Below, piece by piece: positions 1-64,000 of a stretch of DNA of 64,000 bases. A program made the position numbers and the translations under genes. Source of the DNA: Bryobacteraceae bacterium (GTDB taxonomy: Bacteria; Acidobacteriota; Terriglobia; Bryobacterales; Bryobacteraceae); assembly GCA_035508055.1 (NCBI GenBank), contig DATJNO010000096.1, positions 2,609 to 66,608 of the forward strand, in the 5' to 3' direction. Positions within the stretch are counted from its first letter, which is position 1; each line of letters starts with the position of its first letter. The notes below the pieces were generated by a model. That model did not search any database and was not told the DNA's origin. It worked only from the letters and a program-made list of their open reading frames with translations.

Positions 1-1676
1 GCCGCCCATCCTCCCACGCCCGTGAGCACCGCAATATACTGCTTGCCTTTGTGCATGTAAGTGATCGGATTGCCGATGATGCCGGAAGGCGCGTGGAATT
101 GATAAAGGATCTTCCCCGTGGCCTGATCCGCGGCCTTGAACCAGCCATCCAGCGTGCCATAGAAGAGCACGCCCCCATCGGTGGTCAGCGGTCCGCTGTA
201 GACCTGGAACATCTCGTTGACCGACCACTTGGTTTCACCGGTGACCTGATTAAAGGCGATCAGTCTGCCGCGAACATCGCCGTGGTCGGCGGGATACATG
301 CTCAGGGTAGCCCCTACGTAGGGGAAGCCGCTCCGGTATTTTACGCTGAAGGCCTGGTAGTCCATGCAGATGTGATTGGTGCCGAGATAGAACAGCTTGC
401 TCTTGGGATCGTAGGAAGCAGGCTGGTGATTCTTAGCGCCTTGAGCGGCCGGACAGATATCTTTGACGTTGACGTCTTCCTTGGTCATCTTGTCTTCGTT
501 GAGAACAGGCCGGCCTGTCTGCAAGTCGATCTTCTCAGCCCAGTTGGTGGAGGGATCAAATTTGTTGGCTCTGAGAAGCTTGCCGTTGCGGCGGTCCAGT
601 ACGTAGGCAAAGCCATTGCGATCGAAATGCGTCATGGTCGGGATGGTCTGGCCGTCAATGACGCTGTCGGTCAGAATGCTTTCGTTGATGCCGTCATAGT
701 CCCAGGCGTCATGGGGAGTCATCTGATAGACCCATGCCGCTACGCCGGTATCCGGATTGCGCGCAAACAAACTGGTGGACCATTTATTGTCGCCCGGCCG
801 CTGCGTAGGATTCCACGTTCCTGGATTGCCGCTGCCGTAGTACACCAGGTTGAGTTGGGGATCGTAGGTATACCAGCCCCAGGTGGTGCCGCCGCCTAGT
901 TTCCATTCATCCTGATTCCAGGTCTTGATGCTGGAATCCTTGCCCACCGGTTGTTGGGTGGCCGCATCGATGGTCTTATCCGGATCAAAAAGGATTTCCG
1001 AATCGGGGCCCACGCTGTTGGCGCGCCACACGAGCTTGCCGGTATTGAGATCGTAAGCGCTGAGATGCCCGCGGACACCGTATTCTCCACCCGAGATCCC
1101 GACGATCACCTTGTCATGCACCACCAGCGGAGCGATGGTCATGGTTTGCCCCAGCTGCGGATCCCCGTTCTGAGCGCTCCAGAGGACTTTACCGGTCTTG
1201 GCGTCGAGCGCATAGACATGCGTATCCAAAGTGGAGATCAGAATCTTGCCCTCGGCATAGGCTACGCCCTTGTTTACCAGATCGCAGCAGGCCACCGACG
1301 GCGTGAACTTATCCTGTTCCGGCGCGAATTTCCAAACGATCTGCCCAATCTTGTCCAGGTCGATGGCGTACACGAAGTTGGGGTAGGAGCTCTCGAAGTA
1401 CATCATGTTGCCCACCACCAGCGGCTGGCCTTCTTGCCCCCGCAGCGTGCCGGTGGACATGGTCCAGGCGACCTTCAGCTTTCCGGCGTTCTTGCTGTTG
1501 ATTTGGGTTAGTTTGCTGTGCCGGATTCCGCTATAACTGCCCAAGGGAATTACCCACTGATTGGGGTCTTGGGAATCCTTTTGGAGCGGTTCGTTGGCGA
1601 CGGAGACCACGGGAGCAAGCACAAAGCAAGCCCCGATTGTGATTGCATGGCGACAAAGCTGCATCATCGGGTTCAT
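1..1676 (-). CDS. xoxF: PQQ-dependent methanol/ethanol dehydrogenase, XoxF-type (lanthanide signature); C-terminus lies beyond the window start
   Basis: Not in the ORF track because there is no stop codon inside the window. Manual translation of the minus strand from ATG 1676-1674 gives MNPMMQLCRHAITIGACFVLAPVVSVANEPLQKDSQDPNQW..KVAWTMSTGTLRGQEGQPLVV..SVACCDLVNKG..TPHDAWDYDGINE..GGWA, open all the way to position 3. It has a signal peptide, the vicinal Cys-Cys and the DYD motif. Confidence 0.88.
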   Translation of the reverse strand, partial: MNPMMQLCRHAITIGACFVLAPVVSVANEPLQKDSQDPNQWVIPLGSYSGIRHSKLTQINSKNAGKLKVAWTMSTGTLRGQEGQPLVVGNMMYFESSYPNFVYAIDLDKIGQIVWKFAPEQDKFTPSVACCDLVNKGVAYAEGKILISTLDTHVYALDAKTGKVLWSAQNGDPQLGQTMTIAPLVVHDKVIVGISGGEYGVRGHLSAYDLNTGKLVWRANSVGPDSEILFDPDKTIDAATQQPVGKDSSIKTWNQDEWKLGGGTTWGWYTYDPQLNLVYYGSGNPGTWNPTQRPGDNKWSTSLFARNPDTGVAAWVYQMTPHDAWDYDGINESILTDSVIDGQTIPTMTHFDRNGFAYVLDRRNGKLLRANKFDPSTNWAEKIDLQTGRPVLNEDKMTKEDVNVKDICPAAQGAKNHQPASYDPKSKLFYLGTNHICMDYQAFSVKYRSGFPYVGATLSMYPADHGDVRGRLIAFNQVTGETKWSVNEMFQVYSGPLTTDGGVLFYGTLDGWFKAADQATGKILYQFHAPSGIIGNPITYMHKGKQYIAVLTGVGGWA

Positions 1677-1694
1677 TCCAAAAGCTCCTTTTGT

Positions 1695-2375
1695 TCAGTC
1701 CTGCGCGGACGGTGGCCTGCCCCCGGACACGAGATCGAGGCTGCGTCCTTTTACATATCTGAAAATGTGAATCACATCATCTTCGCTCAGGAAGCCGGCC
1801 CAGGCCGGCATTCCCTGTTCTTTGTTCCCTTCCATCGCCACGGATAGAAAGCCGCGCTGATTCATCCCGGCTGCGAGTGAGTGGCGCAGATCGGGCGCGA
1901 GCTGGCTGCCGCTGGCATCTGTGCCGTGGCAGCGGTAACAGTACGAGTTATAGAGCTGATAGCCATGGAAGACTTCCTTAGTCACTTTGGGAGCCTGCCC
2001 CTCCAGAAAGAGCGGAAAGTCCAGACGGACCGTGGTGCCGTCCTTGAGCGGGTAAGCGTACGTTTTCGTTTCACTCTGGCGGGGCGCACCCGCCGATTCG
2101 GTTTGCGACAGGATCCACTTCACGATCTCTGTCCGCTGCGGGTCCGTCAAATCCGGATGCGGTGTCATGCCGTTGCCGCCATCCCGTATTTTCGCGGCGA
2201 GCTTTGCGACGGCATCGGTTTGCCCGGCGTATCGCTTGGCCACCGCGTTATAGGCCGGCCCGACCACCTCGTGGTCCACAGCGTGACAGGAAGAACAATC
2301 GCTCGCCTGGATCAGCTTCTCGGCATCCTGCCCGAGGGCTGACAGGGCGATTGCGGCCAGAATGACGGCTTTCAT
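1695..2375 (-). CDS. xoxG: c-type cytochrome with two CxxCH motifs, dehydrogenase-associated (XoxG-like electron acceptor)
   Basis: 226-aa ORF with a signal peptide and the motifs CSSCH and CYRCH. It lies 18 nt upstream of xoxF and 4 nt downstream of xoxJ on the same strand. Confidence 0.8.
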   Translation of the reverse strand: MKAVILAAIALSALGQDAEKLIQASDCSSCHAVDHEVVGPAYNAVAKRYAGQTDAVAKLAAKIRDGGNGMTPHPDLTDPQRTEIVKWILSQTESAGAPRQSETKTYAYPLKDGTTVRLDFPLFLEGQAPKVTKEVFHGYQLYNSYCYRCHGTDASGSQLAPDLRHSLAAGMNQRGFLSVAMEGNKEQGMPAWAGFLSEDDVIHIFRYVKGRSLDLVSGGRPPSAQD

Positions 2376-2379
2376 CGAG

Positions 2380-3186
2380 TCAACGGTCCCCCCGTGGCGC
2401 GTACGACATCACGCCGCTTTCGGTCAAGATGGCGGTAAGCTCCGCCTCATGATTCGCGATGACATCGTCGAGCCTCTTCTTCAATGCATCATTGCCCGCG
2501 CGAACACCCATCGACATGGGGAAGGTGTACTGCTCCGGCGGCCCCAGGGCACGCTCATTCGGAACCGGAACGACCTCCAGATTTGGAGCGGCGCGCAGAA
2601 AGGCTCCGATGGCCGGCTGCCAGGTGATTAAGACGTCGATCTTTCCGCTATTCAGCGCCTCCAGCATGAGCGCCGGCGACTCGCCATTATCCGTTGCCAC
2701 GTCAAAGGCCATCGCTGCCGGAATCATTCCGCGCATTTTGAGAGCATCCTCGGCCGGTGTCTCGCGTTCAAAACCAACCTTCACTCGCTTCAGCACCGGT
2801 GAATCCATGCTCGTAATGTCGTATTTCCTGCTTTTATCGAAAACAAATACATACGACGAGATGTAGTACGGCCGCGTGGTCAGCTCTTCCCGGCTGGCAT
2901 AGGGAATGCTCATCACCACATCGCACTTCTTGGCGTCCAGGGTGGACGACAGGAATTGGGGAAATCCGCCGTGGCCGCGGTGACTCGCCCAGGTGTATTC
3001 CACGGTTTCACCCAAGACCTTGGCAACAGCCTCGGCAATTTTGTTTTCAAACCCCGCGCCCGCTCGGTTTGAATAGGGAAGATAATCCGGATCGGCGCAA
3101 ACCCCCAACGCTTGGGCGCGAACCTGGAACAGAACGGGCCACAGGCCTGCGAGAACCAACGGACTCACGATGGCGCTTAATCTCAT
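2380..3186 (-). CDS. xoxJ: quinoprotein dehydrogenase-associated periplasmic substrate-binding protein (MoxJ/XoxJ-like)
   Basis: 268-aa ORF with a signal peptide. LGVCADPDYLPYSN..GFENKIAEAVA..CDVVMSIPY..TRPYYISSYVFV matches my memory of the MoxJ-type SBP family. Confidence 0.8.
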   Translation of the reverse strand: MRLSAIVSPLVLAGLWPVLFQVRAQALGVCADPDYLPYSNRAGAGFENKIAEAVAKVLGETVEYTWASHRGHGGFPQFLSSTLDAKKCDVVMSIPYASREELTTRPYYISSYVFVFDKSRKYDITSMDSPVLKRVKVGFERETPAEDALKMRGMIPAAMAFDVATDNGESPALMLEALNSGKIDVLITWQPAIGAFLRAAPNLEVVPVPNERALGPPEQYTFPMSMGVRAGNDALKKRLDDVIANHEAELTAILTESGVMSYAPRGDR

Positions 3187-3294
3187 TCGTCTTCACGCCG
3201 GAGTTCGGTTCTGAGTTCGATGCTGCACCCCACCCCGTATTCGGCCGGAGTCAGCTACACATCATATACTGCTTTTCCGCGGTGCGCAGCGGTA

Positions 3295-3309
3295 GGTAGT
3301 GTCCTAAAG
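3295..3309. repeat. left terminal inverted repeat of the GIY-YIG cassette
   Basis: GGTAGTGTCCTAAAG, preceded immediately by CAGCGGTA. Confidence 0.85.
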
Positions 3310-3328
3310 GTGTCGGAGGCAATCCTGA

Positions 3329-3712
<384 letters not shown>

Positions 3713-3793
3713 CAGCGGTAGGCAAGGGCGGCGCTATCCGACGGCCGGCGCGGCTAGCGCTTGCACCTGCCGGATTGCATCCATGCGGTGCTC

Positions 3794-4507
3794 TCACCGT
3801 AGATGCTTGTTAAAAAAAGCCACGATGCGGCCCTGCGCATCTTTCGCCGAGGCTTCGTGGTATCCCATGCCGCCGATCTTGTGCATCAACAGGAACAGCA
3901 ACGGAATGTCTCGCCTGTCGTGGTCGTTGAGGAACGCGTGGCCCGCGGCGGGATATTCCTTCACTTCGTGCTCTACGCCCGCTTGGGTCAGCGCGCGGTC
4001 AAGGCGTTCCGCCGCGCCCCGCAGCGGCCGGTCCTTGGCTCCGAAACTTCCGATCACAGGACATGCTCCAACCAGGAACGTGTCGGCGTCGTCTGGCACT
4101 CTTCCGTAATTCACGCTCGACGCCGAAAATCCATGGCCCGGCGCCAAGAGCAGTGCAAACCCACCGCCCAGACAGAATCCGATCACGCCGACCTTTCGGT
4201 TGCAGTTCTCCTGTCCCGCAAGCCACACGCGCACCGCCTCGATCTCATCGAACGATCTTCCGCGCCGAGCCCGCAACTCGCGAAAAATCGTGCGCAGGCA
4301 TGTCATCTTGCGGCCCCAAGAGAACAAGTTTGGAGCCGCGGCCAGGAATCCCTCGCTCGCCAGCCACTCCACCTGATTCGCCAGATCGCGACTCACTCCC
4401 AAAACATCGTGGATCACGACCACGCCGGGCCGGAGGCCAGGTGCCTCAGGTCTCGCCACCAAGACCGGCAGGTTGCCTGAAGGGCTTGGGATCCGAATCT
4501 CAGTCAT
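3794..4507 (-). CDS. dienelactone hydrolase family alpha/beta hydrolase
   Basis: 237 aa. [41 protein letters not shown] is the typical DLH pattern. Confidence 0.8.
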
Positions 4508-4565
4508 CGAGTCTCATTGTCGCCGATTCGCCTGACGTGCGCGGGCAACCCAGGGTGGTTGGCAG

Positions 4566-6506
4566 TTAACAGTTTCCACAGACCAGCTTGAGACGGGCGG
4601 TGAAGTGGAAGGTGCTGCCGGCTCCGGGGAGGCTCTCCACCCAGATCTTGCCCTGCATCATCTCCACCAGCCGGGAAGAAATCGTCAGGCCCAGACCCGT
4701 TCCACCGAATCTCCGGCTCATGGAGCCGTCGGCCTGCGCGAAACTTTCGAAAATCAGCCGCTGTTTGTCTTGTGGAATGCCGATTCCGGAGTCCTTTACG
4801 TCCACCTGTAAGCGGATGGCCTCCGCGGATTCCGGTTCGGCATGGACGTCTACCTCTACTCCACCCTTTTGGGTGAACTTGATGGCATTGCCGACGAGAT
4901 TGACAATGATCTGGCGCAACCGGACGAAATCGCCTCGCAGCAGGGCGGGAACAGCGGAATCCACTTCGCAGGTCAAGCTCAGAGCTTTTTGTTCGGCGGC
5001 CGGTGACATCAGCTTAACAATATCGCTGAGGACTTGCCGGAGGTTGAAATCGGTCGGGTCCAAGTCCAGCTTACCCGCTTCGATCTTGGAGAAATCCAGG
5101 ATGTCATTGATGATTCGAAGTAACGAATCGCTCGACTCTTTAGCGATCTCGAGGAAATTCCTTTGTTCGGCAGTGAGCTCCGTCTCGAGCGCTAATTCCG
5201 TCATCGCTATGATCCCGTTCATGGGAGTGCGAATTTCGTGACTCATGTTGGCCAGGAACTCGCTCTTCAATCGATTGGCGGTTTCGGCTGCCTCCTTGGC
5301 CTGCCGCAGCGATTCTTCCGTACGCTTGCGCTCGCTGTTATCCTGCATCACCGCCCCCAGCGCGAATTCATCGCCCTCGGTCCGCACCATGAAGGCGTTC
5401 AGAAGGACGTCGATGGCCTCCCCCGTTTTGAAATTGCGGACTTGAGCTTCTCCCCGCCAGTGGCCGTCGCGTTTAGCGGCGGGAATCACTTCGGTCGTGA
5501 TCTTCTTCCAGGATTCTTCCGGATGAAAATCGGAGATCCGCATGCCAATCGCATCCTTCGGATCGCTGATCCCGACCAGCCTGCAAGCGCCCTCATTGAC
5601 GTATGTCACCCGGCCTTCCGGAGAAGCCAATGCGATGAAGTCTCTGGTGGATTCCACGAGCGAGGCGAGCATCTGCCGCTCCCGCTCAATTTTCTTACGC
5701 TCCGTGATGTCTCGCATGATGGTCGCTTGTCCCAGGATCTCGCCGTTTTCGCGATGCCGAACAAGGAACGAATGCGTCAGAACGTCCAGCATGTTTCCGT
5801 TCGCCGAAACAAGCTGCAGCTCACCCCGCCAATTGAGGCCTTGATTGACCGCCGGCCACGCTTCGTTTTGCACCGTGTCATAGGCCTTCTGCGTGAGGAA
5901 CTCGCGGATAGGCCTGCCGACTGCTTGTGCCGGATTGGACAGGCCGACCATCCTGGCCCCGCCCTGGTTCAGAAAGGCAACCGTCAGGTCGGCTGATCCG
6001 ATGCCGATCAGGTCTTCGCTGCTGTCGATGAGCGCAGACAGTTTCCGCCACTCGCGCTCGAACCGCTTGGATCCGCCGTCATCGACCACGGTTACGATCG
6101 CTCCGGCGACCTTCCCGGCCTCAATCAGGGGATGATACGAGCATTCGACGGAAAGGCCGGTCCCGTCTGCTCGCCGTAATGTCTCCTCGACCCGCATTGG
6201 TACTCCGGATTGAAGCTGCCGGTCCGCATAGGCAACAACGAGCTGGCGGACCTTCTTTCCGACCAACTCCGAGACGCTTTGGTAGCCCAGCAGTTCTGCA
6301 AACGCGCGGTTGGCGGCAATCAAAGTTTCGCCGGGGTCGATGGCGTATACCGGGACCGCTATGGCATCGAGCGCGCGACTGGAGAAGAGCCCTCCCGTGC
6401 CGCTCCTGGGTTTTCCGTTCTCCGGCGCCAGGTCCGCAAGGCAGAACAGCCTGTGAGGCTCAATGGCTACAGGCGCGGGCACGTATTCGGTCAATTGCGA
6501 CATCAT
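4566..6506 (-). CDS. multi-PAS sensor histidine kinase (HisKA + HATPase_c, no receiver domain)
   Basis: 646 aa with several PAS-like repeats, the H-box [18 protein letters not shown], and G-boxes DSGIGI / GGTGLGLTIS. Confidence 0.85.
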   Translation of the reverse strand: MMSQLTEYVPAPVAIEPHRLFCLADLAPENGKPRSGTGGLFSSRALDAIAVPVYAIDPGETLIAANRAFAELLGYQSVSELVGKKVRQLVVAYADRQLQSGVPMRVEETLRRADGTGLSVECSYHPLIEAGKVAGAIVTVVDDGGSKRFEREWRKLSALIDSSEDLIGIGSADLTVAFLNQGGARMVGLSNPAQAVGRPIREFLTQKAYDTVQNEAWPAVNQGLNWRGELQLVSANGNMLDVLTHSFLVRHRENGEILGQATIMRDITERKKIERERQMLASLVESTRDFIALASPEGRVTYVNEGACRLVGISDPKDAIGMRISDFHPEESWKKITTEVIPAAKRDGHWRGEAQVRNFKTGEAIDVLLNAFMVRTEGDEFALGAVMQDNSERKRTEESLRQAKEAAETANRLKSEFLANMSHEIRTPMNGIIAMTELALETELTAEQRNFLEIAKESSDSLLRIINDILDFSKIEAGKLDLDPTDFNLRQVLSDIVKLMSPAAEQKALSLTCEVDSAVPALLRGDFVRLRQIIVNLVGNAIKFTQKGGVEVDVHAEPESAEAIRLQVDVKDSGIGIPQDKQRLIFESFAQADGSMSRRFGGTGLGLTISSRLVEMMQGKIWVESLPGAGSTFHFTARLKLVCGNC

Positions 6507-6777
6507 GCCACACTAACGTTGCACGCTACTCGCCACAGGGAAACACTTGTTTCTCGAGCTGTTGCGGCGTCAAATTTGAACCGTCTGGCCCATCATCCCA
6601 GCTCTCGTGCTACGATCTTCACCTTATCGTCTTAAGTAGAACCACTGACTAGCCTGGCTGCTCCATTGGGGCAAATGGCGCAATGAGCCCTCGATGAAAT
6701 GACTGGGAACCTCTGTGGTTTCCAAGCGCCGCCGTTCATAAACGGACCCACGTGACGCGGGGCGGAAGGATTTCAGC

Positions 6778-9336
6778 TCACCATGTCTCAGCGCTCGTTT
6801 GCGAGTTCTTGTTTTCCATGGCCACCTGAATTACTTTGATGAGATCGTCGAGCTTGACGGGTTTGGAGATAAACGAGTTCATGCCTGCCTTTAAGCAGCG
6901 TTCGCGAGAGCCCTTGAGCACATCTGCCGTCATGGCGACGATTGTCGCCCGTGGAACTGGTCCTTCCCAGCGACGAATCTCTGCAGCCGCGTCGTAGCCG
7001 TCCATCTCCGGCATTTGACAGTCCATGAAGATCACATCGTAGGGCCCCAGGCGTGCCATGTCGAGCGCCTCCCGGCCGTTTCCCGCGACATCGGTCCGTA
7101 GTCCCAACCTCTCCAGCATCCGCACTGCAACCCGTTGATTGACAACGTTGTCCTCCGCCACGAGCACTCGAAGCGCCGAATCCGCAAATCTTCCAGCGGC
7201 GCGGGACGGAACGCCTTTCGTCTCGCTCGCATCGGCGGCGGCACTGGCGTTCTTTCTTGACCAGCCGGAAGTAAGTGCGTTCAGCAGCTGCGAAGCACGG
7301 ACCGGTTTGGCCAGGCACGCCGCGACTGTGTTCGAATGCAACTCTTTTGCTTCATTGAGGTGTCCGACAGAGGTCAGTATCACGACGATCGGTTTGTCCA
7401 GTGTTGAATCACTGCTGATCGCCATCGCCAGAGCGGCTCCGTTCATTCCCGGCATCTGATAGTCGGCGATCACGAACTGATAGGGGTCTCCCTCGGTTTG
7501 CCCTTTTCGGATCGCGTTGAGTGCGTCTTCGCCGGAAGCGAAGCTGCCGTTGCGCATTCCCCAGCCGGAGATCTGTTCGTGAATGACGCGGCGGTTGACC
7601 TCATTGTCATCCACAATCAGAACTCTTAAGTTCCTCAGATCAGCGGCCGGGATCGGGTCCGCCGAGGGGCCCTCATAAAGGCAAAAAGGGACCATCAACG
7701 AAAAGGTCGATCCACTGCCCAGGGAGCTCTCTACTTCAATTGAGCCACCCATCAACTGGGCCAGCTGCTTGGAGATCGCCAGGCCGAGCCCCGTGCCTCC
7801 GTATCTTCGCGTCGTGGAGGTGTCCGCCTGCGAGAATTTCATAAACAGAGATGCGATCTTGTCCTGGGGGATTCCAATGCCCGTGTCGGTTACCGCCAGC
7901 TGCATTTTGACGGTTCCCCCGTCAGCCACCACGGGCTTCACGGTGATCAGGATTTGTCCCGCGTGAGTGAATTTGACGGCGTTGCCAACCAGGTTCGTGA
8001 CGATCTGGCGGATTCGGCCGCTATCCCCTTTGAAGTGCCGGGGGACTAACGGCGGATACTGAACCAGCAGGTCGAGCCCCTTCTCCTCCGCTCTCGGCGC
8101 AAGCATTGCCGCAACTTCTTCGATTAACAGGCATAGATCAAAAGGATGCGACTCAATCAATAGCTTGCCCGCTTCGATTTTGGAAAAGTCCAGAATGTCA
8201 TTGATCACCGTGAGTAGCGCGTCGCTCGAATGTCGAATGGTCTCGGCGTATTCCCGCTGTTCGTTGGTTAGCTCGGTATCGAGTAAGATGTCGGTCATTC
8301 CGATGACGCCGTTCATCGGCGTGCGGATCTCATGGCTCATATTGGCCAGGAATTCACTCTTGGCTGAAGCAGCGCTTTCAGCTTCACGCCGCGATGCTCG
8401 CAGCAGCCGGGCTTGCCAGACCAGCAAGATCAGCAGGCTGGCCATGAGCGCCATGGCGGCAATCAAGTATCGATTTCTGCGTTGCGCCTCCGCGAGATAA
8501 TAGGTGGAAAGGACTTCGGTGTCAGGATACAAATGCCAGCGTAAACAGATCGCGCTAAAAGTTCCATCCTTGATCAAATCGATGATCTCCTGACGGATTT
8601 CATCCGCAGCCTGCCGGGCATCCGGACGGACGAACGAAGCGCCGACACCAAAGCCCATATCACCGTGCTCCAGTTGCACGAAGCGCAAGCGCGAAGTGCG
8701 ACAGGCTTCCAAGTGCCGCAAATCTGCAAGTTCGTTACTTCCCGCCGAAAGGATGCCTGCCTCGGCGGCGCCGAGACAGACCGCCCTGAGCACGCTCTCG
8801 GCGGATGATCCTGTAGTGACCAGTCGGGCGCGAGGCAGCGCCGAACGCGCCAGGCCCTGATAGAGCGTGATGTTCGAGCGTGCGACCGAACGGCCTGCGG
8901 TGTCCTCGGGGCGGTAGATCTTGCTGGTTTCCAGAGTGACCAGCCAGTTACTCTCGATGTCCCAAGGTTCGGAAATATAAAGGATCTTGCGCCTTTGCGG
9001 GAGGTCCCCCAGCGAGGTCCACAGGTCCACCTTTCCACTCTGGAGTCCCGCTTCCGGGCCCTCTGGCACGGGAACCCACTCGAGGGGGATTCTCAGCCGC
9101 CGGCATGCTTCGGAGAAGATGTCGATGTAGGGACCTTCGGGAGATCCATCCGGAGCCACCGTGTTGTAAGGAGGCGTGTCAACGTAGCCGACACGGAACG
9201 GCTTCGGGTCCTTAGCCGGGCCCCCTAAACGCTTGGAAACCAGTCGCCACCCTCCCCAGGCGGCGAGCGCGAGGAAGAGCCCAACCAGGAACCGGGACTT
9301 CCGGCCGCCAGCCTGAAACTTGGCCGTCCACCGCAT
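6778..9336 (-). CDS. hybrid sensor histidine kinase: periplasmic solute-binding-like domain, TM, HisKA, HATPase_c and two receiver domains
   Basis: The ORF runs 6778..9546. I prefer the start at Met71 (ATG 9336-9334, [27 protein letters not shown]), which gives a TM anchor. It has the H-box [18 protein letters not shown] and two REC domains ([12 protein letters not shown].., [26 protein letters not shown]). Confidence 0.85.
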
Positions 9337-9569
9337 GTTTAGAGATCGGCATTTGCTTCCGTGGGCTTCAGACGAGGGGTCTTTGCTGCAGTGACTTGGA
9401 CCGCCGGACGCCGCCGGGGCGGGGTGGTCCCTGGGATCTTGGACAATCCGCCCGTAGCCCAAGGCCGGCCGCGCGATCAGTCGGCAACGAGACAGTACGT
9501 TGAGGAATTGGGCACATTCGGGCATAGAAACGATTCGAAGCGGCAAACCATTGAATCAAAGCAGTTTTG

Positions 9570-9591
9570 GTGGCGGAGAGAGAGGGATTCG
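9570..9591. repeat. 22-nt exact direct copy of the 3' end of tRNA-Ser(GGA) (distal att-like site)
   Basis: GTGGCGGAGAGAGAGGGATTCG at 9570-9591 is identical to 19701-19722, which covers the CCA, discriminator base, acceptor 3' strand and T-arm of the tRNA at 19702-19791. The two copies have the same orientation. Confidence 0.85.
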
Positions 9592-9774
9592 GTCCTTGAC
9601 ACGTCTTTGAAAACAGGCAAGTTATTGACTTCCCATAGACCGCACAACGCATTAAACGCATGGAACACCGGTTTCACTACACACCTATTACACACGAGGC
9701 CAGAACACGATGAATCGGAGTCAAGGACGGTGCAGAGCGGGCGTGATGTTGGTGCCTCGCGGTACGATTTCAGC

Positions 9775-10638
9775 GTGGCCTACAGTGTCTTTATCAGTTA
9801 TATCCTGGGGAAGACCCGTACCGGGAAGGAGTTGGTGGCGCGCGCGATTCACCGTTTGAGTCCCCGCAAGAACTTTCCTTTCGTCACTCTGAACTGTGCC
9901 GCCATTCCGACCGGCCTTCTGGAAAGCGAACTGTTCGGCTACGAAAAAGGAGCCTTTACCGGCGCCTTGTCGCAAAAGATCGGCCGTTTTGAGATGGCGC
10001 ACCGGGGGACGTTGTTTCTGGATGAGGTGGGGGACATCCCGTTGGATCTGCAGCCGAAATTGCTGCGGGCGTTGCAGGAGAAAGCGTTTGAGAGGCTGGG
10101 CGGCACCCGGACGATCCCCATTGACGTCCGGCTGGTGGCGGCGACCAACCGCAATTTGACACAGATGATGGGAGACAAACTCTTCCGCAGCGATCTCTAT
10201 TACCGGCTGAAGGTCTTCCCCATCACCACACCTCCGTTACGCGATCATCCCGAGGACATACCGGTACTCGTCCGGCATTTCACCCAGAAGTACGCTCGCG
10301 AAGCGAACAAGCAGATTGAAAAGATTCCGTCGGAAACGATGCGAGCCCTGGTGAGTTGGTCATGGCCGGGGAACGTGCGCGAGCTCGAAAACTTCATTGA
10401 AAGGTCGGTCATCCTTTCGCGGGGCCCGGCACTCCGTGCACCCTTGGCCGAAATACGTGCAGATGGATCAGAAGCCGCCAGCAGCAGCACGCTCGAGCAG
10501 GTGGAGCGTGAGCATATCGTCCGTGTGTTGCGCGCGGCAGGTGGCGTGGTCAGCACCGCCGCTACCCGGCTGGGTGTGCCCCGCACGACCTTGAACGCCA
10601 TGATGCGGAAGTTGGGGATCTCCCGCAAGGATCTTTAA
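9775..10638 (+). pseudogene. 5'-truncated sigma54-dependent transcriptional activator (AAA+ core and Fis-type HTH; receiver/N-terminal domain and start of AAA+ missing)
   Basis: Recognisable only from ..VFISYILGKTRTGKELVARAIH onward. The Walker A motif is degenerate (GKTRTGKE versus the usual GESGTGKE). GAFTGA, Walker B LFLDEVG and the C-terminal HTH are intact. The upstream part of the 9361 ORF is non-homologous, low GC, and overlaps the kinase gene. Confidence 0.6.
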
Positions 10639-10711
10639 AGATGCGGATCGGCGCACATTGCAACCTAGTCCTCATGCCCCGCGGCGGCACGACGATCCGC
10701 CTCTCTCGACT

Positions 10712-10993
10712 CTACGTCGCCGCCGCAACCGTACGATACAACCAGGTTCTTCCGTCCGGATCTCGCCGCGAGACCACCTCTCCCTCTTTGACCAGCTCAT
10801 CGAGAAACATGGACGCGACGGCACCGTAGGTTCCACTGCCGTACTCTGACCAGAGTCCCAAGGCCTCCTCAATCTGGTTCCGTCCTAGCCAACGGTCCTG
10901 GTTTTCTGCGAGAACCTCGCCGATTGCAGTTTTGATGAGAATCATGCCGGTTTGAGCCTTCTCTTTAGGGCTCAGCTCTGATAGTTGCGACAT
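10712..10993 (-). CDS. hypothetical small protein, possibly winged-helix-like
   Basis: 93-aa ORF. The C-terminal LDELVKEGEVVSRRDPDGRTWLYR resembles a wHTH recognition helix plus wing. I recognise no family. Confidence 0.4.
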   Translation of the reverse strand: MSQLSELSPKEKAQTGMILIKTAIGEVLAENQDRWLGRNQIEEALGLWSEYGSGTYGAVASMFLDELVKEGEVVSRRDPDGRTWLYRTVAAAT

Positions 10994-11164
10994 ACGGTGA
11001 TCCTATCATGCGATGCCGCCGTGGCTTTCGCAGTGGCCGGGGCTTCCCAGCGCTTCGTGTTACACTAAACGTGCTTAACAATTTTGGCATCGTCGCATTA
11101 GTCCGGCCCAACCGCCCTCGTCCGATCCTGCCCCGATTCACGAATTCTAAGAAAAAGGAAAAGC

Positions 11165-11467
11165 ATGAAAAACATTTTTGTAGGAAACCTCAACTTTGGG
11201 GCGACCGAAGCCGCGGTTCGATCTCTGTTCGAGACGTACGGAACCGTCGACCGGGTGAACCTGGTCACCGACCGGGACACCGGACAGGCGCGAGGGTTCG
11301 GATTTGTCGAGATGAGCGTCAGCGCGGATGCCGATCGCGCCATCGCTGAACTGAATGGCAGGGACCTCGACGGCAGGACCCTGAACGTCAATGAAGCTCG
11401 TCCGAAACCGGAGCGTTCATTTGGCGGCGGCGGTGGCGGCGGCCAGCGCCGGAACAATCGCTATTAG
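11165..11467 (+). CDS. RRM-type RNA-binding protein with a Gly-rich tail
   Basis: RNP-2 motif IFVGNL, RNP-1 motif RGFGFVEM, and C-terminal GGGGGGQRRNNRY. The SD-like sequence AAGGAAAAG lies upstream. Confidence 0.85.
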   Translation: MKNIFVGNLNFGATEAAVRSLFETYGTVDRVNLVTDRDTGQARGFGFVEMSVSADADRAIAELNGRDLDGRTLNVNEARPKPERSFGGGGGGGQRRNNRY

Positions 11468-11911
11468 CCGATTCCAACGAGCCGAGGGGCGGCCCCAAGC
11501 GTCGCCTCTTGAAACCATCCGTGGCTGTTTTCCCGCTCGCGATTCACGGTGGAGGGTCAAATGCAACTACTCAGTCGTGTCAAACCGCGACAAGTCTCAA
11601 GCTGCAATTGCGGATCCGATCAGTTGCCAACGGTTGCCCCATTTACGCCCTGTTTACTTCCGCTCATCAGCCTCCGCAATCCCACGCACCGGCGTCCTTC
11701 GAAAAGGAGCCATTGCGAGTAGGCCTGGCTGGCTTAGCGTTGTCGAAGGCGCTTGGCGGCTCGCGGCGGACCCTGGGTGGACCAGCAAGTTCTTCATCGC
11801 CAGCGGATTGCTGTCGCACTGCCAAGTGTGGTTCACAGCTGCGATCCTTATGCGCACATCCTCCCGGGGCCTGAGTACGTGGCTGGAGAAACAACAGTGA
11901 AGGATTCCTCT

Positions 11912-12070
11912 ATGAATGAACCGATCGTGGTGCAGCAACAAACTGGCGAAGCACAGGTAAAGGCCGAGCGACGGCATTTAGTTTGGCGTATCCTTTCCTC
12001 ATTCGGAATGATTGCCGGTGTGGTTGCAGCGGCAACGATGATCGCCCATTGGATGCGGGCAATGCGCTAA
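11912..12070 (+). CDS. hypothetical small membrane protein (52 aa)
   Basis: Internal ATG of ORF 11753..12070, preceded by GAAGGA. It has one hydrophobic helix, FGMIAGVVAAATMIAHW. Confidence 0.3.
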   Translation: MNEPIVVQQQTGEAQVKAERRHLVWRILSSFGMIAGVVAAATMIAHWMRAMR

Positions 12071-12406
12071 GGCTGGACGCACCTCGAACATCGTCCTGCG
12101 ATGGCTGATCCCAAAGGGCGGGTTTTGACTGACCGCCATTGGTCAATTGACCGCAACTGGTCACTGTGCGAAGGCCTTGTCGCCTCCAAACCGATTCCCA
12201 ATCGAGTCGGCTCAACAGATGACGAAGCTGGCTCGACGCGTGCACTGCGGAAGAGTGTCGCCCCATGGATCAACTAGGCCGAAGCAAGTTGACCCGGAAA
12301 GAAAATTGAAAATGTGGAGCAGGTTCGTTCTGGTTGGAGGTGCGATGATCGCGATGTTCCAAGCCTTTCATTCCCGGCAGTTCGCCTTTCGAACGGTGTT
12401 CGCACA

Positions 12407-12676
12407 ATGGCGGAGTTAGCCGGCATCGGTGCATCCGCGGACTGGATAAGCGCCACCCCAAGTCAGGTGGAATGGGCAGAGCGTATCCAGCGCCAGGTTA
12501 ACGCGGAGTTCGATCGTGTGGCGGCGTCATTCCGGGCGATTGCCGGCAAACAGAGTGACGGCAAGCGCGCCGATACGCAAGCCTGGCAGGAAATCGGCGA
12601 CCAGGTGCGGCAGATGATATTTCATGATCCCTGCTACCAGGCGATCCAGAGCAACAGCTCGGCACGACGACGATGA
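12407..12676 (+). CDS. hypothetical protein (89 aa)
   Basis: Internal ATG of ORF 12314..12676. Its composition is plausible for coding sequence, but I recognise no family. Confidence 0.3.
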   Translation: MAELAGIGASADWISATPSQVEWAERIQRQVNAEFDRVAASFRAIAGKQSDGKRADTQAWQEIGDQVRQMIFHDPCYQAIQSNSSARRR

Positions 12677-12712
12677 AACGTCGCATTTCACTTTTGGAGG
12701 CAAACAGCAAGT

Positions 12713-14474
<1,762 letters not shown>

Positions 14475-14478
14475 CGGC

Positions 14479-14670
14479 ATGATCCGAGGCACAGCCGGTC
14501 TATTCTCTGCACGCTGTCCGCATTGTAGATCTGTCGACTTTAGAACAGTAGGCGTTCGAAACGCCATCGAGAGCGCTCTCTACTGGCTCCTCCAACCCTA
14601 TCGGTGCTCCCTTTGTGGTCATCACTTTTTCCTATTTCGATGGCAAGCTCCCGTTGAGGAACCCGTTTAA
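14479..14670 (+). CDS. small zinc-ribbon protein (63 aa)
   Basis: Two CxxC pairs (CPHC..CSLC). It starts 4 nt after the groEL stop. Confidence 0.5.
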   Translation: MIRGTAGLFSARCPHCRSVDFRTVGVRNAIESALYWLLQPYRCSLCGHHFFLFRWQAPVEEPV

Positions 14671-14713
14671 GCGCGAACCGGGATAGCTTTGGTGGGCGCC
14701 CGTGCCCCTCTGC

Positions 14714-16195
14714 ATGACATGGTCCGAGTATCACGAATTTACCAAGCACAGCATTGAATCGCTGAGGCGCGCGCCGCATGTTCTCGACTGGGCGAACATG
14801 CCCGATCCGTTTCGCCAGTACGAGGGCGCGCCCGTACTCGACCTGCCAGCAGATCCACCCATCCTTGAAACGCCGGCACTAGAAGTCCTTCACGATATCC
14901 CGGGTAGTGCGTCTGCCCATGACGGTCCGGCGTTTCTTTCGGAACTGTTGTTCTATTCTGCCGCGATCAGCGCGTCCAAACGTGTTCCCTCCACTGGATA
15001 CCGGTACGCGTTGCGCGTGAATCCGTCCTCCGGGAATCTGCACCCCACCGAGTTGCACTTCCTCACACGCGGGCTGAAGGAATGGCCCGACGGCTTATAT
15101 CATTACCGTCCTTCCGCACACATGGCCGAGCAGCGCGCCCTGGGCGACGTCGGCTGGAAGTGGGCTGGCAGCTCTGCGCCGGTCGTGTTCGTCCTGACGA
15201 GCATTGCGTGGCGCGAGGCGTGGAAGTACCGTGACCGCGCATATCGCTACTGCTTGCATGACATCGGACACGCCTGGCAAGCTCTCGTGCTGGCCGCAAG
15301 CGCCGCCGGGTGCGATAGCACTGCGTTCGGTCACTTTCAGGACGACTCCGTCGCGTCGCTCTGTCGCCTGCATGAAGATGAGTGGCCGATGCTCATTGTG
15401 GAGCTGCGTGGCGGCTCGATCCCAACGAGCGAACCAGCCGCCCGCGAGACTGTTTGGCACGGCGGCGAGGCGAATCAGCTCTCCCGGGAAAGAACCGCTT
15501 ATCCGGGGATTGACGGGATTCACAGCTCCACGAAACTCGGGAACGGCATGTCGCGCGGCATACTCACCGCCGATCCGGCTCCCGTGGGCTCCGGCGAGAT
15601 CAAGCTGCCTCCCCCAGCCGTATCGCGCCTCCCTTTTGGCGAGGTCGTCCGGAAGCGGCGTTCGGCACTCGACTTCGTGGGTGGAATGCGAGCGATGTCG
15701 CTGGCGCAGCTCTCGGCCATCCTTGCTGTAACGGCCGTGCCGCTCTTTGCAGATTTTTCCGGGCCACGTTTCATCCAGCTCTATTTGTACGTTCATCGCG
15801 TCGACGGCCTCGAACCTGGCGTGTACAGATTCTGGCCTGAGCGTGCGGAGTTGGAGCGGATCCAGAGTGGCGACCAGCGTGTCGCGGCTGCTGGACTAAG
15901 CCTGGGGCAGGACCTCGCCGGTAACGCGTGCGTGGCATTCTCGATGATCGGCGATCTGGAGCGTGCCGCCCGCGCCCATGGTGACCGCGGTTATCGCTAT
16001 GTGCACTTCGAAGCAGGCGCCATTGGCCAGCGCCTGTATCTCGCCGCAGAAGCGCTCGGCCTAGGGGCGACCGGAATCGGCGCGTTCTACGATGAGGAGG
16101 TGCACCGCTATCTCAATCTGCAGCCGGAGCAAGGGCAGGTGGTATACCACTTCGCGATCGGCTATCCGGTTCCGGATCCGCGCCTCGAGGCATGA
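14714..16195 (+). CDS. SagB/ThcOx-type two-domain nitroreductase-family dehydrogenase
   Basis: MTWSEYHEFTKHS.. is an N-terminus typical of SagB-type dehydrogenases, and there are two nitroreductase-like halves. An alternative in-frame GTG start lies at 14702. Confidence 0.75.
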   Translation: MTWSEYHEFTKHSIESLRRAPHVLDWANMPDPFRQYEGAPVLDLPADPPILETPALEVLHDIPGSASAHDGPAFLSELLFYSAAISASKRVPSTGYRYALRVNPSSGNLHPTELHFLTRGLKEWPDGLYHYRPSAHMAEQRALGDVGWKWAGSSAPVVFVLTSIAWREAWKYRDRAYRYCLHDIGHAWQALVLAASAAGCDSTAFGHFQDDSVASLCRLHEDEWPMLIVELRGGSIPTSEPAARETVWHGGEANQLSRERTAYPGIDGIHSSTKLGNGMSRGILTADPAPVGSGEIKLPPPAVSRLPFGEVVRKRRSALDFVGGMRAMSLAQLSAILAVTAVPLFADFSGPRFIQLYLYVHRVDGLEPGVYRFWPERAELERIQSGDQRVAAAGLSLGQDLAGNACVAFSMIGDLERAARAHGDRGYRYVHFEAGAIGQRLYLAAEALGLGATGIGAFYDEEVHRYLNLQPEQGQVVYHFAIGYPVPDPRLEA

Positions 16196-16220
16196 TCTCG
16201 CGATGGTTGGCTAACGGCCC

Positions 16221-17372
16221 TCACCCAACAACCTGCTGCGGGAATCGCAGCACCTCCCAGCTCTTCCATAAAGCCATGGGCCAACTGTATGAGCGATAGG
16301 ACAGCCCGTGCTCAGCGCAGAAGGCTTGCACCGCCACGCTGACCTGCGGATAGTAGACGTGGCTGACATTCGGAAATAAGTGATGCTCAACTTGATACTC
16401 GAGACCGGAGCACAGGAATCTGCCTAGCCAGCCCGTTCGGAAACTCACTGTTCCCGCTGTCTGAACAGCGAAAAAATCCGCACCGTTCCGGGCTTCGGCT
16501 GTCGTACGCTGTGCCTCGGCCGGAAAATGTCCGGGCGCTAAGATCGCGTACATTGCGTACCCCAGCAACATGGTTCGCAGAATATAGAATCCGGCAACTG
16601 CCTGTATCGGCCAGAGTAAGAGCGGCACACCGATCCACATCCCATAATGCAGGATCATGGCGCTGAGATCGATCCAGTGCGCGGACTTTCGTCCTTTGGA
16701 ATGGCGGAGCATTCCTATCAGGTGCGTCCAACCGGCCATCTGTATGCTGAAACAATTCAGGGCGAGCGCCAACGGAAACAGCCAGAATTGCAGGCGGTCG
16801 TAATAGACGCGACGCAGGCCGAAGCTGGCGTTAACCTCGTCTGCCGTGATCGCAAACCACGGCAACAGGTCGGCGTCGCCGTCCACTCCGACCACGTTCG
16901 GTGCAGGATGATGCAGAACCACGTGCTTGTGCCACCAGTACGTAGCCGACAGGCCCAGGAACATGGGATAGCCAAAATAGCTTAACGCCTCATTTACCCA
17001 GCGCTTGTCGCTGGTCGCGTAGTGCGTGGAGGTGTGCGTATTGGTCCCCACGCCCATGCACCCGAAAGTCGAGAGCAGAAGCCCCAGCACCTCCAGGGCC
17101 CGATTGTGGCAGGTCAAGAAGATGGCGATGCCTGCCAGCGCGACTGCCACGTGGATCGATAGCTCGAACACGATCCGGTTCGTCGCTTTCTTGTCCCAGC
17201 CGCGGCGGGCGAACTCTCTGCGTAATTCCGTGACTGCTTCGACGGTCGTCACTATGTATAGCTGCAATTCCAGCCTAGCGGGAAGTGAGGCGAAGCGTTG
17301 TAAGACTTGTGTAATTTCATGAACGAATTGCGGTAGCGCGCGCCGCGCGGCAATTCCAGCATAATTGTCCAT
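16221..17372 (-). CDS. membrane fatty-acid desaturase, front-end-like (third His box is QxxHH)
   Basis: His boxes HTSTH, HKHVVLHH and QVEHHLFP, with multiple TM segments. Confidence 0.8.
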   Translation of the reverse strand: MDNYAGIAARRALPQFVHEITQVLQRFASLPARLELQLYIVTTVEAVTELRREFARRGWDKKATNRIVFELSIHVAVALAGIAIFLTCHNRALEVLGLLLSTFGCMGVGTNTHTSTHYATSDKRWVNEALSYFGYPMFLGLSATYWWHKHVVLHHPAPNVVGVDGDADLLPWFAITADEVNASFGLRRVYYDRLQFWLFPLALALNCFSIQMAGWTHLIGMLRHSKGRKSAHWIDLSAMILHYGMWIGVPLLLWPIQAVAGFYILRTMLLGYAMYAILAPGHFPAEAQRTTAEARNGADFFAVQTAGTVSFRTGWLGRFLCSGLEYQVEHHLFPNVSHVYYPQVSVAVQAFCAEHGLSYRSYSWPMALWKSWEVLRFPQQVVG

Positions 17373-17722
17373 TCCGAGCGCGACTAAGCAACCTGGACGC
17401 AGTTGTTATGGAAATCGTCCCGGCACGTCAAGACTATGTCAACGCCGGTTCTCCTTCCGATCCAGCAGCTTGCACCGGATTCGAAGTTGCACCGGTTTGT
17501 AGCGTTATGCCTGCGTTCGATGCAGCAAGATGGCAAACTTTTGGCAAGGTCCTGTCGAGAATGGCCGCCTGCTCCGCCTTCATGACTTCCGTTTCTCGCG
17601 ATCTTGCATGATCCTGCATAGTCTTGTCTAAGGCTCATCGAATATTTTGTCAAACAAATCGTGAAGCTTTGGTCGTCCGCTCAGACGCCGGTCTCGGCCA
17701 GAGTTGAATCCGCTCACTTCCT

Positions 17723-18112
17723 TCAGTGAGCGTGATAATCTGGCACTTCAACCAGGAGGCCCTCGATCATCTGATAGTGCTTCCGATTGAGCGTGACAAG
17801 CGTAAGCGCCTTCTCCATCGCCGTGGCTGCTATCAGGGAATCGAACACGTGGAGCCCGTGCGATTTTGGGTAGGTTTTCAAAAGTTGGTACGCTCCCATT
17901 CCGATGCTGTCGCTGAGCGGGATTACCGGATACGTCGCCAAGAAATTGTCGATGGTAGCAAGTTCCCGCTTGTCTCGTGCACCGACAATGAGCTCCATCG
18001 GGGTGACTTGCGAGAGCGCCCAACGCTCCGGGAGACCGTCGACGTATTTGATTGCGGCCGGCTTGCCGCGCGACACGTCAATCAGCACGTTGCTATCGAT
18101 CAAGAAGGGCAC
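17723..18112 (-). CDS. vapC: PIN-domain toxin VapC
   Basis: MPFLIDSNVLIDV.. with conserved acidic residues. It lies downstream of a small antitoxin gene. Confidence 0.85.
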   Translation of the reverse strand: MPFLIDSNVLIDVSRGKPAAIKYVDGLPERWALSQVTPMELIVGARDKRELATIDNFLATYPVIPLSDSIGMGAYQLLKTYPKSHGLHVFDSLIAATAMEKALTLVTLNRKHYQMIEGLLVEVPDYHAH

Positions 18113-18136
18113 ACAATTGGTGGTGTGGCTCTGAAA

Positions 18137-18358
18137 TCAGCCGTGGAGTTCGCGGCGAAGCCGATTGATGTAATCGACGCTGCCAGCCATGTCCTCGCGG
18201 TCGTTCCACATGCCGGCGAAGGGCGAATCGGCAATTGAGGGCGGCCTATTCGTGGGCGCTTCCGAAGGCAGAAGCACTTCGACGACCGTGCCCTCTTTGA
18301 CCGGCACGTCCTCAAGGGGCTTGAAAACGCCCTTCTCGTATCTCGCGTGGATCGTCAT
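18137..18358 (-). CDS. DUF104/AF2212-like antitoxin
   Basis: Internal Met of ORF 18137..18454: MTIHARYEKGVFKPLEDVPVKEGTVVEVLL. It ends 24 nt upstream of vapC. Confidence 0.7.
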   Translation of the reverse strand: MTIHARYEKGVFKPLEDVPVKEGTVVEVLLPSEAPTNRPPSIADSPFAGMWNDREDMAGSVDYINRLRRELHG

Positions 18359-18610
18359 GAACGTACCCTCAGTAGACTCCGCATCTGCGCTCCTCGAAGC
18401 GTCGGTTGCTGGGCGACGTGAAAGCGCTGCTTGCCAGCACGAAGTGCTCGGCACGTTTTTAGATCCGTTCCGTTTGGTTGGGCCCTCACAGCTACCAATC
18501 CAGTCATCTCAGCATTCGTAAAGCGAGACAGGAGCCTTGGAAGCGAAGTTCGAAGTGGGAAAGCGATTGACGCCCTGAATACACAACGGTTCGAACTCGA
18601 ACCGTGACGT

Positions 18611-19570
18611 CTATGCCGGCGCTGTCGCACTAACTCCTGCCCGGTCGACGGTGTACCCAATGGCATCGTAGCCTTTCAGCCGTCTTTCAAACATTCTGGC
18701 CAGCATCGGCACATTCGGGTCGACGTAATCGTATACCTGCACGACGCGCTTCCCATCGTGGAGGCGATGCAGCCGTCCGACGTACTGCTGCAGGGTGCCT
18801 TTCCACGAGATCGGCAGCGCAAGAAACAGGGTGTCCAGCCGCGCGTCATCAAAGCCTTCGCCAATATAGCTTCCCGTGGCGAGAATCACACGGCTCTCGG
18901 TTTCTGGACTGAGGCCAAGGCCTCAGCCGTAGTTCGGCGCTGCTTTTTGCCCATTCCGCCCTTAAGAACAAAAACGTGCTTTGCAAATCCTTCCACGGCG
19001 GTCACGAAGAATTCCAGATGCTCTTTGCGTCCTGTGAGCAACAAAGGCGACCGTCCCGCTTGCATGGCACTTCGAAGATCAGCCCCGATCATCGCGTTGC
19101 GAGCCGAATCATTGACCAAGGCCGCGTAGACGTCTTGAATAGTCAGGTCCGTCATCTCAGCCGGCATTCGGAAATCCGTGTGCCGCGGGATCACCTTATG
19201 TTCGAAAGGCGTCGTTTGGGTCATCGCGCGTCGGCGTCGCGGTCAGGCCGACTATGTATCGTGCCTTCACCTGCTTCATCACCTGTTCGAAAGTAAAGGC
19301 TGAGATGTGATGGCATTCGTCCACGATAACGTGCCCGTACTCGGCAACGAAGTCCTTCACTTCGTCTTTTCGGTGAAGGCTTTGAATCACAGCAACATCG
19401 ACCAGTCCGGTTCGATCCGATCTCCCACCACCAATCCGTCCGATCGTGTTCGCCGACATCGCGAGAAACATCGCTAACCGTTCATGCCATTGGTCGAGCA
19501 GCTGCCGACGAAGCCGCCCTTCTCCAACTGGCTCAATATACGGGCGGCTCGGGAATCGGAGCAGCAGCGC
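18611..19570 (-). pseudogene. disrupted, 5'-truncated SF2 (DEAH) helicase
   Basis: Three ORF fragments lie in different frames: ..IVDECHHISA..GLTATPTR (19196-19570), TTPFEHKVIPRHTDF.. (18886-19224), and ILATGSYIGEGFDDARLDTLFLALPISWKGTLQQYVGRLHR (18611-18889). Motif I is missing. Confidence 0.75.
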
Positions 19571-19701
19571 ACGGCCACCGGCGCAATTAGAGCCATGGCG
19601 ACGGTAGAGATTGAGAGCCAAAGTGACCCTCTTTCTACACGCATTACCCAAAACTGCCCAAATCTCTCTGGGCTGCGACCTGTAAACTATTGATTCTAAA
19701 G

Positions 19702-19791
19702 TGGCGGAGAGAGAGGGATTCGAACCCTCGATAGAGTTTCCCCTATACACGCTTTCCAAGCGTGCGCCTTCAACCGCTCGGCCATCTCTCC
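19702..19791 (-). tRNA. tRNA-Ser (anticodon GGA), class II with a long variable arm, CCA encoded
   Basis: GGAGAGATGGCCGAGCGGTTGAAGGCGCACGCTTGGAAAGCGTGTATAGGGGAAACTCTATCGAGGGTTCGAATCCCTCTCTCTCCGCCA. The acceptor, anticodon (loop TTGGAAA) and T arms all pair. Confidence 0.93.
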
Positions 19792-19848
19792 GGGTCTGGT
19801 GGATGGCGGCAACGCCGCCCGCGCACTCAGTTTAGCATGGCGACTGCG

Positions 19849-20070
19849 CTAGACCGCATGCCGGCGCGTACGCGAGAGCAGTTCCTCAGCGCGCGCCAGG
19901 GCGCGCTGTTCGGCGTCCTCGCGGGTATCGGCCACCACCCGCGAAAGCGAGGCTCCGGGCGACACGTTGTCGGCTTTGGCGTGCCACTTTTCGCCCAGCT
20001 GGTAGACGGTGAGATTCACCTGCCAGCCGGCGATCTCCAGTTTGCGTTCCGAATAATTTTCGGGCTTCAC
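19849..20070 (-). CDS. hypothetical small protein (73 aa) translationally coupled to the sulfurtransferase gene
   Basis: The GTG start (20070-20068) overlaps the rhodanese TGA stop as GTGA. Sequence: [36 protein letters not shown]... The track ORF 19849..20319 is an over-extension. Confidence 0.45.
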
Positions 20071-20939
20071 GCCTGCACCGCCAACTTGGCTGCGCCCTTC
20101 TCCACCGGCGCGCCCACCAGGTTGCCCCACTCGGTCCAGGAGCCGTCGTAGTTCTGAACGTTTTTCACGCCCAGCAGATACTTCAGCACGAACCAGGTAT
20201 GGCTGGAGCGCTCGCCGATGCGGCAGTAAGCGATCACGGGAGTAGACTCGCTGACGCCTTCGGCGCCGTACAGCTTTTGGAGATCTTCGATGGATTTGAA
20301 GGTGCCGTCCTCGTTGCAAGCCTTGCCCCAGGGGACGCTATGGGCGCCGGGAATGTGGCCGCCGCGCTGGCACGTTTCGGGCAATCCCGGAGGCGCCAGA
20401 ATCTCGCCGCTGAACTCCTGCGGGCTGCGCACGTCGATCAGGACCGCGCCGTTGGATTTTTGCGCCTGGTGCACCTGCGCCAGGAACGCCCGGATCGAGT
20501 AGTCTGGCCCGGTGGCCTGATAGGGAGCCGGCGAGGGCGTTGCCGTGGAGGGCTTGGTGTCCAGATCGCGTCCTTCCGCGAGCCACTTCTTGCGCCCGCC
20601 ATCCATGATACGCACGTCCTTGTGGCCGTACATTTTCATCTGCCAGAAGGCCCACGCGGCGAACCAGTTGTTATTGTCGCCATACAGCACCACGGTGGTG
20701 TCCTTGCCGATGCCGGACTGTGTCATCAACGCTTCGTACTTGTCCTTCGGCAGGATGTCGCGGACTATGGTGTCGCAGAGCTGCGTGTTCCAGGCCCAGG
20801 CGACGGCGCCCGGCACATGCCCCTCATCGTAGGCTTTCGTATCCACGTCGATTTCCGCGACGCGCACGTTCGGATCCTTGCCGTGAGCCGCAACCCAGTC
20901 GGTGCTCACGAGGACCTCCGGATGCGAGTAATTTCCCAT
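20067..20939 (-). CDS. thiosulfate/3-mercaptopyruvate sulfurtransferase (tandem rhodanese domains)
   Basis: MGNYSHPEVLVSTDWVAAH.., active-site loop YCRIGERSSHTW. Start chosen at Met10 of the ORF. Confidence 0.85.
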   Translation of the reverse strand: MGNYSHPEVLVSTDWVAAHGKDPNVRVAEIDVDTKAYDEGHVPGAVAWAWNTQLCDTIVRDILPKDKYEALMTQSGIGKDTTVVLYGDNNNWFAAWAFWQMKMYGHKDVRIMDGGRKKWLAEGRDLDTKPSTATPSPAPYQATGPDYSIRAFLAQVHQAQKSNGAVLIDVRSPQEFSGEILAPPGLPETCQRGGHIPGAHSVPWGKACNEDGTFKSIEDLQKLYGAEGVSESTPVIAYCRIGERSSHTWFVLKYLLGVKNVQNYDGSWTEWGNLVGAPVEKGAAKLAVQA

Positions 20940-20990
20940 GCTTTCTGATTCCCTCCAGCCTCCCAATTTTAGCAGCCCCGGCCGCTGCGT

Positions 20991-23456
20991 TCAGGCGAGA
21001 TCGAATTTTTCGTGATGCAGCAGTTGGTCGCTCTTCACCAGCACGGACCGGTGCAGGATCTCTTCCAGTTCCTCCAGATATTTGTTCTGGTGCGACTTGA
21101 GGAACCGGGCGACATCCGGGTGTACGCGCAGCACGACCTCTTTGCCCTCCAGGACCGGCGCTATTTTGTGAGCCTCCTGGAGGATCTCGCTGACGATGGT
21201 CTGGACGCTCTTGACGTAACCAGCGCCCTCGCAGTGCGGGCAGGGCATGCACAGCGCGCGTTCCAGGCTTTGCTTGACGCGCTTGCGGGTGATGGCCACC
21301 AGACCGAAATCGTTGAACTGCAAAATTTTGTAGGGAGCCCGATCGGCGCGCATGGCCTCTTCGAGCGCCTGCATCACCTTCTGACGGTTCTTGCGCTCGT
21401 CCATGTCGATGAAGTCCACCACGATGATTCCGCCCAGGTCGCGCAGGCGGACCTGCCGCACGATCTCCTTCACCGCTTCGGTATTGGTCTTGACGATGGT
21501 GTCTTCCAAACGGTTGGAACGGCCCACATACTTGCCGGTGTTCACGTCGATGGCCACCAGAGCTTCGGTCTGATTGATCACGATGTGACCGCCCGACTTC
21601 AGCCACACCTTCGGCCGCAGCGCTTTCTCCAGCTCGGCGGTGACGTTGAAGGCGTCGAAAATGGGCTCGGGCCGCGTGTACATCTTGACGCGGGCCACCA
21701 GGGCGGGCTGAAAGCGCTCCACGAACCGCAGAACGCTCTCGTACATCTCCTCGTTGTCCACCCAGATGTCCTTGAACTGATCGGTCAGCTGATCGCGCAG
21801 GATGCGCTGCACGATATCCAGGTCGTGGTGCAGCAGCAGAGGCGCGGGTTTGCGCTCGGCCTTCTGGCGGATGTCCAGCCAGAGGTTGGCGAGAAAATTC
21901 ATGTCCGCGGCCAGATCCTCTTCGCTCTTCCCCTCGCCGGCGGTGCGCACGATGAAGCCGCCGGGAATGCCGGCGTGATGCGTCTGCAGGATTCGCTTCA
22001 GCCGCAGGCGCTCTTCGTCGCTGGCGATCTTGCGGGAGACGCCGGTGTGCTCCAGGGTGGGCATGTAGACGACGTATCGTCCCGGAAGGGCGATATGCGA
22101 CGTGATGCGCGCGCCCTTCTGGCCCAGGGGCTCTTTGGCGATTTGAACGATGATTTCCTGCCCTTCCTTGAGCAGATCGGTGATCGACGTGGAGGGCGTT
22201 CGTTCGGCCCGGCCGGAAGAACGCGGCGGCTCGGGGCGCGTGACGGCGGCTTCGGCCGCGGGCGCCGGTTCAGCGCCGCGCTGCTGATATTCGTAGCCGG
22301 AGTCGGCAGGTCCGCCACGCCGGCCGCGGCGGCGCATCCTCCGCGGGAGCCGATGCATGTAACGTCCGCCTTGCTCGCGAACCTGGGCGGTAAGCTGCTG
22401 GGGGGCAGCCGGCACGTGCGGCGACGTACCTGCGGAGGCGGCCTCTTCCGCCAGCATCGATTCGGCTTCCGCCTGCAGGGCGTCCACGGCCACGCCGTCC
22501 ACCTCGATCTCCGAGGATTCCAACGGCTCGGCCGTTGATTCATCCTCGGTGTCGTCGCGCATTGCGGCGGAGACAGGTTCGTCGGCGGGCAGCGGCTCGT
22601 CTTCCGGCTCGACGATGGCGGGTTTGCCGATCGCCGGCTCGACGACCGCCGTGTCAGCGCCGGCGACCTCTTCGGCGGTCTCCACATCCTCGGCGAGAGG
22701 CGCGTCGTCCGGTTCTTCAACCGCCTCCTCGGCGATTGCGCCGCCGGCTTCCGGTTCGCCGGCCTGCAAATTGCGAATCTCTTCCTCTTCGGCTTCGTCC
22801 AGCGGCTGGATGCTGGAGCGGGTGTACTTGGCGAGCGATTCGCCGGGGAGAACGTCAAAGCCGGCTGCCGGCGCGGGGCTGGGGGCATCGGTCGGGAGGG
22901 ATTCGGTTCGCGCAGGCTCCACGGGCGGCCGCGGAGCGCGCGGCGCCTCCGGTGACACAGCCGGGGCATATTTGGACTCAGGGAATCCGCGGCCGCGATT
23001 GCGCCGACGGCGCGACCGGCGTCCTCTCCGATCTCCGTCTTCGGCGCGCTCGGGCTGCGAGGAAGCAACGGACGGCGCCGCTGTCTCCGTGCTTTCCTCG
23101 CTGGCGGAAGCGGCAACCTCCGCTGCCGCGCCGCCTTCTTCGGCAGCCGGAGGTTCGACGGGTGGACGCCCGGGACGTTCCCCGCGAGGCGCCTCGCGGC
23201 TCACCGCCACGCGGTCGAACTCTTCGCTCTCTTCGAAAAAGTCGGAAACGTAAAGGAACGCGTCCCGCTCCAGGCCCAGATCGACGAACGCCGACTGCAT
23301 GCCCGGCAAGACGCGCGTGACACGGCCCTTGTGGATGCTGCCGGCCAGCGAATACTCGTTGGCGCGCTGAAAAAACACTTCCACCAGCTGGTCGTCCTCG
23401 AGAACGGCCACTTTGGTCTCGTGGCGATTCGACGAAATCACCAATTCCTTGCTCAT
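20991..23456 (-). CDS. rne: ribonuclease E/G family endoribonuclease with a large low-complexity insertion in the S1 domain
   Basis: The S1 N-terminus is GSIHKGRVTRVLPGMQSAFVDLGLERDAFLYVSDF. About 350 aa of E/P/A/R-rich sequence follow. Homology then resumes with ITDLLKEGQEIIVQIAKEPLGQKGARITSHIALPGRYVVYMP, the DNase I-like core and the Zn-link CPHCEGAG. Confidence 0.9.
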   Translation of the reverse strand: MSKELVISSNRHETKVAVLEDDQLVEVFFQRANEYSLAGSIHKGRVTRVLPGMQSAFVDLGLERDAFLYVSDFFEESEEFDRVAVSREAPRGERPGRPPVEPPAAEEGGAAAEVAASASEESTETAAPSVASSQPERAEDGDRRGRRSRRRRNRGRGFPESKYAPAVSPEAPRAPRPPVEPARTESLPTDAPSPAPAAGFDVLPGESLAKYTRSSIQPLDEAEEEEIRNLQAGEPEAGGAIAEEAVEEPDDAPLAEDVETAEEVAGADTAVVEPAIGKPAIVEPEDEPLPADEPVSAAMRDDTEDESTAEPLESSEIEVDGVAVDALQAEAESMLAEEAASAGTSPHVPAAPQQLTAQVREQGGRYMHRLPRRMRRRGRRGGPADSGYEYQQRGAEPAPAAEAAVTRPEPPRSSGRAERTPSTSITDLLKEGQEIIVQIAKEPLGQKGARITSHIALPGRYVVYMPTLEHTGVSRKIASDEERLRLKRILQTHHAGIPGGFIVRTAGEGKSEEDLAADMNFLANLWLDIRQKAERKPAPLLLHHDLDIVQRILRDQLTDQFKDIWVDNEEMYESVLRFVERFQPALVARVKMYTRPEPIFDAFNVTAELEKALRPKVWLKSGGHIVINQTEALVAIDVNTGKYVGRSNRLEDTIVKTNTEAVKEIVRQVRLRDLGGIIVVDFIDMDERKNRQKVMQALEEAMRADRAPYKILQFNDFGLVAITRKRVKQSLERALCMPCPHCEGAGYVKSVQTIVSEILQEAHKIAPVLEGKEVVLRVHPDVARFLKSHQNKYLEELEEILHRSVLVKSDQLLHHEKFDLA

Positions 23457-23726
23457 GAATGCTCCTAACAGTTCATGGCCAAGAACGGCAGATCCAAGGA
23501 ACGGAGGAGTTCAGTTGTAGCCAGCGCCCGGGTGATCCCCAGGACCGTTTTCCCGGCGCTCGCAACGCGCAAAATCTTGGAGCCTCCGAAGGCGGAGATA
23601 CGACTCTCAAACACCTTCTCAGGCGCTCAACCCAACTGCCCGGATGCGGACGCGGTGACCGTGGCAGCCGATCGATCCTATCTTTCCCTCAATCCTCTTG
23701 AAAACTGGCCGTCTCCCGACCACTTC

Positions 23727-24818
23727 CTAGTTTACAAATCGCCGGAGCCGCACGTTGTTCACAAGCCCCAGCATCAAAAACATCGCGACAATATTCGATC
23801 CGCCGGAACTCATGAGCGGCAAGGGAATACCCGTGACCGGCATCCGGCCCACCACCATTCCGACATTGACCAACACGTGAAACAAAAGCAACGCTGCCAC
23901 GCCCATGCAGAGATACATCCCGGCCCGGTCCGGGGCCGTTTGCGCATTCTGGACGATCTGCATCAGCAGCAGGAAATACAAGCCGAGCGCCACAATCACG
24001 CCGACGAAGCCGTGCTCCTCGGCAAACGCCGAGAAGATGAAGTCCTTGTGCGGCACCGGCAAAAACCGCCCTTGCGTCTGGGTCCCCTTGGTGACGCCTC
24101 TTCCCCAGAGCGCACCCGATCCGACCGCGATCTTGGATTGGATCACCTGGTATCCGGACCCCTTGGGGTCCTGACTGGGATCCAGAAAACTGACCACGCG
24201 CTGCCGCTGATAATCCTTCAGCACGAAATAGTAACTGAGGGGCGCGATCACCGCCACCGCCAGGAGAACCACCACGGCATACTGCCAACGAAAACCCGCC
24301 AGAAATACTCCCACTGCCAGGATCGGCAGAAACGTCAGGGCCGTGCCCAGATCCGGCTGGATCATCACCATAACCATCGGCAGGCCCACCAGGCCGGTCA
24401 ACTTCAACAGATCGTTGAGCTCGAGCTGCTCGGTCTTCAATTCCGTCAGGTACCGGGCCACCAGCAGAATAATCACCAGTTTAACGAATTCCGAGACCTG
24501 AAGATGATAGTTGGCGGTGCCGATCCAGCGCCGCGAACCGAAGGCCGTGGTGCCGACCGCATACGTGGCGATCAAAGTGGCGACAGAGAGGCCGTAGAGA
24601 ATCGGCACCTGGCCGAGCAAGGTATGGTAATCGATGAGGGTGGCGATCCAGAGGGCCACGCAACCGGCCGCAATCCAGATCACCTGCTTCCACCAGGCAT
24701 CGGCATAATGCGTTTCATGCGTGGCGCTGAAAATCTGCAGCACGCCGAGCGCGCAGATGGCGAAGGCCAGGATCAACATCAGCCAGTCGTAATCGCGGAG
24801 TGAACGGTAGGCCGGCAT
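23727..24818 (-). CDS. rodA: rod shape-determining protein RodA (SEDS family)
   Basis: 363-aa polytopic protein of the FtsW/RodA pattern, located downstream of mrdA. Confidence 0.9.
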   Translation of the reverse strand: MPAYRSLRDYDWLMLILAFAICALGVLQIFSATHETHYADAWWKQVIWIAAGCVALWIATLIDYHTLLGQVPILYGLSVATLIATYAVGTTAFGSRRWIGTANYHLQVSEFVKLVIILLVARYLTELKTEQLELNDLLKLTGLVGLPMVMVMIQPDLGTALTFLPILAVGVFLAGFRWQYAVVVLLAVAVIAPLSYYFVLKDYQRQRVVSFLDPSQDPKGSGYQVIQSKIAVGSGALWGRGVTKGTQTQGRFLPVPHKDFIFSAFAEEHGFVGVIVALGLYFLLLMQIVQNAQTAPDRAGMYLCMGVAALLLFHVLVNVGMVVGRMPVTGIPLPLMSSGGSNIVAMFLMLGLVNNVRLRRFVN

Positions 24819-24819
24819 G

Positions 24820-26742
24820 CTATGGGTTGTCCTGGTTTTGCGGCTGGGGCCGCGCAGCCGCGGGGGCGGGAGCGTTCAAGATCTGGGGCGGAAGGGCGGC
24901 AAGTTGCGGCCGCGGCTGGGCCAGCCGGGCCTTCTTGTCGAAATAAGCTTTCAGGACATCCCGCACGATGGGCGCGGCAAGCTGGCCATGTTCGCCGCCT
25001 TCAAACAGCGCGGCCACAACGATCTCCGGGTTGTCGCGCGGGGCGAAGCCGACGAACCAGGCATTGTCCTTATGCGTCGCTCCGAACGAGGTTCCCTTCA
25101 GAACCTGGTTGGACGCGAGCTGCGCCGTGCCGGTTTTGCCGCAGACCTCGATGCCGGGCAGACGGGCGCGTCCGCCCGTGCCGCCCGCCTCATTCACCAC
25201 GCCGTACATGCCGTTGATGACGGTACGCACGTTTTCGGGATTGAGCTGGGCGGTGCGCACCGGGATGAGATTGGCAGCCTCTTTCACCAGGTGGGGCTGG
25301 TACCAGTGGCCGCCGATCGCGATGCCGCCGATAGCGACCGCCATTTGCAGCGGCGTCACCGTGGTCGCACCCTGGCCGATGGCCACCGAGATGGTTTCGC
25401 CGGGATACCATTTTTCGCGGAAGTTGCGGATTTTCCAGCGGCTGGACGGCACCACGCCTTCCGCCTCATGCGGGAGGTCAATGCCGGTCTTGTGGCCGTA
25501 GCCGACCATTTCGGCGTATTCGGCGATGCGGTCGATGCCCAGCCGGTTGCCGACGTTGTAAAAGAACGTGTCGCAGGAGTGGACCAGGCCGGAGTGGACG
25601 TCCACGGACCCATGCTTGCCCCAGCACTTGAAGTAGCGGCCGTAAAAACTCGCCCCGCCGCCGCAGTTGACGCGGAAATTGTCGTCGATGGCCCCGGTTT
25701 CCAGACCGGCCAGCGCCATGATGGGCTTGAAGGTGGACCCGGGTGCGTCTTGGGCCTGAATGGCGCGGTTCAACAGCGGGTGATCCGGATTGTCCAGCAG
25801 CTCCTTCCAATCCTTGGAGCGGATGCGTCCGGCGAAAAGATTGGGATCGAAGGCCGGGCGGCTGACCATGGCCAGCACTTCGCCATTGCGGGGGTCCAGC
25901 GCCACCACCGCGCCGCGGCGGTTCTCCAAGGTCAGTTCGGCCACCGCTTGCAGGTCCAGGTCGATGGTCAGTTGCAGACTCTTGCCGGGGATGGCTTCCT
26001 TGTCGTCGAGCACGCGGCGCTCGTTGCCGAAACTGTCCACTTCCACGCGGCGCTGCCCGTCGACGCCCATCAGAATGTCGTTGTACTGGCGCTCGATGCC
26101 GTCCTTGCCGATGACATCGCCTTGATGGAAATTGGCGAATTCGGGCGTGTTCAACTCGGCTTCGCTGATTTCCCCGACATACCCGATGACGTGCGCCGCC
26201 AGGCCGTCGCGCGGATACAGGCGATGCTGGACGTGAATGACCTCCAGCTCGGGGAAGGTGTTGGCATCGTTGTGCGATTCGACGAAGGCCAATTCGGAGG
26301 GCGTCAGCTCTTCCTTGATGGGGATGGGTTCGTACTGCGGCGCGCCGCGGGATTGAAAGCGGCGTACGCGCGCCACCAGGCTGTCGTAATCCAGGTCCAG
26401 GCCTTCGGCGATCGGCCGCAGATGATCCATCTTCAGGTTCTCGCGCGAAAGATAGAGGCTGAACGAGGAATGGTTGTCGACGATCACGCGGCCGTCGCGG
26501 TCCAGAATCTTGCCGCGCGGCGCCAGCACCGGGATGGACTTGATGCTGTTCTCCATCGCCCTCTCCTGGTAGACCGCAGGGTTGCGCACCTGCAGATCCC
26601 AGAACCCGGTAAGGAGAAACAGAAATACAGCGACGCCCACGTACTGGAAGAAAGCGATCTTCCCGGCGGCGAATTTGCTGTCGTCGCGCAGAAGCCCGTT
26701 GGCGGAGAGTTGTTCGTCTTCGCGAGAGGCCCAAAGTTTCAC
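24820..26742 (-). CDS. mrdA: penicillin-binding protein 2 (elongasome transpeptidase)
   Basis: 640 aa with an N-terminal TM segment and the motifs GSTFKP, SCD.. and KTGTA. Confidence 0.9.
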   Translation of the reverse strand: MKLWASREDEQLSANGLLRDDSKFAAGKIAFFQYVGVAVFLFLLTGFWDLQVRNPAVYQERAMENSIKSIPVLAPRGKILDRDGRVIVDNHSSFSLYLSRENLKMDHLRPIAEGLDLDYDSLVARVRRFQSRGAPQYEPIPIKEELTPSELAFVESHNDANTFPELEVIHVQHRLYPRDGLAAHVIGYVGEISEAELNTPEFANFHQGDVIGKDGIERQYNDILMGVDGQRRVEVDSFGNERRVLDDKEAIPGKSLQLTIDLDLQAVAELTLENRRGAVVALDPRNGEVLAMVSRPAFDPNLFAGRIRSKDWKELLDNPDHPLLNRAIQAQDAPGSTFKPIMALAGLETGAIDDNFRVNCGGGASFYGRYFKCWGKHGSVDVHSGLVHSCDTFFYNVGNRLGIDRIAEYAEMVGYGHKTGIDLPHEAEGVVPSSRWKIRNFREKWYPGETISVAIGQGATTVTPLQMAVAIGGIAIGGHWYQPHLVKEAANLIPVRTAQLNPENVRTVINGMYGVVNEAGGTGGRARLPGIEVCGKTGTAQLASNQVLKGTSFGATHKDNAWFVGFAPRDNPEIVVAALFEGGEHGQLAAPIVRDVLKAYFDKKARLAQPRPQLAALPPQILNAPAPAAARPQPQNQDNP

Positions 26743-26759
26743 AAGTTAAACGCTGAGAA

Positions 26760-27293
26760 TCAGCTAGCTCCTTTTAGTTTATCTAAAATGCGGAACAACG
26801 GCAGGGCCACGGCGGCGTTAAGAAGTCCGAAGATCAGGGTTTGTTGGGCATCGAACAGGACGGCTTCGCCCAGCAGCGCGCGTGCCAGCACCCAGTAAAA
26901 GAACTGGTGGAAAAAATAAAAGAAAAAGCTCAGGACAAATGTGACCACCGGGTTTTCGACGTCGAAACGCATGCTGACCGACGCCGCGAAGTAGCCCACC
27001 AGCGCTTTGACGATTCCGTACATGCCGAGTGGTTGGTGGGAGAGCGAATCCTGCGCCAGGCCGATCGCGGTGCCGTAGAAGACCGCCGAGATCGGCCCGC
27101 CGCGGCTGAGCGCGAAGTGCACGGTGACCAGCAGAGGCAGCTCCAGGTACGCCAGAAACGGCACGAAGCGCGGCACGTAGACTTCGAACAGGATGGCGGC
27201 CAAAGGGACAATCAGCAGCCAAATGGCCCGCAAGCGCTCGCCGGCGTGCTTACGCGGGGATTCGCTCAGCAAGCGCTCGGTGTACTCTGTCAT
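26760..27293 (-). CDS. mreD: rod shape-determining protein MreD
   Basis: 177-aa polytopic protein located between mreC and mrdA. Confidence 0.8.
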   Translation of the reverse strand: MTEYTERLLSESPRKHAGERLRAIWLLIVPLAAILFEVYVPRFVPFLAYLELPLLVTVHFALSRGGPISAVFYGTAIGLAQDSLSHQPLGMYGIVKALVGYFAASVSMRFDVENPVVTFVLSFFFYFFHQFFYWVLARALLGEAVLFDAQQTLIFGLLNAAVALPLFRILDKLKGAS

Positions 27294-28651
27294 GGATTCG
27301 AAGGCGTCGCGGGCGGCGCCGTCTGAGCGGGTGTTGCGGCCGGTTTGGAAGGTTTGGGCGGCGGTGGAGCTCCCTCGGCGCCGGGATCGGCGTCGGTGGG
27401 ATCCGTGACCAGGATTGGAGTAGTGGGCCGGACAGTTGGCTTGGGCGCAGCGGCCTTGTCGGTTGTTGGCTTGACCCGCGGTTGCGCGGCCGGTGAAGCG
27501 CCGGGCAAGGGAGGTTTGGCAGTCCCAGCCTGGGTGGCGCCTGGTGTCGATGGAGCCGGTCCCGGATTACCCGGAGCCGCCGGATGAGCCTCCGCCGCGG
27601 GCGGCGCGTTGGCCCGCAGACCGGGGATCTTGGTAAAGTCCGGCGGTTTGGAACCTGGCACGCCTACGCCGTAAACGTGGTGCTGGGCGTCGCCCGCCTC
27701 CTTGTAAATTTCGCGCAACCGGTCCGCGTCCGTCGTCAGAGCGGCGGGCTGCCCGGTCTCCTGGGGTGCTTGGGTGACTGCGCTGGGCGGCGGCGCGAGA
27801 ATTTTGTATCCGGGACTCGCGGTCTCGCTATCGGGGATCTCCTGGTGTACGCCGTTGATGACGATCAACACCTCCTCCACCTGCATCGCGCTCGGCGTTA
27901 CATAGATCTCTTTAAACGTCTTTCCGTTTCGCACCGCGGTGACCTGGCCGACCGGGAATCCGCGCGGAAAGATGCGATCGTCGCCGGAGGTGTAAAACCA
28001 CTCGCCCAGATCCACGCGCTCCTCGTTTTGGACGAAATCCACCAGACATTCGGCGTGGCCCAACCCCCGCAGCGTGCCATGTACGCGGTTGCGCTGGGAA
28101 ACCACGCCCGCTCCGAACGTGGGGTCGGTGATCAGCATCACCAGCGAAGCAGTGGGATACGCGTCCACCACCTTGCCCACGATGCCGTCCGGCGTGACGA
28201 CGGCCATGCCGCTTTCGACACCGCTGGTCGATCCCCGGTCAACGAATACGACCTTGGAATTGGCGCCGGTGCCGTTGCCGATGACGCGGGCGGCCACAGT
28301 CTTCGACGGCGATTGCGCCTGAAACAGGCTGAGAGCTTTGGCGCGGTCCGCAGTGCCCAGTTCGGACTTCAGATACGCGTTTTCGATCTTGAGCTGACCG
28401 TTTTCCTGCCGGAGCTTTTCGTTGGCGCTGCGCACGCCCAGCAGCACGAAGTAATCTTCCACGAAGCCCCAGGTGTAGCGGCGCACCACCTCCAGACCCT
28501 GCTCGACCGGGGTTACCGCCGTCACGGCCCAAACCCGGATCAGCGGGACGCTGTTGTTGCTCTTGACCTGGTAGGCGATGAGCACCAACTGGGCTGTGAT
28601 CACGACCAGAAGGACCGTGAGGTTGCGGTAGCGGCTGAGGAAGAAGTCCAT
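27290..28651 (-). CDS. mreC: rod shape-determining protein MreC with a ~150-aa Pro/Ala-rich C-terminal extension
   Basis: N-terminal TM segment, a coiled coil (NEKLRQENGQLKIENAYLKSEL) and the MreC beta-domain, followed by a PA-rich tail. Confidence 0.88.
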   Translation of the reverse strand: MDFFLSRYRNLTVLLVVITAQLVLIAYQVKSNNSVPLIRVWAVTAVTPVEQGLEVVRRYTWGFVEDYFVLLGVRSANEKLRQENGQLKIENAYLKSELGTADRAKALSLFQAQSPSKTVAARVIGNGTGANSKVVFVDRGSTSGVESGMAVVTPDGIVGKVVDAYPTASLVMLITDPTFGAGVVSQRNRVHGTLRGLGHAECLVDFVQNEERVDLGEWFYTSGDDRIFPRGFPVGQVTAVRNGKTFKEIYVTPSAMQVEEVLIVINGVHQEIPDSETASPGYKILAPPPSAVTQAPQETGQPAALTTDADRLREIYKEAGDAQHHVYGVGVPGSKPPDFTKIPGLRANAPPAAEAHPAAPGNPGPAPSTPGATQAGTAKPPLPGASPAAQPRVKPTTDKAAAPKPTVRPTTPILVTDPTDADPGAEGAPPPPKPSKPAATPAQTAPPATPSNP

Positions 28652-28696
28652 AAGTTACATCAACATCCACCGGACCCTATCCGAATCACCGGCCGG

Positions 28697-29722
<1,026 letters not shown>

Positions 29723-29895
29723 GTACGAAACTCTTAGGGCTCCTTCGTTCCTCGAAAGGGCTGTAACAAAACCACATTCCGGTGTTTCAAGGGAAAAGCG
29801 GGAGGCGCTCCGACAGCCACACTCAGCGTATCATGTTCACCGCGCTGGCATCAATTTTTTGACGACCTTCCGGCGTATGCGAGAATCGAAGGGAA

Positions 29896-31023
29896 ATGTT
29901 CACCCGGCGTGCATTGTTGGCCGGTGGCCTGGGCGCGCTGGCAGCCTGCACCCGCCCCAAAGCCAAGGGATTTGCCGGTTATGCCTTCATCGCCAACCAG
30001 GAGGGCGGGGCCGTGGCGGCCGTCGATCTGGAGGTGTTCGCGGTAGCGCGGCACATCCGGGTGGATGGGGCTCCCACGGCGGTGGTTGCGCGTGCGGAAA
30101 CGGCCCGCGTTTATGCGCTAACGCCTGCTAACGGCTCGGTTCACGAGATTCGCGCCGACACCTTGACCTTCGCCCGCAAGGTGCAACTCGGCGGCTCGGC
30201 CATTACCATGCGCCTGGCGCCCCGCGGGACGGAGCTCTACGTGCTCTGCCAACAGCCCCGGCGTTTGGTGCGGCTGGCGCTCGATCCGTTGCGCGTCGCC
30301 GGAACCCTGCCTCTGGCCGCCGATCCGGTGGATTTCGATATTTCCCCGGACGGCGCGACGCTCGCCATCAGCCACGGCCCGGCGCGGTCCATCACGTTCG
30401 TGGACACCGCGCAACTCCAGGGAGCCGTCGTGCCGGCGCCGGGCGACATCGGCCTGCTGCGTTTTCAAGCCGATTCCAAGCAACTGATCGCGGCCAACCG
30501 CAGCGAGCGCATGCTTTCCGTTTATCAGCTCCCCGAGCGCCGCCTGATGGTCAATCTGCCGCTGGCAGTCCGGCCGGACCACTTGTGCTTCAACGCTGAC
30601 GGCGGTCAATTGTTCGTCACTGGCGACGGGATGGACGCGGTGGTGGTGGTGTATCCGTACTACACGCCGGAGATCGCCGAGACGGTGCTGGCGGGTCACA
30701 GTCCGGGAGCGATGGCGGCCTCGGCTTCGCCCGGGTATCTTTTCGTCGCCAACCCGGCGTCAGGCGATGTCAGCATCCTGGACATCGAAACGCGGCAGCT
30801 GGTGGCCGTAACGCCCGTTGGAACCGAGCCCTGCTACATCACCATCACCCCCGACGATCAATACGCGCTGGTGCTGAACCAGTCATCCGGCGATATGGCA
30901 GTGATCCGGATTCCGAACGTGACGCGCGCGATCAACGAACAGCGCCGCTGGAAAAAAGGGCCGCTGTTCATGCTGATCCCCATCGGATCGAGGCCCGTCA
31001 GCGCGGCGATCATGAGCATCTGA
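29896..31023 (+). CDS. YVTN/YncE-like beta-propeller repeat lipoprotein
   Basis: Lipobox-like LAAC signal and repeated ..A(V/I)..D.....V..I.VG..P..(I/V)A..PDG.. units. Confidence 0.65.
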   Translation: MFTRRALLAGGLGALAACTRPKAKGFAGYAFIANQEGGAVAAVDLEVFAVARHIRVDGAPTAVVARAETARVYALTPANGSVHEIRADTLTFARKVQLGGSAITMRLAPRGTELYVLCQQPRRLVRLALDPLRVAGTLPLAADPVDFDISPDGATLAISHGPARSITFVDTAQLQGAVVPAPGDIGLLRFQADSKQLIAANRSERMLSVYQLPERRLMVNLPLAVRPDHLCFNADGGQLFVTGDGMDAVVVVYPYYTPEIAETVLAGHSPGAMAASASPGYLFVANPASGDVSILDIETRQLVAVTPVGTEPCYITITPDDQYALVLNQSSGDMAVIRIPNVTRAINEQRRWKKGPLFMLIPIGSRPVSAAIMSI

Positions 31024-31026
31024 CGG

Positions 31027-31443
31027 CTAGAAATTGAATTCTTCGATCTGCGGCGGGTTTTGATCATAGTCGCTGTAGCGGATCCACTTCGGCGCTACCA
31101 CAAAGTACGCAACTTTGGGCCACGATAAATGACTGCGACATTCCGGCCACACCGCGAAGTAGACCTCTTGACAGCGCGCCAGTTCGCCGCCCTTCGGTTC
31201 GCTTGCGTCGCCCTCGTATTGCAGCGTGACTTCGCCCTCCCAGCCGAGGACGAGCGACGCGCGCGGATTGCGGACCAGGTTGCTGTACTTGCGCGAGCTG
31301 CTGACCGTGTCGAAGATGATCTCGAGATCCCGCGTCACGGCGATGCCCACCAGTGCACCTTGCGGAAGGCCATCGGGCGAAATGCTTCCTAACACACCGA
31401 GCCGATGCTTCACGATGAAGTTGTACAGATCTTCTTTCGTCAT
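31027..31443 (-). CDS. pyridoxamine 5'-phosphate oxidase-family FMN-binding protein
   Basis: Internal Met of ORF 31027..31902: MTKEDLYNFIVKHRLGVLGSISPDGLPQGALVG... Its start overlaps the rsmE stop as ATGA. Confidence 0.65.
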   Translation of the reverse strand: MTKEDLYNFIVKHRLGVLGSISPDGLPQGALVGIAVTRDLEIIFDTVSSSRKYSNLVRNPRASLVLGWEGEVTLQYEGDASEPKGGELARCQEVYFAVWPECRSHLSWPKVAYFVVAPKWIRYSDYDQNPPQIEEFNF

Positions 31444-32168
31444 TGGGGTTCGGCCTCCCAGGCCGCATGGACGATCGCCAGGGCGGCGACGGCTGCCGTT
31501 TCGGCGCGCAGAATTCCCGAGCCGAGCGAAACGGCCTTCCAACCGGCTTGGGTAATCTCCGCACGTTCGCGATCCGTCCAGCCGCCTTCGGGACCCACCA
31601 GCAGGGCCACACGGTCCTCGCTGCGGCGCAGGGCAGGGAAGGCCGAAAGCACCGGATATGCCTCGCCTTCGTCCAATAGGTAAGGATAGTCCGCCGCGGC
31701 ATGGAGCACCTCGGACAGCGCGAGAGGCGCGCAAAGCTCCGGCAGCCGTGCCCGCCGCGACTGTTCGCTGGCCTCCCGGGCGATCCGGTTCCATCTGTCC
31801 AGCCGCTTCCGGGCGGCGCGTTCCAGCCCCTTTTCGCTGCGCTCCGCCTGGACCGGCGTCAATTGCGCGACGCCCAGTTCGGTGGCCTTTTCGATCAGCC
31901 ATTCGAAGCGCTCAAATTTGATGAGCGAGGCGAACAGCGCCGTCTGGACCGTGGCCGCGCCCGCTTCCATCCGCTCGACGATGGCAAACGAAACCAGATC
32001 CTTGCGGGCGGTCTCCACCTCGGCCAGGTAAACATCGCGGTTGTCCGAGATTTCGAATTTCTGCCCGGGCTCGACTCGCAGCACGCGGGTCAGGTGGCGC
32101 GCATCTTCGCCGGCAATCTCGGCATGGCCGCGGCGCACTGCATCGACAAAGAACCGGCGGCGAGCCAT
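31440..32168 (-). CDS. rsmE: 16S rRNA (uracil1498-N3)-methyltransferase RsmE
   Basis: Internal Met of ORF 31440..32762: MARRRFFVD..HLTRVLRVEPG.. and C-terminal LLVGPEGGWTDRE..LGSGILRAETA. Confidence 0.85.
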   Translation of the reverse strand: MARRRFFVDAVRRGHAEIAGEDARHLTRVLRVEPGQKFEISDNRDVYLAEVETARKDLVSFAIVERMEAGAATVQTALFASLIKFERFEWLIEKATELGVAQLTPVQAERSEKGLERAARKRLDRWNRIAREASEQSRRARLPELCAPLALSEVLHAAADYPYLLDEGEAYPVLSAFPALRRSEDRVALLVGPEGGWTDRERAEITQAGWKAVSLGSGILRAETAAVAALAIVHAAWEAEPQ

Positions 32169-32223
32169 GTAAATTACTGTACGCCACTTGTGCCGCCGCG
32201 CAGGTTCAGGATAACCTGCAGCG

Positions 32224-32826
32224 ATGATCGCTTTTCTTCGCGGCAAACTTCTGGAAAAGCATCCCAACCAGGTGATCGTGGAGACGGGCGGCGTCGGATA
32301 CGACGTGCAGATCCCGGTCTCGACGTTTTCCGCGCTTCCCGATGCCGGCGGGGAAGTGCGGCTCCGCGTGTACACGCACGTTCGCGAAGACACCCTCGCT
32401 TTGTTCGGCTTTCTGACCGGCGAAGAGAAATCAATTTTCGAAAAGCTGATCTCGGTGAGCGGCATCGGGCCGTCGCTCGCGATCAAGGTGCTTTCGGGCA
32501 TGGCGACGGCGGATCTGATCGCGGCGATTCGCGGGGGCCTGGTGGAACAGCTGGTCCGCATCCCGGGCGTGGGCAAGAAGACCGCGGAGCGGATCGTCCT
32601 GGAGCTGAAAGACAAGCTGGAGGGCGTTGGGATCGCCGTCCCGCCCGGAGTTCCCGTCAAAGCGGAACCGGCGCTGGGTGCAATCGAGCAGGACGTTCTG
32701 TCAGCGCTGCTGAATCTGGGCTGCAATCGCGCCGCCGCCGAAGCCGCCGTGCGCAAGGCCAAAGGCGCCGAAACCGCGCCGGCCTTCGAGCCGCTGTTCC
32801 GAAAGGCGTTGGAGCTGGTTCGCTAG
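32224..32826 (+). CDS. ruvA: Holliday junction branch migration complex subunit RuvA
   Basis: MIAFLRGKLLEKHPNQVIVETGGVGYDVQIP.. and the HhH motifs GIGPSLA / IPGVGKKTAERI. Confidence 0.93.
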   Translation: MIAFLRGKLLEKHPNQVIVETGGVGYDVQIPVSTFSALPDAGGEVRLRVYTHVREDTLALFGFLTGEEKSIFEKLISVSGIGPSLAIKVLSGMATADLIAAIRGGLVEQLVRIPGVGKKTAERIVLELKDKLEGVGIAVPPGVPVKAEPALGAIEQDVLSALLNLGCNRAAAEAAVRKAKGAETAPAFEPLFRKALELVR

Positions 32827-32855
32827 CCGTGGATCGCCTGCTAACCTGGAACCAC

Positions 32856-33881
32856 ATGCGTGAAACGGGAATCGCTTCGCCTTCGGTGTTGGAAGGCGAG
32901 CGGCAGTTCGAAGCGGCTCTGCGCCCGACGCGCTTAGCCGATTTCACCGGGCAGCCCAAGCTGAAGGAGATCCTCGCCATCGCGATCGAGGCCACCAAGC
33001 AGCGGGGCGAGGCGATGGATCACGTGTTGCTCTACGGCCCGCCGGGCTTGGGCAAGACGACGCTCGCGACCATCATCGCCGCCGAGCTGGAGGTCGGCTT
33101 CGAACAAACCTCCGGGCCGATTCTGCAGAAGAAGCTCGATCTCACCGGCATCCTCACCAACATTCGCCCGCGCCAGGTATTCTTCATCGACGAAATTCAC
33201 CGCTTGCTGCCGGACGTCGAGGAGATTCTGTACGCAGCGCTCGAAGACTTCCGCATGGACATCCTGATCGGCACTGGGCCGGGCGCGCGCACGCACTCCA
33301 TCGCCATTCCGCATTTCACCGCCATCGGCGCGACCACGCGGCAGGGTTTGGTCAGCGCGCCGCTGCGTGGACGTTTCGGCCTGGTGCTGCGACTGAATCA
33401 CTATGACGAAGCCGACCTGACCGCCATCGTGATGCGTTCCGCGAAGCTGCTGGGCGTCACGGTGGATCGCGACGGCGCCGAAGAGATCGCGCGCCGCAGC
33501 CGGGGAACTCCCCGCATCGCTAACCGCCTGTTGCGCCGCGTCCGCGATTACGCGCAGGTCCGAGCCGAAGGCCACGTTGACCTGGCGGCGGCCACCCGCG
33601 CGCTCGATCTCCTCGAAGTGGACCGCTACGGCCTGGACGAGATCGACCAGAAGATCATGCTGACGCTGCTCGAAAAATACAGCGGCGGTCCGGTGGGCGT
33701 GAATACCATTGCGGCCTCGATCGACGAAGAGGCGGATACGATCGCGGAGGTGTACGAGCCGTACCTGATTCAACTCGGTTTCATCGACCGGACACCGCGC
33801 GGCCGCGTGGGCACGGAGCGCGCCTTCGAGTATTTCCATATTCCGCGCCCGCGCGGCAGCCTGCAGAATCCGTTGTTCTAG
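32856..33881 (+). CDS. ruvB: Holliday junction DNA helicase RuvB
   Basis: Internal ATG of ORF 31701..33881. Motifs LRPTRLADFTGQ, YGPPGLGKTTLA, FIDEIHRL and RGTPRIANRLLRRVRD. Confidence 0.93.
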   Translation: MRETGIASPSVLEGERQFEAALRPTRLADFTGQPKLKEILAIAIEATKQRGEAMDHVLLYGPPGLGKTTLATIIAAELEVGFEQTSGPILQKKLDLTGILTNIRPRQVFFIDEIHRLLPDVEEILYAALEDFRMDILIGTGPGARTHSIAIPHFTAIGATTRQGLVSAPLRGRFGLVLRLNHYDEADLTAIVMRSAKLLGVTVDRDGAEEIARRSRGTPRIANRLLRRVRDYAQVRAEGHVDLAAATRALDLLEVDRYGLDEIDQKIMLTLLEKYSGGPVGVNTIAASIDEEADTIAEVYEPYLIQLGFIDRTPRGRVGTERAFEYFHIPRPRGSLQNPLF

Positions 33882-33884
33882 AAA

Positions 33885-34373
33885 GTGGACACCGTTTATC
33901 TTTCGCTCGGCTCCAACCTCGGCAACCGCGAAGCCCATCTTCGTGACGCTCTGGCGCGGCTGGAGGCGGCCCAGGTTCAGGTGTTGCGCCGATCCTCGGT
34001 GTACGAAACCGAGCCGCAGGACCTCCGCAATCAGCCGTGGTTCTTGAACCTCGTCGTCGAGGCCGAGACTCGCTTGTTCCCGCTGCAACTGCTCGCGCGC
34101 CTCCAGGACATTGAGCACGAAATGGGCCGCCGGCGAATCACGCCCAAAGGCCCGCGGACCATCGACCTCGACATTTTGTTCTTCGGAACGTTCGTCATCC
34201 ACACGAAGGAGCTCCAAGTGCCGCATCCGCGGCTCGACCAGCGCCGGTTCGTCCTGGAGCCTTTGGCTGAAATCGCCCCGAGTCTTCGTCACCCGGTCAC
34301 GGGCCGGACCGCGCGCGAGATGCTGGCGGCCGTTGAGCCGCAGACTGTGCGGCGTGTGAACGTCAGCCTTTAA
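33885..34373 (+). CDS. folK: 2-amino-4-hydroxy-6-hydroxymethyldihydropteridine diphosphokinase
   Basis: YLSLGSNLGN..VYETEP..RTIDLDILFF..PHPRLDQRRFVLEPLAEIAP. Confidence 0.9.
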   Translation: MDTVYLSLGSNLGNREAHLRDALARLEAAQVQVLRRSSVYETEPQDLRNQPWFLNLVVEAETRLFPLQLLARLQDIEHEMGRRRITPKGPRTIDLDILFFGTFVIHTKELQVPHPRLDQRRFVLEPLAEIAPSLRHPVTGRTAREMLAAVEPQTVRRVNVSL

Positions 34374-35076
34374 GCAGCCACTGGCGGTCCTTCTGAGTCA
34401 TTTTTTCCGCGGCGAGCCGCAGCACCAGCCGGGGCGCATCGGCGCGCCAATCATCCAAAAACCGGATCACTTCGCGCGGCTTGTGCGGATACGTCTCTTT
34501 CAGCATCCAACCCAGGCCCTTTTGCACCATGTCGTCGGCATCGTGTTTCAACAGCGCGGCAATGCGGAGGATCATCGCGGTGCTTCGTCCGCGCCGCGCT
34601 TCGTACACCAGCGAGACCGCGGAGGCGCGCCGTGTCCAGCGATTCTTTGATTTTGTCCAGCCGGTGAGCCTCTCGGCCAGCGCGGGCTCATTCTCGATGC
34701 ACGCGGCCAGCAGCCAGGTTGAGACGCCGTCGCAATGTCCCCAATTCTTCACGTAGCGGTTCATCCAACGCTCGAACATCGCGAATTCGCGCTCGCCGCA
34801 CGATTTGGCAAAACGGCGGTAAACGTAGCAGACGATGGAGCCTTCCTCCATCCGGCCGCTCTTCCACAACGCGGTTATGAAGCGGTCGCGCTGCGGCGCC
34901 AGCCAATACTTTAGTTCGCGATAAGTCAGCCGCGCGATCTCGCGCACCTGCGGCGCTGCCACTCCATACGGCTGGATCGGCTCGCGAAAGAACTGGCGCA
35001 TCCCTTCGGCGGTCTTAGGCCGCGCTGCTTCGCGCAATCGTCCGCGAGTGGCCTCAAGAAGCTCCGGAATGTTCAC
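34363..35076 (-). CDS. DNA alkylation repair protein (AlkD/AlkC-like HEAT-repeat family)
   Basis: 237 aa. The pattern ..EGMRQFFREPIQPYGVAAPQVREIAR.. and WTRRASAVSLV match my memory of that family. Confidence 0.65.
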   Translation of the reverse strand: MNIPELLEATRGRLREAARPKTAEGMRQFFREPIQPYGVAAPQVREIARLTYRELKYWLAPQRDRFITALWKSGRMEEGSIVCYVYRRFAKSCGEREFAMFERWMNRYVKNWGHCDGVSTWLLAACIENEPALAERLTGWTKSKNRWTRRASAVSLVYEARRGRSTAMILRIAALLKHDADDMVQKGLGWMLKETYPHKPREVIRFLDDWRADAPRLVLRLAAEKMTQKDRQWLLKG

Positions 35077-35857
35077 GGCAAATCCCCCGCTTGCTCGACT
35101 GGATGAACCGCACCAGGTGCCGCGCGTGTTCGGTGTCCAGTTCGGCCGAAATGCGCGCCAGCGCGTCCTTCAGCTTCAAGCGAGAGCCATAGAGAATCTT
35201 ATAGGCGGCCTTCAGCGCGGAGATTTCCTCCGGCTGGAGCCCGGCGCGCTTCAACCCGACTTTGTTCAGACCCTGCGGCGTGGCGTACAGGCCCGCATAG
35301 AGAAAAAACGGTGGCGTGTCCATGTTCACGCGCACGCTCCCGCCAATCATCGCCAGCCGTCCGATCTTAGAGTACTGATGCACGCCGACTCCGCCGGAAA
35401 TGAACGCCTGATCTTCGACCTCCACGTATCCGGCCACCAGCGTGCAGCTCGCGATCACGCAGTTGTTTCCGATTTTGCAATTGTGCGCGATATGGCCCGA
35501 AGTCATGATGTAGTTGCCGTCGCCGATTTCGGTGACGCTCTCCGGCTTGGTCCCGCGCGAGATGGTGAAATGCTCGCGGATGATGTTGCCATCGCCGATG
35601 CGCAGATAGCTGCGCTCGCCGGTGAAAGCTTTGTCGAGCGGGTCGGTGCCCAGCACCGTTCCCGCGGAAATCTGGTTGCGATCGCCGAGTGTAGTCCAGC
35701 GTTTCACGTAGACGTAAGGCTCCAGCAGGCAGTGAGCACCGATGACCACGTCCTGCTCGATGATGACGAAGTCGCCCAGGACGGTCTGCGGCCCGATCTG
35801 CGCGTCCGGATGCACGCGTGCGGTGGGCGAGACCGTCGCGGAAGGATCAACCGGCAT
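35054..35857 (-). CDS. lpxA: acyl-ACP--UDP-N-acetylglucosamine O-acyltransferase
   Basis: Internal Met of ORF 35054..36967: MPVDPSATVSPTARVHPDAQIG.. with hexapeptide repeats and GLNKVGLKRAG in the C-terminal domain. Confidence 0.88.
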   Translation of the reverse strand: MPVDPSATVSPTARVHPDAQIGPQTVLGDFVIIEQDVVIGAHCLLEPYVYVKRWTTLGDRNQISAGTVLGTDPLDKAFTGERSYLRIGDGNIIREHFTISRGTKPESVTEIGDGNYIMTSGHIAHNCKIGNNCVIASCTLVAGYVEVEDQAFISGGVGVHQYSKIGRLAMIGGSVRVNMDTPPFFLYAGLYATPQGLNKVGLKRAGLQPEEISALKAAYKILYGSRLKLKDALARISAELDTEHARHLVRFIQSSKRGICREHSGAS

Positions 35858-35890
35858 AAGCTTGTATGATACAGGGCGAGGAGGCCGTGT

Positions 35891-36910
35891 TTGCGGGTCG
35901 AAGAGATCGCAAGTCATCTGAAAGCGACGTGGGAGGGCGACGGCGCGCTGGAGATCACCGGTGCTGCGTCGCTGGAATCTGCCGCGCCGCATGAAATCTC
36001 GTTCGTAGGAAGCCGCAAAGCCGCGGCCCAAGCGGTGCAATCGGCGGCCGGCTGTCTGCTGGTAACCAAGGATTTTCCGCCCGGCAGGAGCGTGATCCGC
36101 GTGGGTGACCCTCGCGCCGGTTTTGCCGCCGTGATCGGTCTGCTTTATCCGTCCGCGCCTGTTGTTCCCGGCATTCATGCGAGCGCAGTGATTGCTCCGG
36201 ACGCGGTGATTCCGGCCTCCGCTGAAATCGGCCCGCACGTGACCATCGGGCCCGGTGCGCGCATCGGAGAGCGCTCCCGCATTGGCCCAGGCTGCGCGAT
36301 CGGCGCGGGCGTCCGCCTCGGCTCGGATTGCCGGGTGCACGCGAACGTCGCCATCTACGCCAACGTCGCCATCGGCGATCGCGCGGTGCTGCATTCCGGG
36401 TGCGTGCTGGGCGCCGACGGATTCGGCTTCGTACGCGCGGGCGATCACTACGAAAAATTTCCGCAGATCGGACGCGTCGAAATCGGCAATGACGTCGAGA
36501 TCGGCGCCAACACGTGCATCGATCGCGCGGCGCTGGGCGTGACTCACATCGGCGATGGCGTCAAACTGGACAACCTGGTTCACATCGGGCACAACTGCCG
36601 CATCGGCCGGAACGTGGTGATCGCGGCGCAAACCGGTCTCTCGGGGGGCGTGATTGTGGAGGACGACGCGGTCATCGGCGGGCAGGTGGGGATCGGCGAC
36701 AAGGCTCGCATCGAGTCCGGCGCGGTGCTGGGTTCGGGCTGCGGAGTTTTGACCTCGAAAATCGTTCGCCGCGGCCAAGTGGTATGGGGAACGCCGGCGC
36801 GTCCGCTGAGGGAACACCTGCAACAATTGGCGAGCCTGGGCCGCCTGCCCGAGTTGCGGGCGCAAGTCGCGGAACTGGAGAAACGAATCCGCGATCGTAA
36901 CGGAGGCTGA
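35891..36910 (+). CDS. lpxD: UDP-3-O-acylglucosamine N-acyltransferase
   Basis: TTG start. N-terminal uridine-binding domain, a long LbH hexapeptide region and a C-terminal helix. Confidence 0.88.
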
Positions 36911-36911
36911 C

Positions 36912-37286
36912 CTATTGAGCGCCCGCGCTGTGCGCACGCGCGCACGGCTTCCGCACCGCCGCCACATTGCGGTCGAGGATGGCGTTGGCCTGCTCCACCA
37001 GTTGTTGCAGCCGGCGCATATATTGCCGCGCCTGGATTTGCTCCACGGGAAGCGTCATCTCCATGAAGTACGCGATCGCTTCCATGGAACTCAACGGCTG
37101 CCGCAATTCGTGCAGCAAGTCGCCTAAGTCGTTTCCGGGCGAAACCGCGGGCGCTTCCAAATGTAAAGTGGTGTCAACAGGTAGAGGAGTTTTAACCAGA
37201 ACAGCTTGAGCAGGAGACATCTTTTTCGGAATTCCCTTCCGTACACCCGCGCGCGTTTCCACCGGCGCGCGAGCACAATCAACCAA
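36912..37286 (-). CDS. small stand-alone HisKA/DHp-like protein (no ATPase domain)
   Basis: The H-box-like LLHELRQPLSSMEAIAYFMEM is followed by a second helix, RRLQQLVEQANAILDR. It is 124 aa; an alternative start at Met23 (37220) is possible. Confidence 0.5.
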   Translation of the reverse strand: MVDCARAPVETRAGVRKGIPKKMSPAQAVLVKTPLPVDTTLHLEAPAVSPGNDLGDLLHELRQPLSSMEAIAYFMEMTLPVEQIQARQYMRRLQQLVEQANAILDRNVAAVRKPCARAHSAGAQ

Positions 37287-37388
37287 TGGGGGAAACAGTT
37301 TTATACCGCTAAACTCTCGCTGGCGTCAAGGGGATTCGAATTAAATTTTTCAAAACACAGCGCAGAGTGAAGTGGCCCACGTTCGCGG

Positions 37389-37874
37389 TTATGCCGGAGG
37401 TTGTTTCAGGCGCGCGATGGGAGCGACAGTCGCGCCCACTGCCCGCAAGTAATCCGCCGGCGCGAGCAGGATCTGCGTTCCGCGAATGCCCGCGGAGATC
37501 GAGATGGTGTCAAACAGCTCGATCGTTTCGTCGGCATACACCGGATAGTCGCGCTTGCCTCCCAGCGCCGTCACTCCGCCGCGAATGTAGCCCGTGAGTT
37601 GTCGCACTTCCTGGAGCGGGACCATCTCCACGCGCCGGTCTCCCGTCACGCGCGCTAATGACTTGGCGTCCAGTTCCTGATTGCCGGGAATCACCGCCAG
37701 GTAGACCCCGCCGCGGTCGCCGCGCACTACCAGCGTCTTAAAAACCTGCTCGGCCGGTAGACGGATCTTTGCCGCTACGGTTCCGGCGCTCAAATCCTCC
37801 GGATCGACCTCGTATTCGCGCAGCGTGTAAGCAATCCCCAGCCCGTCCAGGATCCGCGTGGCGTTCGTCTTCAT
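37389..37874 (-). CDS. ybaK: Cys-tRNA(Pro)/Cys-tRNA(Cys) deacylase YbaK/EbsC
   Basis: Internal Met of ORF 37389..38165: MKTNATRILDGLGIAYTLREYEV..VFKTLVV..GYIRGGVTALG. Confidence 0.85.
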   Translation of the reverse strand: MKTNATRILDGLGIAYTLREYEVDPEDLSAGTVAAKIRLPAEQVFKTLVVRGDRGGVYLAVIPGNQELDAKSLARVTGDRRVEMVPLQEVRQLTGYIRGGVTALGGKRDYPVYADETIELFDTISISAGIRGTQILLAPADYLRAVGATVAPIARLKQPPA

Positions 37875-37959
37875 TTCGTCGGAACCCCGAAGGCCCGCAT
37901 GATATTCTAGTGGGTTAGGCTCCCAGGCGATCAGCCCACCCGAGCACGAGGGTTTAACC

Positions 37960-38703
37960 ATGTCAGGACATTCCAAATGGGCGACCATCAAGCATAAGAA
38001 GGCCGCTCTCGACGCCAAGCGCGGGAAAGCGTTTACCCGCATCATCAAGGAAATCATGATTGCCGCGCGTTCCGGCGGCGATCCGGACATGAATCCGCGG
38101 CTTCGCACTGCCGTTCTCGCGGCGAAGGCGGTCAGTATGCCGGCCGACAATATCAAGCGCGCCATTATGCGCGGGACTGGTGAACTCGAAGGCGGGCAGA
38201 TCGACGAAGTGATGTTCGAAGGCTACGGTCCGGGCGGGGCGGCCGTGCTGGTGCAAGTAGCCACCGATAATCGCAACCGCACCGTTAGCGAGATCCGGCA
38301 CGTGTTTTCGAAGAACGGCGGCAACCTGGGCGAGCAGGGCAGCGTCGCCTGGATGTTCGAACGGAAGGGCCAGATTGTCGTGGAAAAAGACAAGGCCGGT
38401 GAGGACCAGCTCATGACCATCGCGTTGGAGGCCGGGGCCGAAGACATGCGCGACGACGGCGAGAACTGGGAAGTGATCTCGGCGCCCGAAGCGCAGGAAG
38501 CCGTGCTCAATGCCATCCAGAAGGCCGGAGTTCCGACCGTTTCGGCCGAAATCGGCATGATTCCCAAGAACCTGACCAAGCTCGAAGGCAAAAACGCCCA
38601 GGCCATGCTGCGGCTGAGCGAGGCGTTGGAAGAACACGACGACGTGCAAAACGTGTATTCCAACTTCGACATCGACGAAAAAGAGCTGGAAGCACTGGCT
38701 TAG
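37960..38703 (+). CDS. yebC: YebC/PmpR family DNA-binding regulator
   Basis: [32 protein letters not shown].., canonical pattern. Confidence 0.93.
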
Positions 38704-38708
38704 CGGCC

Positions 38709-39206
38709 ATGCGCATTCTGGGCGTGGATTGCGGCACCGAGCATACCGGCTACGGCCTGATCGAAAGCGATGGCCGTTCGCACCGGATGATCGCCGCCGG
38801 GTCCATCCACACCAGCACCCGCGATTCGCTTGCAATCCGTCTATTGGCTATCGCCCGCGGACTGCGTGAAATCATCGCCGCGCACACGCCGGACTCCGCG
38901 GCCGTGGAGGAGGTCTTCTACGCGCAGAATGTAAAGACGGCCCTGAAGCTCTCGCACGCCCGCGGCGTCGTTCTGATGACCATCGCCGAGGCGGGGCTGG
39001 CGCTGGGTGAGTATTCGCCGCTGGAGATCAAGACCAGCGTGGTGGGCTACGGCCGGGCCGAGAAGCAGCAGGTCAAGCTGATGGTGCATTCGTTGCTCGC
39101 GCTCGACGCAGCCATTGAATCCGAGGACGCCTGCGACGCCGTGGCGGTGGCCATCTGCCATGCCACGCACCTGTTTTCAAGCCTTCGCATGGGGGTGGCG
39201 CGATGA
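38709..39206 (+). CDS. ruvC: crossover junction endodeoxyribonuclease RuvC
   Basis: [38 protein letters not shown]. Confidence 0.92.
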
Positions 39207-39841
39207 CGTCCCGGGTGCTTGCGCTGATGCTGGCATGTTCCGCCGCCGCGCTTGCTGCGCCGCGTCTGTTCTACTCGAAATACTTCAAAGGCAGCGTGCC
39301 GGAGTACGTCGCGACCACCGTGGAGCAGGACGGCCACGTCACGTTCCAGACCGCGATGGACGATCCGGACCCGATCCAGTTCCAGCTGGACGCGGCCCGG
39401 ACGCAGGCGATGTTTGACCTGGCGGCCAAGCTGGATCATTTTCAGCATCCCGTTGAATCGGGCCTGAAAGTCGCCAACATGGGCGCCAAGACCTTCCGCT
39501 TCGAAGACGGGAGCGAAAACCATCAGGTGGAGTTCAACTATTCCGAGGATCCGAACGCCCAGGCGCTGCTCGACCAGTTCGACCAGATCACGGAAACCGA
39601 AGAACACTTCATCCAGCTGGACACCAGCGTCCACTTTGATAAGTTGGGCGTCAACGACGTGTTGTTGCAACTCGAGGACACCTGGGACCACAAACGCCTG
39701 GTGGCGCCGGAGCAGTTCCTGCCTCTGCTGGACCGCGTCGCCAAGAACGAGAGCTTTTTGCACCTGGCCCGCGAGCGGGCGGCCGCACTCGCGGAAGCCA
39801 TTCGCAAGCCGCCAACGCCATCGCCGGAGAAGACTCCATGA
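39203..39841 (+). CDS. hypothetical secreted protein
   Basis: Signal peptide [18 protein letters not shown]. Both ends overlap their neighbours as ATGA. Confidence 0.6.
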
Positions 39842-41139
39842 GACGCGCTGTGCTCCTCCTGCTGGCCGTTGTCGCGCCGGCTTGGGCCCAATCCAATCTT
39901 TCCCCGGCCGAGCAGGCCGCCTTGTCGCAGGCGCTGGGAGAGGCCGGCAACAGCCCGGTGGATTTCGTTCGCGCGATTGAAAACCATTTGAAGCAGTACC
40001 CCAATTCCCCCAAGCGGCCCCAATTAGAAAGCGCCCTGGTGAAAACCGCCATCGACTTGAACGACGATGCGCGCATCATCCAGTTTGGCGAGAGTGTGCT
40101 CACGCGGGAGCCCGACAATGTGCAGGTGCTGGAGCACGTGGCCACCTCGGAACTCCGCAAAGGCGACCAGGCCAGCGCTCAGCGCGCGCTGGAGCACTCG
40201 CGCCATCTGGAGCAGGTGGTGGAAGCCACATATAAGAACGACAAGTTCACTCCGGGCGCGGGGCACGAGGAAGCCAAGCGCAAAGAGCAATATGACCGCA
40301 GCCGGGCGAGCGTGCGTCTGCTGGAAGCGCGCGCCGAGGGCCTGCTGGGCCACAACGACGAGGCCATCCGGCTGGCCGAGTCCAGCTATTCGGCTTTCCC
40401 CAGCGTCGAAGCTGCCCGCGAAGCCGCGCGCTGGCTCGCCAAGGCGGGGAAGGACCAGGAAGCTCTCGAATACTTCGCCGATGCGTTCAGCATCGCCGGA
40501 TTGCGTTCGGCCGAACCGGACGGCGCGGGCGACCGCGCCCACATGGGCGAACTGTACCGCAAGCTGCACGGTTCCGAAGCGGGCCTCGGCGATATCGTGT
40601 TGAAGGCCTACGACGACACTACGTCGCTGATGGCCTCGCGCCGCGCCGAGATGCGTGAGTTCGATCCCAATGCGCAGATGAAGGACCCCATGCAATTCAC
40701 CCTGACCGCCCTGACTGGCGATCAGTTGAAGCTTTCCTCCCTGCTCGGCAAAGTGATCGTGGTGGATTTTTGGGCCACTTGGTGCGGACCGTGCCGCGAG
40801 CAGCACCCGCTCTATGGCCAGGTGGAATCGAAATTCAAGGATACCGGCGACGTGGTGTTTCTTTCGGTGGACACCGATGACGATCACAGCCTGGTAAAAC
40901 CGTTCCTCGAAAAGGTGAAGTGGGACAGCCGGAACGTGTATTTCGAGGACGGTCTGCAAAGCCTGCTGCGCGTCTCCTCCATTCCCACCACGGTCATCTT
41001 CGGCAGGCACGGCGAAGTGGTCAGCCGCATGACCGGTTTCCTGCCGGATCGCTTCGTGGCCATGTTGACCGACCGCATCCAGGAAGCGCTGGGAAACCCG
41101 CAACCGCTGCCGCCGCTGAAGAACGCCATTTCGCAATGA
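39838..41139 (+). CDS. TPR-repeat protein fused to a TlpA-like thioredoxin-fold thiol:disulfide oxidoreductase
   Basis: Signal peptide, an N-terminal TPR-like region and a C-terminal [17 protein letters not shown]. Confidence 0.8.
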
Positions 41140-42311
41140 CGCCCGCGCCTTTCCGCCGCGTGATCTGGATCGTGCTGGACAGCGTCGGGATCGGCGAGAT
41201 GCCGGACGCGGCCGCGTATGGAGATGCCGGCAGCGACACGCTCGGCCACATCGCCGCCCGGCGCACGCTGCATCTGCCGCAAATGGCGCAGCTCGGCTTG
41301 GGCAACATCAAGCCGCTCGCTCATGTGGGTCCGGTGGATGAGCCTACCGCCGTGTTCGGCCGCTGCGCGTTGGCCTCGCCGGGCAAAGACACCACCACGG
41401 GGCATTGGGAGATGGTGGGGATCCATCTGGCCAAGCCGTTTCCGCTGTATCCCCGCGGATTTCCGCCCGAGATCATGCAGGAATTCGAACGCCGCATCGG
41501 GCGCGGCACGCTAGGGAACTGCGCGGCGTCGGGCACGGAGATTATCCAGCAGTTGGGCGAAGAGCACATGCGCACCGGCAGGCCGATTGTCTACACCTCC
41601 GCCGACAGCGTGTTTCAAGTGGCCGCGCACGAAGAAGTGATCCCGCTGTGGGAGCTGTATAAGATCTGCGAAAGTGCGCGCGAAATCCTGCGCGGCCCGT
41701 ACGAAGTGGGACGGGTCATCGCGCGGCCCTTCGCCGGCGGTCCGGGTTCGTTCACCCGCACGCCCAATCGCAAGGATTACGCCGTGCCGCCGCCCCGCGG
41801 CATGCTGCTCGATCAACTGGAAGCCGGCAAGGTCGAAGTCGCGAGCATCGGCAAAATCTTCGACGTGTTCCTGGGGCGGGGAATCGGCGAGCACGAGAAA
41901 ACCAGGAACAACACGGACGGCATGGCGAAAACTCTCGACATGCTGGCCGAAATCGAGGCTGGCTTGCTGTTCGTCAACCTGGTGGACTTCGATCAGCTCT
42001 ATGGCCATCGCAACGACGTGGAAGGCTACGCCAAGGCGCTCGAGGAATTCGATGCCTGGCTGCCGTCGCTGTATGGGAAGCTGTCGGACCACGATCTGCT
42101 GATCCTGACCGCGGACCACGGCTGCGATCCCACCACGCCGTCCACCGACCACAGCCGCGAGTATGTTCCGCTGCTGGTTTACCGCCCGCGCAAGCCGCAA
42201 GGCGTCAACCTGGGCCTGCGTTCCACGCTCTCCGACATCGGCCAGACGGTGGCGGAAAATTTCGGCGTCAAGATCCAGTACGGAGAAAGCTTTCTGGAGG
42301 CGATACAGTGA
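41136..42311 (+). CDS. deoB: phosphopentomutase
   Basis: Internal ATG (the ATGA overlaps the preceding stop): [39 protein letters not shown].. and ..TADHGCDPT. Confidence 0.9.
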
Positions 42312-43060
42312 AGCGCATTCCTATCATGGCCGGGAATTGGAAGATGTACAAGACACCTTCCGAGACCACAGCATTCTTCGAGCGCTTTTGCCCGCTAGCG
42401 CAAAAGGCTACCCATTGCGAGATCGTGATCTGCCCGCCGTTCGTGGATCTCGACGCTTCCATCCGGGCCGCTCACGGTTCCCATGTGGAGATCGGCGCAC
42501 AAAATCTGTACTGGGCCAAGGAGGGCGCCTACACCGGCGAGGTGTCGGCCGGGATGCTCGCCGCCGCCGGCTGCCAGTGGGTGATCGTGGCGCACAGCGA
42601 GCGGCGCCAGTACTTCGGGGAGACCGAGGAAACGGCGCGGAAGAAGATTTGCGCCGCGCTGGAGGCGGGTCTCAAGCCGATCTACTGCGTCGGAGAACAC
42701 CTCCAGGACCGGGAAGCAGGCAAGACGCAAAATGTTTTGCATCACCAGATGCGAAACTGCGCCTGCAAGCTGGCGCCGGAACAATTCCAACGGATCGCGA
42801 TCGCTTATGAGCCGGTCTGGGCCATCGGCACCGGCAAGGTCGCAACCCCGGAAATGGCAGCCCAAGCCCACGCCTTCATCCGCAGCCAGGTCGGCGAAGC
42901 GTTCGGCGCCGCCGCGGCCGGCGCCTGCCGGATCCTGTACGGCGGAAGCGTGAAGCCCGACAACATCGCGGGCCTGATGGCTCAGGAGGAAATCGACGGC
43001 GCGCTGGTGGGCGGGGCGAGCCTCGATCCCGCGTCGTTCTCGGCCATCGTAAACTTCTGA
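42308..43060 (+). CDS. tpiA: triose-phosphate isomerase
   Basis: The GTG start overlaps the deoB stop as GTGA. Motifs [28 protein letters not shown] and YGGSV. Confidence 0.93.
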
Positions 43061-43061
43061 T

Positions 43062-44396
43062 ATGCGCTTCGCTCCGCTCCTGCTCGCCGCCGCGCTGCTG
43101 CATGCCGAGGCCCCACAGCTGCCGGAGCCGTATCAATCCATCGCCGGACTGGCCTACGCCGCGCCGCCCGAGTTCGCCGCGGACGCCTTGCTGCGCATGG
43201 TGGAATTCGGCGGCCTGCCCGATAAGGGTCCGAAGCGCGACCTGATCGAGCAGGCCTTCCGGCTGGCGGCTGCGGCGAAATTCCCCGTCCGCATGACGGG
43301 CCTTCCCGGCACCACCGCCGACACACGCTCCGGCTCGCTCAGCCAGGCGTACGCATTCGGGTTCGACGCGCTGTCGCTCCAAAGCCGCGCCGTGCGCGAC
43401 ATGCTGCCTGTCGATCCCGCGAAGGCGCGCGAACTATTCGGCGACATCGCGCCGCCGATGCTGGCGCCGCTGACCTGCGACGACGCGCTGGTTTACGATG
43501 TTGCGGATTACTATCGGGCGCTGGAAGGCGTCGTCAACCTGGCGTTTACCCCCAAGGAGCGCGCCAAACAGGAAGACGTGAGTTTTCTGCTGGACTATCT
43601 GGGCCAGGCCGCATCGCCGGCGCAAATTGTCGCGCTGGTGCCGGTCGTGCAGAGCGCGAGCGTCACGCCGCCGCAGCGCGAAGTCCTGTGGGCCAAGCTG
43701 AACGGCCTGCTGGAAAACCTGCAGCCGGACGAACGTTCTTTCTCGGCGTCCCTTCCGGCTTTGGACGCCCTGAACGTGCCCGAAATGAAATCGGCATTGG
43801 CCGCTTACCAGCAACGCGGCCATGTCTGCGAGCACGATGCCGGCGCCACGCCCTCCTCGGGCAAGAAGCCCGGCCAGCAGGACCCGGATGCGACCCCGAA
43901 GGTAGAGCCCTACTGGCAGTCGACGGCGGCGCAGCAATTGTTCCAGGACGGGCAAAAACTCCGCTTCACGCCCCGGAAGGGCCTGCGCAACGAAGCTGAC
44001 CGCTCATCGCCCGAATTCCAGCAGCAACTCGACGATTATCTCGGCCAGGTCAACGGGTGGACGCCGGGCCTGGAGAAGTCGGAGGCCGACTTCTATCACG
44101 AGAAGTGCGACGTCTATCAGTCGCTGGTCGAACTGGTGCCCGCCGGCCCTCAGCAAGAGCAGCTTCTGGACGACTACGTGTCGTTCCTGAGCAATTCCAA
44201 TCTCTATCTGCAGAGCCCGGTGGAATGGTTCGTGGGGCCACAGGCCTTGATGGAACGCGTACAAGGCGACGGCCAGGAGCTTCGGGAGGTATTCGACGCT
44301 TTTCTGGCCTCCGGCAATCCGGTGCTGGCGCTGGAAGCCAAGCTGCGTCAAGTGATTCGCACGAGTACGCTGCAGTGGTTTACGAGCCAGCGATAG
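43062..44396 (+). CDS. hypothetical secreted protein (444 aa)
   Basis: Signal peptide MRFAPLLLAAALLHA. I recognise no family. It starts 1 nt after the tpiA stop. Confidence 0.6.
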   Translation: MRFAPLLLAAALLHAEAPQLPEPYQSIAGLAYAAPPEFAADALLRMVEFGGLPDKGPKRDLIEQAFRLAAAAKFPVRMTGLPGTTADTRSGSLSQAYAFGFDALSLQSRAVRDMLPVDPAKARELFGDIAPPMLAPLTCDDALVYDVADYYRALEGVVNLAFTPKERAKQEDVSFLLDYLGQAASPAQIVALVPVVQSASVTPPQREVLWAKLNGLLENLQPDERSFSASLPALDALNVPEMKSALAAYQQRGHVCEHDAGATPSSGKKPGQQDPDATPKVEPYWQSTAAQQLFQDGQKLRFTPRKGLRNEADRSSPEFQQQLDDYLGQVNGWTPGLEKSEADFYHEKCDVYQSLVELVPAGPQQEQLLDDYVSFLSNSNLYLQSPVEWFVGPQALMERVQGDGQELREVFDAFLASGNPVLALEAKLRQVIRTSTLQWFTSQR

Positions 44397-44449
44397 AGAC
44401 ACGGGAGCGTCGGGGATTCGCCTTATGCCGGACACCGGTGAATCCGCCG

Positions 44450-44917
44450 ATGTCACGAGGGAAGCGTCTCATGGACTCCAATCCACCCCGGAAGGCCGGC
44501 CACGCATTCGAACTGTTTCTCTACACGGCCATCATCCTGGAAACGGGCTTGGCGGCTTTCTTCTATAAGCTGGCCTTTCAAGACCGCGGGCTGGGTTCGC
44601 TGAAGATCTATTTTGCCGTCGGATACTTCGCGTTCCTGGGATGGGCCATCGCGCAGCTAAACCGGTTGCACCGCAAGCGGCAGCTGCTTGAGACCGAAGC
44701 ATTGGAAACCGAACCGGCCCCGGAGCAGGAAGTGGAACCTGAACGGGCCCGGCAGTTTCAACCCGCGGCATTTCAGCCTGCACCGGCGCCGCGCCGCGAA
44801 CCAGTGCGTTCGGTGCTGGGGCTGACCCTCGCGCAACTGGCCATCGTGGCGATCGTCTTCGGGACGGCCGTCGCCACGTTTAGCTGGGCATTTACAATCC
44901 TGGAATCCGGAAGGTGA
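44450..44917 (+). CDS. hypothetical membrane protein
   Basis: Internal Met of ORF 44057..44917 with three predicted TM helices. An alternative start at 44471 (MDSNPP) is preceded by GAGGGAAG. Confidence 0.5.
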   Translation: MSRGKRLMDSNPPRKAGHAFELFLYTAIILETGLAAFFYKLAFQDRGLGSLKIYFAVGYFAFLGWAIAQLNRLHRKRQLLETEALETEPAPEQEVEPERARQFQPAAFQPAPAPRREPVRSVLGLTLAQLAIVAIVFGTAVATFSWAFTILESGR

Positions 44918-44924
44918 GGGCGGC

Positions 44925-45173
44925 CTAGGCAGCGGCGGGTGCGGGGTTGTTCTTCAGCAGGCGGCTGACGGTGTCCGACGGCTGTGCGCCGTTCTTCATC
45001 CAATACTGAATGCGTTCGTGATTGAGATCCACCACGGGCGGCTGGCTCACCGGGTTGTAGAAACCCACTACTTCCACGGAACTGCTGTTGCGCGCACGTT
45101 CTTTGTCAATCACCACGACGCGATAACTCGGTTTTTTCTTGGCGCCGAATCGCGCCAGTCGAATCATTAACAT
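44925..45173 (-). CDS. rpsP: 30S ribosomal protein S16
   Basis: MLMIRLARFGAKKKPSYRVVVID.. Confidence 0.95.
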   Translation of the reverse strand: MLMIRLARFGAKKKPSYRVVVIDKERARNSSSVEVVGFYNPVSQPPVVDLNHERIQYWMKNGAQPSDTVSRLLKNNPAPAAA

Positions 45174-45181
45174 TCTCTCTC

Positions 45182-46531
45182 CTACTGTATCATTGGCAAC
45201 TTGAGTTTGCCCAGGCGCTTGCCCAGGAAGCCCCCGCCGCCGGTAATGCTTTTCATCATTTTGCGCGCTTGCGCGTACTGCTTGAGCAGCGCGTTGACAT
45301 CCTGCACAGTGGTGCCGCTGCCTTTGGCGATGCGCCGCCGGCGCGCCCCGTTGATGATCATGTGATTGGCGCGCTCCCTGGCGGTCATCGAATCGATGAT
45401 GGCCACCACGCGCGTAATCTCGTTCTCATCCACCTTGACGTCCTTCAGGTTCTTCATCGGGCCGATTTGCGGCATCATGCCCAGCAGCGATTCCAGCGGC
45501 CCCAGCTTGCGGATTTGCCGCATCTGATCGCGAAAATCCCCCAGCGTAAACTCATTGTCGATGAGCTTGCGCTGCATCTCCTCGGCGTCTTTCTGATCGA
45601 TATTCTCCTGGACTTTGTCGATCAGCGAAAGCACGTCGCCCATGCCCAGGATGCGCTGCGCCACGCGGTCGGGATGAAACGGCTCGAGCGCGTCGAACTT
45701 TTCGCCCACGCCGACGAACTTCAGCGACTGGCCGGTGATGCTGCGAATCGACAGCGCCGCGCCGCCGCGTGCGTCACCATCCATTTTGGTCAGAATGATT
45801 CCGGTGATCCCGAGACGCTTGTGGAACTCGTCGGCGGACTTGACCGCGTCCTGGCCGGTCATCGCATCGGCCACAAACAGAATTTCCGATGGCGCCAGGC
45901 CGTCTTTCAGTTCCTGCAGCTCCAGCATGAGCTGGTCGTCGATATGCAGGCGTCCGGCGGTGTCTACCAGCAGCACGTCGCGGCCGGTCTGCCGGGCCTC
46001 GCGCAGAGCGGAATGGGCCAATTCCTGGGGCTTGGTCTCCTCGGGCGTGCCCTCGTAAATCGGCAGCTTGATGTCGCGCGCGATCACGGCCAGTTGCTTT
46101 CGCGCGGCCGGGCGGTAGACGTCTACGGAGACCATCAGCGGGCTGTGGCCGTTTTTCGAAAGCCAGCGCGACAATTTGCCCGTCGTGGTCGTCTTGCCGG
46201 AACCCTGCAGACCCACGATCAGGATGGTCGTCGGCGGCTCGTTGGCCATCCGCAGCTTGGATTGATGGCTGCCCAGCGTCTTGATCAGCTCATCGCGGAC
46301 GATCTTGACCACTTGTTGTGCGGGCGACAGGGCTGTGAGCACATCCTCGCCCATGGCCTTGCCCTTGACGGCCTCGATGAACTGCTTGACGACGCGGAAA
46401 TGGACGTCGGCCTCCAGCAGCGCCACGCGGATCTCCCGCAGCGCGGCTTCCATGTTTTCGGCCGTCAATTTTCCTTCGCCGCGCAGATTTTTGAAGACCC
46501 GCTGCAGCTTGTCGGATAAGTTATCGAACAT
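45182..46531 (-). CDS. ffh: signal recognition particle protein Ffh
   Basis: MFDNLSDKLQRVFKNLRG.., GLQGSGKTTT, DTAGRL and an M-domain. Confidence 0.95.
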   Translation of the reverse strand: MFDNLSDKLQRVFKNLRGEGKLTAENMEAALREIRVALLEADVHFRVVKQFIEAVKGKAMGEDVLTALSPAQQVVKIVRDELIKTLGSHQSKLRMANEPPTTILIVGLQGSGKTTTTGKLSRWLSKNGHSPLMVSVDVYRPAARKQLAVIARDIKLPIYEGTPEETKPQELAHSALREARQTGRDVLLVDTAGRLHIDDQLMLELQELKDGLAPSEILFVADAMTGQDAVKSADEFHKRLGITGIILTKMDGDARGGAALSIRSITGQSLKFVGVGEKFDALEPFHPDRVAQRILGMGDVLSLIDKVQENIDQKDAEEMQRKLIDNEFTLGDFRDQMRQIRKLGPLESLLGMMPQIGPMKNLKDVKVDENEITRVVAIIDSMTARERANHMIINGARRRRIAKGSGTTVQDVNALLKQYAQARKMMKSITGGGGFLGKRLGKLKLPMIQ

Positions 46532-46591
46532 GATTTACTTCGGAAACACGCCGGATCGAGGGCTCTTTCAATTATACGCCATGGGCCCGCG

Positions 46592-48121
46592 CTACGGCGT
46601 GGGCAGCGCCTTCTGGTAGAAGTCCGCCATGGCCTTGTGCAAGCTGTCCAGGCAAGCGGGCTTGGTGTAGAGCATGTGGCCCGCATCGCAGTAAGTCAGG
46701 CTCAAGTGATCACTCAGGGCCGGGGCCAAGCCCAGGTGACTGGCCGTGTATTCGGTGGCGAAGAATGGCGTCGCCAGATCATAGTAACCCGCGGCGATCA
46801 TCACTTTCAGGCTCGGATTCTGTGTCATTGCCTGGCGCAGCATTTCGGCCACGTCGACGTACCGGTTTTGGAATTTGTCGAAGCTCCACGGCTCGACCTT
46901 GTCGGTGAGCACCTCGTAAGGCTCGTCGGTAAAGTACTTGAGTTCCGTGCGCACGTAGTTGTTGAACATGGCGGTGTAGACGCCCTGCACGGAAGCGTAG
47001 CTGGCGTCGTAGTCCGGGCGCGCGCCGGCGGCGTCTTCGTCAACGCCCGTCAGCCGGCTGTCGTAGCGGCCCAGCGTCAAGCGCTCCTTGCGCAGCAGTT
47101 CCTTGCGAAAGCGGCCGGGAGCCACGCGCAGATTGGATTCGTCGATGAACTCCTCGGAGAGTCCGGTGAGCCGCGCGAGCTGCTTGATGACGCTCGCCCG
47201 TTCGGACGCCGTGATCTTATCGCCCTTCATCAGCGCAGAAGCGTATTCGCCGCCCGCGAAACGCCGCGATTCGCCGATCGCCTTTTCGAAGCTGTCCTGC
47301 AGGTCCCTGGGAAGCTTCTTGTGATACCAGGCCGCCGCCGTGTAGGTGGGGAGATACAGCGCGTAAGGCAGCTCATTGCCTGGTGCAAACGAGATGGTCT
47401 CGAAGTTGAGCACCGACGAAATCAGCGTGATGCCGTTCAGGTACAGGCCGTCGTTGTCGAGCAAGTATTCCGACAGCGCGGAGGCGCGCGTGGTTCCGTA
47501 GCTTTCGCCGGCCAGAAACTTCGGCGAGGCCCAGCGCTCCGCGCGCACCGAATAGAGGCGGATAAACTCGGCCACCGACGCCAAATCGCCATCGAAGCCG
47601 TGAAACTGGGCCGCTTTTTCGCCCGGAGCCGGGCGGCTGTAGCCGGTAGTCACCGGATCGATGAACACCAGGTCCGTGAATTCGAGCGCGGTGTCCGGGT
47701 TGTCCACCAGACGATACGGCGGTTTGGGCTGCTCGCCGTCCGGCCCCATCGCAACGCGCTTCGGCCCCAGCGCGCCCAGGTGCAGCCAGACGGACGAAGA
47801 TCCCGGGCCTCCGTTGAACGCGAACGTGATGGGCCGCTTGGAAACGTCCGGGACATCGTCGCGCGTGTAGGCGACATAGAAAATGCTGGCCCACTGCTTG
47901 TCGTCCTTCTTCAGAATCAGCGTGCCCGTGGTCGCGGTGTAAGGAATCGTTTTGCCGTTGAGCTGAATGGAGTGCTGGGTTTTGACCGTAGTTTCCTTCA
48001 GTGGCGGCGCGGGTTTGGAGCCGGATTCCGCTCCTTCAGAAGAAGCCGGCTTGGGATGTTCCTGGCCGCTCAAAACGGGCGCGAGGAAGCACGTTGTGGC
48101 AAGGAGGATCGCGATTCGCAT
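46592..48121 (-). CDS. secreted serine carboxypeptidase (peptidase S10 family)
   Basis: Signal peptide, FNGGPGSSSVWLHLGALGP and GESYGTT. Confidence 0.75.
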   Translation of the reverse strand: MRIAILLATTCFLAPVLSGQEHPKPASSEGAESGSKPAPPLKETTVKTQHSIQLNGKTIPYTATTGTLILKKDDKQWASIFYVAYTRDDVPDVSKRPITFAFNGGPGSSSVWLHLGALGPKRVAMGPDGEQPKPPYRLVDNPDTALEFTDLVFIDPVTTGYSRPAPGEKAAQFHGFDGDLASVAEFIRLYSVRAERWASPKFLAGESYGTTRASALSEYLLDNDGLYLNGITLISSVLNFETISFAPGNELPYALYLPTYTAAAWYHKKLPRDLQDSFEKAIGESRRFAGGEYASALMKGDKITASERASVIKQLARLTGLSEEFIDESNLRVAPGRFRKELLRKERLTLGRYDSRLTGVDEDAAGARPDYDASYASVQGVYTAMFNNYVRTELKYFTDEPYEVLTDKVEPWSFDKFQNRYVDVAEMLRQAMTQNPSLKVMIAAGYYDLATPFFATEYTASHLGLAPALSDHLSLTYCDAGHMLYTKPACLDSLHKAMADFYQKALPTP

Positions 48122-48207
48122 GAGACCCCTTCGATGCCCATCATAGCTTGGTTATCGGGGCCTGGTTATCGGGCTGCCCGTGCTACACTCAGCGTCAAAG
48201 CCCTCCG

Positions 48208-49224
48208 ATGCTGTTGGCTTACTTACACAGGGTGGCTGCCCGAGAGAATCTGTCGGCCGAAGAGGCGCGCCAGGCGATGCTCGCCGTGCTGAGTGGCGAA
48301 GCGACGACGCCTCAGATCGCCGCGTTCCTGGCCGCTCTGCGGACCAAGGGCGAGACCGCGGATGAGCTGCTGGGATTCGCGCGCGCCATGCGCGAAAAGG
48401 TGGCGCACATCGATGTGCCCGTGGATTCCGAGCCGCTGCTCGATACTTGCGGCACCGGCGGCGACGGCGGCTCGACGTTCAACATCTCAACCCTCGCGGC
48501 GTTCGTGGTGGCGGGCGCGGGCGTGCGCGTGGCCAAGCACGGCAACCGGTCCATTTCGAGCCAATGCGGCAGCGCCGACATTCTGGAGGAGCTGGGCGTC
48601 CACGTCTCCGTCACTCCCGAAGAAACTGCGCGAGCGATTCGCGAAATTGGCATCGGCTTCCTTTTCGCGCCGCTGCTGCATCCGGCTATGAAACACGCCC
48701 AGCCCGCGCGGCTGGAGCTGAAGATGCGCACGGTGTTTAATTTGCTCGGGCCGCTGACCAATCCCGCCGGGGCTACACACCAGCTGATCGGCGCACCGTC
48801 GCTGCACGCCGCGGAGTTGATGGCCCATGCACTGGCTGGGCTGGGGCCGGAGCGCGCGTTCGTGGTCCACGGCTGCGATGGCCTGGACGAGGTAACCACC
48901 ACCGGCGAGACTGTAGTTTTCGAAGTCATGCGGAACGCCGTTTCGAAGTTCCGCTGGACGCCGGCGGACTTTTGCGTGCCCCAGGCGCGTGGCGCCGATC
49001 TGGCCGGCGGCGATCGCGCCCGCAACCGCGAGATCGCCATCGCGGTGCTTCAAGGCCAGACCGGCACGCAGCGCGACATCGTGCTGGTGAATGCCGCCGC
49101 CGCTCTGCTCGCCGCGGGTATCGCGGAGAGTCCTCGCGAAGCGATGCAGCACGCCGGGAAGTCCATCGATTCCGGCGCGGCCTGGGCCAAGCTACAGCAG
49201 TTAGCCGAATTTACCCGCGGCTGA
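48208..49224 (+). CDS. trpD: anthranilate phosphoribosyltransferase
   Basis: Internal ATG of ORF 48148..49224. Motifs LLDTCGTGGDGGSTFNIST, VAKHGNRSISSQCGSAD and GPLTNPA. Confidence 0.92.
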   Translation: MLLAYLHRVAARENLSAEEARQAMLAVLSGEATTPQIAAFLAALRTKGETADELLGFARAMREKVAHIDVPVDSEPLLDTCGTGGDGGSTFNISTLAAFVVAGAGVRVAKHGNRSISSQCGSADILEELGVHVSVTPEETARAIREIGIGFLFAPLLHPAMKHAQPARLELKMRTVFNLLGPLTNPAGATHQLIGAPSLHAAELMAHALAGLGPERAFVVHGCDGLDEVTTTGETVVFEVMRNAVSKFRWTPADFCVPQARGADLAGGDRARNREIAIAVLQGQTGTQRDIVLVNAAAALLAAGIAESPREAMQHAGKSIDSGAAWAKLQQLAEFTRG

Positions 49225-49861
49225 GTACGTACTCGGCCAGCTGCAGCATGTTGTCTACGAGAATGTCCGGCGGATAGTCCCGGAACGTCTCCGGCTGCAG
49301 CCCATAGGTCACGCCGCAAGCTGTCACACGGGCATTGCGCGCGGTCTGCACATCCACGCCGCTGTCGCCCACCATGATGGTCCGATCGCGCGCCGCGCCG
49401 CTTTCGCCCAGCAGGGTTTCAATGCCCACCGGATCCGGCTTCTTGCGCTCGAAGCTGTTCCCGCCGTAAACCTGAAAGAAATGCTCCTGCAAGCCGAGTC
49501 CCTCTACCAGAGAACGGCTGAACCGCACCGGCTTGTTGGTCAGCACCGCCATCCGGACTCCCGCGCCGCGCAGGTGGTCCAGAGCTTCGCGCACACCGGG
49601 ATACGGTCGCGTGTTGTCCAGCATGTGCTCGCGGTAATAGCTCAAGAAATATTGGACTGCGCGCTCGACGTCGGCTTCGCTCGCTTCCGGCCCCAGAGCG
49701 CGCCGCACCAGGACCGGCACTCCGTTGCCCACATAGGAAGACACTACTTCTTCGGAAATCGATTCCAGGTTCATCAAGGCCCGAGTGGCGTTGACCGAAT
49801 GCACCAGATCCAGCTTGGAGTCAATCAGCGTTCCATCCAGATCGAAAATCAGCAAATTCAT
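49211..49861 (-). CDS. gph: HAD-superfamily phosphatase (phosphoglycolate phosphatase-like)
   Basis: Internal Met: MNLLIFDLDGTLIDS.. and ..MVGDSGVDVQTARNA. The start overlaps the cvpA stop (ATGA). Confidence 0.7.
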   Translation of the reverse strand: MNLLIFDLDGTLIDSKLDLVHSVNATRALMNLESISEEVVSSYVGNGVPVLVRRALGPEASEADVERAVQYFLSYYREHMLDNTRPYPGVREALDHLRGAGVRMAVLTNKPVRFSRSLVEGLGLQEHFFQVYGGNSFERKKPDPVGIETLLGESGAARDRTIMVGDSGVDVQTARNARVTACGVTYGLQPETFRDYPPDILVDNMLQLAEYVLSRG

Positions 49862-50418
49862 TCCTGGCGCGGGCTCCCCAACTTCTTGGCCTCCTGCTCG
49901 GACCACATTTTCTTCACCCGGTCGCGCGTGTTATGAAACGCGTCCTGGACTTCGTGCGGCGTCATGGCGGCCATCACGCCGGAAACGTCGATTACATAGG
50001 GCATCAGCCTGGAATTCACCACGGAGCGCGGCGGCGGCGACGGCGCGAAGGCCAGCAGCACCGTCACCAGCGCGGCGGCGATGATCGTGCCGCGCACTAA
50101 CCCGAAGGCCCCGCCCAGCAGCCGGTCAAACCACGACAAGCCGATCCACTTCAGGAATTTGGCCAGCAGGCTGCCGATAATCGCGCCCAACAGCAGCAGG
50201 ACCACGAAGATCAGAAAGAACCCAATCAGGTTCGCGAGCGCTTTCGAGCTGACGTAGTCGAGAAAATAAGCGCCCACGATCCCGTAGGACCAGAAGCCGG
50301 CGAAGATGCCCACCAGCGCCGCGATGAAGCCTACGCCCACACGCGCGAAACCCGCCGCGAATCCGGTCATCACGGATGCGGCCACCACCAGCAATAGCAG
50401 GATGTCTACCCAGTTCAC
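49858..50418 (-). CDS. cvpA: CvpA family membrane protein
   Basis: MNWVDILLLLVVAASVMTGFAAGFARVG.., polytopic. Confidence 0.75.
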   Translation of the reverse strand: MNWVDILLLLVVAASVMTGFAAGFARVGVGFIAALVGIFAGFWSYGIVGAYFLDYVSSKALANLIGFFLIFVVLLLLGAIIGSLLAKFLKWIGLSWFDRLLGGAFGLVRGTIIAAALVTVLLAFAPSPPPRSVVNSRLMPYVIDVSGVMAAMTPHEVQDAFHNTRDRVKKMWSEQEAKKLGSPRQE

Positions 50419-51299
50419 AACGTCTTTCCTGTCAGGATACGATACGCCTCACGGTATTTGTCGCTAGTGCGTTCGATCACCTCTGGAGGAAGGACGGGCG
50501 CGGGCGGCTGCTTGTTCCAATGAATCGATTCCAGGTAATCCCTGACATACTGCTTGTCAAAGGACGGCTGCGGTCCGCCGGGCTGATAGCTGGCTTGCGG
50601 CCAGAAGCGCGACGAATCGGGCGTGAGCACTTCATCGGCCAGGATGAGCTGGTCCTTCAGAAACCCGAACTCGAATTTCGTGTCGGCGATGATGATCCCG
50701 CGCGTTTCGGCGTACTGCGCCGCCCTTTGGTAGATCGCGAGCGTGAGCGTGCGAATGCGGTCCGCAAGCGGCTCGCCGATCCGCTGCGCTACCCTGTCGA
50801 ACGAAATATTTTCATCGTGGCCAGACGTCGCTTTGGAGGCCGGCGTGAAGATCGGATCGGGCAGCCGGTCGCTCTCGCGCAGCCCCGTGGGCAAGGCAAT
50901 CCCGCAAATCTTGCCGTCGCGCTTGTAATCCTTCCAGCCGGAGCCGGAGACGTAGCCCCGCGCCACGCACTCCACGTCGATCATGCTGGCCCGGTGCACC
51001 AGCATGGACCGCCCTTCCAGTTGATCGCGGTAGGCTTGAAACTCCGCCGGGTAGTCGCCGACGTTCGCCGACACCAGATGATTCGGCACGATGTCGCCCA
51101 GCAGGTCCAGCCAGAAAAGTGTCAGCGCCGTCAGCACGCGGCCTTTGTCGGGAATCGGCGCCGGCAGGATATAGTCAAACGCGGAAAGCCGGTCCGTGGC
51201 GACGATCACCAGGTAATCGCCGGCAGCGTAGATGTCGCGAACTTTGCCCCGGGCGCGCAGCTCGACGCCCGGCAGGTTGGTTTGAAAGATAGGGGCCAA
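50415..51299 (-). CDS. purC: phosphoribosylaminoimidazole-succinocarboxamide synthase
   Basis: ..GKVRDIY..LVIVATDRLSAFD..IIIADTKFEFG.. Confidence 0.92.
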   Translation of the reverse strand: MAPIFQTNLPGVELRARGKVRDIYAAGDYLVIVATDRLSAFDYILPAPIPDKGRVLTALTLFWLDLLGDIVPNHLVSANVGDYPAEFQAYRDQLEGRSMLVHRASMIDVECVARGYVSGSGWKDYKRDGKICGIALPTGLRESDRLPDPIFTPASKATSGHDENISFDRVAQRIGEPLADRIRTLTLAIYQRAAQYAETRGIIIADTKFEFGFLKDQLILADEVLTPDSSRFWPQASYQPGGPQPSFDKQYVRDYLESIHWNKQPPAPVLPPEVIERTSDKYREAYRILTGKTL

Positions 51300-51475
51300 T
51301 CTCTACTGGTATCACGTCGGCGCGGATTTTTCTAATCGGTATTCCGTAACCGTGACCTCCCGGCGGACGCGTAAGATTTGCCGCGTTACTCGAAGGTTTC
51401 GCACACGCCCTCAAGTGCTTAGCCGTTGGCGCTGCTCGTGCACCCGGATTCGAAGAAAGGAGTCACAACGGTTCT

Positions 51476-51739
51476 ATGAATTGGGACAGAATCGAAGGCA
51501 ACTGGAAGCAGATGAAGGGCAAGGCCCGCGAAAAGTGGGGCCGGCTTACCGATAGCGATTGGGAACAAGTGGCGGGGCGAAAGGACCAGCTGATCGGCAG
51601 AATTCAGGAACGCTACGGCATTGCCAAAGAACAGGCGGAAGAACAGGTGGACCAGTGGGCTCAAGCACAGGCCATGGAAACTCACGAACCCGCTTCTCCG
51701 AAACAGCACGCTGAAAAGCAGCACGCTGGCCGCCGCTAG
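51476..51739 (+). CDS. CsbD-family general stress protein
   Basis: MNWDRIEGNWKQMKGKAREKWGRLTDSDWE.. Confidence 0.85.
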   Translation: MNWDRIEGNWKQMKGKAREKWGRLTDSDWEQVAGRKDQLIGRIQERYGIAKEQAEEQVDQWAQAQAMETHEPASPKQHAEKQHAGRR

Positions 51740-51749
51740 CCATTTTTTT
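51725..51749 (+). terminator. putative rho-independent terminator of the csbD-like gene
   Basis: GCTGGC-CGCC-GCTAGC hairpin (6 bp including one G-U pair), followed by CA and a T7 run. It overlaps the stop codon. Confidence 0.45.
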
Positions 51750-51847
51750 GTTCACCTCCACATGCTCAGGCCGCCTCTCGGGGCGGCCTTTTCTGTCCGT
51801 ATACTGGAAGGATTGCGCCTTCTTCTCTTCACCGAGCGATCTGTGCC

Positions 51848-52780
51848 ATGCCCCGCTACGTAGTCACCGGAGGAGCGGGATTCATCGGGTCGGCATTGGT
51901 CCGGGTTCTTCTGGCGCGCGGCGGCGAAGTGCGCGTCGTCGACAATCTGCTCACCGGTTTCGAGAAGAACCTGGCCGAAGTACGGTCGCGCATTGAGTTC
52001 AATCGCGCGGACATCCGGGATTACGGGGCCACGGCGGCCGCGGTCCAGGGCGCGGATATCGTGTTTCACCTGGCCGCAATTCCCTCCGTTCCGCGCTCCA
52101 TCCGCGATCCGGTCCCCTCGCACGAAGTCAATATCGACGGCACGTTCAACGTGCTCCGCGCGTGCACCGAAGCCGAGGTAAAGCGCGTGGTCTATGCGGG
52201 CTCTTCTTCGGCGTATGGCGACACGGCGGTCTTGCCGAAGGTCGAAACCATGCCGCCGAACCCGAAGTCACCTTATGCGGTCCAGAAGCTTGCAGGCGAG
52301 TATTACGCGCGCGCCTTTCACTCCTGCTTCGGCCTGGAGACCGTCGCCCTGCGCTTCTTCAATGTCTACGGCGAGCGCCAGGATCCCTCCAGCCCGTATT
52401 CGGGCGTGTTGTCGCTGTTTATGAAAGCCCTCACAGAGCGCAAGCCGCCCGCGATTTTCGGCGACGGAAATCAAACGCGCGATTTCACCTACGTGGAAGA
52501 CGTCGCGGCGCTGTGTCTCAAAGCCGCGGCCGCGCCCGGCGTCGCCGGCAAGATATACAACGCCGGCAACGGCAATCGCTATTCGCTGAACGAGGTATGG
52601 GAGCTTTTGCAGAAGATCGAAGGCATTCGATTACCGCCCCAGTTCGGACCGCCCCGCGCAGGCGACGTGCGCGATTCTCAGGCCGACACCACCGCTGCGC
52701 GGCGTGACCTGGGGCATGAGCCGCAGTTCACACTCGAAGAAGGACTGCGGCGGACGCTCGCGTGGTTTCGGACGCAATAG
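51848..52780 (+). CDS. NAD-dependent nucleotide-sugar epimerase/dehydratase (extended SDR)
   Basis: VTGGAGFIGS.., catalytic YAVQK, and an ..NVYGERQ.. pattern like UDP-hexose 4-epimerases. Confidence 0.85.
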   Translation: MPRYVVTGGAGFIGSALVRVLLARGGEVRVVDNLLTGFEKNLAEVRSRIEFNRADIRDYGATAAAVQGADIVFHLAAIPSVPRSIRDPVPSHEVNIDGTFNVLRACTEAEVKRVVYAGSSSAYGDTAVLPKVETMPPNPKSPYAVQKLAGEYYARAFHSCFGLETVALRFFNVYGERQDPSSPYSGVLSLFMKALTERKPPAIFGDGNQTRDFTYVEDVAALCLKAAAAPGVAGKIYNAGNGNRYSLNEVWELLQKIEGIRLPPQFGPPRAGDVRDSQADTTAARRDLGHEPQFTLEEGLRRTLAWFRTQ

Positions 52781-52784
52781 AGCC

Positions 52785-53108
52785 ATGCTGGATCTCATTC
52801 GCGACACCATCCGCAAGATCCCCAAAGGCAAAGTCGCGACGTACGGCGACGTAGCCAAGGCCGCGGGTTTTCCAGGAGCGGCGCGTCAGGTCGTCTGGGC
52901 GCTGCACACGTCGCACGGGCTGCCGTGGCATCGCGTCGTAGGCGCGGGCGGCAGGATTTCGCTGCCCGGCGCGAACGGACTGGAACAGCGGCTGCGGTTG
53001 GAGACTGAGGGCGTGCGCTTCCGCGGCGCGAGAATCTGGATGGAAAAGCATCAGCACCAGTTTCCAAAGCGCGCACCGCGGCGCCGGGTGAAGAAGGCAA
53101 GCGCCTAG
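52785..53108 (+). CDS. alkyltransferase-like (ATL) protein: MGMT DNA-binding fold with Trp in place of the active-site Cys
   Basis: Internal ATG of ORF 52704..53108. ..KGKVATYGDVA.. and LPWHRVV, where genuine Ogt/Ada proteins have PCHRV. Confidence 0.75.
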   Translation: MLDLIRDTIRKIPKGKVATYGDVAKAAGFPGAARQVVWALHTSHGLPWHRVVGAGGRISLPGANGLEQRLRLETEGVRFRGARIWMEKHQHQFPKRAPRRRVKKASA

Positions 53109-54043
53109 ATCACGCGCAGCACGATCTTCCCCCGGGTGTGGCCGGTGGCGTTCAGTTCATGCGCCTTGTTGGCTTCCGAGAGAGGCAGTACGGCGTCCAG
53201 GATGACCTTGACCTTCCCGGCGTCCACCAGCCGGGCGATCTCGGCCAGCTGCTGCCCGTTGGCCTGCACCATCACGCCGGCTCCCCGCACGCCATGCGCC
53301 TTGGCCTCTTCTTCGGACGGCGGGCCAAGAATCGACACGAGGATGCCGCCCTTTTTGAGCGCCTTCCAGGACCGCGTGCGAACTTCGCCGGCCATCGCGT
53401 CCAGGACCATGTCGGCGTCCTGGATGACGTCTTCAAACCGCGCGGTCTGGTAATCGATCGGCTCGTCGACGCCCAGCTCCCTCAGGAATTCCAGGTTGCA
53501 GCCTGAAGCGGTTCCGGCCACGCACGCGCTTTTGAGCTTGGCGAACTGAACTGCGAACGTGCCCACGCCTCCAGCCGCGGCGTGAATCAAAATCTTTTGA
53601 CCCGCGCTCAGCCCTCCCGCCTCCAACGCCTGCCAGGCCGTCAAAGCCGCCAGGGGAATGGCGGCGGCGTGGACATGGTCCAACGACTTCGGCTTCAGCG
53701 CGATTTCCGACGCCCGCGCCGCGATGTATTCCGCGTAGGCGCCCGCGCGCGAAATATCCGGACGAGAATAAACCTCATCGCCCGGCTTCCATGGAGTGAC
53801 GCCCGCGCCCACCGATTCCACCACGCCCGAAAAATCCCAGCCGATTACGATCGGCAGCGTGTAGTTCAAGAAACCTTTCGCATAGCCGGCGCGCACCTTC
53901 CAGTCCACCGGATTCACGCCCGCCGCGTGCACGCGCACCAAAACCTCGCCCGCCGCCGGCTCGGGCCGAGGGCAATCCTCGTAGCGCAGCATCTCCGGGC
54001 CTCCGTAGCCGTGCAGGCGCACCGCTTTCATCGTTGCCATCAA
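53105..54043 (-). CDS. NADPH:quinone oxidoreductase / zinc-type alcohol dehydrogenase superfamily (MDR)
   Basis: MKAVRLHGYGGPEMLRYED.. and the AAGGVGTFAVQ Rossmann motif. Confidence 0.85.
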   Translation of the reverse strand: MMATMKAVRLHGYGGPEMLRYEDCPRPEPAAGEVLVRVHAAGVNPVDWKVRAGYAKGFLNYTLPIVIGWDFSGVVESVGAGVTPWKPGDEVYSRPDISRAGAYAEYIAARASEIALKPKSLDHVHAAAIPLAALTAWQALEAGGLSAGQKILIHAAAGGVGTFAVQFAKLKSACVAGTASGCNLEFLRELGVDEPIDYQTARFEDVIQDADMVLDAMAGEVRTRSWKALKKGGILVSILGPPSEEEAKAHGVRGAGVMVQANGQQLAEIARLVDAGKVKVILDAVLPLSEANKAHELNATGHTRGKIVLRVI

Positions 54044-54111
54044 ATCCTCCTGCTATTAGAAGCTTAGACTATCAGGGAAGATTCGCCGGAGTTACTGCAT
54101 ACTGGTAGGAA

Positions 54112-56043
54112 GTGTTCCATTTCATCGAGAAGCAGATTTTCAGCCGGGTTGTGTCCTTTGTGGGCGGGCGCTGGGAGCTTTCCGTCCCCACCATGCTCGA
54201 AGCACCGAAGCAGTCATCGTTCGGAGAGCTGGCCATCCCGGTGGCGTTTCATCTGGCCCGGCAGCTCAAACGCGCGCCCGTCAGCATTGCGCGCGAGATG
54301 GTCGAGAACATCGGCCCGCTCGAAGGCGTTTCTGCTCTCGAGGTGGCCGGCAACGGATACATTAACGTCCGGCTGGATCGCGGCGAGTATGGCGCAGGCA
54401 TCCTGCAAGGCAAGGGCGAGGCCCGTGAGGCCATAGCGGGCAAGATCATCGTCGAACACACCAACATCAATCCCAATAAGGCCGCGCATATCGGGCACCT
54501 GCGCAACGCGGTGCTGGGCGACACGTTCGTGCGCATGCTCCGCGCCAGCGGCCGCACGGTGGAGGTGCAGAACTACATCGACAATACGGGCGTGCAGGTG
54601 GCGGATGTGGTGGCGGCTTTCCACTTCCTGAGAAAGATGTCGTACGGCGATGTCGTCGAGCTAATCGGGCGTACCCGATTCGATTACTACTGCTGGGATC
54701 TCTACGCCGAGGTCTCGGCGCACCCGGAATTGAAGGAATGGCGGCAGCACGCTCTGCACGCCATTGAACATCGGGAAGGTGAGTTGGTCCATCTGGCGTC
54801 GAAGGTCAGCGAAGTGATCGTCGGTTATCACCTCAACACGATGGCGAGGCTCGGTGTTCGCTATGATCTGCTTCCTCGCGAGAGCGACGTCGTGTGGCTC
54901 AAGTTCTGGGAGACGGCCTTCGAGCAATTGAAGGAGCGCAAGGCGATCTACTTCGAGACCGAGGGCAAGAACAAAGGCTGCTGGGTGATGCCCGCCAGCG
55001 CGTTCAAAGAACAGACCGGTGAGGATACCGAAGACAGCAAAGTAATTGTGCGTTCCAACAACACGGTCACCTACGTTGGCAAGGATATCGCGTACCAGCT
55101 CTGGAAGTTTGGATTGCTGCCCGGTAAAGATTTCTTCTACGTGCTATGGCCCGAGCATGAGGTCTATGTGACTACGGCGGAGCCGCAGCCGCAGCTCGAT
55201 CGCGAATTCGGGCATGGCGATTCGGTCTACAACGTCATCGATTCGCGCCAGTCTTACCTGCAGGACGTTGTCGTCGCCGGGCTGCGCGCGCTCGGCTACA
55301 ACCAGCAGGCTGACCGGTCCGTTCATTTTTCTTACGAGATGGTCGCTCTGTCTCCGCGCACCTGCGTCGAGCTGGGCATCGAGCTTTCTGAAGAAGATAA
55401 GAAGCGGCCGTACGTCGAAGTCTCCGGCCGCAAGGGCTTGGGCGTCAAAGCCGATGACCTGATCGACAAACTGATCGAGAAGGCGCAGGAAGAAGTGGAC
55501 TCGCGGCATCCGGAAGCGCCCGCCGCCGAACGCCGCGAAGTGGCCGCACAAATCGCCGTCGGCGCGCTGCGCTACTTCATGCTCAAGTACACGCGCAATT
55601 CAGTCATCGCATTCGATCTGCAAGAAGCCCTCAGTTTCGAGGGCGAGACCGGACCGTACGTTCAATACACCGCCGTGCGCGCCCGCAACATCCTGCGCAA
55701 ACTGGCCGAGCGCGGCGAGACGCTGCCGGATTTCGCGAAAGCGCTGGATCAGGCTGCCTTCGCGCGCCAGCTTGCCGACGAAAATCTCTGGCAGCTTCTG
55801 CTGTTGGCCTCCAAGGCCGATTCAGCGATCGACCGCGCGGTGGCTTCCGGCGAGCCCGCGCACGCCGCCAAGTACGCGTTCCAACTGGCCCAGGCGTTCA
55901 ACAGTTTCTATCACAGCTATCCGGTGCTCACCGAAGAAAACGCCGAAAAACGCACTTTCCTTTTGTGGATGACCGACTACTTCCGCAGCCAACTGGCGCG
56001 TACCCTCGCCGTGCTCGGCATCGCCGTGCCGGAATACATGTAG
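54112..56043 (+). CDS. argS: arginine--tRNA ligase
   Basis: Motifs HTNINPNKAAHIGHLRN (HIGH), ..DVVAAF.. and C-terminal ..YHSYPVL (DALR anticodon-binding domain). GTG start as in the track. Confidence 0.9.
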   Translation: MFHFIEKQIFSRVVSFVGGRWELSVPTMLEAPKQSSFGELAIPVAFHLARQLKRAPVSIAREMVENIGPLEGVSALEVAGNGYINVRLDRGEYGAGILQGKGEAREAIAGKIIVEHTNINPNKAAHIGHLRNAVLGDTFVRMLRASGRTVEVQNYIDNTGVQVADVVAAFHFLRKMSYGDVVELIGRTRFDYYCWDLYAEVSAHPELKEWRQHALHAIEHREGELVHLASKVSEVIVGYHLNTMARLGVRYDLLPRESDVVWLKFWETAFEQLKERKAIYFETEGKNKGCWVMPASAFKEQTGEDTEDSKVIVRSNNTVTYVGKDIAYQLWKFGLLPGKDFFYVLWPEHEVYVTTAEPQPQLDREFGHGDSVYNVIDSRQSYLQDVVVAGLRALGYNQQADRSVHFSYEMVALSPRTCVELGIELSEEDKKRPYVEVSGRKGLGVKADDLIDKLIEKAQEEVDSRHPEAPAAERREVAAQIAVGALRYFMLKYTRNSVIAFDLQEALSFEGETGPYVQYTAVRARNILRKLAERGETLPDFAKALDQAAFARQLADENLWQLLLLASKADSAIDRAVASGEPAHAAKYAFQLAQAFNSFYHSYPVLTEENAEKRTFLLWMTDYFRSQLARTLAVLGIAVPEYM

Positions 56044-56178
56044 CAGCACGGGGACAGACGGATGTGTCCCCACGGCGCCGGGGGTGCGGGACAGACGGAT
56101 CTGTCCACGCGCGACGTCCTAAACACTTGTTCTGGAGGTAATCTGCCGCTTGAGACAGATTCGTCTGTCCCGTGCTGC
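56043..56178. repeat. array of three GGACAGA..TCTGTCC hairpins, enclosed by a 17-bp long-range inverted repeat (argS-acnA intergenic region)
   Basis: Hairpins at 56050-56071 (GGGGACA/TGTCCCC), 56089-56106 (GGACAGA/TCTGTCC) and 56154-56169 (GACAGA-TTCG-TCTGTC). GCAGCACGGGGACAGACG (56043-56060) pairs with CGTCTGTCCCGTGCTGC (56162-56178). Confidence 0.7.
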
Positions 56179-56195
56179 GTCTACAATGGAGTTGC

Positions 56196-58847
<2,652 letters not shown>

Positions 58848-58860
58848 CTATGACGATCTA

Positions 58861-59646
58861 CTAATCGAGCACGCGGACGAACTCGGCGATGATGCGGTAC
58901 TTGTCCTCGTCCGGATCGAGGTCCCAGGAAGGGTAATCGGGATTGAGGGATTCCAGCCGGATGCGCGTGTGGCGCCACTCGCCGCCGGCGCTCTTCTCGC
59001 TGAGATATCGCTTCACCGTGTAGCTGTTGTCGGCGCGATTTTCCACCAAAACGAGCCGGCCCTGGCGCGATCCCGCCACGCCGTGGCGGAACACGCACAG
59101 CGCCCCGTCGGGAATGAGCGGCTCCATGGAATGGCCCGCGATCTCGGCGATGAACATGTCCGGCGCCAGGCGCAGGTCTTCCGGCGTTTCCATCCAGGCC
59201 TGTTCGGAGATTTCTTCATTCTCCAGGAATTTTCCCGCCGCCGCGCGCAGCGAGTAGCGCGGCAGATGCGTGCGGAACTCCAGCACCTGGCTCGGAACGT
59301 TCTTGCGATACAACCGGTCCAAGGTGCGCGCGAAACTATCCACCAGAACCGCTTCGCGATCCGTGATGCGCACCGCTCCCGCCAGCGTCGACTCCAGGTA
59401 CTCGAACAGCTTCGCGGCGCCAATCTCGCGCGCCTTCGCGGCCAGGTCGTCGGCCAGCGCTTCGAGCACTTCCAGGTCTTCGTCCTCGGCCAGGGTTTCC
59501 ATGTCGCGGCGGAAGCGGACATGCAGCTCGTCGGCTTCGGGATCCTGCAGCAGCACGCCGATGTTCACCTGGCCGCGGCCCGGAATATCGGCCTGCACCA
59601 GGCAGTACTTCCCCTCGCGGGTTTGAGCGATAGCGGAGGCGGACAT
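58861..59646 (-). CDS. LexA-like S24 peptidase-domain protein with an unrecognised, non-HTH N-terminal domain
   Basis: The C-terminal half has the cleavage-site-like LRAAAGKF, catalytic Ser in AGHSMEP and Lys in YTVKRY. The N-terminal ~125 aa (..KYCLVQADIPGRGQVNIGVLLQDPE..) shows no HTH. Confidence 0.7.
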   Translation of the reverse strand: MSASAIAQTREGKYCLVQADIPGRGQVNIGVLLQDPEADELHVRFRRDMETLAEDEDLEVLEALADDLAAKAREIGAAKLFEYLESTLAGAVRITDREAVLVDSFARTLDRLYRKNVPSQVLEFRTHLPRYSLRAAAGKFLENEEISEQAWMETPEDLRLAPDMFIAEIAGHSMEPLIPDGALCVFRHGVAGSRQGRLVLVENRADNSYTVKRYLSEKSAGGEWRHTRIRLESLNPDYPSWDLDPDEDKYRIIAEFVRVLD

Positions 59647-59690
59647 AACGGGCTTACTGCACTTATCGGCCGGATTCCGGCGCCCAATAG

Positions 59691-60794
59691 CTACGGGGAG
59701 AACGGATAGTAGCCCTTCCGCGCGCGCACCTTCACGTTGGCCAGGTCTACCTTCACAATGATGTTCCGGAACTGCTTGTTGGCGTCGGTCGAGTCGGGCG
59801 TATAGCGGATGATGTATTGCGTGGTTACTTCGCCTACTACCGCCTCCACGGCCTTATACATCCCGTTGGCCAGTTCGGCGGCGTACTGCCCCGTTCCGAC
59901 CTTCAGCGCGTAATTGCCTTCGTCGGACGGCGTCGAGAGAAACCCGGCAACGTCCGCATAAGGGTCGTTGAGCGGGTATTCCACACGCCCTCCAGTCTCC
60001 TCCGCCAGCCGTGTCAGATTCGCGGAATCCGGATTGTCGAAGCCGAAGGCCACCGTACTCACGCCGTAGATGGTCACCAGGTTGCGTTGGGCGATCTCCA
60101 GCGCTTGGTCCAGCGTCTTGCTGCTGGCATTGTCGTGCCCGTCGCCGATGATCACCAGAACTCGCCGCGGCTCAATCGGCTCGCCCTGGATCAACCTGCG
60201 GTTGGTGCAGGCCATGTAGATGGAGTCGTACAAGGCCGCGCCCCCGCTCGGCCTCAGCTTCTCCAGCTTCTTCACGATCGGGTCCGGGTCCGAGCCGGTA
60301 TTCACCAGCAGGTCGGCCGAGTTGGAGTAGCCGATCAAGTAGCCGCTGAACTTCGGATTGTCGCCCGGAATCAGATTCTGCACTAACTCTACTGCCGCAT
60401 CCTGGTAATTTTTCCAATGCAGCCGGCTGGAATTGCTCAGGTCGACCAGAAAGCCGACCACCACCGGCTGGCTGCGCTCGCGGGTGAAGAATTGGATCTT
60501 TTGCTGTCTGCCTTCGTCGAAGATCTGGAAATCCTTCTCGTCCAGGTCCGAAACAAAGCGCCCTTTGATATCCGTGACCGTGATGGGCACGATGACTTCG
60601 TTGACCTGCACCTGGATGGGCGGCTGAGCCGGGACTGTACTCGTACCGGCCGGGGCTGCACTGCCAGCGGCTGGAGCCACGCTGGCCGTGGCCGGCGCCA
60701 CACTGGCGGGCTTCAGGGGAGGGGAAACAGGCGCGGAGGATTGCGCGCTCAAGCTCACCGCCAAAACCGACAGCAGACACATCCGCGGGTACAT
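59691..60794 (-). CDS. secreted VWA-domain protein (acidobacterial VWFA-related type)
   Basis: Signal peptide, then VNEVIVPITVTDIKGRFVSDLDEKDFQIFDEGRQQKIQFF and a VWA fold with DLSNSS. Confidence 0.8.
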   Translation of the reverse strand: MYPRMCLLSVLAVSLSAQSSAPVSPPLKPASVAPATASVAPAAGSAAPAGTSTVPAQPPIQVQVNEVIVPITVTDIKGRFVSDLDEKDFQIFDEGRQQKIQFFTRERSQPVVVGFLVDLSNSSRLHWKNYQDAAVELVQNLIPGDNPKFSGYLIGYSNSADLLVNTGSDPDPIVKKLEKLRPSGGAALYDSIYMACTNRRLIQGEPIEPRRVLVIIGDGHDNASSKTLDQALEIAQRNLVTIYGVSTVAFGFDNPDSANLTRLAEETGGRVEYPLNDPYADVAGFLSTPSDEGNYALKVGTGQYAAELANGMYKAVEAVVGEVTTQYIIRYTPDSTDANKQFRNIIVKVDLANVKVRARKGYYPFSP

Positions 60795-60931
60795 AGATAG
60801 ATAAGCCTAGCTCTGATTATAAAGCAGAAGTCCAACGCGTGAGCCGCGTAAGGCTCCGGCTTCGGGTTAAGCACGGGTGATAAGCTGCTTGTAACCTCGT
60901 TTGTATTCGATTAGACTGAAAACGTTGTGAG

Positions 60932-60989
60932 AAAAGCCGCACCGGGGGCCGGTTGGTGAGGACCGTCGAAGCCGCCGGTTCCGGTGCGG
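60932..60989 (-). terminator. candidate terminator-like hairpin (9-bp GC stem, large structured loop, CTTTTCT tail)
   Basis: On the minus strand, CCGCACCGG (60989-60981) pairs with CCGGTGCGG (60945-60937) and is followed by CTTTTCTC. Confidence 0.3.
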
Positions 60990-61143
60990 TGATGATCTAG
61001 CGTCGGCACGTCTGGCCGGATACTAAATTGCAGTTCCATTCCTGGCGAGGCCCGCGTCCTTCTTTCCTCTACCACGAACTCCAAACGCCACCGATACCGG
61101 ATCGCAGATGCGAGCATGGATCGGTTTGTTGACGAAGCGGCCC

Positions 61144-61324
61144 AAAAAAAATCCCTCTGCTGCAACCCACCGATCCGAGCCGGAGCGGTTGCAAAACTTG
61201 AAGCACCGGTTCCCGCAAGCACGCCGTTCACCAGTCCGCTCCTCCCATCTCTGCGCGTTGCAAGCAGAGGGTCAGGTTTTAAAGGTCACTTCATCAATTC
61301 AGTGCCCAATCTGCACGCCGCTCG
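61144..61324 (-). ncRNA. candidate ~180-nt structured sRNA or attenuator-type leader
   Basis: It lies downstream of a TTGTAA-17-GATTAT promoter-like site. A 14-bp closing stem (61257-61271 with 61153-61167) is followed by U8 (61144-61151). A competing local hairpin, CTCTGC..GCAGAG, sits at 61249-61269. There is no credible ORF. Confidence 0.35.
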
Positions 61325-61330
61325 CCAAGG

Positions 61331-61359
61331 ATAATCCTCACTGCTTCAATAGGTTACAA
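61331..61359 (-). promoter_or_regulatory. sigma70-like promoter candidate (TTGTAA-17 nt-GATTAT)
   Basis: Read on the minus strand, the -35 element is 61359-61354 and the -10 element is 61336-61331. Confidence 0.3.
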
Positions 61360-61497
61360 GCTGATCCCGGGCCGGCTTTGAGGCGCCGCGCTGCTGGCGG
61401 TGTGTCAGTGTGACACAATGGGTGGCTGGCGACCGGTGGCCGGTGATGACGGTCCGCCCCGGTAGCCGGCCACCAGTTACTGACCACCAGCCACTGC

Positions 61498-62841
61498 ATG
61501 CGCCTCGTCGTCCTCACCTGCCTTGCCACAGCGCTCGCCGCCCAAACCAGCGAGGAGTCCTTCCGCGTATACACGGACCATCCCCGGCTGCTCCTGACCG
61601 CCCAGAGGCTACGCCTGCTCAAGCGCGAACGCCAGCGCGAAACCATGCGCTGGAGGCAGTTTGACACGCTAATTCAGGGGTCGGCACAAATGCCCGAACC
61701 GGGATTTGCCCTGGCCCTCTATTACGCCGTCAGCGGCGACGCGGCCCGGGGCAAGCAGGCCGTGGAGTGGGCCTTAGGTTCCGGGGCCGATCTTCGCCAA
61801 CTGGCGCTGGTCTACGACTGGTGCCAGCCGCTGCTAAGCGCCGCGCAGTCCCGGACGCTCGCAGCCAAGATTCGCCTGCTGGCCGACCGGCAGCACGCCG
61901 CCGCACTGGGAGCCTGGCGCGACCGCGTTTTCGCCCTCATCGCCACATCGGATAGCGACGGTAACCAGCATCCGGAGGAAGCCCCGCTTCGGGACGCCAT
62001 CCAAAAGTGGTGGCGAATGCAGTTCGCCCCCGGCCTTGCCAGCGGCCAGACCACACTCGCTTTGCCCGACGCCTACGCGCTGCTCGAAATCCTGCACGCC
62101 GTCCGGGACAACCTGCAGATCGACCTGCGCGAGGCCGCCCCCGAATACTTCCGCGAGCTGCCCAAGTACCAGATCCTCGGCAACTATCCCGCCCCGCTGA
62201 AGGTCTCGGAAGACGAATACCGCATGCCCGTGTTCCAGGGAAACGGCGAACCCGACCTGGAGCACGCTGCCTTGGCCCGCGCGGCGGACTTCGCCATGGT
62301 CGCCTATGACAACAACGCGCTCGAAAACCAGTTTCTACAGGGCTTTCTGATCCAGGACCGGTATCAGTTAAAGACCCCCTTTGGGGCGCCCTACGAGTTC
62401 CTGTGGGCCAACCCCTATCAGCCCGGCCTAAGCTACTACCAGATGCCGGGAGTGTTTCACGACCCGCACACCGGCGCTCTGTTCGCGCGCTCCAGTTGGG
62501 ATGACGACGCCGATTGGTTCGGGCTGTACGATGGCGAAGCGCAGTTCTTCCACGACGGCCACATCACGGTGCTGAATCAGGCCGGGCACGCGTCGGACAC
62601 TCCCGAGCCGATCCCGATGGGCCTGGCTTCCGTGGTCTTCGGCCGCGTTCCGATGAAGTTTCACATGCCGGGCGGCACGGTCCTGGTGGTGGGATTGAAG
62701 CCGCGGCACAAGTATCTGGTCGAAGCCGACGACGAGGAAATGTGCGAAGCGATGACGGACCGCGCGGGCACCTTGGTGCTGGAGTATGCCGACGGACAAG
62801 CCGCGGGCGTGCGGATTCACGAAGAGACCGCCCCAAACTAG
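61498..62841 (+). CDS. hypothetical secreted protein (447 aa)
   Basis: Signal peptide MRLVVLTCLATALAAQ and a helical N-terminal half. I recognise no family with confidence. Confidence 0.6.
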   Translation: MRLVVLTCLATALAAQTSEESFRVYTDHPRLLLTAQRLRLLKRERQRETMRWRQFDTLIQGSAQMPEPGFALALYYAVSGDAARGKQAVEWALGSGADLRQLALVYDWCQPLLSAAQSRTLAAKIRLLADRQHAAALGAWRDRVFALIATSDSDGNQHPEEAPLRDAIQKWWRMQFAPGLASGQTTLALPDAYALLEILHAVRDNLQIDLREAAPEYFRELPKYQILGNYPAPLKVSEDEYRMPVFQGNGEPDLEHAALARAADFAMVAYDNNALENQFLQGFLIQDRYQLKTPFGAPYEFLWANPYQPGLSYYQMPGVFHDPHTGALFARSSWDDDADWFGLYDGEAQFFHDGHITVLNQAGHASDTPEPIPMGLASVVFGRVPMKFHMPGGTVLVVGLKPRHKYLVEADDEEMCEAMTDRAGTLVLEYADGQAAGVRIHEETAPN

Positions 62842-62844
62842 CGG

Positions 62845-63450
62845 CTATTTGATCTCCAGAACTTCCTTCTCTTTGGCTTTGACCGCCAGATCCAGCTTCT
62901 GGATGTAGCCGTCGGTCATCTTCTGGACTTCGTCGTGCGCGCGGCGGTCGTCGTCTTCGCTGATCAGCTTGTCCTTGAGCAGCTTCTTGACGGACTCGTT
63001 GGAGTCGCGCCGGATGTTCCGCATGGCCACTCGATGATCTTCGGCGATGTGGTGCACCTTCTTGACCAGATCCTTGCGGCGTTCTTCGGTCAGCGGCGGA
63101 ATGGGAACGCGGATGACCTTACCGTCATTGCCGGGATTCAATCCCAGATCGGAGGCGCGAATCGCTTTCTCGATCACCGAAATCTGCGTGACGTCCCAGG
63201 GCTGCACGGTGATCAAGGTCGGCTCGGGCACGTGCAGCGTCGCCAGCTGGTTCAATGGCGTGGGCGTTCCATAGTAATCCGCCCGCACGTTGTCCAGCAG
63301 GCTCACCGAAGCGCGGCCCGTGCGTACGCCGGCCATCTCGTGCTGCAGGTCCGACAGCACTTTCTCCATGCGCGTCTTGGCGTTCGTCTCCACGTCCTTC
63401 ACGCTCTGGAAGTTGTGCGCGGTTTGAGTTCCTTGAGGTTCGTTTTTCAT
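62845..63450 (-). CDS. frr: ribosome recycling factor
   Basis: ..LSDLQHEMAGVRTGRASVSLLDNVRADYYGTPTPLNQLA..PPLTEERRKDLVK.. Confidence 0.93.
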   Translation of the reverse strand: MKNEPQGTQTAHNFQSVKDVETNAKTRMEKVLSDLQHEMAGVRTGRASVSLLDNVRADYYGTPTPLNQLATLHVPEPTLITVQPWDVTQISVIEKAIRASDLGLNPGNDGKVIRVPIPPLTEERRKDLVKKVHHIAEDHRVAMRNIRRDSNESVKKLLKDKLISEDDDRRAHDEVQKMTDGYIQKLDLAVKAKEKEVLEIK

Positions 63451-63459
63451 AACGTTGGA

Positions 63460-64000
63460 CTAGTGAATCAAAGTTCCGATGGGCTCGCCCATCGACATAC
63501 GCATTATATTGCCGAACACGTTCAGATTAAAGACCAGAATGGGAAGCTGGTTGTCGCGGCACATGGCCACGGCGGAAGCGTCCAGCACCTTCAGGGCCTG
63601 GGCGAGCACTTCGTGATAGCTGATCTCCGGGTACAGCACGGCGTCGGTGTGGCGCAGGGGGTCTTTGTCGTACACCCCGTTCACGCGCGTGCCCTTGGCG
63701 ATCACGTTGGCATGGATCTCCAAGGCGCGCAACGTGGCCGCGGTGTCCGTGGAGAAGTAGGGGTTGGACGTGCCGGCGGCGAAGATCACGATGCGGCCCT
63801 TTTCCAGATGGCGGATGGCCCGGCGGCGGATGTACGGCTCGGCCACCTGATGCATCTGGATGGCGGTCATCACGCGCGTGGGAACGCCGGCTTTTTCGAG
63901 CGCGTCCTGCAGCGCCAGCGCGTTGATCACCGTGGCCAGCATGCCCATGTGGTCGGCCGCCACGCGATCCATGTTCATCGCGGCCGCGGCCACGCCACGG
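63460..64000 (-). CDS. pyrH: UMP kinase (N-terminus beyond the window end)
   Basis: ..[39 protein letters not shown]..; the frame is open to the window edge. Confidence 0.9.

Follow-up and report, generated by a model that had tools for sequence, protein, structure and literature searches.

What placed an exact copy of the 3' end of a tRNA-Ser(GGA) gene 10.1 kb downstream of that gene, in unchanged orientation, and what is the DNA in between? We addressed this question in a window of 64 kb (the whole stretch of DNA analyzed) from the genome of an uncultured soil Bryobacteraceae bacterium, which is represented by metagenome contigs only. An initial annotation had read the locus as a decayed tRNA-Ser island, and this view gains support from an integrase gene in a relative, a 56-nt integrase remnant in the window, the context of the repeat in viral contigs and the variability of the DNA downstream of the tRNA gene. 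We consider it likely that the tract at 9592-19700 (Table 1) represents the remains of at least one integrative element which entered at the tRNA-Ser(GGA) 3' end and has since been immobilised. It is a clear yet ordinary instance of a well-known process, with the integrase gene nearly all deleted.

Table 1. Features of the tract and its boundaries (window positions)
Feature	Coordinates	Strand	Evidence
Putative attR: displaced 22-nt copy of the tRNA-Ser 3' end, far tract boundary	9570..9591	-	exact match to 19701-19722; in L224-L226
210-bp island-end segment between attR and activator homology	9592..9801		homology to L210 activator starts abruptly at 9802
5'-truncated sigma54-dependent activator	9802..10638	+	Pfam Sigma54_activat from profile position 26
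93-aa ORF	10712..10993	-	gene call in L001/L224
RRM-type RNA-binding protein, intact	11165..11467	+	Pfam RRM_1 7e-22
Degraded spacer, patchy ORF remains	11468..12712	+	blastn blocks colinear with L213 and L210
groES (Cpn10), intact	12713..13024	+	Pfam Cpn10 4e-34; 99% aa identity to L213
groEL paralogue with in-frame 54-codon deletion	13056..14474	+	three-way alignment with L213 (528 aa) and L210 (526 aa)
63-aa zinc-ribbon-like ORF, conserved beside SagB	14479..14670	+	weak Zn_ribbon_8 match
SagB/ThcOx-family dehydrogenase, intact	14702..16195	+	Pfam Nitroreductase; NCBIfam TIGR03605 2e-50
Fatty-acid desaturase, intact	16221..17372	-	Pfam FA_desaturase 5e-24
vapBC toxin-antitoxin pair	17723..18358	-	Pfam; gene calls in L001
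PIN toxin	17723-18112	-	Pfam PIN 1e-12
AF2212-like antitoxin	18137-18358	-	Pfam AF2212-like 6e-9
SF2 (ResIII/DEAH) helicase pseudogene, N-terminal part missing, rest in three reading frames	18611..19505	-	ResIII 4e-14
60-bp internal fragment (codons 40-59) of wHTH/nucleotidyltransferase-like gene	19506..19565	-	100% identical to L206 13942-14001
Integrase 5' remnant: first 56 nt of tyrosine integrase gene (18 codons + 2 nt)	19566..19621	-	tblastn vs L206
tRNA-integrase spacer from element	19622..19700	-	colinear with L206 spacer
Intact tRNA-Ser(GGA) at 19702-19791; last 21 nt + 1 form putative attL (19701-19722)	19701..19791	-	ARAGORN, Rfam (61 bits)

The repeat and the tRNA gene

The 22-nt sequence GTGGCGGAGAGAGAGGGATTCG is present in two exact copies on the same strand of the window, and no third copy was found there at up to three mismatches (five in the script). 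As the initial annotation had stated, it is a direct repeat of the tRNA 3' end: on the tRNA strand the copy within the intact gene comprises CGAAT (T-loop), CCCTC (3' strand of the T-stem), TCTCTCC (3' strand of the acceptor stem), G (discriminator) and CCA, plus one further nucleotide, and the match between the two copies ends at 22 nt. A chance origin, which had been thought unlikely from the start, is indeed hard to reconcile with the absence of two matches to the 22-mer from all 100 dinucleotide shuffles. In a survey of t(m)DNA the T-loop-to-CCA repeat is reported as the commonest tDNA recombination site (bioRxiv 10.1101/2020.11.02.365908), and like the sites described there the window repeat covers the T-loop, T-stem, acceptor 3' strand and CCA. 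The 22-mer also occurs in 40 viral contigs, 15 of which carry a copy outside a tRNA gene; ten of these 15 were tested, and in each of them (10/10) the nearest large ORF to this copy is a tyrosine integrase. We infer that an element whose attP bore a 22-nt copy of the T-loop-to-CCA end entered the tRNA-Ser(GGA) 3' end through site-specific recombination by a tyrosine integrase. This would have restored a working tRNA at attL and displaced the original 3' end to attR.

Two contigs might suggest that the repeat and the tract merely reflect a chimeric join of metagenome sequences at a conserved tRNA segment, as L005, a short contig, breaks off at the tRNA and the end of contig L003 runs into a different groEL-like sequence. 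However, attL is spanned by four assemblies (L001-L004) and attR by three (L224-L226), derived from differing samples and pipelines, and these assemblies agree at 99.8-100% identity with zero indels (99.8% over 20.9 kb). Because independent assemblies of one population reproduce both junctions, the probability of an assembly artefact is negligible, and we treat it as excluded.

Integrase remnant and deletions at the tRNA end

The closest relative found is a sister genome (L206/L207; ENA ERZ27256499 k141_4976687, JGI Ga0335085_10000103), in which the upstream genes and the tRNA are alike and whose upstream core shows 86.2% nucleotide identity to the window over 11.2 kb. Here an intact 440-aa tyrosine integrase (12034-13356, PF00589) begins 80 bp past tRNA-Ser; the search for a related island still carrying such a gene beside this tRNA, which the initial annotation had proposed, was thus successful at exactly the same position. 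Both loci share the tRNA, its 22-nt 3' end followed by a C, and the 80-bp spacer, within which the window has a terminator-like hairpin just past the tRNA (19673-19656). Unlike in the sister island, which is intact at the tRNA end, all but 56 nt of the integrase gene is gone from the window, and the earlier statement that there is no integrase in any frame therefore holds for an intact gene but overlooked this 5' remnant. In tblastn, 18 of 19 residues are identical to the N-terminus MALNLYRRHGSNCAGGRAL of the L206 protein, with the base after the 56 nt completing codon 19; the start codon is TTG in the window and ATG in L206.

The remnant and its match to L206 allowed us to map the deletion that took out the integrase gene. 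The match stops precisely at window 19566 (L206 12089), and the adjoining 60-bp fragment originates from a 209-aa gene (L206 13827-14456) located two positions beyond the integrase, which leaves a clean 1,852-bp deletion in the window relative to L206. This event would have removed everything from codon 19 of the integrase onward, together with the small gene after it and the beginning of a third, rendering the element immobile. Spacer and integrase remnant differ from L206 at 14 of 136 nt, and the element-derived 196 nt are 92.9% identical to L206, compared with 86.2% for the core (binomial P=0.003). A second deletion, later in the order that we infer, would have brought the leftover 60 bp up against mid-gene helicase sequence; two frameshifts would also have arisen in this helicase gene. 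Helicase homology begins at the 19505/19506 junction and at position 62 of the ResIII profile, and the fragments, once joined, align in order with residues 300-391 and 504-558 of PDB 7clg_A; the N-terminal loss amounts to about 120-300 residues, as judged against solved SF2 helicases of differing length.

At its intact tRNA end the sister island encodes tandem integrases of 440 and 413 aa as well as PIN_3, HTH_17, AAA and SLT genes, and in the 9 kb read from the tRNA side it has nothing in common with the window past the 60-bp segment. Its far end, and hence its far repeat, lies outside this readable part, so that the L206 integrase family can be linked to exactly this 22-nt repeat only tentatively, which counts against our interpretation. 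Another point against it is that searches of the tract with Pfam and NCBIfam returned neither an excisionase nor any gene for conjugation or phage structure. Loss of mobility genes by deletion is characteristic of decayed islands and of cryptic (defective) prophages such as those in E. coli K-12. Like these, the tract keeps both att sites and some intact cargo and has lost recombination and transfer genes through deletions and frameshifts; unlike these, it lacks phage structural or replication genes that would mark a prophage origin.

The cargo and its counterparts in other Bryobacteraceae

The gene inventory given earlier (truncated activator, RRM protein, groES, gapped groEL, SagB, desaturase, vapBC and helicase fragments) was confirmed by Pfam. 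A block of sigma54 activator, RRM, groES-groEL, SagB and desaturase genes is present with full-length genes in other Bryobacteraceae (L210/L211 and L213), where neither a tRNA nor an integrase was found near it. The cargo is therefore not exotic DNA and, as judged from sequence comparison, is a decaying copy of this conserved block. Its decay proceeds by deletion. Compared with the 703-aa L210 gene, whose codons 426-703 it matches at 93.5% amino acid and 87% nucleotide identity, the activator has lost the initial 425 codons and with them the PAS sensor part; it keeps the AAA+ domain from Walker A (GKTRTGKE) onward, the lid and HTH_8. Between the RRM and groES genes the intact counterparts in L213 are ORFs of 213, 52, 108 and 161 aa; in the window several deletions of roughly 70-240 nt each separate colinear blastn blocks, and these small ORFs have been lost. 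In groEL, which belongs to a paralogue family without a GGM tail, the deletion takes out the GDGTTTAT nucleotide-binding (ATP-binding) loop; a GD dipeptide stands on either side of the gap, and the blastn blocks share positions 13301-13313. The RRM (96% amino acid identity to L213, dN/dS 0.14), groES, SagB (more than 100 Acidobacteriota homologues at 76-87% identity), desaturase (93% to the partial gene at the L213 end) and vapBC genes are still intact. The zinc-ribbon-like ORF is 79% identical to L213 and 69% to L210 at the amino acid level. The 93-aa ORF had zero matches in Pfam, NCBIfam and PADLOC, and its homologue is absent from all fetched loci; the 210-bp segment next to attR and the attL-side spacer have no significant motifs in common.

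These multiple deletions suggest that the copy is dispensable and probably redundant, and it would have arrived with the element; a role in temperature or stress adaptation is speculation. Alternatively, the block from activator to desaturase might be ancestral at this site, with an element having contributed no more than the 2-3 kb closest to the tRNA (integrase remnant, helicase and vapBC) and the 22-mer at 9570 being, for example, a stray tRNA fragment or the product of a rearrangement. The full-length genes in relatives without a nearby integrase or tRNA and a composition like that of the left flank would be in line with this, as would the normal purifying selection on the cargo genes (dN/dS 0.06-0.25), which are typical Bryobacteraceae genes without a foreign signature and to that extent count against an island. 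However, direct att repeats topologically enclose whatever integrated, an exact T-loop-to-CCA copy is unexpected by chance, and the block is located near tRNA-Ser in no relative: the sister genome's tRNA-Ser contigs of 110 kb and 275 kb contain no SagB homologue, and in the lists of the best 120 matches, which include contigs of 110-275 kb, no contig carries both SagB and rhodanese. Considering also the apparent dispensability of the copy, an ancestral block seems improbable, and acquisition with the integrative element is the explanation we prefer.

The left boundary and known islands

In five relatives tRNA-Ser(GGA) closes a conserved mreBCD-PBP2-rodA-RNase G-rhodanese-orf73 block, and downstream of it different DNA is found in every relative: L206 has integrases there, L215 an IS481 element, L208 small ORFs together with genes for cytochrome c and PQQ, and L218-L222 an outer-membrane protein gene with kdsB-pyrG-kdsA. 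An empty site with the kinase gene directly beside tRNA-Ser had been predicted, but no relative shows this arrangement, which counts against an island; kinase orthologues (72-80% amino acid identity) are located elsewhere, in the sister organism on a separate contig. No unoccupied site sharing the far flank was recovered, and we therefore deduce occupancy from the repeat together with the integrase remnant instead of a direct occupied-versus-empty comparison. Profiling of GC and k-mers, likewise proposed initially, revealed the expected break on the tRNA side, where a fall in GC (0.625 to 0.58) coincides exactly with the tRNA, but none at the left repeat (0.584 for 1-9569, 0.581 for the tract), and the latter also argues against an island.

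Because the anomalous composition does not stop at the left repeat but continues as far as the window start, the left boundary is defined by the repeat alone, and the tract may be a single module of a larger variable region. The repeat at 9570 would then be an internal joint of this region or of a tandem array of elements reaching beyond the window start, which would span the tRNA, the kinases and the PQQ-dehydrogenase cluster, with the 10.1-kb tract as the module nearest the tRNA. This possibility, a tentative refinement compatible with our main interpretation, is suggested by GC (0.58) and tetranucleotide usage, which are equally atypical over 1-19.7 kb and shift only at the tRNA, by the tandem integrases of the sister island, and by the hybrid kinase, which has no conserved neighbours in any relative and a dS of 1.05 to its sister-organism orthologue compared with 0.35-0.88 in core genes. 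In addition, the genes adjoining the tRNA in L218-L222 are absent from the window and from 2.6 kb past its left end. On the other hand, the window contains no third att copy even at five mismatches, positions 1-9569 are free of mobility genes save for a 418-bp TIR element, lower GC is common in accessory genes whether island-borne or not, and no ancestral flank common to the relatives can be defined.

Insertion at a tRNA, direct repeats of 16-20 bp and cryptic integrases are standard features of genomic islands (Juhas et al. 2009, PMC2704930). Like the tRNA-associated islands described there, the tract begins at a tRNA 3' end, is bounded by a perfect direct repeat, has a GC content below that of the adjacent core, contains a cryptic integrase remnant by the tRNA, accessory cargo and a toxin-antitoxin pair, and is missing from the same locus in relatives. 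In contrast to typical islands (PMC2704930), its 10.1 kb correspond to the lower size limit, its integrase is reduced to 56 nt, IS elements and transfer genes are lacking, the cargo is a family-common block and not obviously foreign, and the left flank is compositionally alike. The asn tDNA hot spots of Klebsiella pneumoniae (PMC4891358), at which strains differ in the island they carry, differ from the present locus in that the latter belongs to an uncultured soil acidobacterium recovered from metagenome contigs only, and resemble it in having a conserved upstream context up to the tDNA and genome-specific content downstream.

The duplicated end of tRNA-Ser(GGA)

The 22-mer GTGGCGGAGAGAGAGGGATTCG occurs in two exact copies on the same strand of the window, one within the tRNA-Ser(GGA) gene (attL) and one displaced from it by 10,109 bp (attR; see table). 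The duplication of the tRNA 3' end on which the initial annotation had based a genomic island was borne out: two matches to the 22-mer occurred in none of 100 dinucleotide-preserving shuffles, and the 22-mer is not dispersed in the window, where no third copy was found at up to three mismatches, nor at up to five in a scripted search. It is the sole long exact repeat in the region, and beyond these 22 nt the two copies are no longer identical. The tRNA gene is the only one detected in the window by ARAGORN; Rfam concurs with 61 bits, and no other Rfam family was matched in the tract between the repeats. Read on the tRNA strand, the repeat starts at the C of the TTCGAAT T-loop, takes in the 3' strands of the T-stem and the acceptor stem and the discriminator G, and finishes one base past the CCA end. 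Of the tDNA recombination segments surveyed in Klebsiella islands, one beginning within the T-loop and reaching CCA was the commonest (bioRxiv 10.1101/2020.11.02.365908). Three ENA assemblies and two JGI metagenomes contain contigs that together span both junctions at 99.8-100% identity and without indels. The structure is therefore real and fixed in the population, and an assembly artefact is for practical purposes excluded.

Coordinates of the tract, its boundaries and neighbouring features, and of the corresponding loci in relatives
Sequence	Feature	Position	Strand	Description
Window	attR	9570-9591		displaced 22-nt copy
Window	tract	9592-19700		between the two copies
Window	attL	19701-19722		22-nt copy within the tRNA gene
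Window	tRNA-Ser(GGA)	19702-19791	-	right boundary of tract
Window	integrase 5' remnant, cryptic	19566-19621	-	first 56 nt; 18/19 aa identical to the L206 integrase (tblastn)
Window	groES-groEL-Zn-ribbon-SagB block	12713-16195
L210	groES-groEL-Zn-ribbon-SagB block	7495-11476
L213	groES-groEL-Zn-ribbon-SagB block	3401-7358
L206/L207	DNA after tRNA	11954-20873		two tandem tyrosine integrases (440 + 413 aa), PIN_3, HTH_17, prenyltransferase-like, DUF362, AAA, SLT
L208/L209	DNA after tRNA			small ORFs, DUF309, cytochrome c, PQQ genes
L215	DNA after tRNA	10079-11373		IS481-family transposase gene, 45 bp past tRNA-Ser(GGA)
L218-L222	DNA after tRNA			outer-membrane protein gene abutting tRNA, then kdsB-pyrG-kdsA; appears unoccupied
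Window	PQQ dehydrogenase cluster	1-3186	-	continues past the window start
Window	418-bp element	3295-3712		target duplication 3287-3294 / 3713-3720; ORF 3374-3703
Window	73-aa ORF	19849-20070	-	overlaps the rhodanese stop codon

The same 22-mer is present in 40 IMG/VR contigs, where it forms the end of a tRNA-Ser gene in 25 and lies outside any tRNA gene in 15. For all ten of the latter that were tested, the nearest large ORF encodes a tyrosine integrase, mostly 70-200 bp away, which indicates that phages widely carry this segment as an attachment site. A link between the tract itself and the 40 viral contigs was rejected, as tblastx matched the tRNA only. Phage structural, packaging or lysis genes were not found in the tract, and no tract ORF contains a relaxase, coupling protein or type IV secretion domain as expected for an ICE. 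Textbook features of genomic islands are insertion at a tRNA gene, direct repeats of 16-20 bp, functional or cryptic integrases and a size of 10-200 kb, smaller elements being called islets (PMC2704930). The tract shares the insertion at a tRNA 3' end, a perfect direct repeat, a cryptic integrase and a size above 10 kb, although the last is borderline. It is a tRNA-associated genomic island that has decayed, a tidy but otherwise ordinary example of a well-known kind, in a host which protein and locus searches place among the uncultured soil Bryobacteraceae (Acidobacteriota). Knowledge of genomic islands is unchanged by this case; its unusually precise record is owed to a sister genome.

Loss of the integrase

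A homologue of the tRNA-adjacent rhodanese gene, 90% identical, is encoded by L206 and L207, two long contigs of a sister Bryobacteraceae genome (ENA ERZ27256499 k141_4976687, JGI Ga0335085_10000103). The whole upstream block mreBCD-PBP2-rodA-RNase G-rhodanese-orf73-tRNA-Ser is common to these contigs and the window, with a nucleotide identity of 86.2% across 11.2 kb. In the sister genome an intact 440-aa tyrosine integrase gene (PF00589, with weak Xer-type NCBIfam matches; starting MALNLYRRHGSNCAGGRAL) follows 80 bp after the tRNA, so that an island with a tyrosine integrase next to tRNA-Ser, for which the initial annotation had proposed a search, does exist among relatives. The window matches the spacer between tRNA and integrase and then the 5' end of the gene itself. 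The earlier statement that no integrase is present in any frame consequently holds for a usable gene, but it overlooked a remnant of 56 nt, next to which the deletion can be mapped to the base. The integrase match stops exactly at window position 19566 (L206 12089), and the window's adjoining 60 nt (19565-19506) match, at 100% identity, L206 13942-14001, located within a 209-aa winged-helix/nucleotidyltransferase-like gene two genes past the integrase. The exact ends of these matches in L206 indicate that a single deletion of 1,852 bp took the integrase from codon 19 on, the 87-aa ORF that follows it and codons 1-39 of the third gene. The PF00589 catalytic domain (R-K-H-R-H/W-Y) of the sister gene is absent from the window because it lay within the deleted segment. 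A further change of sequence, at 19505, leads into the interior of an SF2 (ResIII/DEAH) helicase gene. Its N-terminal part is missing (some 120-300 residues, according to the solved SF2 helicase taken as yardstick), and its remaining sequence is broken across three reading frames.

Integration can be envisaged as follows. An element whose attP carried the 22-nt tRNA-Ser 3' end would have recombined with the chromosomal tRNA gene by means of its own tyrosine integrase, thereby rebuilding the tRNA at attL and moving the old 3' end to attR. Later deletions took the integrase, cut into neighbouring genes and wore down the cargo copy, which was probably redundant. The 196 element-derived nucleotides shared with the sister genome are 92.9% identical, as opposed to 86.2% for the neighbouring core genes (P ~0.003), which would fit a movement of the element after divergence of the hosts. 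With both repeats still perfect, excision by a related integrase encoded elsewhere in the cell might be possible; it is predicted to join the tRNA-Ser end ...CTCTCTCCGCCAC to CAAAACTGCTTTGATTCAATGG at the empty site and to create the circle junction ...TGTCAAGGAC + 22-mer + TTTAGAATCAATAG. The locus thus offers a clean example, at the base-pair level, of an integrative element becoming fixed in an uncultured soil acidobacterium, in which the integrase was lost through one deletion of 1.85 kb, with both att sites remaining perfect.

Relatives of the sister integrase were found neither in IMG/VR (by a pattern scan) nor among GenBank phages, and a plasmid search recovered only Xer-like recombinases with about 25% identity. 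Arm-type repeats of the integrase common to the attL and attR sides were not detected above chance. The two tandem integrases of the sister island possibly represent two stacked elements or an ICE-like element.

A synteny breakpoint with a compositionally silent left edge

At the tRNA gene the conserved synteny of five relatives stops; the conserved block ends there in every relative examined, and the DNA that follows is different each time. From the constant upstream and varying downstream DNA, tRNA-Ser(GGA) is recognised as a hot spot of integration in Bryobacteraceae and as a point where synteny breaks. The IS481 transposase gene at the tRNA of L215 is another sign that the site draws mobile DNA. 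Downstream of tRNA-Ser, neither L206/L207 nor the other relatives with the same tRNA (L208/L209, L215 and L218-L222) contain the tract, and none of them has the kinase gene that flanks the left repeat next to the tRNA. The empty site expected in the initial annotation, with the kinase directly beside tRNA-Ser, was thus not found in any relative examined. Nor was there a common ancestral flank: the outer-membrane protein, kdsB, pyrG and kdsA genes of L218 are absent from the window and the other relatives. A rhodanese scan with one genome per species yielded only a 1.5-kb contig with the same tRNA synteny. A scan of JGI metagenomes with the kinase N-terminus recovered orthologues with 75% and 69% identity, none beside the tRNA, and kinase homologues at 80% and 72% identity likewise have no adjoining tRNA-Ser(GGA). 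Hybrid kinase orthologues (72-80% identity) have unrelated neighbours, the kinase of the sister organism is on another contig, and in one relative kinase and tRNA-Ser(GGA) share a contig, with some 90 kb between them and opposite orientations.

Profiling of base composition, which had been proposed as a check, showed a step at one end of the tract. GC content falls from 0.625-0.629 right of the tRNA to 0.581 in the tract, but there is no step at 9570, left of which it is 0.584. GC and tetranucleotide usage shift sharply at the tRNA (19800-64000 versus 1-19700), and all of 1-19.7 kb is alike. Contigs reach only 2.2-2.6 kb past the window start, where they encode a PQQ dehydrogenase, a 176-aa ORF and an FAD oxidase, and no core flank is recognisable in this stretch. 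With no GC step, no core flank and no empty site, it is the repeat alone that places the left boundary. The tract might therefore be just the part, nearest the tRNA, of a more extended variable region or of a tandem array. We consider this refinement, which is compatible with the island reading, a minority possibility of some weight. The atypical composition continues to the window start, well past the 9570 repeat.

The leftmost part of the window, together with its continuation in the same-population contigs L224 and L225, encodes a 598-aa PQQ-dependent dehydrogenase, a di-haem-type cytochrome c and a periplasmic binding protein in a xoxF-G-J-like order; off the window, the 176-aa ORF and then the oxidase, which is FAD-linked, follow this cluster. 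An element of 418 bp, bounded by perfect terminal inverted repeats of 15 bp (GGTAGTGTCCTAAAG) and flanked by a target duplication of 8 bp, contains a 109-aa ORF without a Pfam match. The window and L225 have this element, but it is precisely missing from L224 and L226 of the same population, which identifies it as an insertion polymorphism; it is possibly an active small TIR element. On the other side of the tRNA, the 73-aa ORF is conserved after the rhodanese gene in all relatives, with a dN/dS of 0.014 relative to L206. It is a real small gene and has no family assignment.

The eroded chaperonin-SagB cargo

The gene list of the initial annotation was confirmed by Pfam. Window 9802-16210 is colinear with the Bryobacteraceae loci L210/L211 and 11047-16670 with a third such locus, L213, at 81-94% nucleotide identity. 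These relatives encode full-length versions of a 703-aa PAS-sigma54 activator, small ORFs, groES, a 526-528-aa groEL paralogue, a Zn-ribbon ORF and SagB/ThcOx; L213 also carries the RRM and desaturase genes of the block. No tRNA or integrase lies near the block in L210/L211 or L213. Relative to both, the window copy has suffered many deletions. The activator lacks its first 425 codons, with homology beginning abruptly at Walker A (9802); several gaps of about 70-240 nt each lie between the RRM gene and groES, and about 260-300 nt are gone after groEL. Within groEL, an in-frame deletion of 54 codons, flanked by two GD dipeptides, removes the GDGTTTAT nucleotide-binding loop, which is kept in L213 and L210; the intact equatorial loop characteristic of a functional group I chaperonin is thus missing. 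A relative-rate test did not reveal faster protein change in the deleted groEL (11 window-specific versus 12 L213-specific changes), so either the deletion would be recent or the test underpowered. RRM, groES, SagB, desaturase and vapBC are intact in the window, and dN/dS is low (0.06-0.25) for those intact genes comparable with relatives (vapBC excluded). Neither a sigma54 -24/-12 promoter nor a CIRCE element was found in the tract.

More than 100 SagB homologues from Acidobacteriota with 76-87% identity were among the matches listed; the cargo is thus not exotic. SagB and rhodanese never shared a contig among the best 120 matches of each, the tRNA contigs of the sister genome being 110 and 275 kb long, which indicates that the block is not normally near tRNA-Ser. 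An ancestral block at this site, with the 9570 copy of the repeat having arisen otherwise, is very improbable: it is hard to square with directly repeated att sites, and the block is absent near tRNA-Ser elsewhere. Under the integration reading, which we prefer, the cargo would have arrived with the element. The dS of the block relative to L213 is 0.10-0.31, compared with 0.35-0.88 for the core genes relative to the closest core relative found among 5.8 billion proteins. This hints at horizontal movement, but it would equally be explained if L213 belonged to a closer relative of which no core genes were recovered.

The block of groES, a groEL paralogue without GGM tail (ending ..ICGVVEE), Zn-ribbon ORF and two-domain SagB/ThcOx is present in L210, L211 and L213, the closest relatives recovered, and may merit a study of its own. 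At two more distant SagB loci (L212, L230) it is missing, with SagB alone among unrelated neighbours. It is conceivable, albeit rather doubtful, that an accessory chaperonin module (RRM, groES-groEL, Zn-ribbon ORF, SagB/ThcOx, desaturase, sigma54 activator) travels among Bryobacteraceae on elements targeting tRNA-Ser, the window copy being redundant, recently acquired and under dismantling; the hint is the low dS relative to L213. In a same-population contig (L003), the last 68 nt (11601-11668) depart from the window at about 14342, in a conserved stretch of groEL, into a different groEL-like sequence, a hint that the genome, or else the community, contains a second groEL.
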